Source: an uncultured delta proteobacterium | Lineage (GTDB): Bacteria; Desulfobacterota; Syntrophia; Syntrophales; UBA2185 | Assembly (NCBI GenBank): GCA_963729715.1 | Contig: CAVSPA010000004.1 | Coordinates: forward strand, 384,001 to 448,000 | DNA length: 64,000 nt | Direction of reading: 5' to 3' | The notes under the pieces: model-generated | The model's database searches: none | Seen by the model: only the letters and a program-made list of their open reading frames with translations | What the model was told of the DNA's origin: nothing | Shown here: positions 1-64,000 of the stretch, one piece after another | Layout of the letters: the number at the start of each line of letters is the position of its first letter | Position numbering within the stretch: position 1 is the first letter of the stretch | Position numbers and translations under genes: made by a program

Positions 1-178
1 CCTCGTATTCAACCGCACGGTTACATTGCGCGATGCCTGGGCTAAGATTACGGAGAAAGGGAAGTAACGGTAGACAGGATACAATCAGAATTTCGCTGTG
101 TCTGACAAGAATCGCGTCCTCCAATGATTTGGCGGCGGTTCTTTTCTTTTAACAGATATTATTGTAAATACCTGACAC

Positions 179-556
179 CTAACTTCGTGTGACATCGCCT
201 CTTTGATCGACGGTATAGGTCGAACTGCCGCCGCTGTGGATTGCCTGCAATGTGAAGTCAACTATCGTGCCTGAGCCGCCTAATATCAATATTATGCTTA
301 CATTAGCATTATATCCATAGCTCGAGAGAAGATTCACCGAAACCGTTCCCCCCGGTGAAACGCTGAAGAATGCCTGTGAAGCCGTGTATGCGCTTTTCAC
401 GGCCATGTTCGCTGATACGTTGTAGGCCCTTGTTCTGTATGCCACGAACTGCGGTATGGCAATGGCTGCTAGGAGGCTGAGGATAAGAACAACAAATAAC
501 AACTCGATGGTAGTGAAGCCTCTCTGGCTTCTCTTCTTGTAATATCCCCGGATCAT
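179..556 (-). CDS. Type IV pilin-like protein (prepilin N-terminal cleavage/methylation domain)
   Basis: Class III signal motif QRG|FTTIELLFVVLILSLLAAIAIPQF. Confidence 0.85.
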   Translation of the reverse strand: MIRGYYKKRSQRGFTTIELLFVVLILSLLAAIAIPQFVAYRTRAYNVSANMAVKSAYTASQAFFSVSPGGTVSVNLLSSYGYNANVSIILILGGSGTIVDFTLQAIHSGGSSTYTVDQRGDVTRS

Positions 557-587
557 TTTATCCTCTTGCGCGCTCCGAACCGCTCAT

Positions 588-1241
588 TCAGGCCTTCCAC
601 TCGTCCTTCTTGGTAATATCGGGAATCCACTGCCAGTCTTTGCAATCGAAATAGTGTCGCCGCATGGGTAATCTTCTGCGGATATCCAATTCATTTCTGA
701 ATTCTATCTCAAGATCCATAGTTAATTGCTTCCTATAATTAGCTTCAGACGTTTCATTGATCATAGCCTCAATTGTCTTGCCTTTTTTTGCAAGGATATC
801 GGCGATTTCGAACCAGCCCTGACTAATTTGCTGGGGAAATATGTACCAGGTATTCTGACCGTTATAATCATCGCTGATATCAAACGACTCGCCATCGAGT
901 TGAAAATTGCACCAGACCTTTGCGCGAAGCATCAGGGTGGAGGGATTACCGATGAGGAACAGACTACGACCTCTGTCATTATCTTTCTGAGGGACAAGTG
1001 TCATTGAATAATAGGACTCTAAAATATGTTCCCGCTCCCACCTTGCGCGGGCCAAGGATGCAATCAAATTCGTGTCATATGCATAAATGATCAACGCAAT
1101 AAGTGTCAGGGTAAGAACCACGAACGTGGCAATATTCAAAATACTTTCATCAAAAATATATGCTGAACAATACGAGACATACGCCGCAACTATCAACATA
1201 ACAATAATGATTACCCGAAGAGTATATCTCTGCATCGACAA
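588..1241 (-). CDS. Hypothetical membrane protein (two N-terminal TM helices)
   Basis: 217-aa ORF with GGAGG RBS; hydrophobic N-terminus; no family recognised. Confidence 0.65.
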   Translation of the reverse strand: MSMQRYTLRVIIIVMLIVAAYVSYCSAYIFDESILNIATFVVLTLTLIALIIYAYDTNLIASLARARWEREHILESYYSMTLVPQKDNDRGRSLFLIGNPSTLMLRAKVWCNFQLDGESFDISDDYNGQNTWYIFPQQISQGWFEIADILAKKGKTIEAMINETSEANYRKQLTMDLEIEFRNELDIRRRLPMRRHYFDCKDWQWIPDITKKDEWKA

Positions 1242-1678
1242 TAAACCTCCCTACCGCTATTGTTTGCTATAAACGGGAACTCTGATTACGCGCCATGCGA
1301 ACCGCCCCACTGTCTTTATGGATATAGCAAAGTGCCTTCGCCTCAAGAAGCTTTCCTTCCGGTGGGAAGTACGCCTATACCACCTTGCCACGGAGTATAT
1401 ATCCGATTTGAATCTTCTCATCAATAAAATAATCATAATTATAACTGTGAGATATAACATTCAATATAATACGGCATATTCATTTTGATCTGTAAACTGA
1501 AGACGCGAACATTTCCTCAGACATGAAATACTGCCTGTGAACGCTGTTTGATAAATTGCAGCGCAATGAAATGAATGAAGGAATAATATTAAAAAGCTCG
1601 ATTAGTCGGAGAATCGGTTAAATTGAATTTTTCTTGGTCATACGGGACAGGGTGAGACAGCTATTTATCCGGTTCATT

Positions 1679-1752
1679 TGGCTGGGAGACCAGGATTCGA
1701 ACCTGGATATACGGAGTCAGAGTCCGTTGTCCTACCATTGAACGATCCCCCA
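1679..1752 (-). tRNA. tRNA-Gln (anticodon CTG)
   Basis: Reverse complement TGGGGGATCGTTCAATGGTAGGACAACGGACT-CTG-ACTCCGTATATCCAGGTTCGAATCCTGGTCTCCCAGCCA; cloverleaf, T-loop GTTCGAATC, CCA end. Confidence 0.95.
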
Positions 1753-2136
1753 GCAGTTTCGGTCCGTAATTCTATTTCGTCAACTGGGATAGGAAGCCTT
1801 CCTTCCCTTCCTGACATTTGTAGATTAAGGATGTCATCGCGATCACGACACGGTTCATGATGCCACTGGCGCGTCTAATAGCACTAAAGACGCTCATTAT
1901 CAATAAAAATTTTTCTCCGCTCCCTAACGAAAATACGACAGGGTGGCCTTTGTGTCTTCCCGAAAGAACCCTCTGCAGTTGGTCCGTTCTATCTCGCAAT
2001 TCACTGCTGCAAAAAGTCATTGAGTCCGTTGTATACTTAATCTAAACTTAGAAATACTCATTCGCGAGATTGACCTCGAATTTTTGATTTGTCGAGCCCT
2101 AGAACAGCAGATAGCCATTAACACCTTACCTTGCTC

Positions 2137-2421
2137 ATGACATTATGCCACAAATGCAAAAAAGAAATTGATGTTCCCAAAACAGTAGGACGGAAAGACA
2201 TCTGCCCTCTATGCCGGGCGGATCTTCGCTGCTGCCTCAACTGCCGCCACCATGACCTGAAGTATTACAATCAGTGCCGTGAGTCCCAGGCGGAAGGGGT
2301 CCTTGCTAAGGATCGAGCCAACTTCTGCGATTACTTCAAATTCAAAGATAGCGCCTCAGAAGGAACCGTAAAAGGCGATAAGGGCTCGGCGAGAAAGAAA
2401 CTCGATGATCTTTTCAAATAG
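2137..2421 (+). CDS. Small Cys-rich (zinc-binding) hypothetical protein
   Basis: CHKC...CPLC...CCLNC...C...ANFCDYF pattern; ATG at 2137. Confidence 0.7.
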   Translation: MTLCHKCKKEIDVPKTVGRKDICPLCRADLRCCLNCRHHDLKYYNQCRESQAEGVLAKDRANFCDYFKFKDSASEGTVKGDKGSARKKLDDLFK

Positions 2422-2477
2422 GATGGGCGCCCCGCCGACGCGAAAACAGGTAGATTCTCGCAGAACTGTCGAGGCAG

Positions 2478-2493
2478 ATTGACATAAGTCAAT
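2478..2493. promoter_or_regulatory. Crp/Fnr-family (HcpR-like) operator upstream of hcp
   Basis: Palindrome ATTGAC-ATAA-GTCAAT about 90 bp before hcp; TTGAC-N4-GTCAA is the described deltaproteobacterial HcpR-type motif. Confidence 0.65.
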
Positions 2494-2579
2494 GACCGAT
2501 GAAAATGTTTGTGCCATACTTGATCATATTCCGGTTCTTTCTCTCAACCAAATGACAAATCTTTTAAAGGAGACCCACT

Positions 2580-4209
2580 ATATTTTGCTACCAATGTGAA
2601 CAAGCGACGGAAGGTGAGGCGTGTACCAAGGCCGGCGTCTGCGGCAAGCAGGCAGACGTGGCTGCATTACAGGACCTATTGACATATGCACTGACAGGGC
2701 TTTCTCTCGTTACCATCGAAGGGAGGAAGGTTGGCATCGCAGACCGTGACATCGATGTGTTTATCTGCGGCTCTCTTTTTGCCACGCTAACCAATGTCAA
2801 CTTTGATCCCGAACGATTTACAAACCTTAGCCGGCGTTGCGTTCAATACAGAGATGCCTCCTTATCAAGGTCAAGGGGGCTGGCGGCAATGTCCATTTCG
2901 CACACGATCCCGTGCGTTTCAAACCCGCCGGAACCACCGATAAACTGGTCTCCCAGGGCGAGAAAACAGGTTTGAAATCGTATCCGGCCGCGAGCGATGA
3001 TGTTCTCTCCCTCAAGCACATAGCCCTCTTCGGCATACGCGGAATTGCGGCCTATGCCGATCATGCTGCGATTCTCGGCAAGGAGGATGCTGCGTTATAT
3101 GCGTTTATGCAGGAAGGGTTGGTCCAGCTTGTAAATGAAAATATGACACTCGACGAAGCAATCAATCTGGTTCTCAAGTGCGGCGAGATGAATCTCAGGG
3201 CAATGGAACTCCTTGATGCCGCACATACAGGCACCTATGGTCATCCTGTCCCGACCAAGGTTCCCCTTGGCTCAAAGAAGGGCAAGGCTATCCTTGTCTC
3301 GGGGCATGATCTTAAAGACTTGGAAGAGCTCCTGAAGCAGACTGCAGGAAAGGGCATCTATGTGTACGCGCACGGAGAGATGCTCCCATCGCACGGCTAT
3401 CCGGACCTCAAAAGCTACGAACATTTCTACGGGCACTATGGTACGGCCTGGCAGAATCAGGCAAAGGAGTTTGGCGAATTTCCCGGAGCCATCCTCATGA
3501 CGACGAACTGCATCCAGAGGCCGCAGTCATCATATTTGTCGAATATCTTTACTTCCGGCCAGGTAGGTTGGCCCAATGTCAGCCATATTACAAACCGTGA
3601 TTTCACAGCGGTGATCAAAAAAGCTCTCGAACTTCCCGGCTTCGCCGCCGATACGGGCAGAGGATCTGTCACCGTGGGCTTCGGCAGGAATGCCATACTG
3701 AGTGTTGCCGATAAGATCATTGAAGCCGTCAAGAATAAGAGAGTATCCGCAATTTCTTCCTAGTCGCCGGGTGCGACGGCGCAAAGCCGGGCCGCAACTA
3801 TTACACAAAGTTTGCCGAGCTGATTCCGAAGGATTGCGTGGTCCTTACACTCGCCTGTGGAAAGTTTCGCTTTTTTGATAAAGACCTGGGAGACATTGCA
3901 GGGATTCCGAGATTGATCGACGTCGGACAGTGCAACGACGCCTATTCAGCGATTCAGGTCGCCGTGGCTCTTTCCAAGGCGTTTGGCGTCGGTGTAAACG
4001 AGCTGCCACTTTCTATGGTGCTCTCGTGGTACGAGCAGAAGGCTGTCGCCATTCTCCTGACACTGCTCGCCCTCGGCATAAAGGATATTCGCCTGGGTCC
4101 GTCGCTTCCGGAGTTCACCTCACCTAATGTTCGTGATTTTCTCGTAAAGACGTTCGATCTCAAACCTATCACAACGCCGGAGGCGGATTTGAAGGCCATC
4201 CTCGGTTAA
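2580..4209 (+). pseudogene. hcp: Hybrid cluster protein / hydroxylamine reductase, inactivated
   Basis: (I)FCYQCEQ..CTKAGVCGK N-terminus begins with ATA after AAGGAG; frameshifts near 2858 and near 3740; motifs [32 protein letters not shown] lie in three frames. Confidence 0.9.
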
Positions 4210-4368
4210 GACGCTAACTTGCTTCAGCCATATCATTGCCTGCGATTTCTCTCGGCCGTCTGCGCGCACTCTCTGTGCACACACACCATGGCGTCGTTGA
4301 CAAATCCCACGGCATCAAAATTCACCCAAGCATCAGTAGCTCGATTTCGACATGGACCGCAGGACACA

Positions 4369-4947
4369 TCAGTCGAGTGAACCGACCTCTTCATACCGGA
4401 AACAATCCACGAGATGATCATTGACCATCCCCACTGCCTGCATGAAAGCATAGCAGACAGTCGGACCTGCGAATTTAAACCCGTACCGTTGCAGATCCTC
4501 ACTCAGGGCCTTGGATTCGCCTGTCTGGGCCGGAATATCATCCCCTGATCGATATTGATTCTGCTTCGGTCGGCCGCCAACGAATCTCCAGACATATTCC
4601 TTAAAACTGCCGAACTCCTTCTGCAGAGTGAGGAACGACTTTGCATTCGCGATTGCCGCCTCAATCTTCAGCCTATTTCGTATGATGTTCTCATCCGCAA
4701 GCAGCTTGCGGACCTTGCTTTTTCTATAAACTGCAACTGCGGAGGGATCAAAGTTATCAAAAGCAGCACGGAAGCTTGCCCGCTTTTTCAAAACAGTTTC
4801 CCAACTCAGGCCTGCCTGCATGCCCTCGAGGATAAGAAACTCAAATAGGACTCGATCATCATGAATCGGCACACCCCATTCAAGATCGTGATAGTCTATA
4901 AGTGCTGCGGTATCAGCCCACTCACAACGGTGACTTTTCACAGGCAT
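4369..4947 (-). CDS. tag: DNA-3-methyladenine glycosylase I
   Basis: RCEWA..YHDLEWGVP, LEGMQAGLSW, IIRNRLKI, GFKFAGPT..YAFMQAVGMVNDH..C. Confidence 0.93.
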   Translation of the reverse strand: MPVKSHRCEWADTAALIDYHDLEWGVPIHDDRVLFEFLILEGMQAGLSWETVLKKRASFRAAFDNFDPSAVAVYRKSKVRKLLADENIIRNRLKIEAAIANAKSFLTLQKEFGSFKEYVWRFVGGRPKQNQYRSGDDIPAQTGESKALSEDLQRYGFKFAGPTVCYAFMQAVGMVNDHLVDCFRYEEVGSLD

Positions 4948-5266
4948 CCTCCAAGCTGTCAGGCCGGCCTCTATTACTTCCACCCGATGAACCGAAGTCG
5001 CAAATCACTGTTAAGAATAATTCGTCTGTTTGTCAATAGTGAATATATTGTTAAATACAAATCGCGCGCGAATCCAACCTGGATTTCACATCTACAGAAA
5101 TATGTTGTAGAAGAATGAGAAAGGGGGTAAATAGTAGAGCAACGGAAAAGATGAATAACAGGATTTCCCCCTTCGGTCTAAATTCCGGCAGTATCGTGAA
5201 TTACTAATATCTCTCTCGGAATCTACCTCCAGCAAACCAACGGGCGCGAAATGACACGGAGCTCCT

Positions 5267-7630
5267 ATGCCCACTTTGACGATCAAAGAACTGCTGTCCC
5301 GGAAGGAAAATGACCGGCGCTTCATGGAAAACGTGCGGGCGATGAAGAAGCTGCCCGCATTTGAGGGCAAGTTCTCTCCCTTCCCCGATTGGGTTCACCC
5401 GAGCATTCAATCCGTCCTCAAGGCAAGAGGAATATATCAACTTTACAGCCACCAGGCCGAGGCGGTGCATCTGGTGGGAAAAGGCCGTGATGTGGTGATC
5501 ATCACCCCGACAGCGAGCGGAAAGACCCTCTGTTACAACATTCCCGTTCTCCACAAAATCATTGAAGAACCGGAATCACGCGCCATCTACATCTTTCCCA
5601 CTAAGGCCCTCGCCCAGGACCAGATGCAGGAGGTGCACAGTCTGATCACCGCCCTCCGGGCGGACATAAAGACATATACCTACGACGGCGACACACCGGA
5701 CGATGCCCGGCAGGCCATACGCAAGCAGGGACATGTAGTGGTCACGAATCCGGACATGCTCCATGCGGGAATACTGCCCCACCACACCAAATGGCAGAAG
5801 CTTTTTGCAAATCTCAAATACATAGTTATAGACGAGCTTCACGTTTACAGAGGGGTATTCGGCTCACATTTTACAAACGTTATCAGGCGCCTCGTCAGGA
5901 TTTGCCGTTTTTACGGCCGGGAACCTGTCTTCATCTGCTGTTCGGCAACGGTGGCGAACCCCAAAGAACATTCTGAGCGTCTACTGGAGCGGTCCGTGGA
6001 ATTGATCGACAAGAGCGGCGCTCCGACGGCTGCGAAGACGTTTATCATGTACAATCCGCCCATCGTCAATCGTGAGCTGGGAATCCGTCAATCTGCAATG
6101 ACACCGGCGAGAAAGCTGGCAACAGAACTTATCCAAAATGAAATCCAGACTATCGTATTTACCACGAGCCGCCTCACTGTCGAGATACTCACAAAGTATC
6201 TCAAGGATCAATTTGCCAAAGGGAAGGCTCTCGATACACACTTTGTTACGGGCTACCGGGGCGGTTATCTGCCCAATCTACGGAGGGAGATAGAACAGGG
6301 ACTCCGCGACCGCGAGGTAATGGGCGTGGTTTGCACTAACGCCCTCGAGCTCGGAATCGACATCGGCGACCTGGAATCATGCATAATGGTGGGGTATCCC
6401 GGTTCTATCGCGAGCACGTGGCAGCAGGCAGGCCGTGCCGGAAGACGGATGGGGCACAGCTTGGCCATACTCATTGCCCGGAGTAACCCGATGGATCAGT
6501 TCATCGTGGAGAACCCGGACTACTTCTTTTCCCGGTCACCGGAGCACTGCCGCGTCAATCCCGAAAATCTCCTGATACTCCTTCACCACCTGAAGAGCGC
6601 CGCCTTTGAACTTCCCTTCGAGAAAGGAGAACGCTTCGGGAACGAAAATCTTGAAGAGCTCCTTAACTATCTTGAAGAGAAAGGCGTCCTGCACAAGGTG
6701 GATGACCGCTGGCACTGGACGGCGGAAAGCTATCCCGCGGATGAAGTGAGCCTCCGGAGCATCAATCCTGAAAATGTCGTGGTCGTGGACGCCACGGAAG
6801 CAGGGGCGCATAAAGTTATCGCCGAGATAGACTGGGACAGCGCCTTTTCCATGGTTCATGACGATGCCATCTACATGGTAGAATCACAGCAGTTCTATGT
6901 AGACAAGCTCGATCTCGAACGGAAGACCGCGTTTGTACACAAGGTCGATGTGGATTATTACACCGATGCCATGACGTACACAAATGTCCGGGTCATCGAC
7001 AGCTTTTCCCAGAAATACCGGCAAAAGATCATCGTTGAACATGGCGAAGTGCAAGTGGTGCGAAAGATTGTGGGGTATAAGAAGATTAAATTTTACACGT
7101 CGGAGAATCTTGGCTACGGGGATGTGACACTGCCGGAAAGAGATATGCACACGACGAGCTACTGGTTCACCATTCCCAGGGATATGCTCAACGGTCTCTC
7201 CTACGCGCAGTCGGAGATAATTGACGGACTTGCTGGCCTAGCTTACAGCCTTCATCACCTTGCATCGATGCTCCTTATGTCAGACGCGCACGATATTGAC
7301 AGATGCATCGGCGACAAGAGCGGTGAATGGTTTGTCCGCCATGGAGCCGGATCGCGTTACATTACAACTTCGCCTCAAAGCGCCAAAAATGCAACAGGCG
7401 TGATGGCGGACGCCTTTGACCCAACTGTGTTTATCTTTGATGCCTATCCGGGCGGGATCGGTTTTTCGGACCTTCTCTATCAAGAGCATGATCGCCTGCT
7501 TGCCTCAGCACTGAGCCTCATTCGGAGCTGTCCTTGCAGACACGGCTGTCCAAGTTGTGTGGGACCTACACTCGAGGTAGGTCCTACTGCCAAGGAAACG
7601 GTCCTTGCCATACTTGATTTGATTATCTAG
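5267..7630 (-). other. Antisense strand of the helicase gene: several short shadow ORFs, no credible genes
   Basis: Fully overlapped by the + strand helicase. Confidence 0.3.
5267..7630 (+). CDS. DEAD/DEAH helicase with C-terminal DUF1998 zinc site (MrfA/YprA family)
   Basis: TPTASGKT, PTKALAQDQ, DELHVYRG, ALELGIDIG, QQAGRAGR, CPCRHGCPSC. Confidence 0.92.
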   Translation: MPTLTIKELLSRKENDRRFMENVRAMKKLPAFEGKFSPFPDWVHPSIQSVLKARGIYQLYSHQAEAVHLVGKGRDVVIITPTASGKTLCYNIPVLHKIIEEPESRAIYIFPTKALAQDQMQEVHSLITALRADIKTYTYDGDTPDDARQAIRKQGHVVVTNPDMLHAGILPHHTKWQKLFANLKYIVIDELHVYRGVFGSHFTNVIRRLVRICRFYGREPVFICCSATVANPKEHSERLLERSVELIDKSGAPTAAKTFIMYNPPIVNRELGIRQSAMTPARKLATELIQNEIQTIVFTTSRLTVEILTKYLKDQFAKGKALDTHFVTGYRGGYLPNLRREIEQGLRDREVMGVVCTNALELGIDIGDLESCIMVGYPGSIASTWQQAGRAGRRMGHSLAILIARSNPMDQFIVENPDYFFSRSPEHCRVNPENLLILLHHLKSAAFELPFEKGERFGNENLEELLNYLEEKGVLHKVDDRWHWTAESYPADEVSLRSINPENVVVVDATEAGAHKVIAEIDWDSAFSMVHDDAIYMVESQQFYVDKLDLERKTAFVHKVDVDYYTDAMTYTNVRVIDSFSQKYRQKIIVEHGEVQVVRKIVGYKKIKFYTSENLGYGDVTLPERDMHTTSYWFTIPRDMLNGLSYAQSEIIDGLAGLAYSLHHLASMLLMSDAHDIDRCIGDKSGEWFVRHGAGSRYITTSPQSAKNATGVMADAFDPTVFIFDAYPGGIGFSDLLYQEHDRLLASALSLIRSCPCRHGCPSCVGPTLEVGPTAKETVLAILDLII

Positions 7631-7635
7631 AAGAC

Positions 7636-8943
7636 ATGAGCACAATCAAACGGCTACAGCGCCTGACAGGCGAGAACTCACCCAAGCAAAAGAAATCCCC
7701 AAGGGCTGATGAGATCAGCGAACTACGGAGGCGCATCGAAGCCATCACATCGCGGCGGCCCGCGGGTACGCAGAAAGCCGCTCCCAGGCTGTATGAAAGC
7801 CGCCTCCCTCTTCAGGACGCGATTCGAGGCGATGAGGTTGCCAACGCCTTTGGAAAATTATTCATCGTCCATGCGCACTATGCGGGTTCATCGAAGCACG
7901 GAAACCGCAGTATCAGAGAAATGGCGGCCCTCGATATGAAGGCCGCGGCGATTCTCGCCAATGACGCCGATATCGCTTCGTTCGACTGCAAAGATGCCCT
8001 ATTTCTTGACACAGAAACCACCGGACTGGCAGGCGGGACAGGCACGTTTGCTTTTCTCATCGGTCTCGGTTGGTTTGAAGCTGGCACATTCCGTACGCAA
8101 CAGCTATTTGCCCGTGATTTCTCCGAAGAAAAGGCCTGTCTCCACTTTCTGCTCGAAGTGGCGCAAGACAAGAGCTTTCTCGTAACCTACAATGGCAAGA
8201 CCTTCGATGTTGGTCTTCTATCTACGCGCTTCATCCTTAACCGTCTGCCTGACGGCCTGACAGCCATGCCCCATCTCGATCTCCTTCACCCGGCCCGTCG
8301 CCTCTTCGGGCATCGACTTGAAAATAATCGTCTCTCCACCATGGAGAAAGATATCATTGGATTTCATCGTTACGACGATATACCGGGAAGTGAGATTCCT
8401 CAGCGCTACTTCGATTGGCTTAGATACCGCGATGCCCACCTCTTGGCCGATATCTTTGAACACAACCGCCTTGACGTCGTTTCCATGGCGGCCCTTTCGG
8501 TTCACCTTGCGGAATTGTTGGACTCCAAACCCGATATCGTACGGAACGAACATGCTGACCTTCTGGCGGCGGCGCGCCTCCTCGTTGACCGCGGGGACCA
8601 GTCAGGCGCACGGACCATCCTCGAAGCACTATCAGAGTCAGATAACCCCCGCGCAGCCGATGAAGCAAGGAGAAGCCTTTCCCTAATCCACAAACGCCAC
8701 GGGCGCTGGAAAGACGCCATCCAGATATGGGAAACAATGCTTCTCAACAATGCCGGTAACTTTTTTGCCGTGGAAGAAATGGCTAAATATCTCGAGCATA
8801 GACGGCGTGATTTTAAGAAAGCTATCGAGATAATAAACGAAGCTCTCAGCCTTCCCCATCCTCGAACAGCGTTGGAAAGGGATGCATTGTTTTACCGCCT
8901 CAGGCGCCTTCAGGGCCGTGCCTCCTGCCTTACTGGCGAATAG
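7636..8943 (+). CDS. RNase H-like (DEDD) exonuclease with TPR C-terminus (MrfB/YprB family)
   Basis: LFLDTETTGL, LVTYNGKTFD, HLDLLH, HNRLDV; directly downstream of the MrfA-like helicase. Confidence 0.88.
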   Translation: MSTIKRLQRLTGENSPKQKKSPRADEISELRRRIEAITSRRPAGTQKAAPRLYESRLPLQDAIRGDEVANAFGKLFIVHAHYAGSSKHGNRSIREMAALDMKAAAILANDADIASFDCKDALFLDTETTGLAGGTGTFAFLIGLGWFEAGTFRTQQLFARDFSEEKACLHFLLEVAQDKSFLVTYNGKTFDVGLLSTRFILNRLPDGLTAMPHLDLLHPARRLFGHRLENNRLSTMEKDIIGFHRYDDIPGSEIPQRYFDWLRYRDAHLLADIFEHNRLDVVSMAALSVHLAELLDSKPDIVRNEHADLLAAARLLVDRGDQSGARTILEALSESDNPRAADEARRSLSLIHKRHGRWKDAIQIWETMLLNNAGNFFAVEEMAKYLEHRRRDFKKAIEIINEALSLPHPRTALERDALFYRLRRLQGRASCLTGE

Positions 8944-9092
8944 AACAGTAATTCGCGGAAATTCCGCATATTTTTAATCGATTATTATTGACAAATAAAT
9001 GACAAGCGCTTAGATTATACCCAATTTCTATGTCGTGTTTAGAGATCCGCTTTGCAACGTAGGCAGTCTCAAACAATAATGCATCTCGGGGT

Positions 9093-9392
9093 ATGATAGT
9101 GAGCAAATTGATAAACACCTACAGGTGTAAGAAAAAGGGGCATTTAATATCAGAGGCCTGCCAGGATGCGACCTGCGAATGGCGGCTTAAGAACGAAACT
9201 TTTTTGAACTGTACATGGGTTGCTTGCAATTATGGACCTTTTACACTTGAGGAAGTAGGTGAGATGATGGGTGTAACCCGTGAGAGAATAAGGCAAATAG
9301 AAGCAAAAGCTCTCAAGAAACTGCAACACAAGAAAAGAAGGGAACAACTGAAGGATTTTGCGTCACCGGATAGTGACTGGGATTTTATATAA
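9093..9392 (+). CDS. Stand-alone sigma-70 region 4 protein with Cys-rich N-terminus
   Basis: [27 protein letters not shown], an RpoD-like region 4.2. Confidence 0.8.
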
Positions 9393-9401
9393 GCTCGCAG
9401 T

Positions 9402-9686
9402 TCACCTATATCGATTTACCATGTCATTGAGATCTTTACCAACCTTAAAGAAAGGCACTTTTCTCGCGGGAAGGTTTACCGCAACGGAGGTTTTCGGATT
9501 TCTGCCCTGGATCTGTCTCCGGTTTCTCACCGTGAAATTTCCGAAGCCCCTGATCTCTATCCGTTCACCTCTCTTCAGGGCGCCGCTCATTGCTTCGAAA
9601 ATAAGATAAACCACGTAGCTTATATCTTTGGGAGGATATTCCCCAACTTTTTCCTGAACCCTCTTCACCAGATCTTTCTTTGTCAT
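9402..9686 (-). CDS. ihfB: Integration host factor beta subunit
   Basis: RIEIRGFGNF, GRNPKT, VPFFKVGK; downstream of rpsA-sppA. Confidence 0.85.
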   Translation of the reverse strand: MTKKDLVKRVQEKVGEYPPKDISYVVYLIFEAMSGALKRGERIEIRGFGNFTVRNRRQIQGRNPKTSVAVNLPARKVPFFKVGKDLNDMVNRYR

Positions 9687-9697
9687 AAAACAGCGCT

Positions 9698-10600
9698 CTA
9701 ATTGTAATCCGCAATCGGCGAATAATACAGAATGCCATTGAACTGCTCTGCTTTTCCACGCATCTGAAGCTCAAGGGCCGTAAACATCTCCCGAAAAAAA
9801 TAATCCCAGAATCTTAATCCTTTTTTCTTTGGGTATATGACCTCAGGCTTCCCCTTTATTCCGGAGATCTCGCCGGCAAGCGCCACGGCATATCCCATGT
9901 CACCCAAATAGTCGACGAGACCCAATTTCTGAGCCTGTCTTCCCGTAAAAATCCTCCCATCAGCGATCTTTCGCAGGTTCTCCTTGGGGATTTTTCTGTC
10001 GCGGGCCACCATATCAAGAAACTGATCGTATATATCATCAACCAGTTCTTGAATTAACGCCCTTTCTTCCGACGTCATCGCCCTTACCGGTGAGCCTATG
10101 TCTTTGAACTTTCCGCTCTTAACGACTGATGCTTTAAGGCCCAACTTCTTTAGCAGCTCCTCGGCATTGGCAAAGTGCATGACAGCGGAAATACTGCCCG
10201 TAATAGTTCCCGGATTGGCTACAATCTTATCCGTGGCACAGGCAATCATATAACCTCCGGATGCTGCGAGAGACCCCATGGATGTTACAACTTTCTTCTT
10301 TTTTTTCAGTTCAATGACGGCCTGGTAGATCTCCTGCGAGGAAGCAACCCCTCCTCCAGGCGAATCAATTCTCAGCACAACTGCCTTGACGGCGTCGTCT
10401 TTGCCAAATTGATTCAATTGTTCGAGAACATCACGGGTATCGCCAATGAACCCTTCGACTTTTACGACGCCTACCTTGTTATCAACCGCAAATGAATGCC
10501 TGTCTTCCCTTGGCCACCCTAAAACATAAACCAGCAGAAAGAACACTATTACGATCAAAAATAAGAGAAAGAAGCCTAATATTACGGGGTGTTTTCTCAC
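9698..10600 (-). CDS. sppA: Signal peptide peptidase SppA (36K type)
   Basis: LRIDSPGG, AASGGYMIA, TGSI, KSGKFKD, DGRIFTG. Confidence 0.93.
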   Translation of the reverse strand: MRKHPVILGFFLLFLIVIVFFLLVYVLGWPREDRHSFAVDNKVGVVKVEGFIGDTRDVLEQLNQFGKDDAVKAVVLRIDSPGGGVASSQEIYQAVIELKKKKKVVTSMGSLAASGGYMIACATDKIVANPGTITGSISAVMHFANAEELLKKLGLKASVVKSGKFKDIGSPVRAMTSEERALIQELVDDIYDQFLDMVARDRKIPKENLRKIADGRIFTGRQAQKLGLVDYLGDMGYAVALAGEISGIKGKPEVIYPKKKGLRFWDYFFREMFTALELQMRGKAEQFNGILYYSPIADYN

Positions 10601-10609
10601 AGCTTGACA

Positions 10610-12391
10610 TTATTCCTTATCATTCTCTGCCATTTTTACGTCTGCCAAGACCTTGCCAAGATTCGAACCGACATTTTCTTTGTTGTTTAAATACTGTGTG
10701 ACTGAAGACGATCCCTCAGATGGCGATTCGTAGTCCTTTATGCTCAGCCTGATTCTTCGATTCTGCAAATCCACACTCTTAACGATTGCCGATACGGTAT
10801 CGCCCACAGCATATATCTCAGATGCGGCCTTTACCCTCTTGTGGCTCAATTCCGATACATGAACCAAGCCTTCGACTCCCTCTTCCAGCTCTACGAAAAT
10901 ACCGAAGTCGGTTACATTAGTCACCTTTCCGTTAATGACCGACCCCGCAGCGTAAATAAAATTCTTTTCATCCCAGGGGTTCTTATCGACCTGCTTTATT
11001 CCCAGAGAGAATTTTTCGTTCGCTACGTCAATATTCAAGACCATCGCCTCGACTTCCTGACCTTTCTTGTACAATTCCGAAGGATGTTTTACATTCTGTT
11101 TCCAGGAAATATCGGACACATGGACAAGGCCGTCTATTCCTTCCTCAATACCGACGAAAAAACCGAAGTTTGTGATATTCCGTATGACACCTTTGACGAT
11201 ACTACCCTCAGGGTATTTCTGTTTAAGCGCCTCCCATGGATTTTCGGTTGTCTGTTTTAGTCCCAGTGAGATACGCTTTACCTCCGGATTGACATCCAGA
11301 ACCATGACTTTCACGATTTCGCCCACAGACAAAACTTTCGACGGATGTTTAATCTCTCTTGTCCAGAACATTTCTGTTATATGCACAAGACCCTCCACAC
11401 CAGGCTCCATTTCCACAAAGACGCCATAATCCGTTAGGTTCACTACTTTGCCTTCAATTACAGAACCCACGGCATATTTCCGCTCGATCATCTCCCAGGG
11501 GTTGTCCATCAATTGTTTAAGACCCAGGGAAACCCGCTCCTTCTCTCTATCAAAAGAAAGAATCTTAACCGTTATTTTATCGCCTTTGGAAAAACTATCC
11601 GAAGGTCGCGTAATTCTTCCCCACGATATGTCGGTAACATGGAGAAGACCGTCAATTCCTCCTAAATCTATGAAGAGTCCATAATCGGTTATATTCTTGA
11701 TAACCCCTTCCATAATCTTTCCTTCCTCAATACCCTCAAGCGTCTCCCTCTTAGCCGCAACCCTTTCCTGCTCCAATATAGATCTTCTCGAGAGCACGAC
11801 ATTGTTTCTCTTCCTGTCATACTTCAGGACATTGAACATCAATGTCTGTCCAACGTATTTATCGAGGTCTCTCACCGGACGGACATCCACCTGAGAACCG
11901 GGGAGAAAAGCTAAAATTCCGATATCAACAGAGAGTCCACCCTTAACTCGCTCTACGACCGTACCCTTTACGGGAATATTATGTTCACACGCATTTTTAA
12001 CATCATCCCATATTTTAATCTTTACCGCCTTATCCCTCGACAGGACCAGATTGCCATCCGTATCTCTTCTGTCGACCAAGACTTCCAGTTCATCACCAAC
12101 GGCAAATGGAATATTCCCTTCCTCATCCTTCAATTCCCTTGCCGGAATATAGCCTTCCGTTTTCCAGCCGACATCTACCATAAGAACGTCGCTGTTTATC
12201 TGAACAACCTTACCCGTCACGATCTGACCTAGCTGTACGCTCTGTAAGCTCTGTTCGTATAACTCCCTGAACCCGACATCATCTTCTTTGCCGGCGACCT
12301 TTTGATGAACTGCTCTTTCCGCTGGCGATTCTTCCTTAACCTTCTCGCCGTTAATTTGTTCTTTAGAAATTGAGTTATTGCTGTTAACCAT
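10610..12391 (-). CDS. rpsA: 30S ribosomal protein S1
   Basis: Six S1 repeats (AFLPGSQVD, GLLHVTDISW, GLVHVSDISW). Confidence 0.97.
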   Translation of the reverse strand: MVNSNNSISKEQINGEKVKEESPAERAVHQKVAGKEDDVGFRELYEQSLQSVQLGQIVTGKVVQINSDVLMVDVGWKTEGYIPARELKDEEGNIPFAVGDELEVLVDRRDTDGNLVLSRDKAVKIKIWDDVKNACEHNIPVKGTVVERVKGGLSVDIGILAFLPGSQVDVRPVRDLDKYVGQTLMFNVLKYDRKRNNVVLSRRSILEQERVAAKRETLEGIEEGKIMEGVIKNITDYGLFIDLGGIDGLLHVTDISWGRITRPSDSFSKGDKITVKILSFDREKERVSLGLKQLMDNPWEMIERKYAVGSVIEGKVVNLTDYGVFVEMEPGVEGLVHITEMFWTREIKHPSKVLSVGEIVKVMVLDVNPEVKRISLGLKQTTENPWEALKQKYPEGSIVKGVIRNITNFGFFVGIEEGIDGLVHVSDISWKQNVKHPSELYKKGQEVEAMVLNIDVANEKFSLGIKQVDKNPWDEKNFIYAAGSVINGKVTNVTDFGIFVELEEGVEGLVHVSELSHKRVKAASEIYAVGDTVSAIVKSVDLQNRRIRLSIKDYESPSEGSSSVTQYLNNKENVGSNLGKVLADVKMAENDKE

Positions 12392-12576
12392 TAAACCGTT
12401 ACCCCCTGAATTTTATAAAAAAACCTTCATAAGAAAAAATCAAGTAACATACTGGTTATGAAATATCAAGCTAATTCAAAATTTCTCGCACGAGGTCAAT
12501 CCGCAGAGAATTTCCAATCAATTCAATGCGGTTAAAAATTGCTCTGCATCAGCTATTTACGCTCTTGACTTAAGAA

Positions 12577-13251
12577 TCATGCACCCTCAATTACAGAAAT
12601 CATTTTCTCAACGACTTCTGCAACGCTCATGCTCGTAGAGTCCAAGATAATCGCGTCTTCGGAAGCCTTCAAAGGGGCTATTTTTCTCTCCTGGTCCTGC
12701 CTGTCTCTGACGACGAGATCCCCTGCAACTCTCTTATAATCCACACTGCCGCCCTGCGAGAACAGTTCAGTGCGCCGCCTTCTAATCCTTTCCTCCACGC
12801 CCGCATCTAAATAGAACTTATACTCGGCCATTGGAAAGACTACTGTCCCCATGTCTCTGCCTTCGGCTACGATGCCCCCTCTTTCCCCTGCTTGGCGTTG
12901 AATGGCGAGCAGTCTCTCCCTGACTGCGGAAACCGCCGAAACCGTTGACGCGACAAGACCTACTTCCTCACTCCTGATCATTTTCGTCACGTTTACACCG
13001 TCAATAAAGACATTCAAGCTGCCATCTATGTTGTCGAGATATAAGTCTATTCGTGCACATAAGGCAGCAAGTGCTTTTTCGTCATCCGGCAAAATCCCTT
13101 CCTTGATAACCTTGTACGCAAACGCCCTGTAGAGAGCGCCCGTATCCAGATAGAGATATGATAGTCTTCCTGCAAGAGCTTTACCGACTGTGCTCTTGCC
13201 TGCACCGGCAGGTCCGTCAATGGTAACAACGAATTTTTTTTTCATGGTCAA
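12577..13251 (-). CDS. cmk: Cytidylate kinase
   Basis: IDGPAGAGKST, LDTGALYRA, EGRDMGTVVFP. Confidence 0.96.
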   Translation of the reverse strand: MTMKKKFVVTIDGPAGAGKSTVGKALAGRLSYLYLDTGALYRAFAYKVIKEGILPDDEKALAALCARIDLYLDNIDGSLNVFIDGVNVTKMIRSEEVGLVASTVSAVSAVRERLLAIQRQAGERGGIVAEGRDMGTVVFPMAEYKFYLDAGVEERIRRRRTELFSQGGSVDYKRVAGDLVVRDRQDQERKIAPLKASEDAIILDSTSMSVAEVVEKMISVIEGA

Positions 13252-13528
13252 ACGTCCTTTAGAAACACCTTACACAACGTATAGCAGCCGAACACACTTC
13301 CAGCGTGACACGATCTTAAGCACCTGTGCTATAACATATTGGTCAACCCTTAACAATATTAAATAGTAACGCCAACCAAAAGCTAACAGCTTCACATCTA
13401 CGATGACACCATAGAAATGATGACTTGATTCTCCCTGCCAAAAGATTTATAAGTAAGGCATGTAATCATTTGACCCTAACAAAGCTCCTATAATCAAATG
13501 ATAATTTCTTGATTGGAGAGGTTGCCCA

Positions 13529-14926
13529 TTGGATCTGTTTCACATCTTTCGAAGAAAGGGTACGGGAATCATCCCTGCCGTAATTCTGTTTCTGATCTTT
13601 CAGACCGCTGGATTAGCCCATGCTTCTTTTACCATCGAAGATGAAAAGAAACTGGGCAAGGAGTTTTATGAGAGGCTAGACAAAAGCGATGTCTTGATCC
13701 ATGACCGGAGAATAGACGCGTACATCAATCGATTGGGAAATGAACTAGTCGCCCAAAGTGAGAAGGCTCCTTTTGACTTTCGATTCTCCGTGATCAAGAG
13801 TTCGGCAATTAATGCCTTTGCCACGCCTGGCGGCTATGTATATGTCAATAGAGGCTTAATCACACTGGTTGAAACGGAGAGTGAGCTGGCCTCCGTCCTT
13901 GCACATGAAATAGGACATATCAATAAAAGGCATGTGGCGAGTATCATAGATAAATCGCAGAAGATTGGTATGGCTACGCTCGCCGCAGTTCTTGCCGGTG
14001 CATTTCTTGGAGGCGGAGGGGATCTCTCTGCCGCTGTCGCCGGCTTCTCTTTGGCGACGGCCACAACCATGAATCTAAAATACAGCCGCGAACACGAAGA
14101 AGAGGCGGACAGGATGGGTATGTCCTACCTGGTCAGTGCCGGATACGACGGTAAAGCCATGCTGGATTTTATGAAGTTGATGAGAAGGTATGAGTTTTAC
14201 TCCAGCAACATACCATCATATTTCCTCACCCATCCGGGCACCGATGAAAGGATCAGCTATATAGACGCCCTTCTTCAGACCACCTATACCCAAAAGGGAC
14301 GCGACACGATTATAGGGAATTTGAAAAGGATACAGACAATTCTCATGTTTGGAGAAAAGAACCTCGATTCGAGCCTTCATTATTTTCAAAATGACCTGCA
14401 AAAAAACCCGGATAACGTCGACTCACTCTACGGCATGGCTGTAATTCTAGAAGAACTCGGCCGAACTGACGAATCCCTTGGCAACTTTCGTAAAGCCCTG
14501 AGCCTGTCTCAAGATGACCAGGACATAACCAGGGACCTCGGGATTCTTTACTTCAAGCTGGGTCGGTCGGCAGACGCAATTGTCTTCCTCAACAAGGCAT
14601 TGAGCCTTAAGGAGGACGATCTCGACACCTTGCTCTACCTTGGCAGGTCTTACGAATTGCAGGGTGATTACACGGCAGCTTTGAATCTCTATAAAAGAAT
14701 CGGAAAGAAAGATATAAATGATGCAGATATATACTACAGTATCGCTATGGCCTACGGCAAGACAAACAATCCCGGCGACTCCCACTACTATTTCGGCATT
14801 TACTTCAAGAAAAAAAAGAATGTGGACAGCGCCCTTTTTCACTTCAAGGAGGCCTTGAAATATCTTCCCGCACAAGACGAGAGATCTCGGGAAATAGAAA
14901 AAGAGATCAAGTCAATAAAAAGGTGA
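13529..14926 (+). CDS. M48 family metalloprotease with TPR repeats (BepA/YfgC-like)
   Basis: NAFATPGG, HEIGH, YSREHEEEAD, LTHP; C-terminal TPRs. Confidence 0.9.
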   Translation: MDLFHIFRRKGTGIIPAVILFLIFQTAGLAHASFTIEDEKKLGKEFYERLDKSDVLIHDRRIDAYINRLGNELVAQSEKAPFDFRFSVIKSSAINAFATPGGYVYVNRGLITLVETESELASVLAHEIGHINKRHVASIIDKSQKIGMATLAAVLAGAFLGGGGDLSAAVAGFSLATATTMNLKYSREHEEEADRMGMSYLVSAGYDGKAMLDFMKLMRRYEFYSSNIPSYFLTHPGTDERISYIDALLQTTYTQKGRDTIIGNLKRIQTILMFGEKNLDSSLHYFQNDLQKNPDNVDSLYGMAVILEELGRTDESLGNFRKALSLSQDDQDITRDLGILYFKLGRSADAIVFLNKALSLKEDDLDTLLYLGRSYELQGDYTAALNLYKRIGKKDINDADIYYSIAMAYGKTNNPGDSHYYFGIYFKKKKNVDSALFHFKEALKYLPAQDERSREIEKEIKSIKR

Positions 14927-14942
14927 AGTACTGCATCGATGC

Positions 14943-16607
14943 TTAAGACATATCAATCTGACGAGATGTCAGCTCCTTCTTTGCATAGTCGAGATGGATA
15001 TGCTCATTGATAAACAGTTCGAAGAGGTCTCTATCAATGTGATTGTCGTTCACCATATATCGCATTATTTTAATCGCTTCCGATAGAGTTTTTTCCTTCT
15101 TGTACGGTCTGTCCTTTGCCGTTAATGCGTCGAAAATATCTGCAAGCGCAATAATTCGAGCTTGGAGAGGGAGCTCGTCGCCCTTTAGTCCGAAGGGATA
15201 GCCGGCACCGTCGATCCTTTCATGATGGGAGGAAGCATAATAAGACACATTTTTCAGCTTCTTAGGAAATGGGAGCTGACAGAGCATCTTATGCGTAACA
15301 GTAACATGATTCTTGACGATCTCTTTCTCCTTTTCCGTAAGAGTACCCACGGGAATACTTAGATTGTATACCTCCTCATCGCTCAGAAAGCTTCGCAAAT
15401 CTCCGCCGAGGATCCATTTCCTGCCTGCTATTCTCTTCAGCCGGTCAAGCATTTTTTCATCCATGAATTTTGTTCCCATGTTAATATCTGCGAGAAAATC
15501 ATAATCCGCATCCAAATCCTTTTCATCTCTGTCAACGTCGCAATTTGACTTTTCCGCACGATATTCTTCTCTTTGTCTATTTCCATTTTTCAGCGCTTCA
15601 ATTGCATAGTCTCTTTTCAGAATCTCAAACCGGGCTTTTAAGGCTTCCATCCTATTATATATCGTTTCAAGTTTCTTCCCCTTATCGACAATATATTCCG
15701 GCGTAGTTATCTTGCCAACGTCATGAAGCCAAGCGGAGATGTGGAGTTCCTTCAATTTATCTTCATCAAGGCAGATGTCCGCATATGGCCCCTCCACGCT
15801 CTTATTTATCTTTTCCGCAATGGCCATTGTCAACTCCGAAACGCGACGAACATGACCGCCCGTGTAAGGAGATTTTTCATCAATCGCAGTGGCAATTGTT
15901 CTAATGAAAGATTCCAAAAGGTTTTCAAGATCATGTATAAGACGTTTATTGGAAATGGCGACTGCCGCCTGGGATGCCAATGACTCTGTCATCTTCTGAT
16001 TTTCTATTGAAAATGGGATGACTTCCGTCTGCCCTTCAATTTGGGCATTCAACAACTGCAAGACGCCAATAATATCATTTTCGTGATTTCGCATGGGAAC
16101 TACCAGCATGGACTTGGAGCGGTATCCCGTTTCCGCATCGAATCGCCTCGTGCCCTCAAAATTGAATCCCTCTGCATGATAGACGTCAGAAATATTTACT
16201 ACCTGACCTGTAATGGCGGCGTATGCAGAAACATTGGCATGATTGGGCTTCCCATCGAGGTTCTTTAATCTCACGGACGGCCACGTGATCTTTCCGCCGG
16301 TTCCCCCCATACGGATATTCAAAGAAGTGTTCTGCACTATGGCGAAGTGGAGTTCCCCTTCATCGTCAGACATTATATATAGTGTGCCGCCATCTGCGTT
16401 TGTAAACTCTCTCGCTTCATCGACAATCATTTCCAACAGTCTGTCCAGGTTCTTTTCCGCCGACAGAGCCGTCCCTATCTGATTTAACCGCCTGATCTGG
16501 TCAAGCTGTTTTTCCATGAATCCTTTTATTTCCGGAGCCAGTTTGCTGAATAACGTATTGATCTGGTCATTCTCACAGACAGTTCTTGCTTTCTTATCCT
16601 TGTCCAT
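14943..16607 (-). CDS. GAF + HD-GYP cyclic-dinucleotide phosphodiesterase
   Basis: GAF (YRSKSMLVVPM), YTGGHVRRV, LHDVGK, HHERIDGAGYP, ADIFDALTAKDRPYK. Confidence 0.92.
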   Translation of the reverse strand: MDKDKKARTVCENDQINTLFSKLAPEIKGFMEKQLDQIRRLNQIGTALSAEKNLDRLLEMIVDEAREFTNADGGTLYIMSDDEGELHFAIVQNTSLNIRMGGTGGKITWPSVRLKNLDGKPNHANVSAYAAITGQVVNISDVYHAEGFNFEGTRRFDAETGYRSKSMLVVPMRNHENDIIGVLQLLNAQIEGQTEVIPFSIENQKMTESLASQAAVAISNKRLIHDLENLLESFIRTIATAIDEKSPYTGGHVRRVSELTMAIAEKINKSVEGPYADICLDEDKLKELHISAWLHDVGKITTPEYIVDKGKKLETIYNRMEALKARFEILKRDYAIEALKNGNRQREEYRAEKSNCDVDRDEKDLDADYDFLADINMGTKFMDEKMLDRLKRIAGRKWILGGDLRSFLSDEEVYNLSIPVGTLTEKEKEIVKNHVTVTHKMLCQLPFPKKLKNVSYYASSHHERIDGAGYPFGLKGDELPLQARIIALADIFDALTAKDRPYKKEKTLSEAIKIMRYMVNDNHIDRDLFELFINEHIHLDYAKKELTSRQIDMS

Positions 16608-16826
16608 ATGACACCCTCAAAGAAATTCAGATGCTCAGTGGAAGAGCTACGCCTCAAAAAAATACAATATTCGAAGCGCGCCTTTTGATAACTTCAAGAT
16701 AGGCTCATCCGCAAATGAGACGCAAAAAATACTCCGCATGGTTTGACATGAGCCCGGGGAAGGGGAAAAAGACTCGACACAGGCGTGCTTTGCCATAAGT
16801 TCTCTTATAATATTCATGTTACTGCT

Positions 16827-17516
16827 CTATCTCAATCGAACAACTGGCACATCTTTCATCAGCTTGTCTCTGAAGTATTCCATCTCCTCCTGCGAATACG
16901 CTTCGCACTTCAGAAATTCTTTATCAAGAGTCCTCGTGGGAATAAACTGCTGCAATATGTAACAGCTCGCATTTCTCAGCAACTCCCCCATCTCCAAGAG
17001 ATCTTCTTCGTGAAGCAGTTTTTTGGGAACGGTTGTACGAAATTCGTAAGGTATACCAGATTTCATGATTATTTCCATGCTCTGTCTGATTTTACCCTCA
17101 TCAATCTTTGACCTTGTCACTGTCTTATACTTATGAAACGGTCCCTTCATATCCATCGCAAGATAGTCGACAAGCCGGCCGCTGATGAGTTCTTCCAACA
17201 CCTCCGGACAGGAACCGTTCGTATCTAATTTAATCAAATACCCGATATTTCTAACACGCTTTATAAAGTCGATCAAGTCGTGATGTATCGTCGGTTCGCC
17301 ACCCGTAATCGTCAGCGCATCAAGCTTTCCCTTACGTTTTTCTAAGAAAGAAAGTACGCACTCCTCCGACAGACATTCTTTATAGAGATCCGGATCCACT
17401 AATTCCGGATTATGACAGTAGGGACACCTGAAGTTACAGCCCTGCGTAAATGCAATTGCACATATCTTTCCGGGATATTCAATCAATGATACCTTCTGCA
17501 ACCCGCCAATCTGCAT
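16827..17516 (-). CDS. nrdG: Anaerobic ribonucleotide reductase activating radical SAM protein
   Basis: GCNFRCPYCHN, TGGEPT, KLDTNGS; follows nrdD. Confidence 0.92.
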   Translation of the reverse strand: MQIGGLQKVSLIEYPGKICAIAFTQGCNFRCPYCHNPELVDPDLYKECLSEECVLSFLEKRKGKLDALTITGGEPTIHHDLIDFIKRVRNIGYLIKLDTNGSCPEVLEELISGRLVDYLAMDMKGPFHKYKTVTRSKIDEGKIRQSMEIIMKSGIPYEFRTTVPKKLLHEEDLLEMGELLRNASCYILQQFIPTRTLDKEFLKCEAYSQEEMEYFRDKLMKDVPVVRLR

Positions 17517-17519
17517 ATT

Positions 17520-19610
17520 CTAAAAACTGAAAACCTTTCTCCCTCTATATTCTTCTTGTTTCCCCAAATTCCATTGTTTAACGGGTCGCAGATAACCGAC
17601 CACGCGTGAATATATCTCACAGGCTTCCATGCAAATGGGACATGTCTCTTTCTCGCCGCTCAAATAACCGTGCGAGGGACAGACACTGAAGGTGGGTGTA
17701 AACGTAACGTAGGGCAAGTGATACTCGGTACATACTTTGCGCACAAATGCCTTTACAGCTGACGCATCGTTAATTCTTTCTCCTGCATATGTGTGAAAAA
17801 CGGTTCCCCCCGTGTACCTCGCCTGGATTTCATCTTGCAGATCCAGAGCTTCAAATATATCATCCGTAAAGTTCACAGGCAACTGCGTAGAGTTAGTGTA
17901 AAAAGGTTCACCGTTGTCCTCTGCATAAACATCCTCATTAGCACAGATAATGTCTGCATATTTTGCCTTATCGATTTTCGCAAGGCGGTATGAAGTGCCT
18001 TCTGCAGGAGTTGATTCAAGATTATAGTTGTTCCCTGTTTCCTTTTGGAATTCTATAAGCATTTTTCTCATGAAGTCTAATACCTTCAATGTGAATTTCT
18101 GCCCTTCCTCAGAGGTTATACTCTTGCCTAAAAAATTGAGACAGGCTTCATTCATGCCAACAAGACCAATTGTTGAAAAGTGATTTTTCCAATATTCGCC
18201 AAAGCGTTTCTTTATATCCCTCAGGTAATATTTTGTGTACGGATAGAGGTTTCCCTCTGTAAACTTCTCCAGAACTTTTCTCTTGGTCTCCAGACTCTCC
18301 TTGGCAATGATCATGAGTTTTTCGAGACGTTCCATAAATTCGTCTTCTGTCTTAGAGAGGTAACCGATTCTCGGCATATTTATCGTAATCACGCCAATAG
18401 AACCAGTTAAGGGATTTGAGCCGAATAAGCCACCTCCCCTTTTTTCCAATTCCCTGTTATCGATACGAAGTCTGCAGCACATGCTCCTCGCATCTTCCGG
18501 GTTCATGTCTGAGTTTATGAAATTCGAAAAATAGGGCACCCCGTACTTGGCCGTCATTTCCCATAAGTCGTCAAGATTACGATCCTCCCATTTGAATTCC
18601 TTTGTTATGTTATATGTTGGTATGGGAAATGTGAAAACCCTGCCTTTGGCGTCTCCATCAGCCATGACCCGAAGGAAAGCCTTATTGAAGAGATTCATCT
18701 CCTCCTGAAAATCCTTGTATGTCTCTTTCTGCGGTTTGCCTCCGATAATTACATTTTGATCGGCGTAATACTTTGGTACTGTCATATCCAGCGTGACGTT
18801 TGTAAACGGGGTCTGAAAACCTACCCTCGTCGGTACGTTAATATTAAAAATAAATTCCTGCAGAGCTTGCCTTATTTCACTATAACTCAGACGATCGTAC
18901 CTTATAAAAGGAGACAGAAGGGTATCAAAATTTGAGAAAGCCTGAGCACCGGCCGCTTCCCCCTGAAGGGTATAAAAGAAATTAACTACCTGCCCCAAGG
19001 CACTGCGAAGGTGCTTGGCCGGCTTGCTTTCAACCTTACCGGACACTCCCCTGAAGCCTTCCAGAAGAAGATCATATAGATCCCACCCCACACAGTATAC
19101 GGAAAGAAGACTCAAATCGTGGATATGAAAATCACCATCCGAGTGGGCTTTTCTGATTTCCGGCGAATAAATCTCATTCAACCAGTAGACCTTACTGACT
19201 TCGGAAGATATATAGTTATTCAAACCCTGCAAAGAATAATCCATATTGCTGTTCTCATTAATCTTCCAGTCCTTCTTCTTCAGATACTGATCCACCAGAT
19301 CAACCTCCATTTTATTGGTAATTTCTCTTAATCTGGCGTGTTGATCCCTATATATAATATATGCTTTAGCGGTCCGACGATAAGGAGAAGACAAAAGTAC
19401 CTCTTCCACGATGTCCTGGAACTCTTCCACCGTCATAACTTTGTCGTCAAAGAGCTTCTCCGCTAAATTAAGAACCTTTATCGTGAGTTTTCTCGCTGTG
19501 GCGCCATCAAACTCACCCGTTGCGTCTCCAGCCTTCTCAATGGCATTGGTTATCTTTTCTGCGTTGAATTTTACTAACCGGCCATCCCTTTTTCTTATCT
19601 TTTCATGCAT
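17520..19610 (-). CDS. nrdD: Class III anaerobic ribonucleoside-triphosphate reductase with ATP cone
   Basis: Likely start MHEKIRKRDG with AAGGAG RBS; SMCCRL, STPAEG, zinc site CPSH..CPIC, glycyl radical loop YSRVVGYLRP. Confidence 0.95.
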   Translation of the reverse strand: MHEKIRKRDGRLVKFNAEKITNAIEKAGDATGEFDGATARKLTIKVLNLAEKLFDDKVMTVEEFQDIVEEVLLSSPYRRTAKAYIIYRDQHARLREITNKMEVDLVDQYLKKKDWKINENSNMDYSLQGLNNYISSEVSKVYWLNEIYSPEIRKAHSDGDFHIHDLSLLSVYCVGWDLYDLLLEGFRGVSGKVESKPAKHLRSALGQVVNFFYTLQGEAAGAQAFSNFDTLLSPFIRYDRLSYSEIRQALQEFIFNINVPTRVGFQTPFTNVTLDMTVPKYYADQNVIIGGKPQKETYKDFQEEMNLFNKAFLRVMADGDAKGRVFTFPIPTYNITKEFKWEDRNLDDLWEMTAKYGVPYFSNFINSDMNPEDARSMCCRLRIDNRELEKRGGGLFGSNPLTGSIGVITINMPRIGYLSKTEDEFMERLEKLMIIAKESLETKRKVLEKFTEGNLYPYTKYYLRDIKKRFGEYWKNHFSTIGLVGMNEACLNFLGKSITSEEGQKFTLKVLDFMRKMLIEFQKETGNNYNLESTPAEGTSYRLAKIDKAKYADIICANEDVYAEDNGEPFYTNSTQLPVNFTDDIFEALDLQDEIQARYTGGTVFHTYAGERINDASAVKAFVRKVCTEYHLPYVTFTPTFSVCPSHGYLSGEKETCPICMEACEIYSRVVGYLRPVKQWNLGKQEEYRGRKVFSF

Positions 19611-19664
19611 AAGATGCCCCTCCTTGGCTCCGCAATGAAAGTCTGGTCTCAGTGCAATCATTCT

Positions 19665-19711
19665 CCCCAATATATTGGGGTAGGACTTAATCATACTACT
19701 ATATATTGATA
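19665..19711. promoter_or_regulatory. Tandem NrdR boxes
   Basis: cccCAATATATTGggg (19665-19680) and ctaCTATATATTGata (19696-19711), 31 bp apart, upstream of nrdD. Confidence 0.85.
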
Positions 19712-19718
19712 TAATCAA
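19690..19718 (-). promoter_or_regulatory. Sigma70-type promoter of nrdDG
   Basis: Minus strand TTGATT-17 bp-TATGAT overlapping the distal NrdR box. Confidence 0.65.
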
Positions 19719-19756
19719 GACAAAAAAAAGGTTTTTTTCTGTTTCATTTCCTCCGT

Positions 19757-19804
19757 TACTATCTGCAAGGAGGTTTGACCAAATTGCAAGAAGGTTTGAC
19801 CAAA
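19757..19804 (+). repeat. Element end with two tandem putative transposase-binding sites (Mu R1/R2-like)
   Basis: TGCAAGGAGGTTTGACCAAA and TGCAAGAAGGTTTGACCAAA at 21-bp period. Confidence 0.85.
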
Positions 19805-20002
19805 AAGAAGTGCAGTAATAACAGCCAAATAGCATATGACACACTAATCCGGCCAGATTTCAATCTTGTTTTAACAGAGAAATCTGCCGGATATATTTTT
19901 TAAATATTAATCGAGCGGGTCATTTATTCTTACGACTTTACCCGCCATTTTTTTCTCCAACTAACTGCAAAAAATGTCCATACTGAGAGCCCGTGATGCG
20001 CC

Positions 20003-20596
20003 TCATGCTATCACCTTCTTTATATCGTTCACTCTCGATTTTAAGAGATATATGATCTGCAAATCCACCGGCCGCACTTCCTCCGTGGCTAAGGTCCTTA
20101 TGGAATCTAGAAGATCAGGGTAACCCTTAAAATCAATAGTGACCTCTGTAATTGCGCCAGGAGCGGCCTTTCCCGGGAGAGACGACTCTTGCTTCGTGAC
20201 CTCTGAATCCTTCCTCTCAAGAGGTTGCTTCGGCTCTTTCTTGGCCCTTGCCATGTCACCCAGGCATTTTGCGCAATAGGGGCTGCGCTCGGACATGGTT
20301 TCTCTCTCGTTACACTTCTTACAGATTTTCTTTATGTCCGCGCCTGGCTTCAGCTGATCCCTCGCCATATCCGCATCCCTTTCGTTAGATCTAATCGGCT
20401 CAGCAGCACGCAGGCGGCCCCTGCTGCTCACTTTGCGGCCAGTAATCCATCCTTCCCTTCCCGCCTGTCCGCAATGCCTGCAGATCAGGCCTGCCTTGCC
20501 AATGCCCGGAACGTAATCTTCTTCTACGTGTTTCGATCCACATTTCCCACAGGCAATGGCCATAGTTAAAGAGTCCCATCCGCACGTCTTGAGCAT
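20003..20596 (-). CDS. Zinc-finger-containing hypothetical protein
   Basis: CGKC..CRHC and CKKC..CAKC pairs; GAGGAG RBS; last gene of the element. Confidence 0.7.
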   Translation of the reverse strand: MLKTCGWDSLTMAIACGKCGSKHVEEDYVPGIGKAGLICRHCGQAGREGWITGRKVSSRGRLRAAEPIRSNERDADMARDQLKPGADIKKICKKCNERETMSERSPYCAKCLGDMARAKKEPKQPLERKDSEVTKQESSLPGKAAPGAITEVTIDFKGYPDLLDSIRTLATEEVRPVDLQIIYLLKSRVNDIKKVIA

Positions 20597-20715
20597 TGCT
20601 CCTCAGTGCTAGATTGGAGTCTCCACATCTTTCAGAGTGCGGCTGTATAGCTCCTCATATGGGATGAACTCCAACCTAGCTGCCGGAAGGAGCGGCTATA
20701 AGGTCTATTAATCAA

Positions 20716-22230
20716 CTATGAATAGAACTTGTCATAAGCAGCTGCTATGGCATGTGCCGGTGGACTCTTCTTATAATCCGCGACAGCCGTCGCATCGTTC
20801 TGCTCGGCGATGGCCTGCTTAATCGCGTTGAAATCAATATCGACTCCCGTGAAATTTGTTACGGCAATGAAGATTTTGCGGGCTGTATCCTTGTCGATCC
20901 ACTCCTGGTTCTCGGCAGTCATGAGTGCCGTGGCAACAGACTGTACCAGGGTTCCGAGTTTGCCGACGTCCTTTGTCTCCATTTGAGGCGTCAGGATGGA
21001 GTAATTATCTGCGTCTTCATTAGACACGTTGATATATCGGGTCAGCCGGGATTGTCTGATCTGATATTTGAACATGTCTTCGAGTATGTACTTCACCTCG
21101 AGCTGCTTCGTGCCGAGCATCTTTAGCGCCGGCGCTGCCATTTCCTCCGCCGTGGCGCGGTTCACGTCTCCACCGCCGCCATACCAGTGCTCCGGATATC
21201 CAAAACGTCCCATGATGTGGTTACGGAAGATCCTGGCGCCCGTCTCCGCATCTATTGCCTGCAGTTTTGGGCTTTCTGCCGTGAGTGTGACTTTTTCATT
21301 GTGTCCGAACACCGATCCAGATTTTTTCGTGAACGCTTCGAGGTGTTTTTTAATCTCCTTCTCGTCTGCGCCCTGTACCTGGAGGTCCCAGATGAAACTA
21401 TTGAGGAGCGGCCACATGTCCGCATAATCAAAAAGGTACTGTTCATAGGCGTCAAGCCAGTCGGCTACGAACAGAAGGGATGATCTCCCTCGAGGAGAAT
21501 TTGATACGTTGTTAATGGACCAATAGAAACAATCGCCGTCTGTGAACTGGTCTCGGAGTTGCTTTGCTACTGGAGAAAGGACATAGTCGGCTTCTTCGGG
21601 AAGGATCGTCCGGTAATTTTTTGCCTCCGTCGAGACGTTGAATCCTGCTATCTCTCCGATCCATCCCTTTGTCTGCACGCCGATGGGAACTTTTACGTTC
21701 TCCGGGTCCGTCATCACACCCTTGATCTGCGCGGGATCTATATAACCGAGCCGTACTCTCCCGGTCTGTGCCGCCACAAATGTGGGGAAACACAACTCGC
21801 CGAATGTGTGGAGCTCGCCCACGTGTTTCGGGAAATAAAGAGGCAACCTGTTTATCGGGTCATTCCAGAAACCATCGAGCACCGTCTTAATGTCGGGATT
21901 TTTCGCCTCGTAAGGGAGCCCCTCGGCGAGAATAAAAGCCGTGGTGATATCGATAAGCCATCCGGCAAGCGGATTCGTCTCCCGCAGCCAGTAGGCGATC
22001 TCGATCATGCGGTCCTGGAGGACAGGCACGAGATCTCGATTCGGAGTCGTGGTAAGACGCCGCCAGACGGTACCGTCCGGATCGGCGACCGGTGCCATCA
22101 GGGTATCTGAGTAAGAGGCTGCTTTGATCTCCGCGACCTGCTTGTCTACTGCGGCCTGCATCTTCTGGTCGACTCTGCGTTGGATCTCGCCGCTGAACAT
22201 CTTCTCGCGCAGTTTAGTTAAAATGCTCAT
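20716..22230 (-). CDS. Putative phage portal protein
   Basis: 504 aa; TNPLAGWLID, FWNDPINR, FGELCF, RLGYIDPAQI, RGRSSL..WLDAY, GGGGDVNRATA resemble portal families; next to the capsid gene. Confidence 0.72.
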   Translation of the reverse strand: MSILTKLREKMFSGEIQRRVDQKMQAAVDKQVAEIKAASYSDTLMAPVADPDGTVWRRLTTTPNRDLVPVLQDRMIEIAYWLRETNPLAGWLIDITTAFILAEGLPYEAKNPDIKTVLDGFWNDPINRLPLYFPKHVGELHTFGELCFPTFVAAQTGRVRLGYIDPAQIKGVMTDPENVKVPIGVQTKGWIGEIAGFNVSTEAKNYRTILPEEADYVLSPVAKQLRDQFTDGDCFYWSINNVSNSPRGRSSLLFVADWLDAYEQYLFDYADMWPLLNSFIWDLQVQGADEKEIKKHLEAFTKKSGSVFGHNEKVTLTAESPKLQAIDAETGARIFRNHIMGRFGYPEHWYGGGGDVNRATAEEMAAPALKMLGTKQLEVKYILEDMFKYQIRQSRLTRYINVSNEDADNYSILTPQMETKDVGKLGTLVQSVATALMTAENQEWIDKDTARKIFIAVTNFTGVDIDFNAIKQAIAEQNDATAVADYKKSPPAHAIAAAYDKFYS

Positions 22231-22310
22231 GCCATCCTCCCATTTTTTTTCTTAAGGTCATCGCATAAAATACTGTTCATCATTCAACGAATCCTATTGC
22301 ATAGATATTA

Positions 22311-23474
22311 TCAGGGAACGATGGCCTTATAACCGCCATTAGGATCGATGATGCTGCCTCCATAAGTGTGAATGCATTTGTATGCATAATAATCCGCCTT
22401 CCAAGCAAGATCGCTCTCGGTCGAGTAGATAAACACGGGCTCCTCATTGCCGTCCAAATATGACATTTCGATAATGGGAACCTCGTGCGGATCACGCAAA
22501 ACCCCCCAGTCATTTGGGTCAGTCATGAATGGACATGTGATGATTCTTTCGTTATTTTCGCCAAAAAGTTCACAGCAGGGATTTGTAACCTTGGTCGTAA
22601 GATCATTGCCCGTGAAAGTATATTCATTCTGATTCACCTTCACGGCGGTATCCCACATATTCGCTGGGACAACTAGAGACCAATTCAACGATGCGAGGTC
22701 GAACTCGATCTTCTCGCCTGAGCCCGGCTCCGTCATGCCTGCAAGAGCAGTAATTGCTGCCGTGAGAGGCGCTATATCGAGTGCAGTACTCCCAAGATTT
22801 CCGTGAGGGCTGGTGAACCATGCGTTGCCATCCATGCAGCTGCTATTGCCTATGAAGAAATTCCATACAAATTTGGCATGAGTTCTGCGGGCTGCGCGGC
22901 CGATTTTATCCAGCATCTGCTTTATTATTCCGATGTGGTCATTCACAAAGACCCTTCGGGATATCATAAGCAGCCCGCCGCGCTGTTTGCTATCGTACTG
23001 CACCTCTGTATCTTTGACGATATTTAATTGAGGCCAATCAGTCGTTTCTGGATCCACGATATCAAGGTCATTAAAATAATCATACTGAACAGCGTGGACG
23101 GTGCGGAAGTCCTTGACCGGCCTTTTTAGAGATATCAAAGCTTCCTCTCGATATGTGAATTGTCTATAGACATTTGAAAGATATAACGACAACACATCCT
23201 GGAGAGCATACGTAAAAGTAGCCGTATTGAAACTTGCTCTCAGAGTTACCGGCAAATTGTCAGGGAAAAAGAGGCCCATAAATTTGTTGTCTCCGGTAAA
23301 ATGCAGATAAGCCTCTCTGATTCCCCGGAATGCGGGCACTCCCTTGCTGTCATAATTGGGCAAAAAGAGTTTGGCGAACGCTGCCCGGCTCTTATCCACT
23401 TCATTCTCTCCCACCTCGATCATATTTCCAGTTATCGATCGTTCAATGTCCTTTAATAATTTTAATCTGTTCAT
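22311..23474 (-). CDS. Putative HK97-fold major capsid protein (Mu gpT-like)
   Basis: VKDFRT, GGLLMISRRVFVND, IGRAARRT..FVW, DGNAWFTSPHGN, LVVP, YLDGNEEP capsid-type motifs. Confidence 0.8.
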   Translation of the reverse strand: MNRLKLLKDIERSITGNMIEVGENEVDKSRAAFAKLFLPNYDSKGVPAFRGIREAYLHFTGDNKFMGLFFPDNLPVTLRASFNTATFTYALQDVLSLYLSNVYRQFTYREEALISLKRPVKDFRTVHAVQYDYFNDLDIVDPETTDWPQLNIVKDTEVQYDSKQRGGLLMISRRVFVNDHIGIIKQMLDKIGRAARRTHAKFVWNFFIGNSSCMDGNAWFTSPHGNLGSTALDIAPLTAAITALAGMTEPGSGEKIEFDLASLNWSLVVPANMWDTAVKVNQNEYTFTGNDLTTKVTNPCCELFGENNERIITCPFMTDPNDWGVLRDPHEVPIIEMSYLDGNEEPVFIYSTESDLAWKADYYAYKCIHTYGGSIIDPNGGYKAIVP

Positions 23475-23640
23475 CGCTCTCGCTCCTTTTTTATTTTTTT
23501 ATTCGACTATTGTGAAGGAATGCTGCGTTGCCCATGTCCCTTACCTTCCGATCTGTCGCCTGTGTAATTCATCCAGTTTGTTGGATATTTTTTTTGTGAA
23601 GTCATTCATCGTCCGCGCATCTCCGATTACGTTGCCCATC

Positions 23641-26043
23641 TCAGTGGCCCCACTGTTCAAGTTTCTTCGTATATGGATAAATTAGGGTCGCAATATCTTT
23701 TGCGGCCTGTTTTTCCTGAATGACCGTTCCGTGATAGTGGATGTGGATAGCCGATCCACTGCCCTTGTCATAGGCTGCCGTCTGCGCCCTATTAAGCACA
23801 CGTTCACCGCTCTGCAAAATTGCCGGGAACTCATCCGGCGCGAGTCCGGAATGCAGCCGAGGAGCGCCTGCGAAGGCCACGGATGGCATCATCCGCGTGG
23901 GTGCATAGTCCGAGCCGACGACGCCGCCAGAATGAAAGAGAGAGCTAACCGCATCCCAGGCGGAACTGACAGCATTCGTCACTCCACCTACGACAGTGCT
24001 TCCGGCGCTCTTCAGGAAATCCATGCCGTGACCGCCCGTTAGTGAATCAGCGAGTAGCAGCGCCTGCGAAACACCCGTGGGATCAGGATCCTCTCCTAGT
24101 GCAGACAGTTCTCCCACGTCCCACATTGCCTGAATGTCTCCGGTGTCGGCCAGTTGAGTCAGCGACTCAAGACTTGCATCTGCGTTGGGGCCGCTACTCC
24201 CAAAGAGACCGCTTAGACTCCCCAGAAGTCCGGATCCCGTCAGTCCCATGTTACCGGCCTGACTCGCGGTCGACCCGCCACTGCCTCCCATGCCCGGCAG
24301 ACTTATGCCCATCATTTCTGCGGCCTGGAATGTGGCCCACTGCACCGCCATCTGAGCAACGACATCGGTAAACTTCTTCAGCATCGCATCGGTGAACGTG
24401 GTCCAGTAAGTGCTGAAACCCTGCAACTGGCCTTTCCATCCATCGAAAAGGACCGTGCTCAAGGTACTTGAGGCGTTCGACGAGAACGCCGTGACACCAT
24501 CGGTCATGGCCTTTCCGGTTGTCATCCAGCTCGCCTGCATTTGATAAAGCCCCTGACGCCAACCGCCGACGAAAGTGTCATTGTATTCCTGGATCATGTC
24601 CTTGAGCCGGTTAATTTCGTCGTCCTCGACGATCTTTCCCGTGAGCATCTCGTATTGTGCGATATCGTCAATGGCAGCCGTCTGCGCCGCGAACTTCTGG
24701 TCCTGGACGTCCATATAATTCTGAGCGTTCTTCACAGCCATGTCCTGGAGCCACTCATAATGAGTCAATGCGAGTTGTTGCTGCTTCGCGTAATAGTCTG
24801 CAGTGGCCAGGTTCTTTTGTCTCTCAAGGTCATTCTTCTTAGCGGCGACGTCTGCGTCCAGAGCCTCAATCTTCGCGGCCACCACTGTGGCATCGGAGAC
24901 TTTCTGTCGGTCCATGTCTGTCCTGGCCGCCGCCTCTTTACTGAACATGTCGACCTGATCATCATAGTACTCATCGAGGAGCGCCTCTCTTTCCGAGATG
25001 CTCTCCACTGCGATCGCATAGGTGCTCTGCTGATAGACTTGCGACAAAGCGGCGTTGTATTTGATCCTCGACTCTTCGTCATCGAAATAAGCCTTATTGG
25101 TTGCCTTGAGAGATTCGATGGCGAGTTTCTGGGCCTCGACCGCGCCGAGTCGCGCCAGGGCGTCGGCGGTCAATGCCTTGGCCAGGGTCGTCGCTTCAGT
25201 GATATTCCAGAGTTTCTGAGCTTCAGCAGTAAGTCTAATTTGTTCATTGAAGTTCTCCGTCGTTTTTGTCGCATCGTTGAGATCCTCACCAACCACCATC
25301 AGGTTGGCTATAAAGTCTACAAGGCACATACCGGCTGTTTCCTTCAGCTCAGTGAGTCGGGCCTTGAAGCCCTGCACCTTCTCGGCCATGTTCTCAGTTT
25401 CCACCCCAAATTGCGCACTCTGCGTCGCCGCATTGGCCATCACTATGTCATAGAGATTGATGTCGGTTATGCCAGCCGACAGCGCCTGCTGGACGATCAT
25501 CATCTGATCTTTCGTGACGAGGCCATATTGCCTGAGCGACCGTGGCATCTGCGTGGAGAGGGCATCGGTGATTGTTTCATAGGCAGTCTGAACGTCTTGC
25601 CCCGTCACACGGGCCGAGACTCTCGCAGTCTCCATGATGTCTGTCAGTTGGTCCGCCGAGAATCCAAGTACCATTCCCTTGACGGCTTTCTGCATTATCG
25701 ATGTTTCATCAACAGTTCCAGCTGAGGCACGCTTCATGGAGCTGAGGAGCTGGTCAGCACTTACGTTTGCAGACTCCGCCACGATGCCGAAGGAATCTGC
25801 TGCCTGGAGCGCCTTTGCGCCCATCTCCGACCACTGAATGGTCTTTTCCATAGTGACCCAGGCGGCGGCGACCCCGGCAGTCATCTGGACCCACTTGTTA
25901 CTGAAGAAACTCATCGAGTCAGACGAAGATGCGGCCGACTGGCTCACCTGCCCCATCGACTGCTTCACATTATCGACAAACTGCTGGACGACAGCAGTGC
26001 CTTTATCGTCGACGGAGATTTCGATTTTCAGTTGACTGGCCAT
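23641..26043 (-). CDS. Putative tail tape measure protein
   Basis: 800 aa, Ala/Gln-rich helical; N-terminal LKIEISVDDKGT; C-terminal FHSGGVVG..APRLHSGLAPDEFPAILQSGERVL. Confidence 0.8.
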   Translation of the reverse strand: MASQLKIEISVDDKGTAVVQQFVDNVKQSMGQVSQSAASSSDSMSFFSNKWVQMTAGVAAAWVTMEKTIQWSEMGAKALQAADSFGIVAESANVSADQLLSSMKRASAGTVDETSIMQKAVKGMVLGFSADQLTDIMETARVSARVTGQDVQTAYETITDALSTQMPRSLRQYGLVTKDQMMIVQQALSAGITDINLYDIVMANAATQSAQFGVETENMAEKVQGFKARLTELKETAGMCLVDFIANLMVVGEDLNDATKTTENFNEQIRLTAEAQKLWNITEATTLAKALTADALARLGAVEAQKLAIESLKATNKAYFDDEESRIKYNAALSQVYQQSTYAIAVESISEREALLDEYYDDQVDMFSKEAAARTDMDRQKVSDATVVAAKIEALDADVAAKKNDLERQKNLATADYYAKQQQLALTHYEWLQDMAVKNAQNYMDVQDQKFAAQTAAIDDIAQYEMLTGKIVEDDEINRLKDMIQEYNDTFVGGWRQGLYQMQASWMTTGKAMTDGVTAFSSNASSTLSTVLFDGWKGQLQGFSTYWTTFTDAMLKKFTDVVAQMAVQWATFQAAEMMGISLPGMGGSGGSTASQAGNMGLTGSGLLGSLSGLFGSSGPNADASLESLTQLADTGDIQAMWDVGELSALGEDPDPTGVSQALLLADSLTGGHGMDFLKSAGSTVVGGVTNAVSSAWDAVSSLFHSGGVVGSDYAPTRMMPSVAFAGAPRLHSGLAPDEFPAILQSGERVLNRAQTAAYDKGSGSAIHIHYHGTVIQEKQAAKDIATLIYPYTKKLEQWGH

Positions 26044-26073
26044 GATTCTATTCCTCTACAGTAATAAGATTTT

Positions 26074-26334
26074 TTAATGCAGTGTCATACTTTCATTTCG
26101 AACCGCGCCGGTCGCCTCATGCGGCTTCCGACGACTCTCCCGCCTTTGATGTATCTGCTTGCCAATGGCAACAAGAGCATCCTGCAGGCTGAAAGACCCG
26201 CTTTTGATTAGAAGCATTAAGGTGATTTCAAATTCACGCTGCGACATGACCTGCGCAGCCTTTTTGCAATATTTGGTGACAACAACAGTTCCTTTATCGT
26301 CGATGGTTGCTCTTATTTTTATTTTTCCGAACAT
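26074..26334 (-). CDS. Small hypothetical protein with TMP-like N-terminus
   Basis: KIKIRATIDDKGTVVV resembles the TMP start QLKIEISVDDKGTAVV. Confidence 0.6.
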   Translation of the reverse strand: MFGKIKIRATIDDKGTVVVTKYCKKAAQVMSQREFEITLMLLIKSGSFSLQDALVAIGKQIHQRRESRRKPHEATGAVRNESMTLH

Positions 26335-26371
26335 GTCGCTTCACTCGTCCCGGATCGCAGTCTTTAATATT

Positions 26372-26404
26372 AAAAAAGGGGCCGCGCCGATCTGCACAAC
26401 CCCC
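26372..26404 (-). terminator. Intrinsic terminator between early and structural genes
   Basis: Minus strand GGGGTTGTGC-AGATCG-GCGCGGCCCC-TTTTTT. Confidence 0.7.
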
Positions 26405-26494
26405 TCATGGTTGCCCTCATTATGTTTGCCCTGGCAGGGCGGTGAGGGTATCCGCCTTTTCGGTAGCTGGCCTAGCCAGGACGCCCTTTATCCT

Positions 26495-26974
26495 TCAACC
26501 CGCAGCTGATGCTGCGGTGGAAGTCTTCTCCTTCTTCCCGGTGATCTCCTTTGCCAAAGCTTCAAACCGGTTTGTTAAGTCGATGATAGGCATCGCCATA
26601 TTGTGCCTGAGTTCCAAAAGCTCCTGCAGCTTCGCATTGATAACGAGCAGGTCCTCTGGCCGCTTGTGCGGACTGAGAAATTTATACGTGTCTTCGTATT
26701 CGTCCACGATGAAACTTGTAATTGCTTCACGATCATTAATATCAAAAAAAGGCATGCACATTATCTCGATTGCTTGCGCGTAATCCTGGATTATATAACC
26801 CAGTTCCTCGCCGAAACGTGCCAGGCCTTCACCTGCGTCGTTGCCCCTTCCGGCCTTGCAACAGAGTGTCACGAGCGTATCTCCAAGGGCATTCAATTTT
26901 CTCGCATAATGTGTAACGTCCTCAACGGCACCTTCGTCGCTTCTAAACGGCTGTCTTTTTTCTTCCCTCTCCAT
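26495..26974 (-). CDS. Hypothetical protein
   Basis: 159-aa ORF with GGAGG RBS, in the early operon. Confidence 0.7.
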   Translation of the reverse strand: MEREEKRQPFRSDEGAVEDVTHYARKLNALGDTLVTLCCKAGRGNDAGEGLARFGEELGYIIQDYAQAIEIMCMPFFDINDREAITSFIVDEYEDTYKFLSPHKRPEDLLVINAKLQELLELRHNMAMPIIDLTNRFEALAKEITGKKEKTSTAASAAG

Positions 26975-26986
26975 AACGCACCTCCC

Positions 26987-27466
26987 TCATGATTTCTGGT
27001 GGCCCTCCTCAACGGCCCTGCCTATTGATTCTTTGATCACCATGTGTTTCAAGGCTAAAATTATTTTGATCCCCTCTTCTTTAGTTCCCGGTTTCACCTT
27101 GCCGATGATTTTTTTCGAGAAGCCCATAAGCCTTTTCGGATTGTCCTGCCAGCCGAGTTTTTCCTCCATATATCTGATAAAATTCGTCTGCTCCGGCGTT
27201 ATAATTTCGAGTACATTCTTCGGGAGATCCCGCGCCGGTTTCCTCACCTTTTTGATCTTTGCCCCTGCCTCAGCGAACTTCTTAACCACTTCGTGAACGT
27301 CGTCCAGCATGAGCTCCTTGATCGAATCCTTTCCAGTACACCCCTTCACCATTTCATGAAGTCCGTCATCATCCAGGCCCAGCTGCCGGGCTAAGGCCCA
27401 GATCATTCTGATCTGCTTCTCTGAAATCACGGCAATCCCTCTCTTGCCTGCCGACATTTCCCTCAT
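26987..27466 (-). CDS. GemA / Mu gp16 (DUF1018) family protein
   Basis: QIRMIWALARQLGLDDD..GKDSIKEL..LGWQDNPKRLMGF..IILALK; typical of transposable phages. Confidence 0.8.
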   Translation of the reverse strand: MREMSAGKRGIAVISEKQIRMIWALARQLGLDDDGLHEMVKGCTGKDSIKELMLDDVHEVVKKFAEAGAKIKKVRKPARDLPKNVLEIITPEQTNFIRYMEEKLGWQDNPKRLMGFSKKIIGKVKPGTKEEGIKIILALKHMVIKESIGRAVEEGHQKS

Positions 27467-27795
27467 TCACCTCCCTCCGCCTTTAATATCTTTAGAAGCC
27501 GCACATAGAAGGCATCACACGCCTTCCGCAGTTTCTTCTCATCAATCGGCTGTATGCGCTTGATGAACCGTGGTCGCACATTCCTACCTGTCTGGCCTAT
27601 TCTGTGAGTAGAACTTCTTTTGAGGCCGGTTAGCCGTGCCAGGACATCGCAACCAACTCCCCTCTGGGCAAGAATGTGGATCAAAGCGTCGCGTTCCGCC
27701 CGATAAGGATTGTCCTTTTTGAGGGTCTCTAATTGCCGTGGCGTCAGTTCATTTAAGAGCTTCTTATACTCTGATGGATATCTTTTCCCGCCCAT
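27463..27795 (-). CDS. HTH protein, possibly Mor/C-like activator
   Basis: RDALIHILAQRG...LARLTGLKRSSTHRI resembles the Mor C-terminal HTH. Confidence 0.45.
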   Translation of the reverse strand: MGGKRYPSEYKKLLNELTPRQLETLKKDNPYRAERDALIHILAQRGVGCDVLARLTGLKRSSTHRIGQTGRNVRPRFIKRIQPIDEKKLRKACDAFYVRLLKILKAEGGE

Positions 27796-27818
27796 GCCAA
27801 AGCCACCTCTTAAAGCAT

Positions 27819-28784
27819 CTACATCTGGTTGATCTCGCGCAGCAGTTCGAGCGTGACCTGTCTATTTTCGGCCACGGCGACCCGAAGCGTTTTTTTCAAG
27901 AGTTTGACCATTGAACGGAGCCGACCCACGCTATTAGCCTTGTACAGCAAGAATTCGAGAGCCTTCCGCTCAATCCCTCCGGGAATGATACTATCAACCA
28001 ACATGGAAACGTCCGTTGTCGTAACATCACGCTTGATATGGCATCTGACGCCGATCCTGGAGAGAATCTGGTCAAATAAAACAGCTCTGCGGCCGCCCCG
28101 CATCTGTTGATACAAACTTTCCTGACCCATCAATACAACTCCAATCCCTGTAGCATCATATATTCGTCTCACCGCCTCAATGCTTTCCCAAGAAAGAAAA
28201 TGTGCTTCATCGAGAATCAAAAGTCGGCGGCTGCCGGATAAGCGGTCAATGATGCGCTGCATGAAGACATGGCTCGTCGCGTCATACCGAGAGACGCCGG
28301 GTAGCCCCTGAGAAATCAACAGCAGTGTGGACCCGGGCGCTCGCGTCGTTATATCTGCAGTCCTGAGAAGCGTATCCGGATGGTTTCTCTTGTAATGCCG
28401 CCCTACCTCTGTTTTCCCGCTTCCTGCCGGTGCGACGACAACCCCCATATCGCCGTCTTCATGACAGCATTTCAGGACACCCAATATCTGCTTCGCGGTG
28501 TCGGTGAGGCAGAAGCCAGAGGATACAAAAGCAACTCCATTGCGTTCTTCGCGGTCGAGAAACATTGCGACGGATCTTTCTAATCCGGTGTAATCGTACC
28601 CAGCCTCCCCTTTACGATATGCCTCCAGCAGTGTCGGCGAGATAGAATTTTTAGCGGCAAAACCCTGCCCCGTCATGTCAGTATAGTCCACGTATTTCTG
28701 AATGCGTTCCTGTAAAGTCGGAGCACTCATGCTTTGCACGGTCTCTTTAGTCTTCCTTGAAATTTGTTTCAGAGTTGCCTGCAT
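27819..28784 (-). CDS. MuB-like AAA+ transposition ATPase
   Basis: Walker A APAGSGKT, Walker B LLILDEAH, QILSRIG; follows the transposase. Confidence 0.9.
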   Translation of the reverse strand: MQATLKQISRKTKETVQSMSAPTLQERIQKYVDYTDMTGQGFAAKNSISPTLLEAYRKGEAGYDYTGLERSVAMFLDREERNGVAFVSSGFCLTDTAKQILGVLKCCHEDGDMGVVVAPAGSGKTEVGRHYKRNHPDTLLRTADITTRAPGSTLLLISQGLPGVSRYDATSHVFMQRIIDRLSGSRRLLILDEAHFLSWESIEAVRRIYDATGIGVVLMGQESLYQQMRGGRRAVLFDQILSRIGVRCHIKRDVTTTDVSMLVDSIIPGGIERKALEFLLYKANSVGRLRSMVKLLKKTLRVAVAENRQVTLELLREINQM

Positions 28785-28793
28785 GTTCTCCCC

Positions 28794-30722
28794 CTAAAAA
28801 TCCTCAGGATCATCGTTATATTGTAAAGTCCTCACAGAGCCCATCGCCATTGAACTGGCGCGAAGGTAGCGGTCTAAAATATCCGGCCGCGAGGTAGCAT
28901 TTGCAGTATTTTCCTCAGCCTTATCCGCCTCAAGTGCTTTTGCGGAATCCCGGGCGAGCTTCTCTTTTTTGTGAAATTGTTTGACGTTTGAATCAGCCGG
29001 TTGAATATCGCGCTGGCGAACTTTTTCCTGGTCTTCGATTTGCATCGCCAGCAGCAGCGGATCATCGATGACATCTTCTGCCTCAATAATTTGCTTGCGA
29101 AAATTTTTGATCTTCCTGCGTATCCTGGCAGCGTCCTTAACACTTTGGAGGGTAATTTCTGATCGGTAGTGTGATGGCGTTTCGAGCTTCGCGGCGCAGA
29201 AAACGGCTCCCTTGTAAATGATGGCAGCTCTCGTGATATCGCGTGGATCCCGCCGCACTTCTACCCGCTCTCCTGACAATTTGAAGAGATTGTCGTCCCG
29301 ATACAGGAGGCCCTTTATGGCCACTGACGAATCACGGACGGTCGCCGCATTGACGTCCATCAAGAGAAAATCGAGCAAGTGCTGCGAGGGGATCACTGCC
29401 TGATGATTTTCCCAGAATGAAACAGGAGGTCGCCCGGTTGTGCAATGGGGCAGAGAATTTCTCTCTATTATAAGTTCGTCGACTTTTTTTGAGATTTCTT
29501 CAAAGGTCAGAAGCTTACCGGATTTGATTTCATGATGCAGTTTTTTGGGCCTTGTTTTTATGCTGTGGCCGCGATATCCCGGCCAATCCTTCATCCGGTC
29601 CGTAAACCAGCCAAAATTCGACTCGATCAATTTTTCTCTCGCATTGTAGGGGGCAGCAAAGAATGTTTCAATTCCCAGTTCGACGAGGACGCCGGCAACA
29701 TGATGCGCTCTGTAGTCTCTGCCCAAGTCGATGTAAAATGTCTTGCACGGACCACATTGACTTATCGCATATATGACGGCCTGACCTATGACCAAGGCAT
29801 TCGGCGTCGCTACAAGGATCCACCCAACAAATTTACGGCTCTTCGCCTCCAGAATCGCTACGAGCCAGGGGAACACTGCTTTGCCGCGATAAAGGCAGCA
29901 CACGTCCATCTGTTTACTGTCTCCTACCCAGACCTCATTTAATGAGCATTCATCCCAGTCTCTACGGATGTATGGCGAATATAAACGATCCCACTCCTGC
30001 TTATTACGAACCAAAAGTTGCTGCGCATCTGTCCATTTGCGATCTATATAATCTGCCACTGTACGATAACTCGGGCATCGATATTTGCCATCAAAAGCTT
30101 TGCGAAGGTCCCCGTGGACCTTCCTTACTGGTGGCCCGAGGGGCTGCAAATAGGCATTCTCGATAAATGCTGCCATCTCTCTATTGATGACAGGCTGCTT
30201 CTCTCCATTCCGCCAAGCCGGAACCAGCGCAGGATAACCGCCGCTCTGATAGCCAGTCACGTATCTATCAAGGCTTTTATGACCAATGTTGTGAGACTTC
30301 GCGAATCTCCTTTTTACTTCTGTCAATTTTCTTCCCGGCACATCAGCTCGTATCTTCAACCACTCTCTGGCGAGCGCCATTCGTTTATCAGCTTCTTCGC
30401 GCTGCCAGGGTTTGAGATCAACGTATGTCGCTTTTCTTTCATCGTTTTTTTTAACCGGTGCACCACCTGGATCTGGCTTTGACATGTCTGTTCTTTTTTC
30501 AATGATGGCCATCCGTGCCTCTGCGGGGAGAGACTCAATACCGTATTCCCGCCCACCGCCCTTCCCTTCTCGTTTCCGTGACTGCCAACGTTCCTTCTTT
30601 GCCTTTCTGAGGATAGCACTCTCGGTTGATGGTACACCCGGCAACTCTATCCCTGCCAACTCACGGGCCGTGAAGAAATTCTTCTTCTCTGCAGCATCAA
30701 CTCCGATCTGGTTCATCGGCAA
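28794..30722 (-). CDS. MuA-like DDE transposase
   Basis: N-terminal Mu wHTH (FTARELAG..LPG..GKGGGREY); catalytic VWVGDS, FYIDLGRDY, KLIESNF; Mu C-terminal domain (VEVRRDPRDI). Confidence 0.93.
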   Translation of the reverse strand: MPMNQIGVDAAEKKNFFTARELAGIELPGVPSTESAILRKAKKERWQSRKREGKGGGREYGIESLPAEARMAIIEKRTDMSKPDPGGAPVKKNDERKATYVDLKPWQREEADKRMALAREWLKIRADVPGRKLTEVKRRFAKSHNIGHKSLDRYVTGYQSGGYPALVPAWRNGEKQPVINREMAAFIENAYLQPLGPPVRKVHGDLRKAFDGKYRCPSYRTVADYIDRKWTDAQQLLVRNKQEWDRLYSPYIRRDWDECSLNEVWVGDSKQMDVCCLYRGKAVFPWLVAILEAKSRKFVGWILVATPNALVIGQAVIYAISQCGPCKTFYIDLGRDYRAHHVAGVLVELGIETFFAAPYNAREKLIESNFGWFTDRMKDWPGYRGHSIKTRPKKLHHEIKSGKLLTFEEISKKVDELIIERNSLPHCTTGRPPVSFWENHQAVIPSQHLLDFLLMDVNAATVRDSSVAIKGLLYRDDNLFKLSGERVEVRRDPRDITRAAIIYKGAVFCAAKLETPSHYRSEITLQSVKDAARIRRKIKNFRKQIIEAEDVIDDPLLLAMQIEDQEKVRQRDIQPADSNVKQFHKKEKLARDSAKALEADKAEENTANATSRPDILDRYLRASSMAMGSVRTLQYNDDPEDF

Positions 30723-31074
30723 CTTCTCCAGAATTTATTTTATTGCATTCACGCATCTTTTTGATACGATGCTCTGTAAATTCCTTATTACGATAACGTA
30801 GAGATATCCTGGCGGGCTCGTGATCCTTGTTGTAACGATGGGGCCACAGAACCCAGGGCGGAACGCCTAACTGCTCTGCGATGATCTTTTCGTATTTTGG
30901 GCAGGGCTGATGTTTGACGTGAACAAAGTTGGTCCTGTTCACGTTATGGATTCCCGCGAGTGCACTGAGCGTTATACCCTTAAGCTCAAGGCCGTGTTTT
31001 ATAGTAGCCCAGATTGCGAATTCATCATCCGTGCAGCTGATTGATTCTGTTTCTCTTTGGTTGCTTTGCATCAT
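30697..31074 (-). CDS. Ner-like transcriptional regulator
   Basis: IKHGLELKGITLSALA..PCPKYEKIIAEQLGVPPWVLWPHRY. Confidence 0.9.
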   Translation of the reverse strand: MMQSNQRETESISCTDDEFAIWATIKHGLELKGITLSALAGIHNVNRTNFVHVKHQPCPKYEKIIAEQLGVPPWVLWPHRYNKDHEPARISLRYRNKEFTEHRIKKMRECNKINSGEVADEPDRS

Positions 31075-31082
31075 GATGGTTA

Positions 31083-31125
31083 TTTATAAGGAAAATAGAG
31101 CGAATTGTCAAGAAAATAAAGCGAA
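31083..31125 (-). promoter_or_regulatory. Early promoter (Pe-like) with operator direct repeats
   Basis: Minus strand TTGACA (31106-31111)-17 bp-TATAAA (31083-31088); GAAAATARAGCGAA at 31091 and 31112. Confidence 0.75.
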
Positions 31126-31157
31126 GTAAGAAAAAAAACACTATGATTGGCTAACTT

Positions 31158-31694
31158 ATGGAGAATTTTAGGAAAAGATTACGCATCGCTATAGATAATG
31201 AGTCCGTAAATGCGTTTGCGGACAGATCGAGGGTGGCTGAGAGTGTTCTTAGAAAATATTTATTGGGTCCAACCGTGCCAGGCATGGAGAACCTTGTCTC
31301 TATTGCCAGGGCTGCAGGAGTGAACATCAAATGGCTCGCCACAGGAGAGGGGCCGAAAACCGGAATGGAAATAAATATTGACCTTCTAGTTTTTTTGCTG
31401 GCAGCCTGTGCGGAATATGAAAGGGCACTGAATGTACCCCTTTCTTACGCCGAAAAGGCCTTTCTAATAAGCGCGATTTATAATAGATGGTGGCAAGATG
31501 GTGTTGAAGTAATTGGCCTTGGAGAATTTATTAAGGCAGATATCGAAGCGTTGCACCTATCAATGAAGAACGAGGAACTGTTGCGCTATCGTTTGAGTCA
31601 GTTATGGGACAGGGAATACGCGGATGCCATAATGGAAATGAGATCTCGCTCGAAATGTTTGAGAGGTGCGCTTAAAAAGAAAAAAAAGAAGTAA
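31158..31694 (+). CDS. XRE/CI-like repressor, divergent from ner
   Basis: FRKRLRIAI..SVNAFADRSRVAESVLRKYL.G..PGMENLVSIARAAGVNIKWLATGEG. Confidence 0.88.
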   Translation: MENFRKRLRIAIDNESVNAFADRSRVAESVLRKYLLGPTVPGMENLVSIARAAGVNIKWLATGEGPKTGMEINIDLLVFLLAACAEYERALNVPLSYAEKAFLISAIYNRWWQDGVEVIGLGEFIKADIEALHLSMKNEELLRYRLSQLWDREYADAIMEMRSRSKCLRGALKKKKKK

Positions 31695-31845
31695 GGCCAT
31701 AAAAGAGTTGTTTGTGGACTGTGTTACTGGGCATTTCCGATACATTTTTCACACTGGGGAAGAACGCGCTCCCCGTGATCGTTCTTAGAAGAGCGCCGCC
31801 GGGGCATTGAGGATAACGTTGTGCTTTCTGGGGAGAGTTTTAAAA

Positions 31846-32148
31846 ATGGGCCGCATATTATTTGGAGTGTTTTTCTTGTTGGTTGGTTCTTGTAATGCCT
31901 TGCAGGCATTCGGAGATCGAAATTTGAACGCCGCCGTGGGAGGCGGGTTTATCGCGCTCGTTTTAATAGTAGGCGGTGTAGCACTGCTCATCTCTGGCTT
32001 AAAAAGATATATGAAGCCGTCACCAGCTGCAGAGTCCAGTGCTGCGGAACATAGGAAGTGTCCCTTTTGTGCCGAACTTATTAAAAGGGAGGCTATCACC
32101 TGCCGGTATTGCGGGAAGGATTTGCCCCCAGTCGCTGCAGCCGAATAA
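31846..32148 (+). CDS. Small membrane protein with C-terminal zinc ribbon
   Basis: Two TM helices then [20 protein letters not shown]. Confidence 0.75.
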
Positions 32149-32260
32149 TTTACTTTTTTCTCCATGTAACTGCAAAAATCTACCTCGCGGCACTGTCTAC
32201 TTTTCTATCCCTTATTGGACGCATATCTGAATGTTTTTGTTTTTATGTCAATATTCTATG

Positions 32261-32399
32261 GTCAGAGTTAGCGGCCGTCTTTTTATATATCACGAAATAG
32301 AAATTATTAATAATTCCCATTTATTAAACGTAACTCTGACCGAGCGATCAAAAAATCTGCGTCAGAGTTACGTTTTGGTCAGAGTTGGCTGTCAGAGTT
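32261..32399. repeat. Five GTCAGAGTT repeats including a 15-bp perfect inverted pair
   Basis: Copies at 32261, 32332 (inverted), 32361, 32378, 32391; AAACGTAACTCTGAC / GTCAGAGTTACGTTT. Confidence 0.85.
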
Positions 32400-32624
32400 G
32401 CAAAGAGGTTTGGTCTAAATAATTTGCAATGGTTCATCTTTTCAATAAGTTATAAAAGACCGGTATCGCTGCGCGACGCGGCCGCGGCGGGTCCGCAATA
32501 GCCATTTTTGGTCAAACCTCGGTTCTTGCGCGTCCCCGCCGAAACCCGCACCCATCCCAAATCTTCACGGCTTATCCCAGAACTTCCCGCACACTTCCTT
32601 GGCCATACCTTCCTGCATCTAGTA
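32398..32624 (-). repeat. Element end with three putative transposase-binding sites (Mu L-end-like)
   Basis: Terminal site 32599-32624; TTGGTCAAACCT at 32508-32519; oppositely oriented TGCAAAGAGGTTTGGTCTAA near 32399. Confidence 0.75.
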
Positions 32625-32981
32625 TCCGTTACTGAATCGCCAAGTGTGCGCAATACTGCGACATTAAGGAGTCATCTGATCAAAAGTATCGTCCGCAAGG
32701 AAGCGGACTGCCATAAATTGAGGCTGAGCAAAGGCGGCACGGCAAGTCATTGGCATCCAAGATCAGCCTTCTCTCAAGCATTGTTTTATGACTATTGAAG
32801 GGTAATGATGTTGCAAACTGGCGGGATAAAGAGAAAAAATACGGCACCACCCGGGAAACCAGCAATCACCGCGGCATAGCTTCTGTGAAAATCCTATTTG
32901 GTTATGTACGAATATGCATGTCTGCAAAAACGTTTTCCAACCGAGACGGGCCTCATATGTATCATGCCCGATCCTTCAGCC

Positions 32982-33635
32982 TTATTTTTTTGCTGCCTTC
33001 TTAACCACGACTTCCGAATTGCGAAACATAACTTCTGTTTCCCCTTCGGTTAAACCTGCGCCCAGTGCGATTTTTTGCGCCAGATCCTTATGGACAAGAT
33101 CTTGGGGGGCGTGGCTATCGCTATTTAAGATGAGAGGGGTTTTTGCTTGACGCGCCATCTGTACAACATGACCATTTGTCAAACTATGTCCCTTCCTCGT
33201 TGTAATTTCGAGATATATTGAATTTCTTGCCGCCGCCATAGCTTCTTCCGCCGTAATCAGGCCGGGATGTGCAAGTATGTCAATAGGAGCCCTGAGGGCG
33301 GCCGCATTAGTGCCCTGCGCAACCGGTTCAACAATCGTTTCGCCATGAACCACAATGATCTTCGCTCCTGCATGTCTGGACTCTACCGCAAGATCGTAAA
33401 TATATTCCGGAGGAACATGGGTCAGCTCTATACCTGGAATCACCTGTATGGCAAGGGCATCGGTCAACTTCTGACAGACTTTCACAAGGCGGGAAATAAT
33501 AAAATCGAAATTGGAATGGTCGCCATGATCCGTTATGGCGAGGGCGCTGTATCCCGTCACCTTCGCCCTCCTCGCCAGTTCCGAGGGAATGAGCTCACCG
33601 TCACTAAAAATTGAATGCGTATGTAGGTCTATCAC
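32982..33635 (-). CDS. PHP-domain phosphoesterase
   Basis: DLHTHSIFSDG, ITDH, LAHPG, NSDSH. Confidence 0.9.
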   Translation of the reverse strand: MIDLHTHSIFSDGELIPSELARRAKVTGYSALAITDHGDHSNFDFIISRLVKVCQKLTDALAIQVIPGIELTHVPPEYIYDLAVESRHAGAKIIVVHGETIVEPVAQGTNAAALRAPIDILAHPGLITAEEAMAAARNSIYLEITTRKGHSLTNGHVVQMARQAKTPLILNSDSHAPQDLVHKDLAQKIALGAGLTEGETEVMFRNSEVVVKKAAKK

Positions 33636-33923
33636 AGGGCATTACCTCACCGTTATGTTAAAAATAGCGTCCATTTCATTCGGTCGACAGTAATATAGTT
33701 AGCAAATTTATGAGATGCGGTCAACAGACGATATGGATAATCTGATAAGAATCAAGTGCCGCCGATTCCATCGGAAGGCGATTGAAACGCGAGGCTCGTG
33801 GCTGTTGCTTGCGCATGCGCTATGCACCCCGATGCAGCATGGTCAATCTTTTTCTTGACAAACCTCTTTAACTCCATGTTACTGTCTGCTATTAAATAAG
33901 AACTTAATTCCCCACCTACGCTT

Positions 33924-35108
33924 ATGTTTAAAATTATCGATCGATACATCCTCAAGGAGATTGCCTATCCATTTTTCCTTATCCTCTTTGTTCTGACATT
34001 CGTTCTTCTTATGGGTAAAATTATTCAGCTCATGGACCTCATGGTCAATAAGGGTGTCAGTTTCGTCGATATTTCGAAACTTTTTCTATTGTTAACACCG
34101 TCGTTTCTGATATTGACCATTCCCATATCACTGCTGATCTCGATACTGATTGGATTGGGGAGGCTATCCGGTGACAACGAACTAACAATTCTAAAGGCAT
34201 CGGGAATGAGTTTATATAAACTCGTAGGCCCTGTTGCCGTTGCTTCACTAATAGCCTTCACCGTAACCGCCGTCACGAGTCTCTTCCTGGTTCCCCACAG
34301 CAAATACGCAACAAAAAATCTGCTCTTCAACGTCGCAAAGAAGAAGGCGAGCATAGGCATCAAGGAGAAGGTGTTCAACGACGATTTCAAAGGAATTCTC
34401 CTCTACGCGGAAACTATTCCTGTTCACGGTGATTACATGGAAGGGGTCATCATCTCAGACACAAGAACCAGCAAGGAACCCAGCACTATTATAGCGAAGA
34501 GAGCTTATCTTGTATCAGACCCTGCACTGATGACAGTGACCCTGCGACTGCAAAACGGCAGTACGCACACGGTCGATAAAATGATGAAGAACTACAGAAA
34601 AATGGATTTCAGCTCGTATGATATAAATCTCGATATCGAATCGTCCATCGCCGATGCAAAAAAAGCGAACGCAAAGGACAGTACCGAAATGACGATCTGG
34701 GAACTGTCTCAGAAACTTAAGACTGCTGGTTTCGAAGACGCTGTTTCTCGGGAAATGGCCATCGAATTTTACAAAGCGATTACAACTCCTCTTTCATGCA
34801 TAGTCTTCGGCATCCTTGGAATTCCCTTGAGTATCAGGGCGCACAGGGCCGTAAGATCGAGAGGGTTTACCCTCGGCCTCGTCATAGTTTTTATTTATTA
34901 CATCATACGTCTGGGCGGCGAGGCCTTGGTGGAAACAGGGAGACTTTCACCACTCATAGGAACATGGTCTCCCAATGTTGTATTTTGTATCGTCGGCTGT
35001 TATCTCTTGATCAGGGCGGCAAATGACCGGCCACTTCGCATGGAGATCCCCATCGGGACCTATTTGAAGAACCTGATAGCCAAGTGCACAAAGAGAATTG
35101 ATTCATGA
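33924..35108 (+). CDS. lptF: LPS export ABC permease LptF
   Basis: IIDRYILKE, LGRLSGDNELTILKASG; paired with lptG. Confidence 0.9.
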   Translation: MFKIIDRYILKEIAYPFFLILFVLTFVLLMGKIIQLMDLMVNKGVSFVDISKLFLLLTPSFLILTIPISLLISILIGLGRLSGDNELTILKASGMSLYKLVGPVAVASLIAFTVTAVTSLFLVPHSKYATKNLLFNVAKKKASIGIKEKVFNDDFKGILLYAETIPVHGDYMEGVIISDTRTSKEPSTIIAKRAYLVSDPALMTVTLRLQNGSTHTVDKMMKNYRKMDFSSYDINLDIESSIADAKKANAKDSTEMTIWELSQKLKTAGFEDAVSREMAIEFYKAITTPLSCIVFGILGIPLSIRAHRAVRSRGFTLGLVIVFIYYIIRLGGEALVETGRLSPLIGTWSPNVVFCIVGCYLLIRAANDRPLRMEIPIGTYLKNLIAKCTKRIDS

Positions 35109-36184
35109 CCATATTAGATCGATATGTGACAAAAGAGTTTATCCGGCTGTTTGTCCTCGTGCTGATGCTGTTCACATCGCTCTTCCTGATTGTTGAATTT
35201 TTTGAACGCATACGAATGTTCCTGAGTAATAATGCCTCTCTGCCCCAGATCCTTTCATATTTCTTTTTCATCATCCCCATGATGATCTCACAGACTATTC
35301 CCGCTACGGCGCTCCTCGCAGCTCTTTTGACTTTCAGCACCCTTGCAAAGAATTCCGAGGTGCTGGCCATGAAGGCAAACGGCATCAGTCTATATAGAAC
35401 CTCCCTGCCCGTGTTCATCGCATCCGTGCTCATCTGCATATTGGCCTTTCTTAATAGTGAACTCGTTACACCATACAGCAACCAAAAGGCCGACAACATT
35501 GTATACGTGGAAGTGCAAAAGCGAGAACCCTTGGGAACATTCAAGCAAAATCAACTTTGGTACAGAGGGCAAAGCGGCATATACAATTTCCGGCTTTTTG
35601 ATTCGAAGACAAATGTCATACAGGGAATTACCATAAATTATTTGGATAAGAACTTTACGCTGACAGCGCGTATCGACGCGGAAAAGGCGGAATGGAAAGA
35701 AGGCAAATGGGTATTTTACAACCTTTTGATAACGCGTTTTGGAGGAGAATTCCCCACACTCGAGTGGGCTTCCGCCAAAGTCATAGACCTCCCGGAGAAA
35801 CCAGCGGATTTCATCCTCGTCCAAAAAGAAGCGGAAAAGATGGGATTCGTTGAACTGAAAAACTACATCAAAAAACTTCAGGGTGAAGGATACGATGCAA
35901 CGCGATACCTGGTCGATATGCACGGCAAGATCGCATTTACTCTGGTTATCATAATTCTTATCACAATTGGTATTTCCTTTTCACTTATAAGGACCGAGCG
36001 AAGCGGCGGCGTCATGCAGAGCATCGGCGTCGGCATTATCATAGGATTCTCCTATTGGATTGTTCATGCCTTCTCCATGTCCCTCGGCCGCTCCGGTTCA
36101 ATACCCCCGATTCTCTCCGCATGGCTCGCAAATATTATTTTCGGAGTCGCATCGGTTATCATGTTCTTGCGCGTCAAGACCTGA
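35105..36184 (+). CDS. lptG: LPS export ABC permease LptG
   Basis: ILDRYVTKE, NSEVLAMKANGISL, PPILSAWLAN. Confidence 0.9.
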   Translation: MTILDRYVTKEFIRLFVLVLMLFTSLFLIVEFFERIRMFLSNNASLPQILSYFFFIIPMMISQTIPATALLAALLTFSTLAKNSEVLAMKANGISLYRTSLPVFIASVLICILAFLNSELVTPYSNQKADNIVYVEVQKREPLGTFKQNQLWYRGQSGIYNFRLFDSKTNVIQGITINYLDKNFTLTARIDAEKAEWKEGKWVFYNLLITRFGGEFPTLEWASAKVIDLPEKPADFILVQKEAEKMGFVELKNYIKKLQGEGYDATRYLVDMHGKIAFTLVIIILITIGISFSLIRTERSGGVMQSIGVGIIIGFSYWIVHAFSMSLGRSGSIPPILSAWLANIIFGVASVIMFLRVKT

Positions 36185-36206
36185 CACAGGTCCCTGTTTC
36201 CCGCTC

Positions 36207-37631
36207 CTAATAACGGTAATAGTCCGGCTTGAAAGGTCCGGCTACAGGAATGCCAAGATAATCGGCCTGTTCCTTGGTTAATCTTGACAGTTTCGCGCCC
36301 AGCCTCCTTAAATGCAGCCTTGCTACCTCTTCATCTATCTTTTTTGGCAGGGTGTGAACACCAACTTCATATTTCCCGGATGCAAGCTCAATTTGCGCAA
36401 GGCACTGATTGGTAAAGCTGGTACTCATCACAAAGCTCGGATGACCCGTGGCACAGCCAAGATTTACCAGTCTTCCTTCCGCAAGGACGATAATCGAACG
36501 CCCGGACTTTAGAGTCCATTTATCGACCTGAGGCTTTATGTTTTCCCTTTCGCAGCCTTTGCTTTTTTCCAAATATTGCATATCTATCTCGCTGTCAAAG
36601 TGGCCTATATTACATATAATGGCCTCATTCTTCATCCTGTTCATATGCCTGCCGGTGATGACCTTGCAGCAGCCCGTGGCCGTGATAAAAATGTCGCCCT
36701 TCGAGACGACATCGTCGAGCCTCATCACATCATAGCCCTCCATAGCAGCCTGAAGAGCGCTGATCGGATCGATCTCGGCGATAACAACCCTGGCTCCAAA
36801 ACCCCTCATTGACTGCGCACATCCCTTGCCGACGTCGCCATATCCGCAGATGACAACCATCTTGCCGGCAACCATGATATCGGTTGCCCGCTTAATACCA
36901 TCGGCGAGCGATTCCCGGCAGCCGTACAGATTGTCAAATTTTGACTTGGTCACCGAATCATTGACATTGATGGCCGGAAAGAGAAGCTCTCCCGCTTGAG
37001 CCATCTGGTATAGTCTGTGAACACCCGTTGTCGTCTCTTCAGATACGCCGATAACACCTGAAGCGACCCCTTGCCAATGTTGCGGATTCCGCTGTAACGA
37101 GTGCCTCATGCGATCCACAATAATCTGCAATTCCCTATAGTCGTATTTTCGCTCAAGCAGCAGAGGATCCTTTTCATATTTGACGCCCTGATGAATATAA
37201 AGCGTTGCGTCGCCTCCGTCATCGACAATAAGATCCGGACCGGAACCGTCAGGCCATGTCAGCGCCTGTTCTGTGCACCACCAGTATTCTTCAAGCGTTT
37301 CACCTTTCCAGGCAAAAACGGCTGAGGTACCCGCCTTGGCTATTGCCGCGGCCGCATGATCCTGAGTCGAGAAAATATTGCACGATGCCCATCTGATATC
37401 CCCGCCAAGCTCTTTAAGCGTCTCTATAAGCATGGCTGTCTGAATTGTCATGTGCAGGCTGCCTGTTATCTTTAAGCCCTTAAGCGGTTTCTTGCGGCCA
37501 TATTTTGCCCTCACTGCCATAAGTCCGGGCATTTCGTTTTCGGCAAGTTCGATCTCCTTGCGTCCCCAGCCGGCAAGACCGATGTCCGATATTTTGTATG
37601 GTAAATTCTTGACAAGTTTCAGATATGTCAT
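36207..37631 (-). CDS. ahcY: S-adenosylhomocysteine hydrolase
   Basis: [44 protein letters not shown]. Confidence 0.97.
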
Positions 37632-37671
37632 AAGGTCCTCCAGTCCATATCTTAGGTTCAATGCCTTCACG

Positions 37672-38850
37672 CTATATTGACGCAGCATGCCTCAAGGCTT
37701 CGACCATGTCCGCCTTTTCCCAGGTATAATCGTCCAGGAAGAATGTCTTGGGAAGTTTTCGGTAAATGCTGCCGTCGAGAAGCCTAAATTTTTCAATCAT
37801 GCCTCTCGGTGACAAGTCGAAATATTCTTTGATCAGCATGTTGATTTTGGCGTCGGAAATAATTCCCGTACCAAAAGTATTTACGTAGACAGAAATCGGC
37901 CTGGCCATGCCGATGGCATATGCCACTTGTATGGCGCATTTTTTTGCGAGCCCCGCGGCGATAATGTTATTTGCAACATAGCGGGCACCGAGTACTGCCG
38001 AGCAATCCACCTTTTCCGGCGATTTATTGACGATGGAACCACCTCCGATCTGAGCGCCGGGATACCCGCCATAGAGCTGAACGACAAGCTTCCGTCCCGT
38101 CACTCCTGAATCTGCCGCACTGCACGAATTGATCGCCTGCCATTCGCCAGTCGGATTGAAAAGGAATTCCGTTTTGTCATCGACCCAGCCTTTGAGGCAT
38201 TCCATAGCAAGACGCTTCGCCTGAGGCTCCACACTGGCTTTCGCGTTATTCGGCACTTCACGGTAATCGATTGCATTAGACATGAGAACCGTTGCCACTC
38301 GTAGCGGAACGCCCTTGTCGTTATATTCCACCGTTATCTGTCCTTTGCCGTCCGGAGCAAATATCGGATTCCCGCAATTCTCAAACGTCCTCATCATCCT
38401 AGTGGAGAGTACATAGGGAAGCGGCAGCAGCTCAGGTGTCTCATCGCAGGCAAATCCATATATTATGCCTTGATCCCCCGCACCGATTTCCTTGTGTTTG
38501 CCCATATCTGCACGGGTGCCGATATTGATGTCCGGAGATTGCTCTATAATCGTATTTAGTATACCCATTGAATTTCCGTTGAGACCAAGACGATAATCGA
38601 CGTAGCCTATTCCAAGAACCGTATCGCGGACAATTTTCTCCACATCCACATAAACCCGCGTGGCAACTTCTCCCCCGACTATACAGAGGCCCTTGCCGAG
38701 GAATATCTCAATTCCGCAGTGTGGCATCGTATCCGCAGTAACCCCGATTTTATGTTCCTCATCGAGAATTGCAGCAATGATGTTCGCTGCTATCGAATCG
38801 CATACAATATCCGGATGTCCAACCTTAACACTTTCAGATGTTATCAGCAT
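37672..38850 (-). CDS. metK: S-adenosylmethionine synthetase (divergent)
   Basis: [31 protein letters not shown]; adjacent to ahcY. Confidence 0.88.
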
Positions 38851-38896
38851 GTGTTCTCACCCCTTATTCTAAAATTAATCATTGTTGTTATTGAAT

Positions 38897-39556
38897 CTAA
38901 TTCAATTCGTCTATCTTATCCTTCCCGCCGTACAATTTGTCCTTTCTCCTCGTGCGCTCAGTCGGAGTTACAATACCGACAGAAATTATATACGTTAAGG
39001 CTTCTTCGACTGACATGCCCACCTCAACCAATTCATCTTCCGGCACTATAATGAGATAGCCCGATGTGGGGTTGGGTGTTGTCGGCAGGAAGACACTGAT
39101 CAGGTTCTCCCCGGCCTTTCTCTTGATCTCCCAATTGGGTTTGCCTGTCACAAAGCCGATTGTGTATAAACCTTTCCTGGGAAACTCTGCCAGCACGACC
39201 CGCTTGAAACTGCTTCTCCTGTCCATAACCATGGTATCGGAGAATCGTTTGATAGCCTGATAAATATTCCTTACAAACGGTATCCTATAAAGAAGGTCTT
39301 CCCCGGATTGGACTATTTTATTGCCGACATAACTCGCGGTAATGAGGCCACAGATGAAAATTAAAACTACGGTCCCAATAACTCCAAGGCCGGGAATGTG
39401 GACGCCGAGCAGCGTGTCAGGATGATATCTTAAGGGGATAATCTTAAGAAGACTATCCATTATATCTATGAGAAAGAAAAGGATATAAAGCGTCAATCCT
39501 ACCGGGACAGTAACGGCAAGACCTGTCAAAAAAATCTGCTTCAGTTTCTTCTTCAA
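38897..39556 (-). CDS. DUF502 membrane protein
   Basis: RIPFVRNIY, EFPRKG, VFLPTTPNPTSG. Confidence 0.9.
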   Translation of the reverse strand: MKKKLKQIFLTGLAVTVPVGLTLYILFFLIDIMDSLLKIIPLRYHPDTLLGVHIPGLGVIGTVVLIFICGLITASYVGNKIVQSGEDLLYRIPFVRNIYQAIKRFSDTMVMDRRSSFKRVVLAEFPRKGLYTIGFVTGKPNWEIKRKAGENLISVFLPTTPNPTSGYLIIVPEDELVEVGMSVEEALTYIISVGIVTPTERTRRKDKLYGGKDKIDELN

Positions 39557-39630
39557 TGGTCGATGACCTTCATGCCATTTTCAAAGTCTATATATGTAAC
39601 AAAAAGCTAAGCTGTTTTCAACTGCTATTT

Positions 39631-39667
39631 AAAAAGGGGTTAGGTGCAACCACACCAAAACCCCTTC
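39631..39667 (-). terminator. Terminator after panD
   Basis: Minus strand AAGGGGTT...AACCCCTTTTT hairpin. Confidence 0.55.
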
Positions 39668-39718
39668 TTAGAATTCTGATCTCTGATTGTTGCTTCTTCA
39701 GTGCGGCTCTTGTAAACG

Positions 39719-40075
39719 CTACTTATCCTTCTTGACCCTGTTCTTATCGTCCAAGAAGATACATTTAGGACGCCACTTCTTTGGAGTAGGTTCATCAAGC
39801 ATAGCATAACTCGCAACAATAACAATGTCTCCCTTGGAAGCTTTCCATGCTGCAGCGCCGTTGAGACATATAACGCCGGAATCCTCTTCTCCCTCTATCA
39901 CGTAAGTGGAAAATCTCTCTCCGTTCGAGACATTGTATATGTCAACTCTCTCATAGGGCACTATATCCGCAGCATTCATCAGTCTCTTATCGATTGTGAT
40001 GCTGCCCTCATAGTGGAGATTGGCATCAGTCACTGTTGCCCTGTGCAATTTCGATTTGAGCATAAATCTTTGCAT
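39719..40075 (-). CDS. panD: Aspartate 1-decarboxylase
   Basis: [35 protein letters not shown]. Confidence 0.96.
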
Positions 40076-40127
40076 GTTGTGTCTTCCCACCTCCGAAAAA
40101 GCCAATCTTCAACATTCTAAGTAATCA

Positions 40128-40988
40128 TCATATGTCAAGGCGATTCCCGAATACGTAATTATCTATCAGTCTGGTCTTGTTTATTTTGACGGCAAGGGCC
40201 AAAACAGACTCTCCCTCAATAAGCTCAACATCCTTGAGGGTTGCTGTGTCGCATATTTTAGCATAATCGATATTTGCATGAGGATGACGTTCTATGGACT
40301 TCCTCACCTCAGCAAGGATGGCCGCGGCATCCCTTTCTCCCCTGTCATACATCTTTTCGGCTTTCTTCAGGGAACGGCTCAGACTCAGAGCCGCTTCCCT
40401 TTCATCTGTTTTCAAGTACACGTTTCGCGAGCTCATGGCGAGGCCATCAGGTTCCCTCACTATCGGCATGCCGATAATATCGAGGTCCATATTGAGGTCA
40501 AGAACCATTCTTTTGATGGCCACAAGCTGTTGGAAATCCTTCCTGCCGAAGATCGCATAGTGCGGTTTGACAATATTGAAAAGTTTTGTGCATACTGTTG
40601 TAACGCCGCGGAAATGCCCAGGCCGGGTCATTCCACATAGATTCTGCGTAACGTCCTCAACATTGACATAGGTCTGACAGTGCTCCGGGTACATCTCTTT
40701 ATTGCCCGGATAGAAGATCACGTCAACGCCCACGTCACCCGCCAAGGCTTTATCTCTCTCAAAATCTCTCGGATATTTTTCAAAATCTTCCATCGGACCG
40801 AACTGCGTGGGGTTCACGTAGATGCTGATAGCCAGGCAGTCCGCCCGCTTTTTTCCCTCTCTCATCAAACTCAAATGTCCGTCGTGAAAATAGCCCATTG
40901 TGGGAACGAAGGATATCTTCTGTCCGGAATTTCTCACGGATTCGGAGACTACCTGCATTTCTCTGATGGAACTGATAATCCTCATCAC
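40128..40988 (-). CDS. panC: Pantothenate synthetase
   Basis: VPTMGYFHDGH, VNPTQF, RPGHFRGV, GLAMSSRN, RLIDN. Confidence 0.96.
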   Translation of the reverse strand: MMRIISSIREMQVVSESVRNSGQKISFVPTMGYFHDGHLSLMREGKKRADCLAISIYVNPTQFGPMEDFEKYPRDFERDKALAGDVGVDVIFYPGNKEMYPEHCQTYVNVEDVTQNLCGMTRPGHFRGVTTVCTKLFNIVKPHYAIFGRKDFQQLVAIKRMVLDLNMDLDIIGMPIVREPDGLAMSSRNVYLKTDEREAALSLSRSLKKAEKMYDRGERDAAAILAEVRKSIERHPHANIDYAKICDTATLKDVELIEGESVLALAVKINKTRLIDNYVFGNRLDI

Positions 40989-41002
40989 AATCCCTCATCC
41001 AT

Positions 41003-41107
41003 AAAAAAAGCCCCGACGTCAGAGACGCGAGGCTTAACATATGAACCGTGCAGTATGCCTTCGTTTTACCTCCCGTCTCAGTCCGCAAACGGATCCAAGC
41101 GGCGGAG
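41003..41107 (-). ncRNA. pan RNA motif-like leader with intrinsic terminator
   Basis: Stem CCGCUUGGAUCCG-UUUG-CGGACUGAGACGG, then terminator AAGCCUCGCGUC-UCU-GACGUCGGGGCUUUUUUU just before the panC RBS. Confidence 0.7.
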
Positions 41108-41148
41108 TGTCCGTAACAAAATAACGGCACCGTGTCAAGGTATTTTTA

Positions 41149-42003
41149 TCAAATGCCAATTTTTATTGAATGGAGGGCGTTAGATAATTTTCCGATTTCG
41201 TGAGCCGACAATGTCTCACCCCTTCTTGCGCCATCGATCCCCGAGTTCTTGAGCGCCTTTGCTATGTCCATATCCGAATATCCCAGTAGATGGAGGCTCT
41301 TGAGGTTATTCAACAGCGTTTTGCGCCTCTTGGCAAAAGCTGTCTTCGCAATCTTGAAGAAAAATTCATGGTCCGCCAGAGCCAATTGAGGCTGTTCTCG
41401 GACGACCATTTTCAGCACGGTGGACATCACCGTAGGCTTCGGATAGAAACAGCTACGGGGGATTGCCATTTCACGAGAGCACTGCATATACATCGAAATC
41501 AGTACCGTCGGCACACCGTAGGCTTTTGTCCCCGGTGTCGCTGTAAGCCTGTCTGCCAGTTCTTTTTGAAACATGAGAATCATGGCTGATATATGGTCCC
41601 GGTAAGCCAATAATCGGAATAATATCTGAGAAGAAATGTTATAGGGAATATTTCCGATGACCTTGATCTTCCGCGAAGGCCATTCGCCGACGGCTGAGGA
41701 AAAATCATATTCAAGGACATCTGTCTGGACAATGTCCACATTACGGTAAGGTGCCATCCTTTTTTTCAGGATACCGACCATTCTTGGATCTATATCAAGG
41801 CCAATCACCTTCCTTGCCCGTTTTGCTATCAACTCCGTCATGAGTCCCACGCCCGCACCTATCTCGACTACCATATCATCTTCCTGGATATTTGATATTC
41901 TGATGATCTTGTTTATGGCATTTCTATCCCTGAGGAAAGACTGGCCCAAGCGTTTGAGCGGCCGGATTCCATGATCTGTGAGGATTTCTGTTACCGTCGT
42001 CAT
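41149..42003 (-). CDS. rsmA: 16S rRNA m6,2A dimethyltransferase
   Basis: LGQSFL, VEIGAGVG, GNIPYNIS, MFQKE, RRKTLLN. Confidence 0.95.
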   Translation of the reverse strand: MTTVTEILTDHGIRPLKRLGQSFLRDRNAINKIIRISNIQEDDMVVEIGAGVGLMTELIAKRARKVIGLDIDPRMVGILKKRMAPYRNVDIVQTDVLEYDFSSAVGEWPSRKIKVIGNIPYNISSQILFRLLAYRDHISAMILMFQKELADRLTATPGTKAYGVPTVLISMYMQCSREMAIPRSCFYPKPTVMSTVLKMVVREQPQLALADHEFFFKIAKTAFAKRRKTLLNNLKSLHLLGYSDMDIAKALKNSGIDGARRGETLSAHEIGKLSNALHSIKIGI

Positions 42004-42034
42004 AATTCCTTTTTTATCACTCCCAGAAGCGGCA

Positions 42035-43057
42035 TTATGAATCATGCTTTGATAAAGATTCCAGAGGCCATTTGGAAACTGCGTTCAGACTAAAAGAATC
42101 CTTTATGCCCTTTGTCAACAGATGCCAGCCCACGACAGCGATCATAGCGGCATTATCCGTACAAAAGATAGGAGGAGGGATGTACACATCAACGCCCTTG
42201 AGCCTTGATTCCTCGGCAAATCTTTCTCTGAGTCGGCTGTTTGAGGCAACCCCGCCGCATACGACGATTTTTGATATAGAGTGAATCTCCGCGGCCTTAA
42301 AAGTTTTTTCCACAAGAACGTCAATGATAGCTTCCTGGTAGCTGGCGGCCACGTCCGGCAATTCATCCTCGCTGAAGGGACGTTTTCTCTTCTTTATGTG
42401 CACGAGGAGGGATGTTTTCAGGCCGCTGAAACTAAAATCCAGACTATTTCTCATGGCCCTGGGGAATTCAATCCTCTTCCGGTTTCCTTTTTTTGCCAGC
42501 TTATCGATGATGACGCCGCCCGGATAGCCGATATCCAATAGTTTGGCAGCTTTGTCAAACGCCTCGCCGGCAGCGTCGTCCCGCGTCTGACCCAGAACGG
42601 TAAAATCCTGAAAGTCTTTCATCAGGTATATGTTCGTATGTCCGCCTGATACCACTAGGGCTACAAGGGGAACCTCGGGGCGGTCGGGATTGAGAAAGAT
42701 GGATGCTACGTGACCCGCGAGGTGGTTCACTCCCACAAACGGTATCTTCAGGGCGAACGCAATAGCCTTGGCAGCCGACAAACCCACAAGCAGGGAACCA
42801 ACCAGGCCGGGTCCCCTGGTTACAGCTATTCCTTCGATATCATTTAACGTTACGGAGGCGTAATGGAGCGCTTCGCATATGACGGGTATGATCGTCTCCA
42901 TGTGTTTACGGGACGCGATCTCAGGCACGATACCGCCATATATCTTGTGCAGGTCTACCTGAGAAGCAATAACACTGGAACAAAGTAATTTCCCATCCTC
43001 GAGCACGGCGGCGGCGGTCTCGTCGCAGGATGTCTCTATTCCCAAAATATACATCAT
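42035..43057 (-). CDS. tsaD: tRNA N6-adenosine threonylcarbamoyltransferase
   Basis: LGIETSCDET, GPGL, SGGHT, DDAAGEAFDK, TDNAAMI. Confidence 0.96.
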   Translation of the reverse strand: MMYILGIETSCDETAAAVLEDGKLLCSSVIASQVDLHKIYGGIVPEIASRKHMETIIPVICEALHYASVTLNDIEGIAVTRGPGLVGSLLVGLSAAKAIAFALKIPFVGVNHLAGHVASIFLNPDRPEVPLVALVVSGGHTNIYLMKDFQDFTVLGQTRDDAAGEAFDKAAKLLDIGYPGGVIIDKLAKKGNRKRIEFPRAMRNSLDFSFSGLKTSLLVHIKKRKRPFSEDELPDVAASYQEAIIDVLVEKTFKAAEIHSISKIVVCGGVASNSRLRERFAEESRLKGVDVYIPPPIFCTDNAAMIAVVGWHLLTKGIKDSFSLNAVSKWPLESLSKHDS

Positions 43058-43168
43058 TTCCTCCCCAGGCAAATTTCCTTTTTACAAATACTTTCGAATT
43101 ATATATAGAAGTGAATAACCTTTGTAAATAACTTTTGAGATTACGGAAAGCCCGAGGAATTGAGCGCC

Positions 43169-44800
43169 ATGGAAATCACTACCGACTTTTTGGTCTTGGG
43201 CAGCGGCATTGCGGGATTAAGCTTCGCCATCAAGGCAGCGGATATTGGCACTGTCGCCATAGTGACAAAGAAAGAAAAATCCGAATCAAACACGAATCTG
43301 GCTCAAGGCGGGATAGCAGCGGTTTATGACAAAGCGGACCGCTTTGAATATCATATCAATGATACCATCGCCGCCGGGGCCGGTCTCTGTAAAGAGGAAG
43401 TTGTCAGATTTGTCGTAATGGAAGGCCCTGAAAGGATCAAAGAGCTTCTCGAGTGGGGAGTGGAATTCACACGGGCGGGGGATGACGATCCCGGTCATTA
43501 TGACCTGGGACGAGAAGGCGGTCACTCTATGAGGCGCGTATTGCATGCGCGGGATCTCACGGGTCAGGAAATAGAGCGCGCGCTTCATGAAGAGGCCAGC
43601 CTGAAGAGAAATATACGAATTTTTGAAAACCATATCGGCATCGATCTTATATTGGAATCAGCTCTTACAGGCACAGAGAAAGGCCACCGGCAGAAGTGTC
43701 TCGGCGCCTATATTCTCGATACGGATCGCGATCAAATCCATACTTTTAAGGCGAAATTTGTCATTCTGGCCACGGGCGGTTCCGGCAAAGTTTACCTCAT
43801 TACAACAAATCCCGATATTGCCACAGGAGACGGCATTGCCATGGCCTACAGAGCGGGTGCCTTCATATCCAATATGGAGTTCATCCAGTTTCATCCCACC
43901 TGTCTATACCACCCCGAAGCGAAATCCTATCTCATCAGCGAAGCCTTGAGGGGGGAAGGCGGTCTCTTGAAATTAAAAGACGGGGCCACTTTCATGGGGA
44001 AATACCATCCCATGAAGAGCCTTGCACCGAGGGATATTGTCGCCAAGGCCATCGATACGGAACTGAAGAAATCCGGTGATGAATACGTCTTGCTCGACAT
44101 AACACACAGAGACAGAGATTTCATAATCGGCAGATTTCCCAATATCTACAAGAACTGTCTTGCTTTCGGCATAGATATCACAAGAGATCCAATCCCCGTC
44201 GCTCCTGCTGCTCACTACCAGTGCGGAGGCGTGCAGGTCGACCATTCCGGAGAAACTAATATCGAGAGGCTCTTTGCTTGCGGTGAGGTCGCATGCACCG
44301 GGCTCCATGGCGCAAACCGTCTGGCAAGCAACTCGCTTTTGGAAGCAGTGGTATTTGCCCATCGGTCATCTGTCAGAATAGCAGAGAGGTTTCCTGCCGC
44401 GAAAGATGAGCCGATACCCGTCCCGCCTTGGGATCCAAGGGGGGCCACGGAAAGCGATGAATCTATCGTTGTAGCCCACAATTGGGATGAAGTCAGAAGA
44501 TCTATGGGGAATTACGTGGGTATCGTTCGATCAAACAAGAGACTTGAGCGTGCTCAGCGTCGAATTGACCTCATCAGCCGTGAAATAGATGAATACTACA
44601 GAAATTTCATCGTCACGCGCGACCTGATCGAGCTCCGGAATATTGCAACGGTTGCGAAAATAATTATTCAATGCGCCAGGATAAGAAAAGAAAGCAGGGG
44701 CCTTCACTACAACATAGATTATCCGGAAAAAGACGACAGGCTGTGGTTGAAGGATACCGTGATTTGCAAAAACCAGCCGACAGGTAATGAAACACAGTAA
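43169..44800 (+). CDS. nadB: L-aspartate oxidase
   Basis: GSGIAGL, AQGGI, EGGHS, EFIQFHPT, LHGANRLASNSL. Confidence 0.95.
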   Translation: MEITTDFLVLGSGIAGLSFAIKAADIGTVAIVTKKEKSESNTNLAQGGIAAVYDKADRFEYHINDTIAAGAGLCKEEVVRFVVMEGPERIKELLEWGVEFTRAGDDDPGHYDLGREGGHSMRRVLHARDLTGQEIERALHEEASLKRNIRIFENHIGIDLILESALTGTEKGHRQKCLGAYILDTDRDQIHTFKAKFVILATGGSGKVYLITTNPDIATGDGIAMAYRAGAFISNMEFIQFHPTCLYHPEAKSYLISEALRGEGGLLKLKDGATFMGKYHPMKSLAPRDIVAKAIDTELKKSGDEYVLLDITHRDRDFIIGRFPNIYKNCLAFGIDITRDPIPVAPAAHYQCGGVQVDHSGETNIERLFACGEVACTGLHGANRLASNSLLEAVVFAHRSSVRIAERFPAAKDEPIPVPPWDPRGATESDESIVVAHNWDEVRRSMGNYVGIVRSNKRLERAQRRIDLISREIDEYYRNFIVTRDLIELRNIATVAKIIIQCARIRKESRGLHYNIDYPEKDDRLWLKDTVICKNQPTGNETQ

Positions 44801-44840
44801 GCATGCATTCCACGATCCTGTTTACGCAACCTATGTGATA

Positions 44841-46133
44841 TCAGCCAAACACCCTCTTAAATATAAAATCAATATGCGAGAGGAAATTCTCGATTCTGCA
44901 TGCATCTTCTATATCTTTTGCATTCATGTGCGACATCACTTCGCTATCATCCGAAAGCAACCGCGGAAAATCAACTCCCTCATTCCATGATCGCATGGCA
45001 TTTCTTTGCACGACTCTATAGGCATCCTCTCTCGACATCCCGTGCTCAATGAGCTTCAAGAGCACCGTCTGCGAAAAAATAACCCCTTTCGTCATACCCA
45101 GATTTGCGAGCATCCTCTCCGGATAAATGACAAGATTTCGCACCAGATCAGTGAACCGGTGCAGCATGAAATCCAGGAGAATCGTGGCGTCGGGAGCAAT
45201 GACCCTCTCTACTGATGAGTGACTGATGTCCCGCTCATGCCAAAGGGCGACGTCCTCCAGCGAAGCCACTGCATATGACCTCATCAGGCGAGCCAGTCCG
45301 GACAGGTTTTCGGATAAGACGGGGTTCCTCTTGTGGGGCATAGCCGACGAGCCCTTCTGTCCCGGTGCGAAATATTCTTCCACCTCTCTCACTTCCGTTC
45401 TCTGAAGCAATCTTATCTCCTGGGAAAATTTGTCGATGGAAGACGCAATTATGGCGAGAGCGGTAAAAAATTCGGCGTGCCTGTCCCGCTGAACAATCTG
45501 GGATGATATGGGCGCAGGCTTCAGCCCCAGTTTCTTGCATACATATTCTTCGATTGAAGGATCAACAAAAGAGAATGTCCCGACCGCACCGGAAATCTTA
45601 CCATAACTGATTGCGTCTTTCGCCCGGACCAGACGTGCCAAATTCCTCTCCATTTCCTGGTACCAGAGGGCCATCTTCAGGCCGAACGTTATGGGTTCGG
45701 CGTGGATCCCGTGAGACCTGCCTATCATTACCGTGTGTCTATGTTCCATCGCTTTACTCTTCAAGACCGGCAGGAGCACGTTCACATCATCGATGAGTAT
45801 TTGTGACGCCTCTCTCAGAAGAACGGCAAGCGACGTATCCAGGACATCCGACGAGGTAAGGCCCATATGAATAAACCTGCCGTCTTCGCCCACCTTTTCC
45901 GTCAGGGAAGTCAGGAAAGCGATCACGTCATGTTTCGTAGTCTTTTCTATCTCCTCAATTCTCGCTATGTCAAGCCCGGCTCTATCTTTGATATTCCTGA
46001 GCGACTCTTCGGGAATATCCCCTCTTTTAGCCATAGCTTCGCACGCCAATATCTCTATATCGAGCCATGTCTGATATCTCTTCTCCGCCAGCCACACGGC
46101 GTTCATCCTGTCTCTCGAATATCTTGGGATCAA
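44841..46133 (-). CDS. purB: Adenylosuccinate lyase
   Basis: MIPRYS, TKHDVIAF, GSSAMPHKRNP, WHERDISHSS. Confidence 0.97.
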   Translation of the reverse strand: MIPRYSRDRMNAVWLAEKRYQTWLDIEILACEAMAKRGDIPEESLRNIKDRAGLDIARIEEIEKTTKHDVIAFLTSLTEKVGEDGRFIHMGLTSSDVLDTSLAVLLREASQILIDDVNVLLPVLKSKAMEHRHTVMIGRSHGIHAEPITFGLKMALWYQEMERNLARLVRAKDAISYGKISGAVGTFSFVDPSIEEYVCKKLGLKPAPISSQIVQRDRHAEFFTALAIIASSIDKFSQEIRLLQRTEVREVEEYFAPGQKGSSAMPHKRNPVLSENLSGLARLMRSYAVASLEDVALWHERDISHSSVERVIAPDATILLDFMLHRFTDLVRNLVIYPERMLANLGMTKGVIFSQTVLLKLIEHGMSREDAYRVVQRNAMRSWNEGVDFPRLLSDDSEVMSHMNAKDIEDACRIENFLSHIDFIFKRVFG

Positions 46134-46386
46134 TTTTCCCCTCCTGATATCTTTATTGTTTTTCTTCGAACCAGTCGCATTGCTTGTGAAATATAGAACA
46201 AATCACCCGAAAAAGAAATCAAAAAAGCTGTATATATCGCACTATATAACGTATAATAATTTGTCTGAATATCGGCCCGTGCAGGCACGCTTCTTTGCAC
46301 CATATTGCTTTGCTGCGGAATTTCTGAGAAGGGCTTAGCAATTCGTGTACTGAATTCATGCACGACTCTTAGGGAGGAGCGGGAAG

Positions 46387-46977
46387 ATGAATATTTCTGA
46401 TTTTAGAAAACCGGATTTCGAAATAGATCAATTTTTTCTGAACAGGTGGTCGCCGCGCAGCATGTCAGGTGATGAGATCAGCCGGGACTTATTATTTTCT
46501 CTTTTTGAGGCAGCCCGGTGGGCCCCCTCATCAAACAACAACCAGCCTTGGCGGTTTCTTTATGCGCGAAGAAATACGGATTACTGGCCCACATTTTTTG
46601 ATCTCCTGACCGAACAAAATAAAATTTGGGCAAAGAATGCCGCCGTTTTGATCGTGGTTATCTCCAAGAAAACCTTCGACTACAATGAAAAGCCGGCGCG
46701 CACTCATTCATACGATACAGGTGCAGCCTGGGAGAATCTCGCCCTTCAGGGGTCTTTGAAGGCATTGGTCGTCCATGGCATGCAGGGTTTTGATTATGAC
46801 AAAGCAAGGATAGCTCTCAATATTCCCGATGTCTTTCAGGTCGAGGCGATGATAGCCATGGGAAGACCCGGGAAGAAGGAGGATCTCCCGGGGAGCCTCC
46901 ACGAGAGGGAAATGCCCTCACCAAGAAAGAATCTTTCCGAAATCGTGATGGAAGGAAAATTCACGCTTGAAAAATAG
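46387..46977 (+). CDS. Nitroreductase family protein
   Basis: RWSPRSM, EAARWAPSSNNNQPWRF. Confidence 0.92.
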   Translation: MNISDFRKPDFEIDQFFLNRWSPRSMSGDEISRDLLFSLFEAARWAPSSNNNQPWRFLYARRNTDYWPTFFDLLTEQNKIWAKNAAVLIVVISKKTFDYNEKPARTHSYDTGAAWENLALQGSLKALVVHGMQGFDYDKARIALNIPDVFQVEAMIAMGRPGKKEDLPGSLHEREMPSPRKNLSEIVMEGKFTLEK

Positions 46978-47098
46978 CATTGCATGACTTCAAACACTCA
47001 TCTAATTATCTTCTTATTATTTACTTGCACCGTCTCTTGTATCCGAGGAATGCGTTTTTATTTTGCCGGCAATAGACCACAATGCAGAGGAAAAGAAT

Positions 47099-47890
47099 AT
47101 GTTTCTGTTTAAAAAAATTGTCGCCCCCCTATTCTACCCCATGACACTGATCCTTGCGTTTCTCACAGGCGGTCTCCTCCTCCTTTGGTTTACGAGAAAG
47201 CAAAGAACCGGAAAAGCGCTCATAACGTTGGGTGTGATCACATTTGCCCTTCTTGGCTATGGGTCTTTCTCCGACCTGCTCCTCGCGCCCCTTGAACGGC
47301 AATATCCTCCACTCATGGCGGCGGGCGGCGGCGGCGGGCTGCCTTCTTCTGGTTCAATACAGTCCGTAAAGTGGATTGCCCTTCTCGGCGCGGGCCATGT
47401 TGCCGATCCAAGCGTTCCCGTCACAAGCCAGATATCAGAGGAATCCCTCACCCGCCTTGTGGAATGCGTCCGCATCCACCGGATGATTGCGGGGAGCAAA
47501 ATCATCCTTTCCGGAGGGGCGGTCTATGATTCAGCATCCGAGGCGGCAACCTTTGCAAAGGTTGCCGCAATTCTCAACGTCAATGCGCGGGATATTGTTC
47601 TCGAGGAGGTCTCGAGGGATACGGAGGAGGGGGCAGAAAATATACGCTCTATCGTGGGTCAAGACCGCTTCATCTTAGTGACCTCTGCGTATCACATGCC
47701 CAGGGCCATGGCCATCTTTAATAAAGCGGGGCTTAAGCCGATCCCCGCCCCGACCAACCACTTCATCAAAGAGAGACAAGGGTGGGCTCCGGAAGATTTT
47801 TATCCCTCCTCCACGGGGCTTATGAAGGCGGAGCGCGCCGTGCATGAATATCTTGGTCTTTTATGGTTCAAGATGACAAACACGCGGTGA
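47099..47890 (+). CDS. ElyC/YdcF (DUF218) envelope protein
   Basis: IILSGG, SRDTEE, LVTSAYHMPRA, HEYLG. Confidence 0.88.
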   Translation: MFLFKKIVAPLFYPMTLILAFLTGGLLLLWFTRKQRTGKALITLGVITFALLGYGSFSDLLLAPLERQYPPLMAAGGGGGLPSSGSIQSVKWIALLGAGHVADPSVPVTSQISEESLTRLVECVRIHRMIAGSKIILSGGAVYDSASEAATFAKVAAILNVNARDIVLEEVSRDTEEGAENIRSIVGQDRFILVTSAYHMPRAMAIFNKAGLKPIPAPTNHFIKERQGWAPEDFYPSSTGLMKAERAVHEYLGLLWFKMTNTR

Positions 47891-47999
47891 TGCTCCCGGC
47901 AAAAAACGAATCTTGAATTTATGACGCTTAAATGTTAGAAAGCGCGAACCTTAGAACCGTTCTCAGAAAATAGGAACTCATGGAACAGGAGATGCAAAT

Positions 48000-49691
48000 A
48001 TGAAATACAATCTAAAGTTGTCGCTATGCCTTCTTCTTTTGTTTACGGCATTCGGCGCGCTCGCGGCAAAAGGTGAAAAAACAGTGGCTGTGCTGCCATT
48101 TTCCGTACACAGCGCAGAAAGCATTGACTATGTCAAACAGGGTATCTGGGACATGCTCTCTTCCCGGATCGCCGTCACTGACAAGATAGAGGTCATCAGC
48201 AAGGATTCCGTCCTGCAGGCGATGAAAGGAAAGGAAGGGAAGGATCTGGCCGTTCAAGATATTTACGGCCTCGGGAAAAAAATGAATGCCGATTTTGTCG
48301 TATACGGAAGCATTACAAAGTTTGGCAATAGTATAAGCATAGACGGGAAGCTTGTAGATATCGCTGCGAACAAGTCGACGGTAAGTCTCTTTACTCAGAG
48401 CCAGGGCATGGACGAGGTCATAGCGAAGATCAATGACTTTGCCCGTAACATAGACAACAATATCCTCGGCACTGTCCCACCGTCCTTCGCCACGCCGCAG
48501 GCGTCAGCGCCGGCGCCGCAGCAGCAGCAGACGCCGCAGGATTCCCGTGAATCGGAGATCATCGGAGGGATGAAGAAGAGCAAGAAAGGCACCTTCACCT
48601 CTGTCATCAACCCTGACTTCATAACCTCTGCCAGGCCTCTCGATAGAAAAGGTTTCTGGATGAGTCAAAAATTTCCTACCGAATTCAGGGGCATGGATAT
48701 TGGTGATGTCACGGGTGACGGTCTGAATAAAGTCGTCATTATCGATACGCATAACGTCATGATATACCAAAAGAAAGACAAAGATTTTGTCCTGCTTCAA
48801 AAGATACCGGGGAAATCATCCCAAAATTTTCTTGCCGTCGACGTGGCTGACATCAATAGAAACGGCGTTAAAGAAATCATCGTCACCAGCATGACGCGAA
48901 ATATGGTTGATTCCTTTGTCCTTGAATACAGGGACGGAAAGTTCGTAGAGATCGCCTCAAAGCTGCCCTGGTACATGAGGGTCATTGACGCTCCTGCGGG
49001 GCCTATCCTGCTGGGTCAGACCAGGGGAATGGAGACGCCCTTCAGCAACCCCATACATGAGATAATATGGGAGGAGGGAAAATACAAAGAGGGAAAGACG
49101 ATGAAAATCCCCGTGGGACTTTCCGTCTACGGTCTCGCAATGGATAATCTCGGAACCGGCGGAGGTGAAAAGATAATAGCTCTTGATAATTATGACTATC
49201 TTTCCATATACGAACCAACGGACAAACCCCTCATGAGTCTTCAGCGCCTAGGGGGAAGCCCTGAACGAATCTACAAAAGCGATGACAACTACGGGGGAAG
49301 CAACACCGCGATAGTAAATGATGATCTTTCGCCGGATAATGAAAACAAAATTACCTTCATTAATTCGAGAATTCTGACTCTTGATACCGGCAAAGAAGGC
49401 AAGAAGGAACTTATTATCGTGAAAAACCTGTCATCCGTCGGAAGAGTGCTCAAGAATGTAAAGGTTTTCACATCAAGTGAGATATACGACCTTGAATGGG
49501 ATGGTCTCGGTCTTGTTGAAAATTGGAAAACAAGAAAGATCAGCGGCTACGTAGCCGACTACCAGTTGAAGGACCTCGACAATGACGGGCAGAAAGAGAT
49601 AGTGCTTGCCCTCGTCCTGTCGGTGGGCGGGTCTGTTTCCGATAGAAGTGTTATTGTCTCCTATAAGATGAGCCGGGAGCAGAATCCATAA
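48000..49691 (+). CDS. Secreted protein with TolB-N-like domain and FG-GAP/VCBS repeats
   Basis: Signal peptide; VAVLPF; GDVTGDG, DINRNGVKEI, DLDNDGQKEI. Confidence 0.75.
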   Translation: MKYNLKLSLCLLLLFTAFGALAAKGEKTVAVLPFSVHSAESIDYVKQGIWDMLSSRIAVTDKIEVISKDSVLQAMKGKEGKDLAVQDIYGLGKKMNADFVVYGSITKFGNSISIDGKLVDIAANKSTVSLFTQSQGMDEVIAKINDFARNIDNNILGTVPPSFATPQASAPAPQQQQTPQDSRESEIIGGMKKSKKGTFTSVINPDFITSARPLDRKGFWMSQKFPTEFRGMDIGDVTGDGLNKVVIIDTHNVMIYQKKDKDFVLLQKIPGKSSQNFLAVDVADINRNGVKEIIVTSMTRNMVDSFVLEYRDGKFVEIASKLPWYMRVIDAPAGPILLGQTRGMETPFSNPIHEIIWEEGKYKEGKTMKIPVGLSVYGLAMDNLGTGGGEKIIALDNYDYLSIYEPTDKPLMSLQRLGGSPERIYKSDDNYGGSNTAIVNDDLSPDNENKITFINSRILTLDTGKEGKKELIIVKNLSSVGRVLKNVKVFTSSEIYDLEWDGLGLVENWKTRKISGYVADYQLKDLDNDGQKEIVLALVLSVGGSVSDRSVIVSYKMSREQNP

Positions 49692-49830
49692 GAGGGATTG
49701 ACAATACTCTTGGACTCTTATATTAATTTCTATTATTAATATAACTTCTTCACAGGCATGAATTGTCGGTAAGAAGCTTTTCACATAGTGCCTGTCGCGG
49801 ACGACGCTGTATCAATTTTAGTTAGATCAT

Positions 49831-49907
49831 GGCGGTGTAGCTCAGACGGTTAGAGCATACGGCTCATATCCGTAGTGTCCGGGGTTCGATTCCCTGCACC
49901 GCCACCA
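49831..49907 (+). tRNA. tRNA-Met (anticodon CAT, elongator-type)
   Basis: GGCGGTGTAGCTCAG...TACGGCT-CAT-ATCCGTA...GGTTCGATTCCCTGCACCGCCACCA. Confidence 0.93.
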
Positions 49908-49920
49908 TTTAAATTATTTG

Positions 49921-49951
49921 AAGGCCTGGTATTAGACCAGGCTTTTCTTTA
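49921..49951 (+). terminator. Terminator after tRNA-Met
   Basis: AAGGCCTGGT-ATTAG-ACCAGGCTTTTCTTT. Confidence 0.7.
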
Positions 49952-50021
49952 TCCGCATGGAAAGCGCAATTATGAGTCGGGAGTTTCGTATGCGGATAGC
50001 CGTGCAATAGGTGAATTTCCC

Positions 50022-51002
50022 ATGGAGGATAAATTTCTGCCCCGGTCCTGGATCAGAAACCCGCATGCACAGACGATGTTGGGATGCCTAAAAATAAGAA
50101 GTTGGGGTCGGCACCCGATGAACGAATGCGCGAGGAAAATGATTATTGAGGGGGGAAATGGCGTGCGACTCCTCGGTTATCACTCGCAGCAGACTTCTGG
50201 ACACAGCAGGGGTCTAATCACATTTATCCACGGATGGGAAGGGAGTTCTCACTCTACCTACGTCCTTTCCACGGGGAAATATCTTTACGAGAGAGGTTAT
50301 GATATATTCCGGCTTAATCTGCGAGACCACGGCGACAGTCACCACCTGAATGAAGGTCTTTTTCATGGAGCTCTCATAGAGGAGACATTTCAAGCCATTC
50401 ACAGTATCTCTCGTTTGTCCGAAAACAAGCCATATCACCTCATCGGCTTTTCCTTAGGGGGAAATTTCGCACTCCGCATAGCGGTGAAACACTCTTTCTC
50501 CGAGATTTCAAATCTGAGACAGGTCATCGCCGTCAGTCCCGCTCTTGATCCTTACAAAGCCACTCTGTCCATCGATGAAAGTCTCTCCATCTACCGATAT
50601 TACTTCCTCAACAAATGGAAACGTTCGCTTAGAAAAAAGCAACTGCTTTTCCGCGATAAATATGATTTTCGCCGCATGCTGAAGATTCGGACATGCATGG
50701 GACTTACTGAGGCCGTCATGCCGTACTTTCCCGATTTCAAGACTTACAGAGAATACTTCGAACAATACACGCTGCGGGACGATTTCTTCCGCGATCTTGC
50801 CGTTCCCGTTACCATCATTGCCTCTGGCGATGACCCCATAGTATCTATCGGCGACGTCCGTGCTCTGAAAGAAACGGGATATCTCCGAATTTCTCTGCAG
50901 GCATACGGAGGGCACTGCGGCTTCATTGATTTCTTCCCCTTCGGGTGCTGGTATGAGGGGGAAATTGAACGAATTTTACGCCGGTCGGAAAAAAACTCAT
51001 GA
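50022..51002 (+). CDS. YheT-family alpha/beta hydrolase
   Basis: NPHAQT, HGWEGS, GFSLGG, DDP, GGHCGF. Confidence 0.88.
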   Translation: MEDKFLPRSWIRNPHAQTMLGCLKIRSWGRHPMNECARKMIIEGGNGVRLLGYHSQQTSGHSRGLITFIHGWEGSSHSTYVLSTGKYLYERGYDIFRLNLRDHGDSHHLNEGLFHGALIEETFQAIHSISRLSENKPYHLIGFSLGGNFALRIAVKHSFSEISNLRQVIAVSPALDPYKATLSIDESLSIYRYYFLNKWKRSLRKKQLLFRDKYDFRRMLKIRTCMGLTEAVMPYFPDFKTYREYFEQYTLRDDFFRDLAVPVTIIASGDDPIVSIGDVRALKETGYLRISLQAYGGHCGFIDFFPFGCWYEGEIERILRRSEKNS

Positions 51003-51877
51003 ACGTTATAAATGCTGAATGCCTTTCTAATAAGGATCAATTTCTCTCTTTGGTCGCGGAGAAGCTGGGAAGGTGTCCCATTGATTTTACTAAAAAGATG
51101 GATTTTATCAGAAGGACCAGAAATGATCGAGAGGTCCATTCGGCTGCCGGTGTATTGCTGCTCCTGCATTACAGAGGCGACGAACATGCGCCAATCGGCG
51201 CTAAAGGCGAATTCATCTTCCAGCTCATTAAACGCTCCGCAAGTGTTGCGCAACCGGGCGACCTCAGTTGCCCCGGCGGCATGTTACACGCTTTTGTAGA
51301 CCCAGTTCTGTCGCCCCTGATATCAAGGGGAATAATCCCCGTTCTTACGGGTGATCCACTGCGATACGCCAGGCTCCGGGATAGAGAAACCTTCAAGATT
51401 ATCAGACTGCTTCTTGCCAATGCCGTAAGAGAGGCATGGGAAGAGACCGGACTCAAACCCTGGAATATCTTTTTTTTGGGACCTCTTCCTTCTTATTCCC
51501 TGATCCTCTTCAGAAGGACAATCTTCCCCCTCGTCGGTTTTGCAAAAAAGGATTGGCATTTTTGCCCCAGCTCAGAGGTCGAGCACATCATTGAAATCCC
51601 TCTTAAGGCTTTTCTCGATGAAGGCAACTACGGGCTTTACAATGTAGAAACTGCAAGTGGGCTGAAGACAGTTAGAGAGAGACCGAGGGAATTTCCTTGC
51701 CTCATCACCCGGGACGACCGGGGCAAGGAAGAGATTCTCTGGGGAGCCACCTTCTACATCATCATGAGCTTTTTAAAGATTGTCTTCGATTTCGAAATCC
51801 CGACGATGCATGCAAGGAGAATAATAAACAGAACCCTTGGACCTGAATACTTAACGGGTCATCAAGAAAAGCGCTGA
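50999..51877 (+). CDS. Nudix hydrolase (CoA pyrophosphatase-like)
   Basis: QPGDLSCPGG..AVREAWEETG, ILWGAT. Confidence 0.8.
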   Translation: MNVINAECLSNKDQFLSLVAEKLGRCPIDFTKKMDFIRRTRNDREVHSAAGVLLLLHYRGDEHAPIGAKGEFIFQLIKRSASVAQPGDLSCPGGMLHAFVDPVLSPLISRGIIPVLTGDPLRYARLRDRETFKIIRLLLANAVREAWEETGLKPWNIFFLGPLPSYSLILFRRTIFPLVGFAKKDWHFCPSSEVEHIIEIPLKAFLDEGNYGLYNVETASGLKTVRERPREFPCLITRDDRGKEEILWGATFYIIMSFLKIVFDFEIPTMHARRIINRTLGPEYLTGHQEKR

Positions 51878-52008
51878 GTGTAATGCACTTTTTTCTATTG
51901 ACAAGATATGATCAAGTGGTTACTTACGGCCATAGCCGAACGGGAATGCGCCCATACTTATGGCTCAGTTCCCCTGCACCTCATAACTAAAGCTGTCTCC
52001 TTGATTCT

Positions 52009-53157
52009 ATGATAACAACAAGAGCATCGGAAATCCTCCCCTTTATCGTCATGGACGTCCTGGAAAAGGCCCAGGAGATGGAGAGAAGGGGAGAAGATAT
52101 TATTCATCTCGAAGTTGGTGAGCCTGACTTTGATACGCCGGAATGCATCAGAGAGGCAGGTTGCCGGGCTATGAGATGCGGGAAAACGCATTATACCCAT
52201 AGTCTCGGTTTGCTCGAGTTGCGAGAGGCAATTTGCGAACATTACTTCGACAAATATACCGTGGTAATCTCGCCTGATCAGGTTGTGGTGACTTCCGGTA
52301 CGTCGCCGGCCATGCTCGTACTCTTCGCTACGATATTGAATGCCGGCGACGAGATCATCATTTCAGACCCCCATTATGCCTGCTACCCAAACTTCATCAG
52401 ATTTTTCGAGGGCATCCCGATAACGGTCGATGTTTATGAAGAAGAAGGCTTTCAGTATGCCTCCCAGGCAATAAAAGAAAAAATAAGCCGGTCCACCAAA
52501 GGAATCATGATAAATTCGCCCTCCAACCCGACGGGGAACCTCCTCAGCCCCGTGAGAATGGCGGAAATTGCAGCGCTTGGCGTTCCGGTAATCTCCGACG
52601 AGATTTACCATGGCCTCGTCTACGAAGAAAAAGAGCACAGCATCCTTGAATTTACGGACAATGCCTTTGTATTCAACGGCTTTTCCAAGGCATATGCCAT
52701 GACCGGATGGCGTCTTGGCTATTTGATTGCCCCCAGATCCTATATCAGGCCCATGCAGAAGTTGCTGCAGAACCTTTTCATATCCGCAAACTCCTTCGTC
52801 CAATGGGCTGGTGTAACTGCCTTGCGAGAGGCAGGAGAAGAAGTTGACCGCATGAGAAGGATCTACAATGAAAGAAGAAAGTTCATAATCAAGCGTCTGC
52901 GGGAAATGGGGCTCGGTGTCAAGGTGGAACCCACAGGCGCCTTCTACGTCCTCGGAAACATAAAATCCCTGTCAAACGACTCATACAAAATGGCCTTCGA
53001 CATTCTCGAAAAGGCCCGTGTAGGCGTCACCCCGGGCATTGACTTCGGCAAGAACTGCGAGGGTTATTTGCGCTTTTCTTATGCAAACTCTCTCGAAAAC
53101 ATCGCAGAAGGCATGCAACGTCTCGAAAAATATCTAAAGGAAACGTTCGGTCATTGA
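52009..53157 (+). CDS. PLP-dependent class I aminotransferase
   Basis: GEPDF, NSPSNPTG, SDEIY, GFSKAYAMTGWRLG. Confidence 0.93.
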   Translation: MITTRASEILPFIVMDVLEKAQEMERRGEDIIHLEVGEPDFDTPECIREAGCRAMRCGKTHYTHSLGLLELREAICEHYFDKYTVVISPDQVVVTSGTSPAMLVLFATILNAGDEIIISDPHYACYPNFIRFFEGIPITVDVYEEEGFQYASQAIKEKISRSTKGIMINSPSNPTGNLLSPVRMAEIAALGVPVISDEIYHGLVYEEKEHSILEFTDNAFVFNGFSKAYAMTGWRLGYLIAPRSYIRPMQKLLQNLFISANSFVQWAGVTALREAGEEVDRMRRIYNERRKFIIKRLREMGLGVKVEPTGAFYVLGNIKSLSNDSYKMAFDILEKARVGVTPGIDFGKNCEGYLRFSYANSLENIAEGMQRLEKYLKETFGH

Positions 53158-53816
53158 AGGCGACGAGATCAACCCATGCCGTCTTTTTTGATTTCGATGG
53201 CACCCTGGCAAAACTGAATATTGATTTCCCGCTAATGAGGCAGGCTGTTCTCGATCTTGCAGGGGCATACGATGTGCCTTTGCAGGGAATGAGAAACCTC
53301 TACGTCCTCGAAATCATCAAAGCCGCGCAGGAATTGATTTCTGAAATAGATCCCGACAAAGAAGAAGCCTTTTTGGAGCAGGCGGTCACACTCATTACGA
53401 AAATCGAAATTGAAGCGGCAAAAAAAGGTGAACTCATAGGAGGAACGAGAGACATGCTTGCCGAGTTGAAAAGACGCAATATCAAGGCCGGGGTTGTAAC
53501 CAGAAACTGTCAGGCAGCCGTTATCACGGTGTTTCCCGATATCTTCAATTATTGCGGTGCCGTCATCACGAGAGAAATGACCCGTAATGTCAAGCCTCAT
53601 CCTGACCATCTTTTGGTCGCCCTCCAATCGCTCGACGCTCTCCCGCAATCATCATTTATGGTCGGTGATCATCCCATGGACATCAAAATCGGCAAGGATG
53701 CAGGCACCTTAACAGTGGGCGTCCTTACCGGGTATTCAAAATCAGACGCGCTCTCAAACGCGGGAGCTGATTTCATCCTCAGCAAGGCCGCAGATATCAT
53801 CGATTTATTGTCTTAA
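53154..53816 (+). CDS. HAD family phosphatase
   Basis: FDFDGTL, KPHP, MVGDHPMDI. Confidence 0.9.
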   Translation: MKATRSTHAVFFDFDGTLAKLNIDFPLMRQAVLDLAGAYDVPLQGMRNLYVLEIIKAAQELISEIDPDKEEAFLEQAVTLITKIEIEAAKKGELIGGTRDMLAELKRRNIKAGVVTRNCQAAVITVFPDIFNYCGAVITREMTRNVKPHPDHLLVALQSLDALPQSSFMVGDHPMDIKIGKDAGTLTVGVLTGYSKSDALSNAGADFILSKAADIIDLLS

Positions 53817-54009
53817 GCTTTTTTTGGCGGCCCGAAGACCCTTTTAGTCTCGCCCGCTGCTGCAAGTCGCGCCAAAAATTCATGTATTTATAGTTTTCCG
53901 GCATTCTTTTCTTGACATAATCATGACTTATCGATTAATTTCAAACAATCAGAGAGAGAGTTCCTTGTGGGAATCAGTCTTTAGTTTTGAATTACAAGGT
54001 TCGGCCTTT

Positions 54010-55935
54010 ATGACTCTTGCAGATAGTCAAAAATTTCTTGAACCATGGAAAAAGACATATCCGGAGAAGTTTGCCAGCGAGGATGAGATATTCAGCCGCA
54101 TCCGGCGCGGCCATCACATATTTGTCACATCGGGGTGCGGCGAACCGCAGTATCTCATAGCCGCGATGACAAAGTACGTGGAATCGCACCCCAAGGCATT
54201 CTTCGATGCAGAGATCATACAAATCTATTCCCTCGGCATAGCTCCCTACACAGACGAAAAGTTCAAGAGCAATTTTCGCCATAATTCCTTTTTTATAGGC
54301 AACAATACAAGAGATCCGGTCAACAAGGGGGCGGCAGATTATACCCCTATATCTCTTTCAGATATCCCGGCATTGATGTCGGCCGGCATGGTGCAGATAG
54401 ACATCGCCCTCATTCAGACGTCATTGCCTGACGAGCATGGATTTCTCAGCCTCGGAGTGAGTGTCGATGTGGTAAAGTCGGCCGCAGAAAGTGCGTCTCT
54501 CGTGATTGCCCAGGTCAATTCCTACATGCCGCGCGCCCATGGAGACGGTTTTATCAATATCAAAGATGTGAATTTTGTCATACCGCATGACGCGCCGATC
54601 CTCGAGCTTCAGAGATCATTTTCCGAGGAGAAGACCCACTCCTTACAGCGGATAGGATTCTACGTTTCACGCCTTATTCAGGATGGTGACACGCTGCAGG
54701 TGGGATACGGAAGCATTCCCAACGCGATTATGGCACATCTATACAGTAAGAAGAATTTAGGCATCCATACGGAGCTCCTGACGGAAGGCATCGTAAGTTT
54801 AAGCCAGGCAGGCGTCATCGATAACTCAAAAAAGACCTTAAACAGGGGGAAAACAGTAGCCACATTCTGCATGGCCAAGAAGGAAACCTACGATTATATT
54901 CATGACAACCCTTCCATTGTTTTCAGAACTGTCGACTACACGAACAATCCCATGGTTATAGCTCGGAACGACAACATGGTCGCAATCAACAGCGCCCTTG
55001 AAATCGATCTCACGGGACAGGCCACATCAGAATCCATAGGCAGCATGTTTTACAGCGGCATAGGCGGCTTTCATGATTTCATGCGAGGAGCCCTGCTTGC
55101 AAAAAACGGAAAAACGATCCTGGCGATGAAATCAACCGCGGCCGACGACTCCATATCAAGAATAGTGCCGACACTCAGTCCTCAGGCAGGTGTCACCCTC
55201 AGTCGCGCTGATGTCCGCTATGTTGTAACCGAGCACGGCATCGCGTACCTCCATGGGAAAAACATCCGTGAACGGGCTATGGCACTGATCTCAATTGCCC
55301 ATCCAAAATTCCGGCCGTGGCTCATCGAAGAGGCAAAAAAGCGTGGATTGATTTACCCGGATCAGGCGTATATACCTGGCGAGAGAGGCAGATACCCGGA
55401 AGTTCTCGAAACCTACAGAACCACAACGTCAGGTCTACAGCTCTTTTTGAGACCTATGAAAATAACCGACGAGCCTCTTCTCAAAGACTTTTTTTATTCC
55501 CTTTCCGACAGAAGTCTGCACCGCAGATTTATGTCATGGCGTAAAGATATTCCGCACGAGCGATTACAGGATTTTGTTATCATCGATTACACAAAAGAGA
55601 TCTCCATACTGGCAATCATTGGATCGCAGGAGAATGAAATGATCGTGGGATTGGGCCAGTATGGGATTGACGAGGCTACGCACACGGCCGAAGTTGCCGT
55701 CGCTGTAAGGGATGACTATCAGAAAAGGGGTATCGGCACCGAGCTGTTATCCTATCTGACCTATCTTGCCAAGAGGGAAGGTTTGCTCGGATTTACGGCC
55801 GAAGTGCTTGTGGAAAATAATGCCATGCTGCAGGTCTTCGAAAAGGGCGGATTTGACATCACAAAGCAGGTTGAAGCCGGCGTGTATCATTTGAAAATGG
55901 CCTTCAGGATTCCTGAGACAGTACGAGATATATGA
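54010..55935 (+). CDS. Acetyl-CoA hydrolase/CoA-transferase fused to C-terminal GNAT domain
   Basis: LGIHTE, INSALEIDLTGQ, VVTEHGIA; GNAT YQKRGIGT. Confidence 0.88.
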   Translation: MTLADSQKFLEPWKKTYPEKFASEDEIFSRIRRGHHIFVTSGCGEPQYLIAAMTKYVESHPKAFFDAEIIQIYSLGIAPYTDEKFKSNFRHNSFFIGNNTRDPVNKGAADYTPISLSDIPALMSAGMVQIDIALIQTSLPDEHGFLSLGVSVDVVKSAAESASLVIAQVNSYMPRAHGDGFINIKDVNFVIPHDAPILELQRSFSEEKTHSLQRIGFYVSRLIQDGDTLQVGYGSIPNAIMAHLYSKKNLGIHTELLTEGIVSLSQAGVIDNSKKTLNRGKTVATFCMAKKETYDYIHDNPSIVFRTVDYTNNPMVIARNDNMVAINSALEIDLTGQATSESIGSMFYSGIGGFHDFMRGALLAKNGKTILAMKSTAADDSISRIVPTLSPQAGVTLSRADVRYVVTEHGIAYLHGKNIRERAMALISIAHPKFRPWLIEEAKKRGLIYPDQAYIPGERGRYPEVLETYRTTTSGLQLFLRPMKITDEPLLKDFFYSLSDRSLHRRFMSWRKDIPHERLQDFVIIDYTKEISILAIIGSQENEMIVGLGQYGIDEATHTAEVAVAVRDDYQKRGIGTELLSYLTYLAKREGLLGFTAEVLVENNAMLQVFEKGGFDITKQVEAGVYHLKMAFRIPETVRDI

Positions 55936-56061
55936 TAAAGATGCTTGATGAACTTGTAGATGGCAGCAAATGCGCGTCCCGCGGGAAGCGCAGGTCACAG
56001 GACCAGCCACAATGGCATTAGTTCAAATCTTCCATAATTAGATTCTTAAGAGGTGTAACAA

Positions 56062-57102
56062 ATGTACAGTCTGGTGGTAACATCCATGCATCCCAATGCA
56101 GGTAAGACGAGTATTATAATCGGTTTGGCAAAGGCGCTGAATAAGAAAATAGGCTATATTAAACCCTTCGGAGACCGGCTGCTCTATCGTAAGAAAAGGC
56201 TGTGGGATTACGATGCAGCGCTCATGAACGGCATCTTTTCTCTCGGAGAAGACCCTGCGGAAATGAGCATCGGGTTTGATCATTCCCGGCTGTTATACAT
56301 TTTCGATAAGGATACGATCACTCAAAAAATCCGCGATCTGCGGGACAGCAACGGCAAAGACAATGAAATCCTCTTTGTCGAAGGCGGGAAAGACCTGTCA
56401 TACGGGGTCTCCGTTTACCTCGATGCCCTATCCATCGCGAAGGCATTGAATGCCGACCTTGTAATCGTGATCAGTGGCAAGGACGATACTATTATCGACG
56501 ATATCGTCTTCTTGAAAAACCATGTTAATCTTGGCGCAGTCAACCTCAAAGGAGTCATCATCAACAAGGTGCCCCACCTCGAGGATTTCGTAAACATCCA
56601 TCTTCCCAAGATAAAATCACTAAATGTCAACGTACTCGGCTTAATTCCGTTTAATGAGGAATTGCCGCGGTTTACGGTGAATTTTCTTGCCGATCGTCTG
56701 TTTGCAAAGGTTATTACAGGCGAATCATTTCTGAATCGCCCGGTGAAGAACATCATCATAGGCTCCATGTCGGCCAGCGCTGTTGTAAATCTTCCCGTAT
56801 TTCATGAAGAGAAGAAAGTCGTCATAACGAGTGGCGACCGCCATGACATGATTACCGCTGCAATGGAAGGCGATACGGCGGCTGTCATACTCACCTGCAA
56901 CATCGAGCCCACTCCGGAGCTCGTCTCGAAGGCGACGGAACGGAAGATTCCTCTCCTGCTTGTATCACCTGATACTTACCAGATCGCCAAGCAAATAGAT
57001 TTCATGGAACCGCTCCTACAGAAGGATGACGCTGACAAAATATTTCTCCTCGAACAAATCATCAAGAAGCATGTCCACCTGCAGGAGTTCCAAGGGTCAT
57101 AG
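56062..57102 (+). CDS. Phosphotransacetylase N-terminal-like (P-loop + DRTGG) protein
   Basis: NAGKT, GYIKPFG, VEGG, ITSGDRHD. Confidence 0.85.
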   Translation: MYSLVVTSMHPNAGKTSIIIGLAKALNKKIGYIKPFGDRLLYRKKRLWDYDAALMNGIFSLGEDPAEMSIGFDHSRLLYIFDKDTITQKIRDLRDSNGKDNEILFVEGGKDLSYGVSVYLDALSIAKALNADLVIVISGKDDTIIDDIVFLKNHVNLGAVNLKGVIINKVPHLEDFVNIHLPKIKSLNVNVLGLIPFNEELPRFTVNFLADRLFAKVITGESFLNRPVKNIIIGSMSASAVVNLPVFHEEKKVVITSGDRHDMITAAMEGDTAAVILTCNIEPTPELVSKATERKIPLLLVSPDTYQIAKQIDFMEPLLQKDDADKIFLLEQIIKKHVHLQEFQGS

Positions 57103-57113
57103 GGCACACGGCT

Positions 57114-58475
57114 ATGATCAATCCTGAGGTTTTCAGAGAGTATGACGTCCGGGGCGTTGTTGACAAGGACTTGGATTTTGACTTCGTCTACGGCCTGGGA
57201 AGGTCTATCGGAACATACTCAATTCCCCGCGGCATCAAGACGATGACTCTCGGCATGGACTGCCGTCTCAGCTCCCCCGCCTACCATGAAGCGATAAGAA
57301 AAGGGATCAATTCCACGGGAATCAATATCATCGATATCGGCCTGTGTGCCACCCCGGTGCTTTACTTTGCCATACGGCATTTTAATGCGGATGGAGGAGT
57401 GATGATTACCGGAAGCCATAATCCGCCCGAGTTTAATGGTTTTAAGATATGCGTGGGACCGGACACCATCTACGGGCCCGATATCCAGGAACTGAGAAGG
57501 ATAATGGAAAGCGGAAAATACATATCAGGGCATGGAACCAATCGCTTTGCGGATATTTCCAGACACTATGAAGATTGTCTATTTACCAACGTTACGATTA
57601 AGGAAGGGTTGAATATTGTCGTAGACGGCGGAAACGGCGTAGGCGGAATATTTGCCCTCCCCCTTTTTAAACGCTTCGGCTGTAATGTAACAGATATCTA
57701 CTGTGATCCAGACGGCCGTTTCCCCAACCACTTTCCCGATCCAACGGTTCCTGAAAACCTGACGGAACTGATCTCACTGGTTAAGGAGAAACGAGCGGAC
57801 ATTGGCATAGCTTACGATGGCGATGCCGATAGGATAGGCGTAGTGACAGACAAAGGGACAGTGCTCTGGGGAGATGAGCTTCTCCTACTTTTTTCCAGAT
57901 TTATCCTCAAGAACTCACCTGGCGCATCCATCATAGGCGAGGTTAAGTGCTCGCAGAAACTTTATGACGACATTGAAAAACATGGCGGCAGACCGATAAT
58001 GTGGAAGGCCGGTCACTCCCTGATCAAGAGCAAAATGAAGGAAGAAAAAGCCCCCCTGGCCGGTGAAATGAGCGGCCACCTCTTCTTTGCCGATAGATAT
58101 TTCGGATATGACGACGCCATCTATGCCTCTCTCAGGCTTCTTGAGATCATATCGATGTCAGGGGAAGGAATCAGCGAAATGCTTGCCGATGTGCCCCGGA
58201 CTTTCACTACCCCCGAGATCCGTGTGGACTGCCCTGACCACATAAAATTTAATGTGGTTGAAGAGGTCAAAAAGCACTTCAGAAAAACCCACAAGATCAT
58301 CGATGTTGACGGTGTGCGTATTCCTTTTGTAGATGGATGGGGCCTTGTACGTTCATCCAACACACAGCCTGTTTTAGTCCTCCGATTTGAAGCCTTAACC
58401 GAGGCAGGGCTGCATTTGATAAGAGAAACCGTGGAGAACGTCCTTTACACTATAATGCAAAAACACCTGCAATAA
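57114..58475 (+). CDS. Phosphomannomutase/phosphoglucomutase
   Basis: FREYDVRG, TGSHNP, DGDADR, GEMSGH, RSSNTQP. Confidence 0.95.
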   Translation: MINPEVFREYDVRGVVDKDLDFDFVYGLGRSIGTYSIPRGIKTMTLGMDCRLSSPAYHEAIRKGINSTGINIIDIGLCATPVLYFAIRHFNADGGVMITGSHNPPEFNGFKICVGPDTIYGPDIQELRRIMESGKYISGHGTNRFADISRHYEDCLFTNVTIKEGLNIVVDGGNGVGGIFALPLFKRFGCNVTDIYCDPDGRFPNHFPDPTVPENLTELISLVKEKRADIGIAYDGDADRIGVVTDKGTVLWGDELLLLFSRFILKNSPGASIIGEVKCSQKLYDDIEKHGGRPIMWKAGHSLIKSKMKEEKAPLAGEMSGHLFFADRYFGYDDAIYASLRLLEIISMSGEGISEMLADVPRTFTTPEIRVDCPDHIKFNVVEEVKKHFRKTHKIIDVDGVRIPFVDGWGLVRSSNTQPVLVLRFEALTEAGLHLIRETVENVLYTIMQKHLQ

Positions 58476-58803
58476 TCACCGCCCTGCGCTTTATCATCCC
58501 CACACCATAACTTCACCCTCGGCATCAGAGCTTCGCCTCGGACGAAGTCATTAAATAATCACCTTGGACCCTGCAAATGGGGAGAACAGCAATGTATGTT
58601 TTTACCTATAGTTATACCTACCAAAAATTACATACCGAGAACTTTGACATGATCTTCCCCCACCTGATAGAAAATAGGCAATTCTATTTCAGTTTTTAGA
58701 GATAGTTGCATTGGAGAGGGCAGTCTAAATTTTATATCTTTTGATAGACTGTGAAATATGATGATCGCAAAAGCTACATTACGTGAGAAAGGAATAGAGG
58801 GAA

Positions 58804-59028
58804 ATGGGTACAAGCAGAAAGAATAATAATTGGATACCGAATAAACAAAAATTAACGCCTTGTGTATGCCCCAGGTGCACTGCCAAACATAAGAAGATGA
58901 TCTTCTGGACCGGAAATATTCCCGCAAGAAAGTTCTGTCCGTCTTGCGAGCAGATTGCAGAACGCGACTACACTTTCGAACCCTATTCGCTGGGGTATAT
59001 GGACAAGGACGAATTATTCTCGTACTGA
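58804..59028 (+). CDS. Small zinc-binding hypothetical protein
   Basis: CPRC...FCPSC; GAGGG RBS. Confidence 0.55.
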   Translation: MGTSRKNNNWIPNKQKLTPCVCPRCTAKHKKMIFWTGNIPARKFCPSCEQIAERDYTFEPYSLGYMDKDELFSY

Positions 59029-59283
59029 GTTATTTCTATCAGACTGACGTCAGCAGACCTTCCACTTGCGCCACAGAACTATTCGTCATTCTTGAATGCG
59101 TACGTTCGCGGCAGGTTTCAGCCCCTCCGACACCCACAAATAGAAAACCACTCAATCAATCATGCCCCAAGAAAATGTCTTCGCAGAATCTGAGAGAGCA
59201 TCAAGGCAGTCTCCGCCCCGTGGTGTAATACGCACGTAAAAATGAGAAGGGGTCATGGCTCGCTCATAACCCCTTGAGTCTGC

Positions 59284-59312
59284 TGGTCGGGGCGGGAGGA
59301 TTTGAACCTCCG
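59284..59312 (-). other. tRNA-Pro-like 3' fragment (att-site remnant)
   Basis: Reverse complement CGGAGGTTCAAATCCTCCCGCCCCGACCA: T-arm, acceptor 3' strand and CCA, with no 5' half. Confidence 0.75.
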
Positions 59313-59602
59313 GTATTGTATGGTAACTAGCGGATTATATTAAGCTTAATTTCATGTTACCGAACGTTTACCCAATTTTTGTCTCTGTTACTGCTCACCA
59401 CATTATCATTTTCTTTAAAGCTGTTTAGTCGTATTTAGACTAAACGCATATCTGCCTGCAAGCAACAGAATCTGCATACAGAACAAGAACCGCCATTTCA
59501 AGTTGCCAGTTACGATCACAGGCCCAGTTCATTGATAATGGAGAGAGAGATATAACCTTCTCCCTTTTCTCACCGTTTAAATCTAAAAAATGAAATTTGG
59601 GC

Positions 59603-59630
59603 TTGCTAATTATATAAATACTTATATAAT
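59603..59630 (+). promoter_or_regulatory. TA promoter with palindromic operator
   Basis: TTGCTA-16 bp-TATAAT overlapped by ATTATATAA-ATAC-TTATATAAT. Confidence 0.7.
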
Positions 59631-59636
59631 GTATCC

Positions 59637-59957
59637 ATGAAGATGAAGCCGCTGAAATTCATGGGATAGAGTCTAGATGATCTTCGTAACTTTCCTGATG
59701 AAGCGCGTAGGACCGTGGGCTTTGAACTTTATGCTGTTCAGTTAGGACTAGAACCAAGCGATTGGAAGCCGATGCCGATTGTCGGATCCGGTGTAAGGGA
59801 AATACGTATCCATATACTTGGGGAATGGCGGGTTATCTATGTCGCCAAGCTTCACGAAGTGATTTATGTGCTTCATTCCTTTCAAAAGAAAACGAGAAAA
59901 ACAGGTAACCGAGATATTGAGTTGGCTCGCCAACGTTACAAGCAAATTGGAGGATAA
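59637..59957 (+). pseudogene. RelE/HigB (Gp49-like) toxin with in-frame amber stop
   Basis: MKMKPLKFMG*SLDDLRNFP...GVREIRI..WRVIY..VLHSFQKKT; TAG at 59667-59669. Confidence 0.82.
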
Positions 59958-59960
59958 GCT

Positions 59961-60245
59961 ATGAGCGATGCGATTATTAAATCTTCCGGCAATGTATTTA
60001 TTGATCTGGGATATGCTCCAGAAGAGGCCGCAATTCTTCAGATGCGTGCTGATCTCATGGTCAAACTCCGTAAGTTTATTGAAACCAGGAAACTTACGCA
60101 GGCCAATGCTGCGAAAATTCTTTGCATCAGTCAGTCTAGGGTATCCGACCTGATTAGAGGAAAATGGGAGAGATTTAGCCTCGAAATGCTTGTCACTCTT
60201 GCCACGAGGGCAGGAATGCAGGTAAGTCTGAAAACAGCGGCATAA
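59961..60245 (+). CDS. HigA-like XRE antitoxin
   Basis: SSGNVFIDLG, LTQANAAKILCISQSRVSDLIRGK..FSLEML. Confidence 0.9.
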   Translation: MSDAIIKSSGNVFIDLGYAPEEAAILQMRADLMVKLRKFIETRKLTQANAAKILCISQSRVSDLIRGKWERFSLEMLVTLATRAGMQVSLKTAA

Positions 60246-60598
60246 AGAAGATGACGAACTACTCCACGAGGGAAGGAACTGGGCAAAAAATAGTTGGGAG
60301 CAGGTTTACCTTTACACATTAGGTCAAAGCCGATTATTGGATCGGCTTATAGATTACAGATCCAAGGCACAATGGCTAAACTGCTGGCTTCTACGTTTCG
60401 GGGGTTATATGGATCTTCCTGTGCTCATTAAATCTGCCTTTATTGTATGGATGCCTATTCCGATGATTCCGCCACTCGATTCCGAAGGAAGCGGCCACCC
60501 TGTTCCGATTCAAAGCGCCAGGGTGTTCCGGTTGATTCCGCCACCCCTTGTCGGAGCATAGCGACGCTGGTTTTTAGCTCTTTCTCATAGAAGCTTCT

Positions 60599-61342
60599 TC
60601 AGGTCAAGCCGGCATATTTTTTTCTCAGGGAGCCTCCTTTCATGGACAGGTTTATTTTATGGGCGTTATGGATCAACCGGTCAAGGATAGCATCGGCGAT
60701 GGTGGGATCGCCGATCTGTTCATGCCAGTGCTCCACGGGGAGTTGACTGGCGACGATAGTAGAGGCGTGGCCATGTCTTTCCTCAACGACCTCCAGGAGG
60801 TCTCTTCGTTCGGCATCGGTCATGGGAGCAAGGCCGAGATCGTCAATCACCAGGACATGGGCCTTGGCGAGTTTGTTGATGGTCTTGCCGTAGCTTCCGT
60901 CTCCCCTGGCCAGGACCATCTGGTATGAGAACGCGGGGGATCGGACGTAGAGAGCACGGTATCCTTCCCGACAAGCCTTGTTGGTCAGAGCGCAGGCGAG
61001 GAAGGTTTTTCCCGCACCGGTGGGGCCGGTGATAATAATGTTGTGGTGTCGTTTGACCCAATCGCAGGAGCTGAGGCTCATCATAACTGAGCGATCGAGT
61101 CCCCGCGGGGTTTTATAGTCGATATCCTCAATGCAGGCATTGAGTTTCATCCGGGCATTTTTCAGATATCGTTCCAATCGGTTGTTTTCTTTCCAGGTCC
61201 ATTGACGATCTACAATAAGACCGAAACGTTCTGCGAAGGAGAGCTTATCCATATCCGGCTGGTTTTGCTGATCGGCGAAGGCCTCCGCCATGCCCGTCAG
61301 TTTCAGTTCATAAAGTTTGTTTATGGTCTGTTGATCAAGCAT
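60599..61342 (-). CDS. istB: IS21 helper ATPase
   Basis: GPTGAGKT, LVIDDLG, ADAILDRLIH. Confidence 0.96.
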   Translation of the reverse strand: MLDQQTINKLYELKLTGMAEAFADQQNQPDMDKLSFAERFGLIVDRQWTWKENNRLERYLKNARMKLNACIEDIDYKTPRGLDRSVMMSLSSCDWVKRHHNIIITGPTGAGKTFLACALTNKACREGYRALYVRSPAFSYQMVLARGDGSYGKTINKLAKAHVLVIDDLGLAPMTDAERRDLLEVVEERHGHASTIVASQLPVEHWHEQIGDPTIADAILDRLIHNAHKINLSMKGGSLRKKYAGLT

Positions 61343-62897
61343 CGACAGCCTCCTCTTGCTGGTAATATTCCCTTCCCCGGATGTTGTAATGGAGGATCGG
61401 TTTTTCGGAAGAGAGGGATTCCGGCAACTCCTGTTTGTCAAGGTTGGTTTTCAGGATCGATTCGACGCTCTTGTAACTGTAGGCCCTCAGCAGCAGGGAA
61501 CGTCCACAGGCTGCCTCCACCCGCTCGGATGAGTATCGCTTTACCAGCCTCATGATGCCCAGACAGGAGCGGAAACCCTGCTCCGGATGTTTACGGTTCT
61601 CCATGATGCAGGAAGCCAGATTACGGGTGTTGGGACCGTTTTTACCTGCCCAGTCCATGATCCGGGAAGGAGTCCATTCTAAATATTTTTGGTGTGCCTT
61701 GGGCATATGTTCTGCCAGCGTTGTGTGCGCACCTCTGTGGTAACTTCTCGGATGGGTTGCGACGCGACGGTTTTTGAACAACGCCTCGATGGTGGTCGCC
61801 GTGAAGCGGACCTCCACCTGTTCTTTTACAAGTTGATAGGGAACACTGTAATAGTGACCGTCGATCTCGATGTGGTAATCGATGTTGACTCTCGCCTTCT
61901 TCCATTCGGCATATTCATAAGGAGAAGAAGGCAGCGGTTTCAAAGCTGGCCGGTCAATGGTTTCGTAAAGACTCCTCCGGGTGCCGTCCATCTTTTGGAA
62001 CTTGCGGCTGTTCATGTCCTGAAGCTTTTCGGCAATAGCCCGGTTCAGTTCCACGATGCCGAAGAAAGTGTGGTTCCGAAGCGCCGCCAAGATCCACCGT
62101 TCCGCCACAAAAACCGCCGATTCTGCTTTGGCCTTGTCCTTCGGTTTGGCGATGCGGGTGGGAATGACTACCGCTCCATAATGTTCCGCCAGATCATGAT
62201 AGGTCGGATTGATGTCCGGTTCGTAGGTGCAGGGTTTGTTCACGCCGGATTTGAGATTGTCGGGAACAAGGATCTCCGGGACGCCCTCGAAGAAGTTAAA
62301 TGCCCGGATATGGGCATCGACCCAGGAAGGAAGATCCTGCGAGAAAGAGGCCCACGCAAACGTGTAGCTGCTGGCGCCCAAGGCGGCGATAAAAAGATGC
62401 GCCTCTTTTATTTGCCCGGAAACCGGATCCGTAACAGGGATCGTCTGACCGGCATAGTCAACAAAGACCTTTTCCCCGGCCCGATGGGTCTGGCGCAGGC
62501 AAACATCCAGCTTGCCCGTCCACTGGCGATAAAGGAGACAGAACTGACTGTATTGATACCCATCCGGGTTGGCTGCTCTATATTCCAGCCACAGAAGATA
62601 TAGGGTTACCCCCTTGCGGTTCAGCTCCTTACGGAGGTACTCCATTGCGGGTAGTCCTCCCTTGTCAGGGGCTTTTGTTGGTGCTGGCGGAAACATCAGC
62701 GCTTCAAGGGAGCCGTCATCGAGATCGGGGCTCAGAGGCCAACTCAGACCGGCGTTTTGAGCGCGTGCCAAGTATCCCCTGATTGTGCTCCGGGCGATAT
62801 TGCAGCTTTGTGAAATCTGCTGGTTGGAGAACTTTTTCTCCCACTTCAATCGTAGAACTTCTTTTATGGTGCGCATGGATAACCTTTCTGCCGCCAC
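61335..62897 (-). CDS. istA: IS21 transposase
   Basis: FVDYAG, VPDNLKSGV, KDKAKAE, YYSVPY. Confidence 0.96.
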   Translation of the reverse strand: MAAERLSMRTIKEVLRLKWEKKFSNQQISQSCNIARSTIRGYLARAQNAGLSWPLSPDLDDGSLEALMFPPAPTKAPDKGGLPAMEYLRKELNRKGVTLYLLWLEYRAANPDGYQYSQFCLLYRQWTGKLDVCLRQTHRAGEKVFVDYAGQTIPVTDPVSGQIKEAHLFIAALGASSYTFAWASFSQDLPSWVDAHIRAFNFFEGVPEILVPDNLKSGVNKPCTYEPDINPTYHDLAEHYGAVVIPTRIAKPKDKAKAESAVFVAERWILAALRNHTFFGIVELNRAIAEKLQDMNSRKFQKMDGTRRSLYETIDRPALKPLPSSPYEYAEWKKARVNIDYHIEIDGHYYSVPYQLVKEQVEVRFTATTIEALFKNRRVATHPRSYHRGAHTTLAEHMPKAHQKYLEWTPSRIMDWAGKNGPNTRNLASCIMENRKHPEQGFRSCLGIMRLVKRYSSERVEAACGRSLLLRAYSYKSVESILKTNLDKQELPESLSSEKPILHYNIRGREYYQQEEAVDA

Positions 62898-63353
62898 GGT
62901 GTCCTCCTGGGTTTTTGTCAGGAGTCCTAACGGCTTTCATCGGATTTATCCAGCGTCGTTTATCCCTTCATCAGGGGTGGCGGATTGGATCGGAATCGGG
63001 TGGCGCTTTCCGTCATATTCGGGTGGCGGAATGAATCATATTAGGGTGGCGCTTTCAATCATATTCGGGTGGCGGCTTGCGTCGGAATACTCAGTATGGA
63101 TACTCGACTCTAAATCCTTACAGTGTTCCATTCGACTAATTCGCTGAATGCCAGTTGAAATGCGCACTACATGAACTGCCTATTTTTCCGTCAAAGGAAA
63201 GTGTGAATGACTTCCTTGTTGTTTTCTACATTCAGACAACACGTACTACACTTCACTCGGTAATGGCTAAAAAATCGCAGGACTCTAAGTCAAAATTTGT
63301 CACATGTTCTGGGGCAGGTCAACATCCGCCGTGACTATTCGTAGCTTCGCAAG

Positions 63354-64000
63354 CTACTTAATCTCCCCAATCTTCGCTTTTGCTATTCTCGCCTGATCGG
63401 TGCCCGGATAGTCCTTTACAACCTGTTCCAGGAGGAGTTTTGCACTTGACTTATCGCCAAGATTCAGAAAAGCAAACCCCTGCTTCAGCAAGGCGCTGGG
63501 CACTTTGCTGCCCTGTGGATAATCTTTTATCACTTTCTCATATTCCAAGATAGCTTGTTCGTAATTCTTTTCAAAATAGTAACACTGGCCAATCCAGAAT
63601 TGTGCGCTATCCGAATATTCCGTGTTTGGATATTGCTTCAGAAAGTTTTGAAACCCTTCTCGAGCCTTCTCATACTTTTTTCCCTTAAAGGCATCATAAG
63701 CCGACTCATAAGCCAATTCCTTTTCCGTCTTAGCAGGTACGGCTCTTTTTGAATCGTCGCGAACGACCTTCTCACCCTGGGGAGCCTGATTGGCGCCACT
63801 CCCAATCTCAAGAATTTTCTCCATGGCCTCCATGCGGGAAGAAAGTTGATCAAATTGCTTCTTTATATCGATGAGTTCCTTTTTCAAGTCAGCCTCGCCT
63901 TTTCCTAGTACCTCACGATCTCCCTTCAAATTCTCCATGCCTTCTCTAATTTCGATCATGTCTGCCGCAATATCGGCGATCCTCTTGCGTATATCCGTTA
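63354..64000 (-). CDS. cpoB: Tol-Pal associated TPR protein CpoB/YbgF (5' end outside window)
   Basis: Coiled coil then TPRs AQFWIGQCYY, ALLKQG, VKDYPGT. Confidence 0.85.
   Translation of the reverse strand, partial: TDIRKRIADIAADMIEIREGMENLKGDREVLGKGEADLKKELIDIKKQFDQLSSRMEAMEKILEIGSGANQAPQGEKVVRDDSKRAVPAKTEKELAYESAYDAFKGKKYEKAREGFQNFLKQYPNTEYSDSAQFWIGQCYYFEKNYEQAILEYEKVIKDYPQGSKVPSALLKQGFAFLNLGDKSSAKLLLEQVVKDYPGTDQARIAKAKIGEIK

Follow-up and report, generated by a model that had tools for sequence, protein, structure and literature searches.

Is the compact Mu-type unit in the window (the whole stretch of DNA that was analysed, 64,000 nucleotides) what is left of a prophage, or is it a mobile element in its own right, and how would it spread? 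The unit measures 12,868 bp, with exact coordinates (19757-32624), and is bordered on both sides by the 5-bp duplication TCCGT. Its ends form inverted repeats that match at 20 of 26 positions, and its termini are TA...TA, as opposed to TG...CA in Mu. The boundary features are as follows.

19752..19756, plus strand: left copy of the target-site duplication, TCCGT, a single copy at empty sites
19757..19804, no strand: orf197-side end, which has an inverted repeat, a TA terminus and a pair of 20-nt tandem repeats set 21 bp apart
32599..32624, no strand: repressor-side end, with TA terminus and inverted repeat
32625..32629, plus strand: right copy of the target-site duplication, TCCGT

The motif of the orf197-side end recurs at the ends of relatives, and the 20-nt tandem repeats at this left end are likely transposase sites. 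Nine of 11 relative loci aligned through the junction, four of these without a gap there, and the remaining two matched the left flank only. The element was absent from the same site in all 40 other genomes checked, and a tblastn search with 13 element proteins gave a copy number of one in its own genome. These results confirmed the intact ends and perfect duplication described in the sequence-only reading. That reading had named a large prophage at this position in related genomes as evidence against itself, and none was found; the site was empty. The 5-bp duplication identifies insertion by DDE transposition, just upstream of the nrdD promoter.

All 14 listed ORFs of the element are open, as had been claimed. 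The transposition and regulation genes, together with a repeat region, are listed below.

26987..27466, minus strand: GemA-like protein (PF06252, E 1.7e-12)
27463..27795, minus strand: HTH protein conserved in the family (cluster c7; weak HTH matches, E 0.014)
27819..28784, minus strand: MuB-type AAA+ ATPase (phrog_296, E 3e-51; Walker motifs invariant)
28794..30722, minus strand: MuA-type DDE transposase (PF02316/PF09299; phrog_310, E 7e-100)
30697..31074, minus strand: Ner-like repressor (phrog_769, E 2e-19; PF13693)
31158..31694, plus strand: divergent HTH immunity repressor (HTH_3)
32259..32400, no strand: repeat region close to the repressor end, with a 10-nt repeat in four copies and a perfect inverted repeat of 15 bp

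The family matches agree with the earlier naming of repressor, ner, MuA, MuB and GemA genes; the label "Mor-like" for the ORF at 27463..27795 was not confirmed, its HTH matches being weak. The MuA and MuB genes are adjacent and co-oriented, and MuA residues D268, D332 and E363/E367 are invariant. After D332, MuA is about 20 aa shorter through an in-frame gap seen in none of 10 relatives, which we counted against the satellite reading presented below. The repeats at 32259..32400 are candidates for an operator or enhancer, and similar repeats are carried by loci L061, L070 and L071.

Three virion genes lie in the left half of the element.

20716..22230, minus strand: portal, 504 aa, accessory (phrog_10963, E 1e-41)
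22311..23474, minus strand: major capsid protein of 387 aa with the HK97 fold, standalone (no fused protease); family marker (PF25209, E 5e-24)
23641..26043, minus strand: tape measure protein (TMP), 800 aa, accessory (similar to the TMP of contig L200)

The capsid assignment was upheld by PF25209 and by a predicted HK97 fold (pLDDT 87.7, Foldseek E 2.5e-9), but its description as full length was not: in families of protease-capsid fusions it aligns only with the last ~300 positions, so that the ORF is without the protease part of the parent gene, and this short form is conserved. We found 82 standalone capsid proteins of 385 to 422 aa with 44 to 84% identity to that of the element. In the tree, 35 of 36 standalone capsids formed one clade, separate from 71 fused ones (SH-aLRT 99, a support value from a quick method). 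Capsid dN/dS was 0.10 to 0.24 across seven pairs of relatives, and MuA was similar (0.19 to 0.21). GenBank phages gave capsid matches at 22 to 28% only; single-protein scans of IMG/VR with the capsid and MuA gave no match, while alignment scans did. A role of the capsid as a domesticated encapsulin-like compartment or shell for gene transfer, with no part in spreading the element, would fit the encapsulins among the fold matches and the missing protease partner; we regard it as very improbable, since phage capsids rank first and equal among those matches and the capsid adjoins phage-derived c3, portal and TMP genes, with no conserved cargo enzyme.

The identities of the other two virion proteins also stood, with the qualification that the TMP had no direct TMP-family match and was identified through its 71% overall amino acid identity (92% across residues 290 to 590) to the L200 TMP, which sits in a phage tail module (phrog_339, E 1.6e-8). 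The portal is 93% identical in amino acids and 87% in nucleotides to the portal of the phage on L018, its sister in the tree (100/99); a PDB sequence search with it gave no match. Both proteins are thus nearest to one full phage, L022-L018-L200 (joined by 100% overlaps), which has a terminase, gpF, a protease-capsid fusion and a tail, and whose capsid is only 35% identical to that of the element. The GC3 of the portal (0.63) and TMP (0.65) is phage-like, unlike that of the capsid and MuA (0.51), which marks these two genes as later arrivals; they look like captures from a helper lineage. Purifying selection acts on the structural genes, as the sequence-only reading had predicted; it is seen in the capsid ratios and in 47 synonymous against 12 amino-acid changes on the portal branch. 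With a dS of 0.81 between this portal and that of the phage, the purifying signal of the portal may stem from time inside a phage. Searches of Pfam, PHROGs and NCBIfam gave no family match for a terminase, head protease, connector, tail or lysis gene, as the earlier reading had also reported.

A Mu-like prophage in decay, with internal deletions but preserved ends, would account for the phage homologues of all parts, for a capsid derived from a protease-capsid fusion and for the lack of a detected helper. This explanation is largely refuted and scarcely credible. Compared with the phage, TMP, capsid and portal follow one another in the opposite order, which one deletion alone cannot produce, and the capsid is of a different lineage from the portal and TMP. 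In addition, pseudogene remnants are absent, relatives have an empty site, and the same core recurs in many compact elements elsewhere. The element is therefore no one-off deletion product.

Ten capsid-bearing elements, including this one, have inverted ends and 5-bp duplications and measure 8,162 to 13,632 bp. Their family has the core repressor-ner-MuA-MuB-GemA-capsid-orf197. The remaining genes of the present element are as follows.

20003..20596, minus strand: orf197, with a Cys-rich zinc-ribbon-like region and a conserved C-terminal region
26074..26334, minus strand: orf86, similar over its first 32 aa to the N-terminus of the TMP (41%)
26495..26974, minus strand: orf159, conserved in many family members
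31807..32148, plus strand: orf113, moron-like, with a membrane segment and a zinc ribbon

The orf197 gene is the last gene in most family members and gave 228 clusters at E<=1e-10. Its C-terminal region is possibly a ribbon-helix-helix, and its sequence suggests a DNA-binding protein; ESM Atlas leads for orf197 and orf159 were all under 0.9. Among the fetched loci, orf86 had no relative and orf113 did not recur. The element is also without c3 and the HEXXH protein c2, capsid neighbours in most relatives, which was counted against the satellite reading; a fold search with the c3 protein gave no usable match (best Z 4.1).

Where a standalone-capsid locus extended at least 5 kb upstream, the transposase module was always present (15 of 15) and a portal, TerL or TerS never (0 of 15), whereas fused-capsid loci had a portal in 41 of 41; some rows are copies of one element. 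Other single virion genes occur in relatives, namely TerS (G405), gpF (L127), a neck gene (L070) and a protease fragment (G363), and the TMP appears sporadically, in at least five other elements overall (among the relatives with it are L061, L079 and G711). The expectation of the same gene set elsewhere was therefore met in part: many elements share the architecture at other sites, but the capsid is the only core virion gene. In IMG/VR, the transposase clade was found only in compact elements, the remaining 23 of 25 matches being 22 to 30% identical or a short piece. Element termini coincide with contig ends in L127 (on both sides), L077 and L055, as either variable flanks or assembly breaks would produce. 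Two full prophages of ~38 kb (G625 and G475) had end scores of 18 to 19 against a background of 17, and their ends are not claimed. P0002 and P0122, which share their longest contig (9,985 bp), are a possible second element with capsid and portal, but this was not confirmed, and the portal tree had no exclusive group of P0002 with the element portal.

Engineered mini-Mu elements are packaged in helper heads through a shared pac signal; they are mentioned in the available part of PMC8705779. Passive packaging of the element in normal helper heads through such a signal, with the portal and TMP as neutral hitch-hikers brought in by recombination, is in keeping with the absence of the portal from other standalone loci and with the late arrival and phage-like GC3 of both genes. 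We consider it quite improbable, because it leaves a dedicated capsid clade under purifying selection unexplained, the portal and TMP have stayed open across dS 0.8 to 1.8 with gene-sized boundaries, and the TMP recurs in other elements.

Altogether, the element is probably a phage satellite on a Mu-type transposition chassis. It would be repressed until a Mu-like helper infects, whereupon MuA and MuB would copy it by transposition. Its capsid, either by itself or together with helper capsid in the manner of SaPI Ccm, could build or reshape a small head, which would fit ~9 to 14 kb plus host DNA and not a ~40-kb helper. The near-helper portal may keep this head compatible with the helper terminase and neck, the element's own TMP may give chimeric tails, as in PLEs, and helper protease, terminase, neck, tail and lysis genes would supply the remaining steps. 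The family elements probably borrow a helper phage to spread.

The Mu-like helper that had been expected in the same genome was not found by tblastn with 13 element proteins, by a search with the helper TerL, run without a positive control, or by a PF03237 terminase search of five carrier genomes including the element's own, in which the control was detected in 5 of 14. No fused capsid was found in the carrier genomes, and four DNA runs, as contigs only, gave scattered 99 to 100% pieces of the element and its flanks, without joints; no RNA run was listed as containing it. No TerS or recognisable pac site was found in the element; this, like the single copy in the genome and the helper searches above, counts against the satellite reading. 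The lack of a packaging signal would suit a targeted transposon whose capsid, portal and TMP serve purely in defence, as decoys that poison Mu-like phage assembly, and which spreads by other routes such as conjugation or general transduction. Single virion genes of unrelated assembly steps swap freely among relatives, as decoys might, and purifying selection would be expected here too. However, the capsid clade retains the complete HK97 fold and, ahead of the capsid gene, the small gene found there in full phages, sizes hold at 8 to 14 kb despite varying cargo, and a portal that is 93% phage-like with few amino-acid changes looks compatible rather than poisonous. Decoy function is therefore unlikely, although less so than passive packaging.

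We compared the element with known systems. It shares with the Mu-like transposable phages (Mu, D3112, B3; "Saltoviridae") the early module repressor-ner-A-B-GemA, a DDE transposase with an AAA+ partner, repeated end sites and a 5-bp duplication. It differs in being one third the size, without terminase, protease, neck, tail and lysis genes, in its TA...TA ends and in its strong preference for NrdR-box promoters; complete Mu-like head, packaging, tail and lysis modules occupy ~35 to 45 kb, against 12,868 bp here. As an intact element without the genes needed for a virion, in a recurring family, it would fall into the functional class of satellites, of which helper-dependent transfer in virus particles is the other mark. 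SaPIs use an integrase and a primase/helicase with an origin; among the 14 element ORFs, no integrase, primase or RepA match was found that would indicate a PICI/SaPI, P4-like, PLE or PICMI element. Satellite integration is typically by tyrosine integrase, and cf-PICIs encode capsid, protease, portal, connectors, both terminases and HNH (PMC10690885, available sections). Like cf-PICIs, the element is small, has its own major capsid protein and a portal (its copy being alone in the family) and, by analogy, would need a helper tail; unlike them, it has a DDE transposase, a 5-bp duplication and no integrase ORF, and is without TerS, TerL, protease, connectors and HNH. The closest model for the capsid gene is Ccm of SaPIbov5, likewise a single capsid homologue, which is a satellite homologue of the helper capsid protein and gives small T=4 heads (PMC8569155, in part). 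The PLE of Vibrio cholerae builds its own TMP, ~20% identical to that of the helper and accompanied by a chaperone, into chimeric tails (PMC12987554, in part), whereas the element TMP is 71% identical, with no chaperone recognised and a transposase chassis. The satellite families covered in the available text of a 2024 review (PMC11389934) include no Mu-type one, and our literature search, with subscription papers mostly outside it, found none described. This family of small Mu-type elements with their own capsid is apparently undescribed.

The insertion site lies beside the following host features.

16827-17516: nrdD activase gene, next after nrdD
17520..19609, minus strand: nrdD, anaerobic ribonucleotide reductase, intact (NCBIfam matches for nrdD and its activase gene: PRK08270, TIGR02487, TIGR02495)
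19668..19708, minus strand: paired NrdR-box-like sites with a 31-bp period over the nrdD promoter, outside the element

The closest NrdR-like box is 49 bp from the element end. The paired site is unique within the 3.76-Mb host genome, which also has an NrdR gene. For eight of the 11 elements of the transposase clade whose flanks are known, the distance to a pair of NrdR boxes at an nrdD or nrdJ promoter is 45 to 53 bp. Ten NrdR-site ends lie 42 to 53 bp from the first box and split eight to two in orientation. The clade thus repeatedly picks sites ~50 bp from paired NrdR boxes, a strong target-site bias that the sequence-only reading had overlooked, and the boxes are a candidate target signal. 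Such a preference fits poorly with random replicative transposition in the manner of Mu, which argues against the satellite reading. In the available text of PMC5977238, the Mu-like phage Ab30 has hotspots 55 to 61 bp from BIME motifs, with only ~5% of insertions. The orf197 protein was rejected as target selector; G405 and G565 lie at nrdD without orf197, and tRNA-adjacent elements have it. A complex prediction for MuB with NrdR scored 0.00 and was counted neither for nor against. Tn7-like elements (TnsC/TnsD, CAST) also pair a DDE transposase with an AAA+ ATPase and insert at a fixed distance from a conserved site, leaving the gene unbroken. The present element resembles them in fixed-distance insertion beside a conserved host site and differs in having no TniQ/TnsD or Cas Pfam match and in occurring in both orientations. 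We tentatively propose, at somewhat less than even likelihood, a new satellite class with a Mu-type DDE transposase, its own small head and collected helper genes (portal, TMP, TerS, gpF, neck) that steer assembly, in which MuB would recognise a complex of host repressor and operator, load beside NrdR bound at ribonucleotide reductase promoters and place the element ~50 bp away, where it would have a safe harbour.

If true, a transposase-based family would widen the definition of a satellite and give transposable phages parasites of their own. With the standalone capsid clade and orf197 as markers, elements now set aside as broken Mu prophages could be re-examined, and the swappable virion genes offer a natural series for the gain of hijacking parts by satellites. 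The constant distance between insertions and NrdR operators suggests that a host factor guides MuA/MuB to the target without TniQ, and bears on target choice in the MuA/MuB family and on site-directed insertion tools. Little work has been done on the mobile elements of the hosts, which the names of related records place among Syntrophales-related anaerobes.

The window element, a compact Mu-type unit, was bounded by inverted repeats that match imperfectly (identical at 20 of 26 positions, with TA instead of TG at the start) and by one TCCGT copy on each side. Both host flanks were present without it in 40 related genomes, and 9 of 11 fetched relative loci aligned through the junction, 4 of them without a gap there. 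The duplication, the inverted ends and the empty sites show that the unit was inserted by a single transposition, at its present size or nearly so. Every ORF was open. The compact unit with a 5-bp duplication, capsid, portal and tape measure protein (TMP) proposed in the sequence-only reading was thus confirmed by exact ends, empty sites and open ORFs, and a decayed prophage is very improbable. The features located in the window were as follows.

19757..32624, window element, 12,868 bp
19947-19974 and 32152-32179, 26-bp motif, same orientation, one copy near each end
26074-26334, orf86
28794-30722, MuA, DDE transposase
60599-62897, IS21-family istA/istB pair, unrelated to the window element

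From the repressor end, the gene order was orf113 and repressor (outward strand); ner, MuA, its AAA+ partner MuB, an HTH gene and GemA; and orf159, orf86, TMP, capsid, portal and the Cys-rich, zinc-ribbon-like orf197. Two 20-nt repeats lay 21 bp apart at the element end on the orf197 side. Terminase, protease, connector, tail and lysis families gave no matches in three family libraries, and neither a second copy nor homologues of the element's proteins were found elsewhere in the host genome. Behind the catalytic D332, MuA was about 20 residues shorter than 10 of 10 aligned relatives, leaving a D332-E367 spacing of 35 residues with the catalytic residues kept. Over its first 32 aa, orf86 repeated the motif at the N terminus of the TMP (41%), and it could be a TMP decoy or relic.

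The 387-aa capsid protein corresponded only to the C-terminal portion of families in which protease and capsid are fused and was predicted to adopt the HK97 fold (pLDDT 87.7; best PDB match, E 2.5e-9). A homologue search restricted to 212-678 aa yielded 131 proteins, and an alignment of 82 full-length homologues (385-422 aa, 44-84% identity) was used for scans that gave the best 80 of 309 metagenome loci, 64 viral loci and genome matches. A tree built from 110 capsid domains, with support from a quick method without bootstrap, placed 35 of 36 standalone proteins (no fused protease) in a single clade (SH-aLRT 99) separate from 71 fused ones; the remaining one began 75 bp from the end of its contig and is probably a truncated fusion. 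At least 5 kb of upstream sequence was available for 15 of 48 standalone and 41 of 79 fused loci, some of these rows being re-assemblies of one element. The transposase module was present in 15/15 such standalone loci and portal, TerL and TerS in 0/15, and portal and gpF were present in 41/41 fused loci. Capsid dN/dS was 0.10 to 0.24 in seven pairs of relatives, comparable to MuA (0.19 to 0.21); the window element capsid shared 66% identity with its nearest DNA relative, with dS saturated. The standalone capsid is a dedicated lineage under selection, and a passive mini-Mu with neutral cargo is distinctly unlikely. In addition, the 440-aa capsid of G140:C1 (L192, L197), which has a TMP-like gene next to it, fell outside the standalone clade and may belong to a separate compact element.

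The portal was 93% identical in amino acids (87% in nucleotides) to that between TerL and gpF in the IMG/VR contigs L018, L019 and L022, and the TMP was 71% identical to that of L200 (92% in the core). Because L022, L018 and L200 overlap at 100%, both genes point to one phage, a putative helper type, whose capsid domain was 35% identical to that of the window element. These contigs lacked the early region, and other phages of the same portal family carried MuB and GemA. The portal tree grouped the window element's portal with that phage (support 100/99). There were 47 synonymous and 12 amino-acid changes on the element branch and 61 and 10 on the phage branch (14 ambiguous); at a dS of 0.81, the share spent inside the element is not separable from phage time. 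GC3 of portal (0.63) and TMP (0.65) was phage-like (0.60 to 0.68), capsid and MuA showed 0.51, and the TMP-capsid-portal order was the reverse of the phage order. The portal and TMP thus appear to derive from a phage. The 26-bp motif also occurred once in this phage, at the neck gene start (L200:5844-5869), with no further copies (≤4 mismatches) in the rest of the genome and the fetched loci; it may be a regulator site common to both, a signal for packaging or a relic.

The usual family layout was repressor, ner, A, B, HTH, GemA, orf159, c3, capsid, c2 and orf197, in which c3 (approximately 100 aa) has a homologue that lies ahead of the capsid gene in full phages too, and c2 is a HEXXH metalloprotease-like protein. 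The window element had orf86 and TMP at the c3 position and the portal at the c2 position. Single virion genes recurred in relatives: TMP (L061, L079, L094, L102 and G711), gpF (L127), a neck protein (L070 and L077) and, without a capsid, TerS (G405) and a protease fragment (G363). The family core has the capsid as its sole virion gene, with portal and TMP outside it; a domesticated shell is scarcely credible. The putative satellite with three morphogenesis proteins of its own, as proposed, was partly supported: right in kind, but with just one of the three in the family core. Ten capsid-bearing elements of 8,162 to 13,632 bp were bounded by inverted ends and 5-bp duplications, and ten element ends lay 42 to 53 bp from a pair of boxes of the type bound by NrdR, the ribonucleotide reductase repressor.

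Family elements: length where inverted ends and 5-bp duplication were found; distance to an NrdR-type box pair
Window element: 12,868 bp; 49 bp
L061: 10,989 bp; 49 bp
L072: 9,045 bp; 51 bp
L070: 9,002 bp; 52 bp
L047: 9,134 bp; 52 bp (boxes alone on contig, no downstream gene)
L075: 8,162 bp
G059: 8,747 bp
L062: 9,294 bp
G168: 9,364 bp
G711: 13,632 bp
G405: 50 bp
L064: 52 bp (boxes alone on contig, no downstream gene)
L054: 53 bp
G565: 45 bp
L068: 42 bp

No clean duplication was found at the ends of L078 and L129, and L127 was a 10,134-bp contig consisting of an element end to end. Of 339 genomes of the order, 4 carried a standalone capsid, and of 401 genomes sampled across the phylum, 3 did; the host's own genome is counted in each. 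The wider family may be larger, because the orf197 profile reached 228 clusters (E ≤ 1e-10). At L058:5421-6976, two elements adjoined in tandem, one with its orf197 end against the repressor region of the other.

We consider the window element to be probably a helper-dependent phage satellite on a Mu-type transposition chassis that makes a small head. Helper infection would lift repression, MuA/MuB would amplify the element, its capsid protein would form or force a small head, and the helper would supply the protease, terminase, neck, tail and lysis functions that finish the particle. The capacity of a T=4 head is roughly 35 to 45% of that of a T=7 head, an estimated 13 to 18 kb for a 40-kb helper, which suits 8 to 14 kb plus host DNA. 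Each part has a precedent: Ccm, a capsid homologue, gives SaPIbov5 T=4 heads (PMC8569155), and PLEs contribute a TMP of their own to tails that are chimeric (PMC12987554). The mode of action would resemble that of a Ccm-type satellite, here on a Mu chassis. Against the satellite reading, no helper phage was found in five carrier genomes searched and no packaging signal in the window element, which has also lost c3 and c2 and carries the MuA gap. That the virion genes are defense-only decoys is unlikely. The element is not a Mu-like phage, since it lacks the virion modules of these phages, nor a cf-PICI, which as defined in the accessible part of PMC10690885 has integrase, terminases, protease and connectors, all absent here; it likewise does not qualify as one of the other integrase-based satellites in the available part of PMC11389934. 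Searches of mostly openly available texts found no Mu-type satellite and no nrd targeting, and an earlier description may exist; the accessible portions of 10.64898/2026.05.11.724261, PMC11364771, PMC8705779 and 10.1101/2025.02.19.639094 describe no Mu-type satellite. The family would be a new satellite type, provided that helper-dependent packaging holds.

A target-site bias, absent from the sequence-only reading, was found at NrdR boxes. The window element lay 49 bp from the nearer box of a pair, set 31 bp apart, that covers the promoter of nrdD (anaerobic ribonucleotide reductase). The boxes fit the NrdR sites described in the available part of PMC13584703 (two 16-bp boxes, 15- to 16-bp linker; conserved C4, A6, A8, T9, T11 and G13). 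A pattern search found this one pair in the 3.76-Mb host genome, which has an nrdR gene. Among the ten ends (each of the pairs L068/G565 and L070/L072 may represent a single insertion event), the downstream gene was nrdD or a class II reductase wherever the contig reached that far, and orientation was 8 one way and 2 opposite. G405 is an independent test, because it was detected through its transposase once the pattern had been recognized. The nrd elements and the mraZ elements fell in an 11-row transposase clade (FastTree 100); once G405 and G363 were included, the 11 known flanks were 8 NrdR pairs, 2 mraZ promoters and 1 tRNA promoter. Elements with other transposases lay next to tRNA genes, inside a gene or in front of an Rrf2-like gene. 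Insertion target tracks transposase lineage, and the capsid cassette has thus moved from one such lineage to another. A -35-like hexamer lay 32 to 49 bp from the same ends, and NrdR protein, box DNA and promoter are candidate targeting signals. Mu-like phage Ab30, with hotspots 55 to 61 bp from BIME motifs in about 5% of insertions (available text of PMC5977238), is a weaker precedent for fixed-distance targeting.

The G405 element (G405:C4; L248:7036-15714; 8,679 bp), 50 bp from nrdD boxes in the opposite orientation, had TerS and two similar lipoprotein-like genes in place of the capsid; one TGA was flagged in its MuA in the genome-search match, yet the 642-aa ORF reads open. G363:C207 (L252), of the same clade, carried a Mu protease-like fragment, a RadC-like gene and orf197, and ended directly upstream of a tRNA-Phe promoter. 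In G168:C4 and G059:C42 (L193-L196), two elements about 11 bp apart lay directly upstream of the mraZ promoter; their MuA proteins were 49% identical but their capsids 93%, which suggests module swapping. The capsid-bearing elements of L051, L053, L057, L065, L075 and L078 ended close to tRNA-Leu, -Phe or -Glu genes, on the 3' side of these, and their transposase, where on the contig, was of another lineage.
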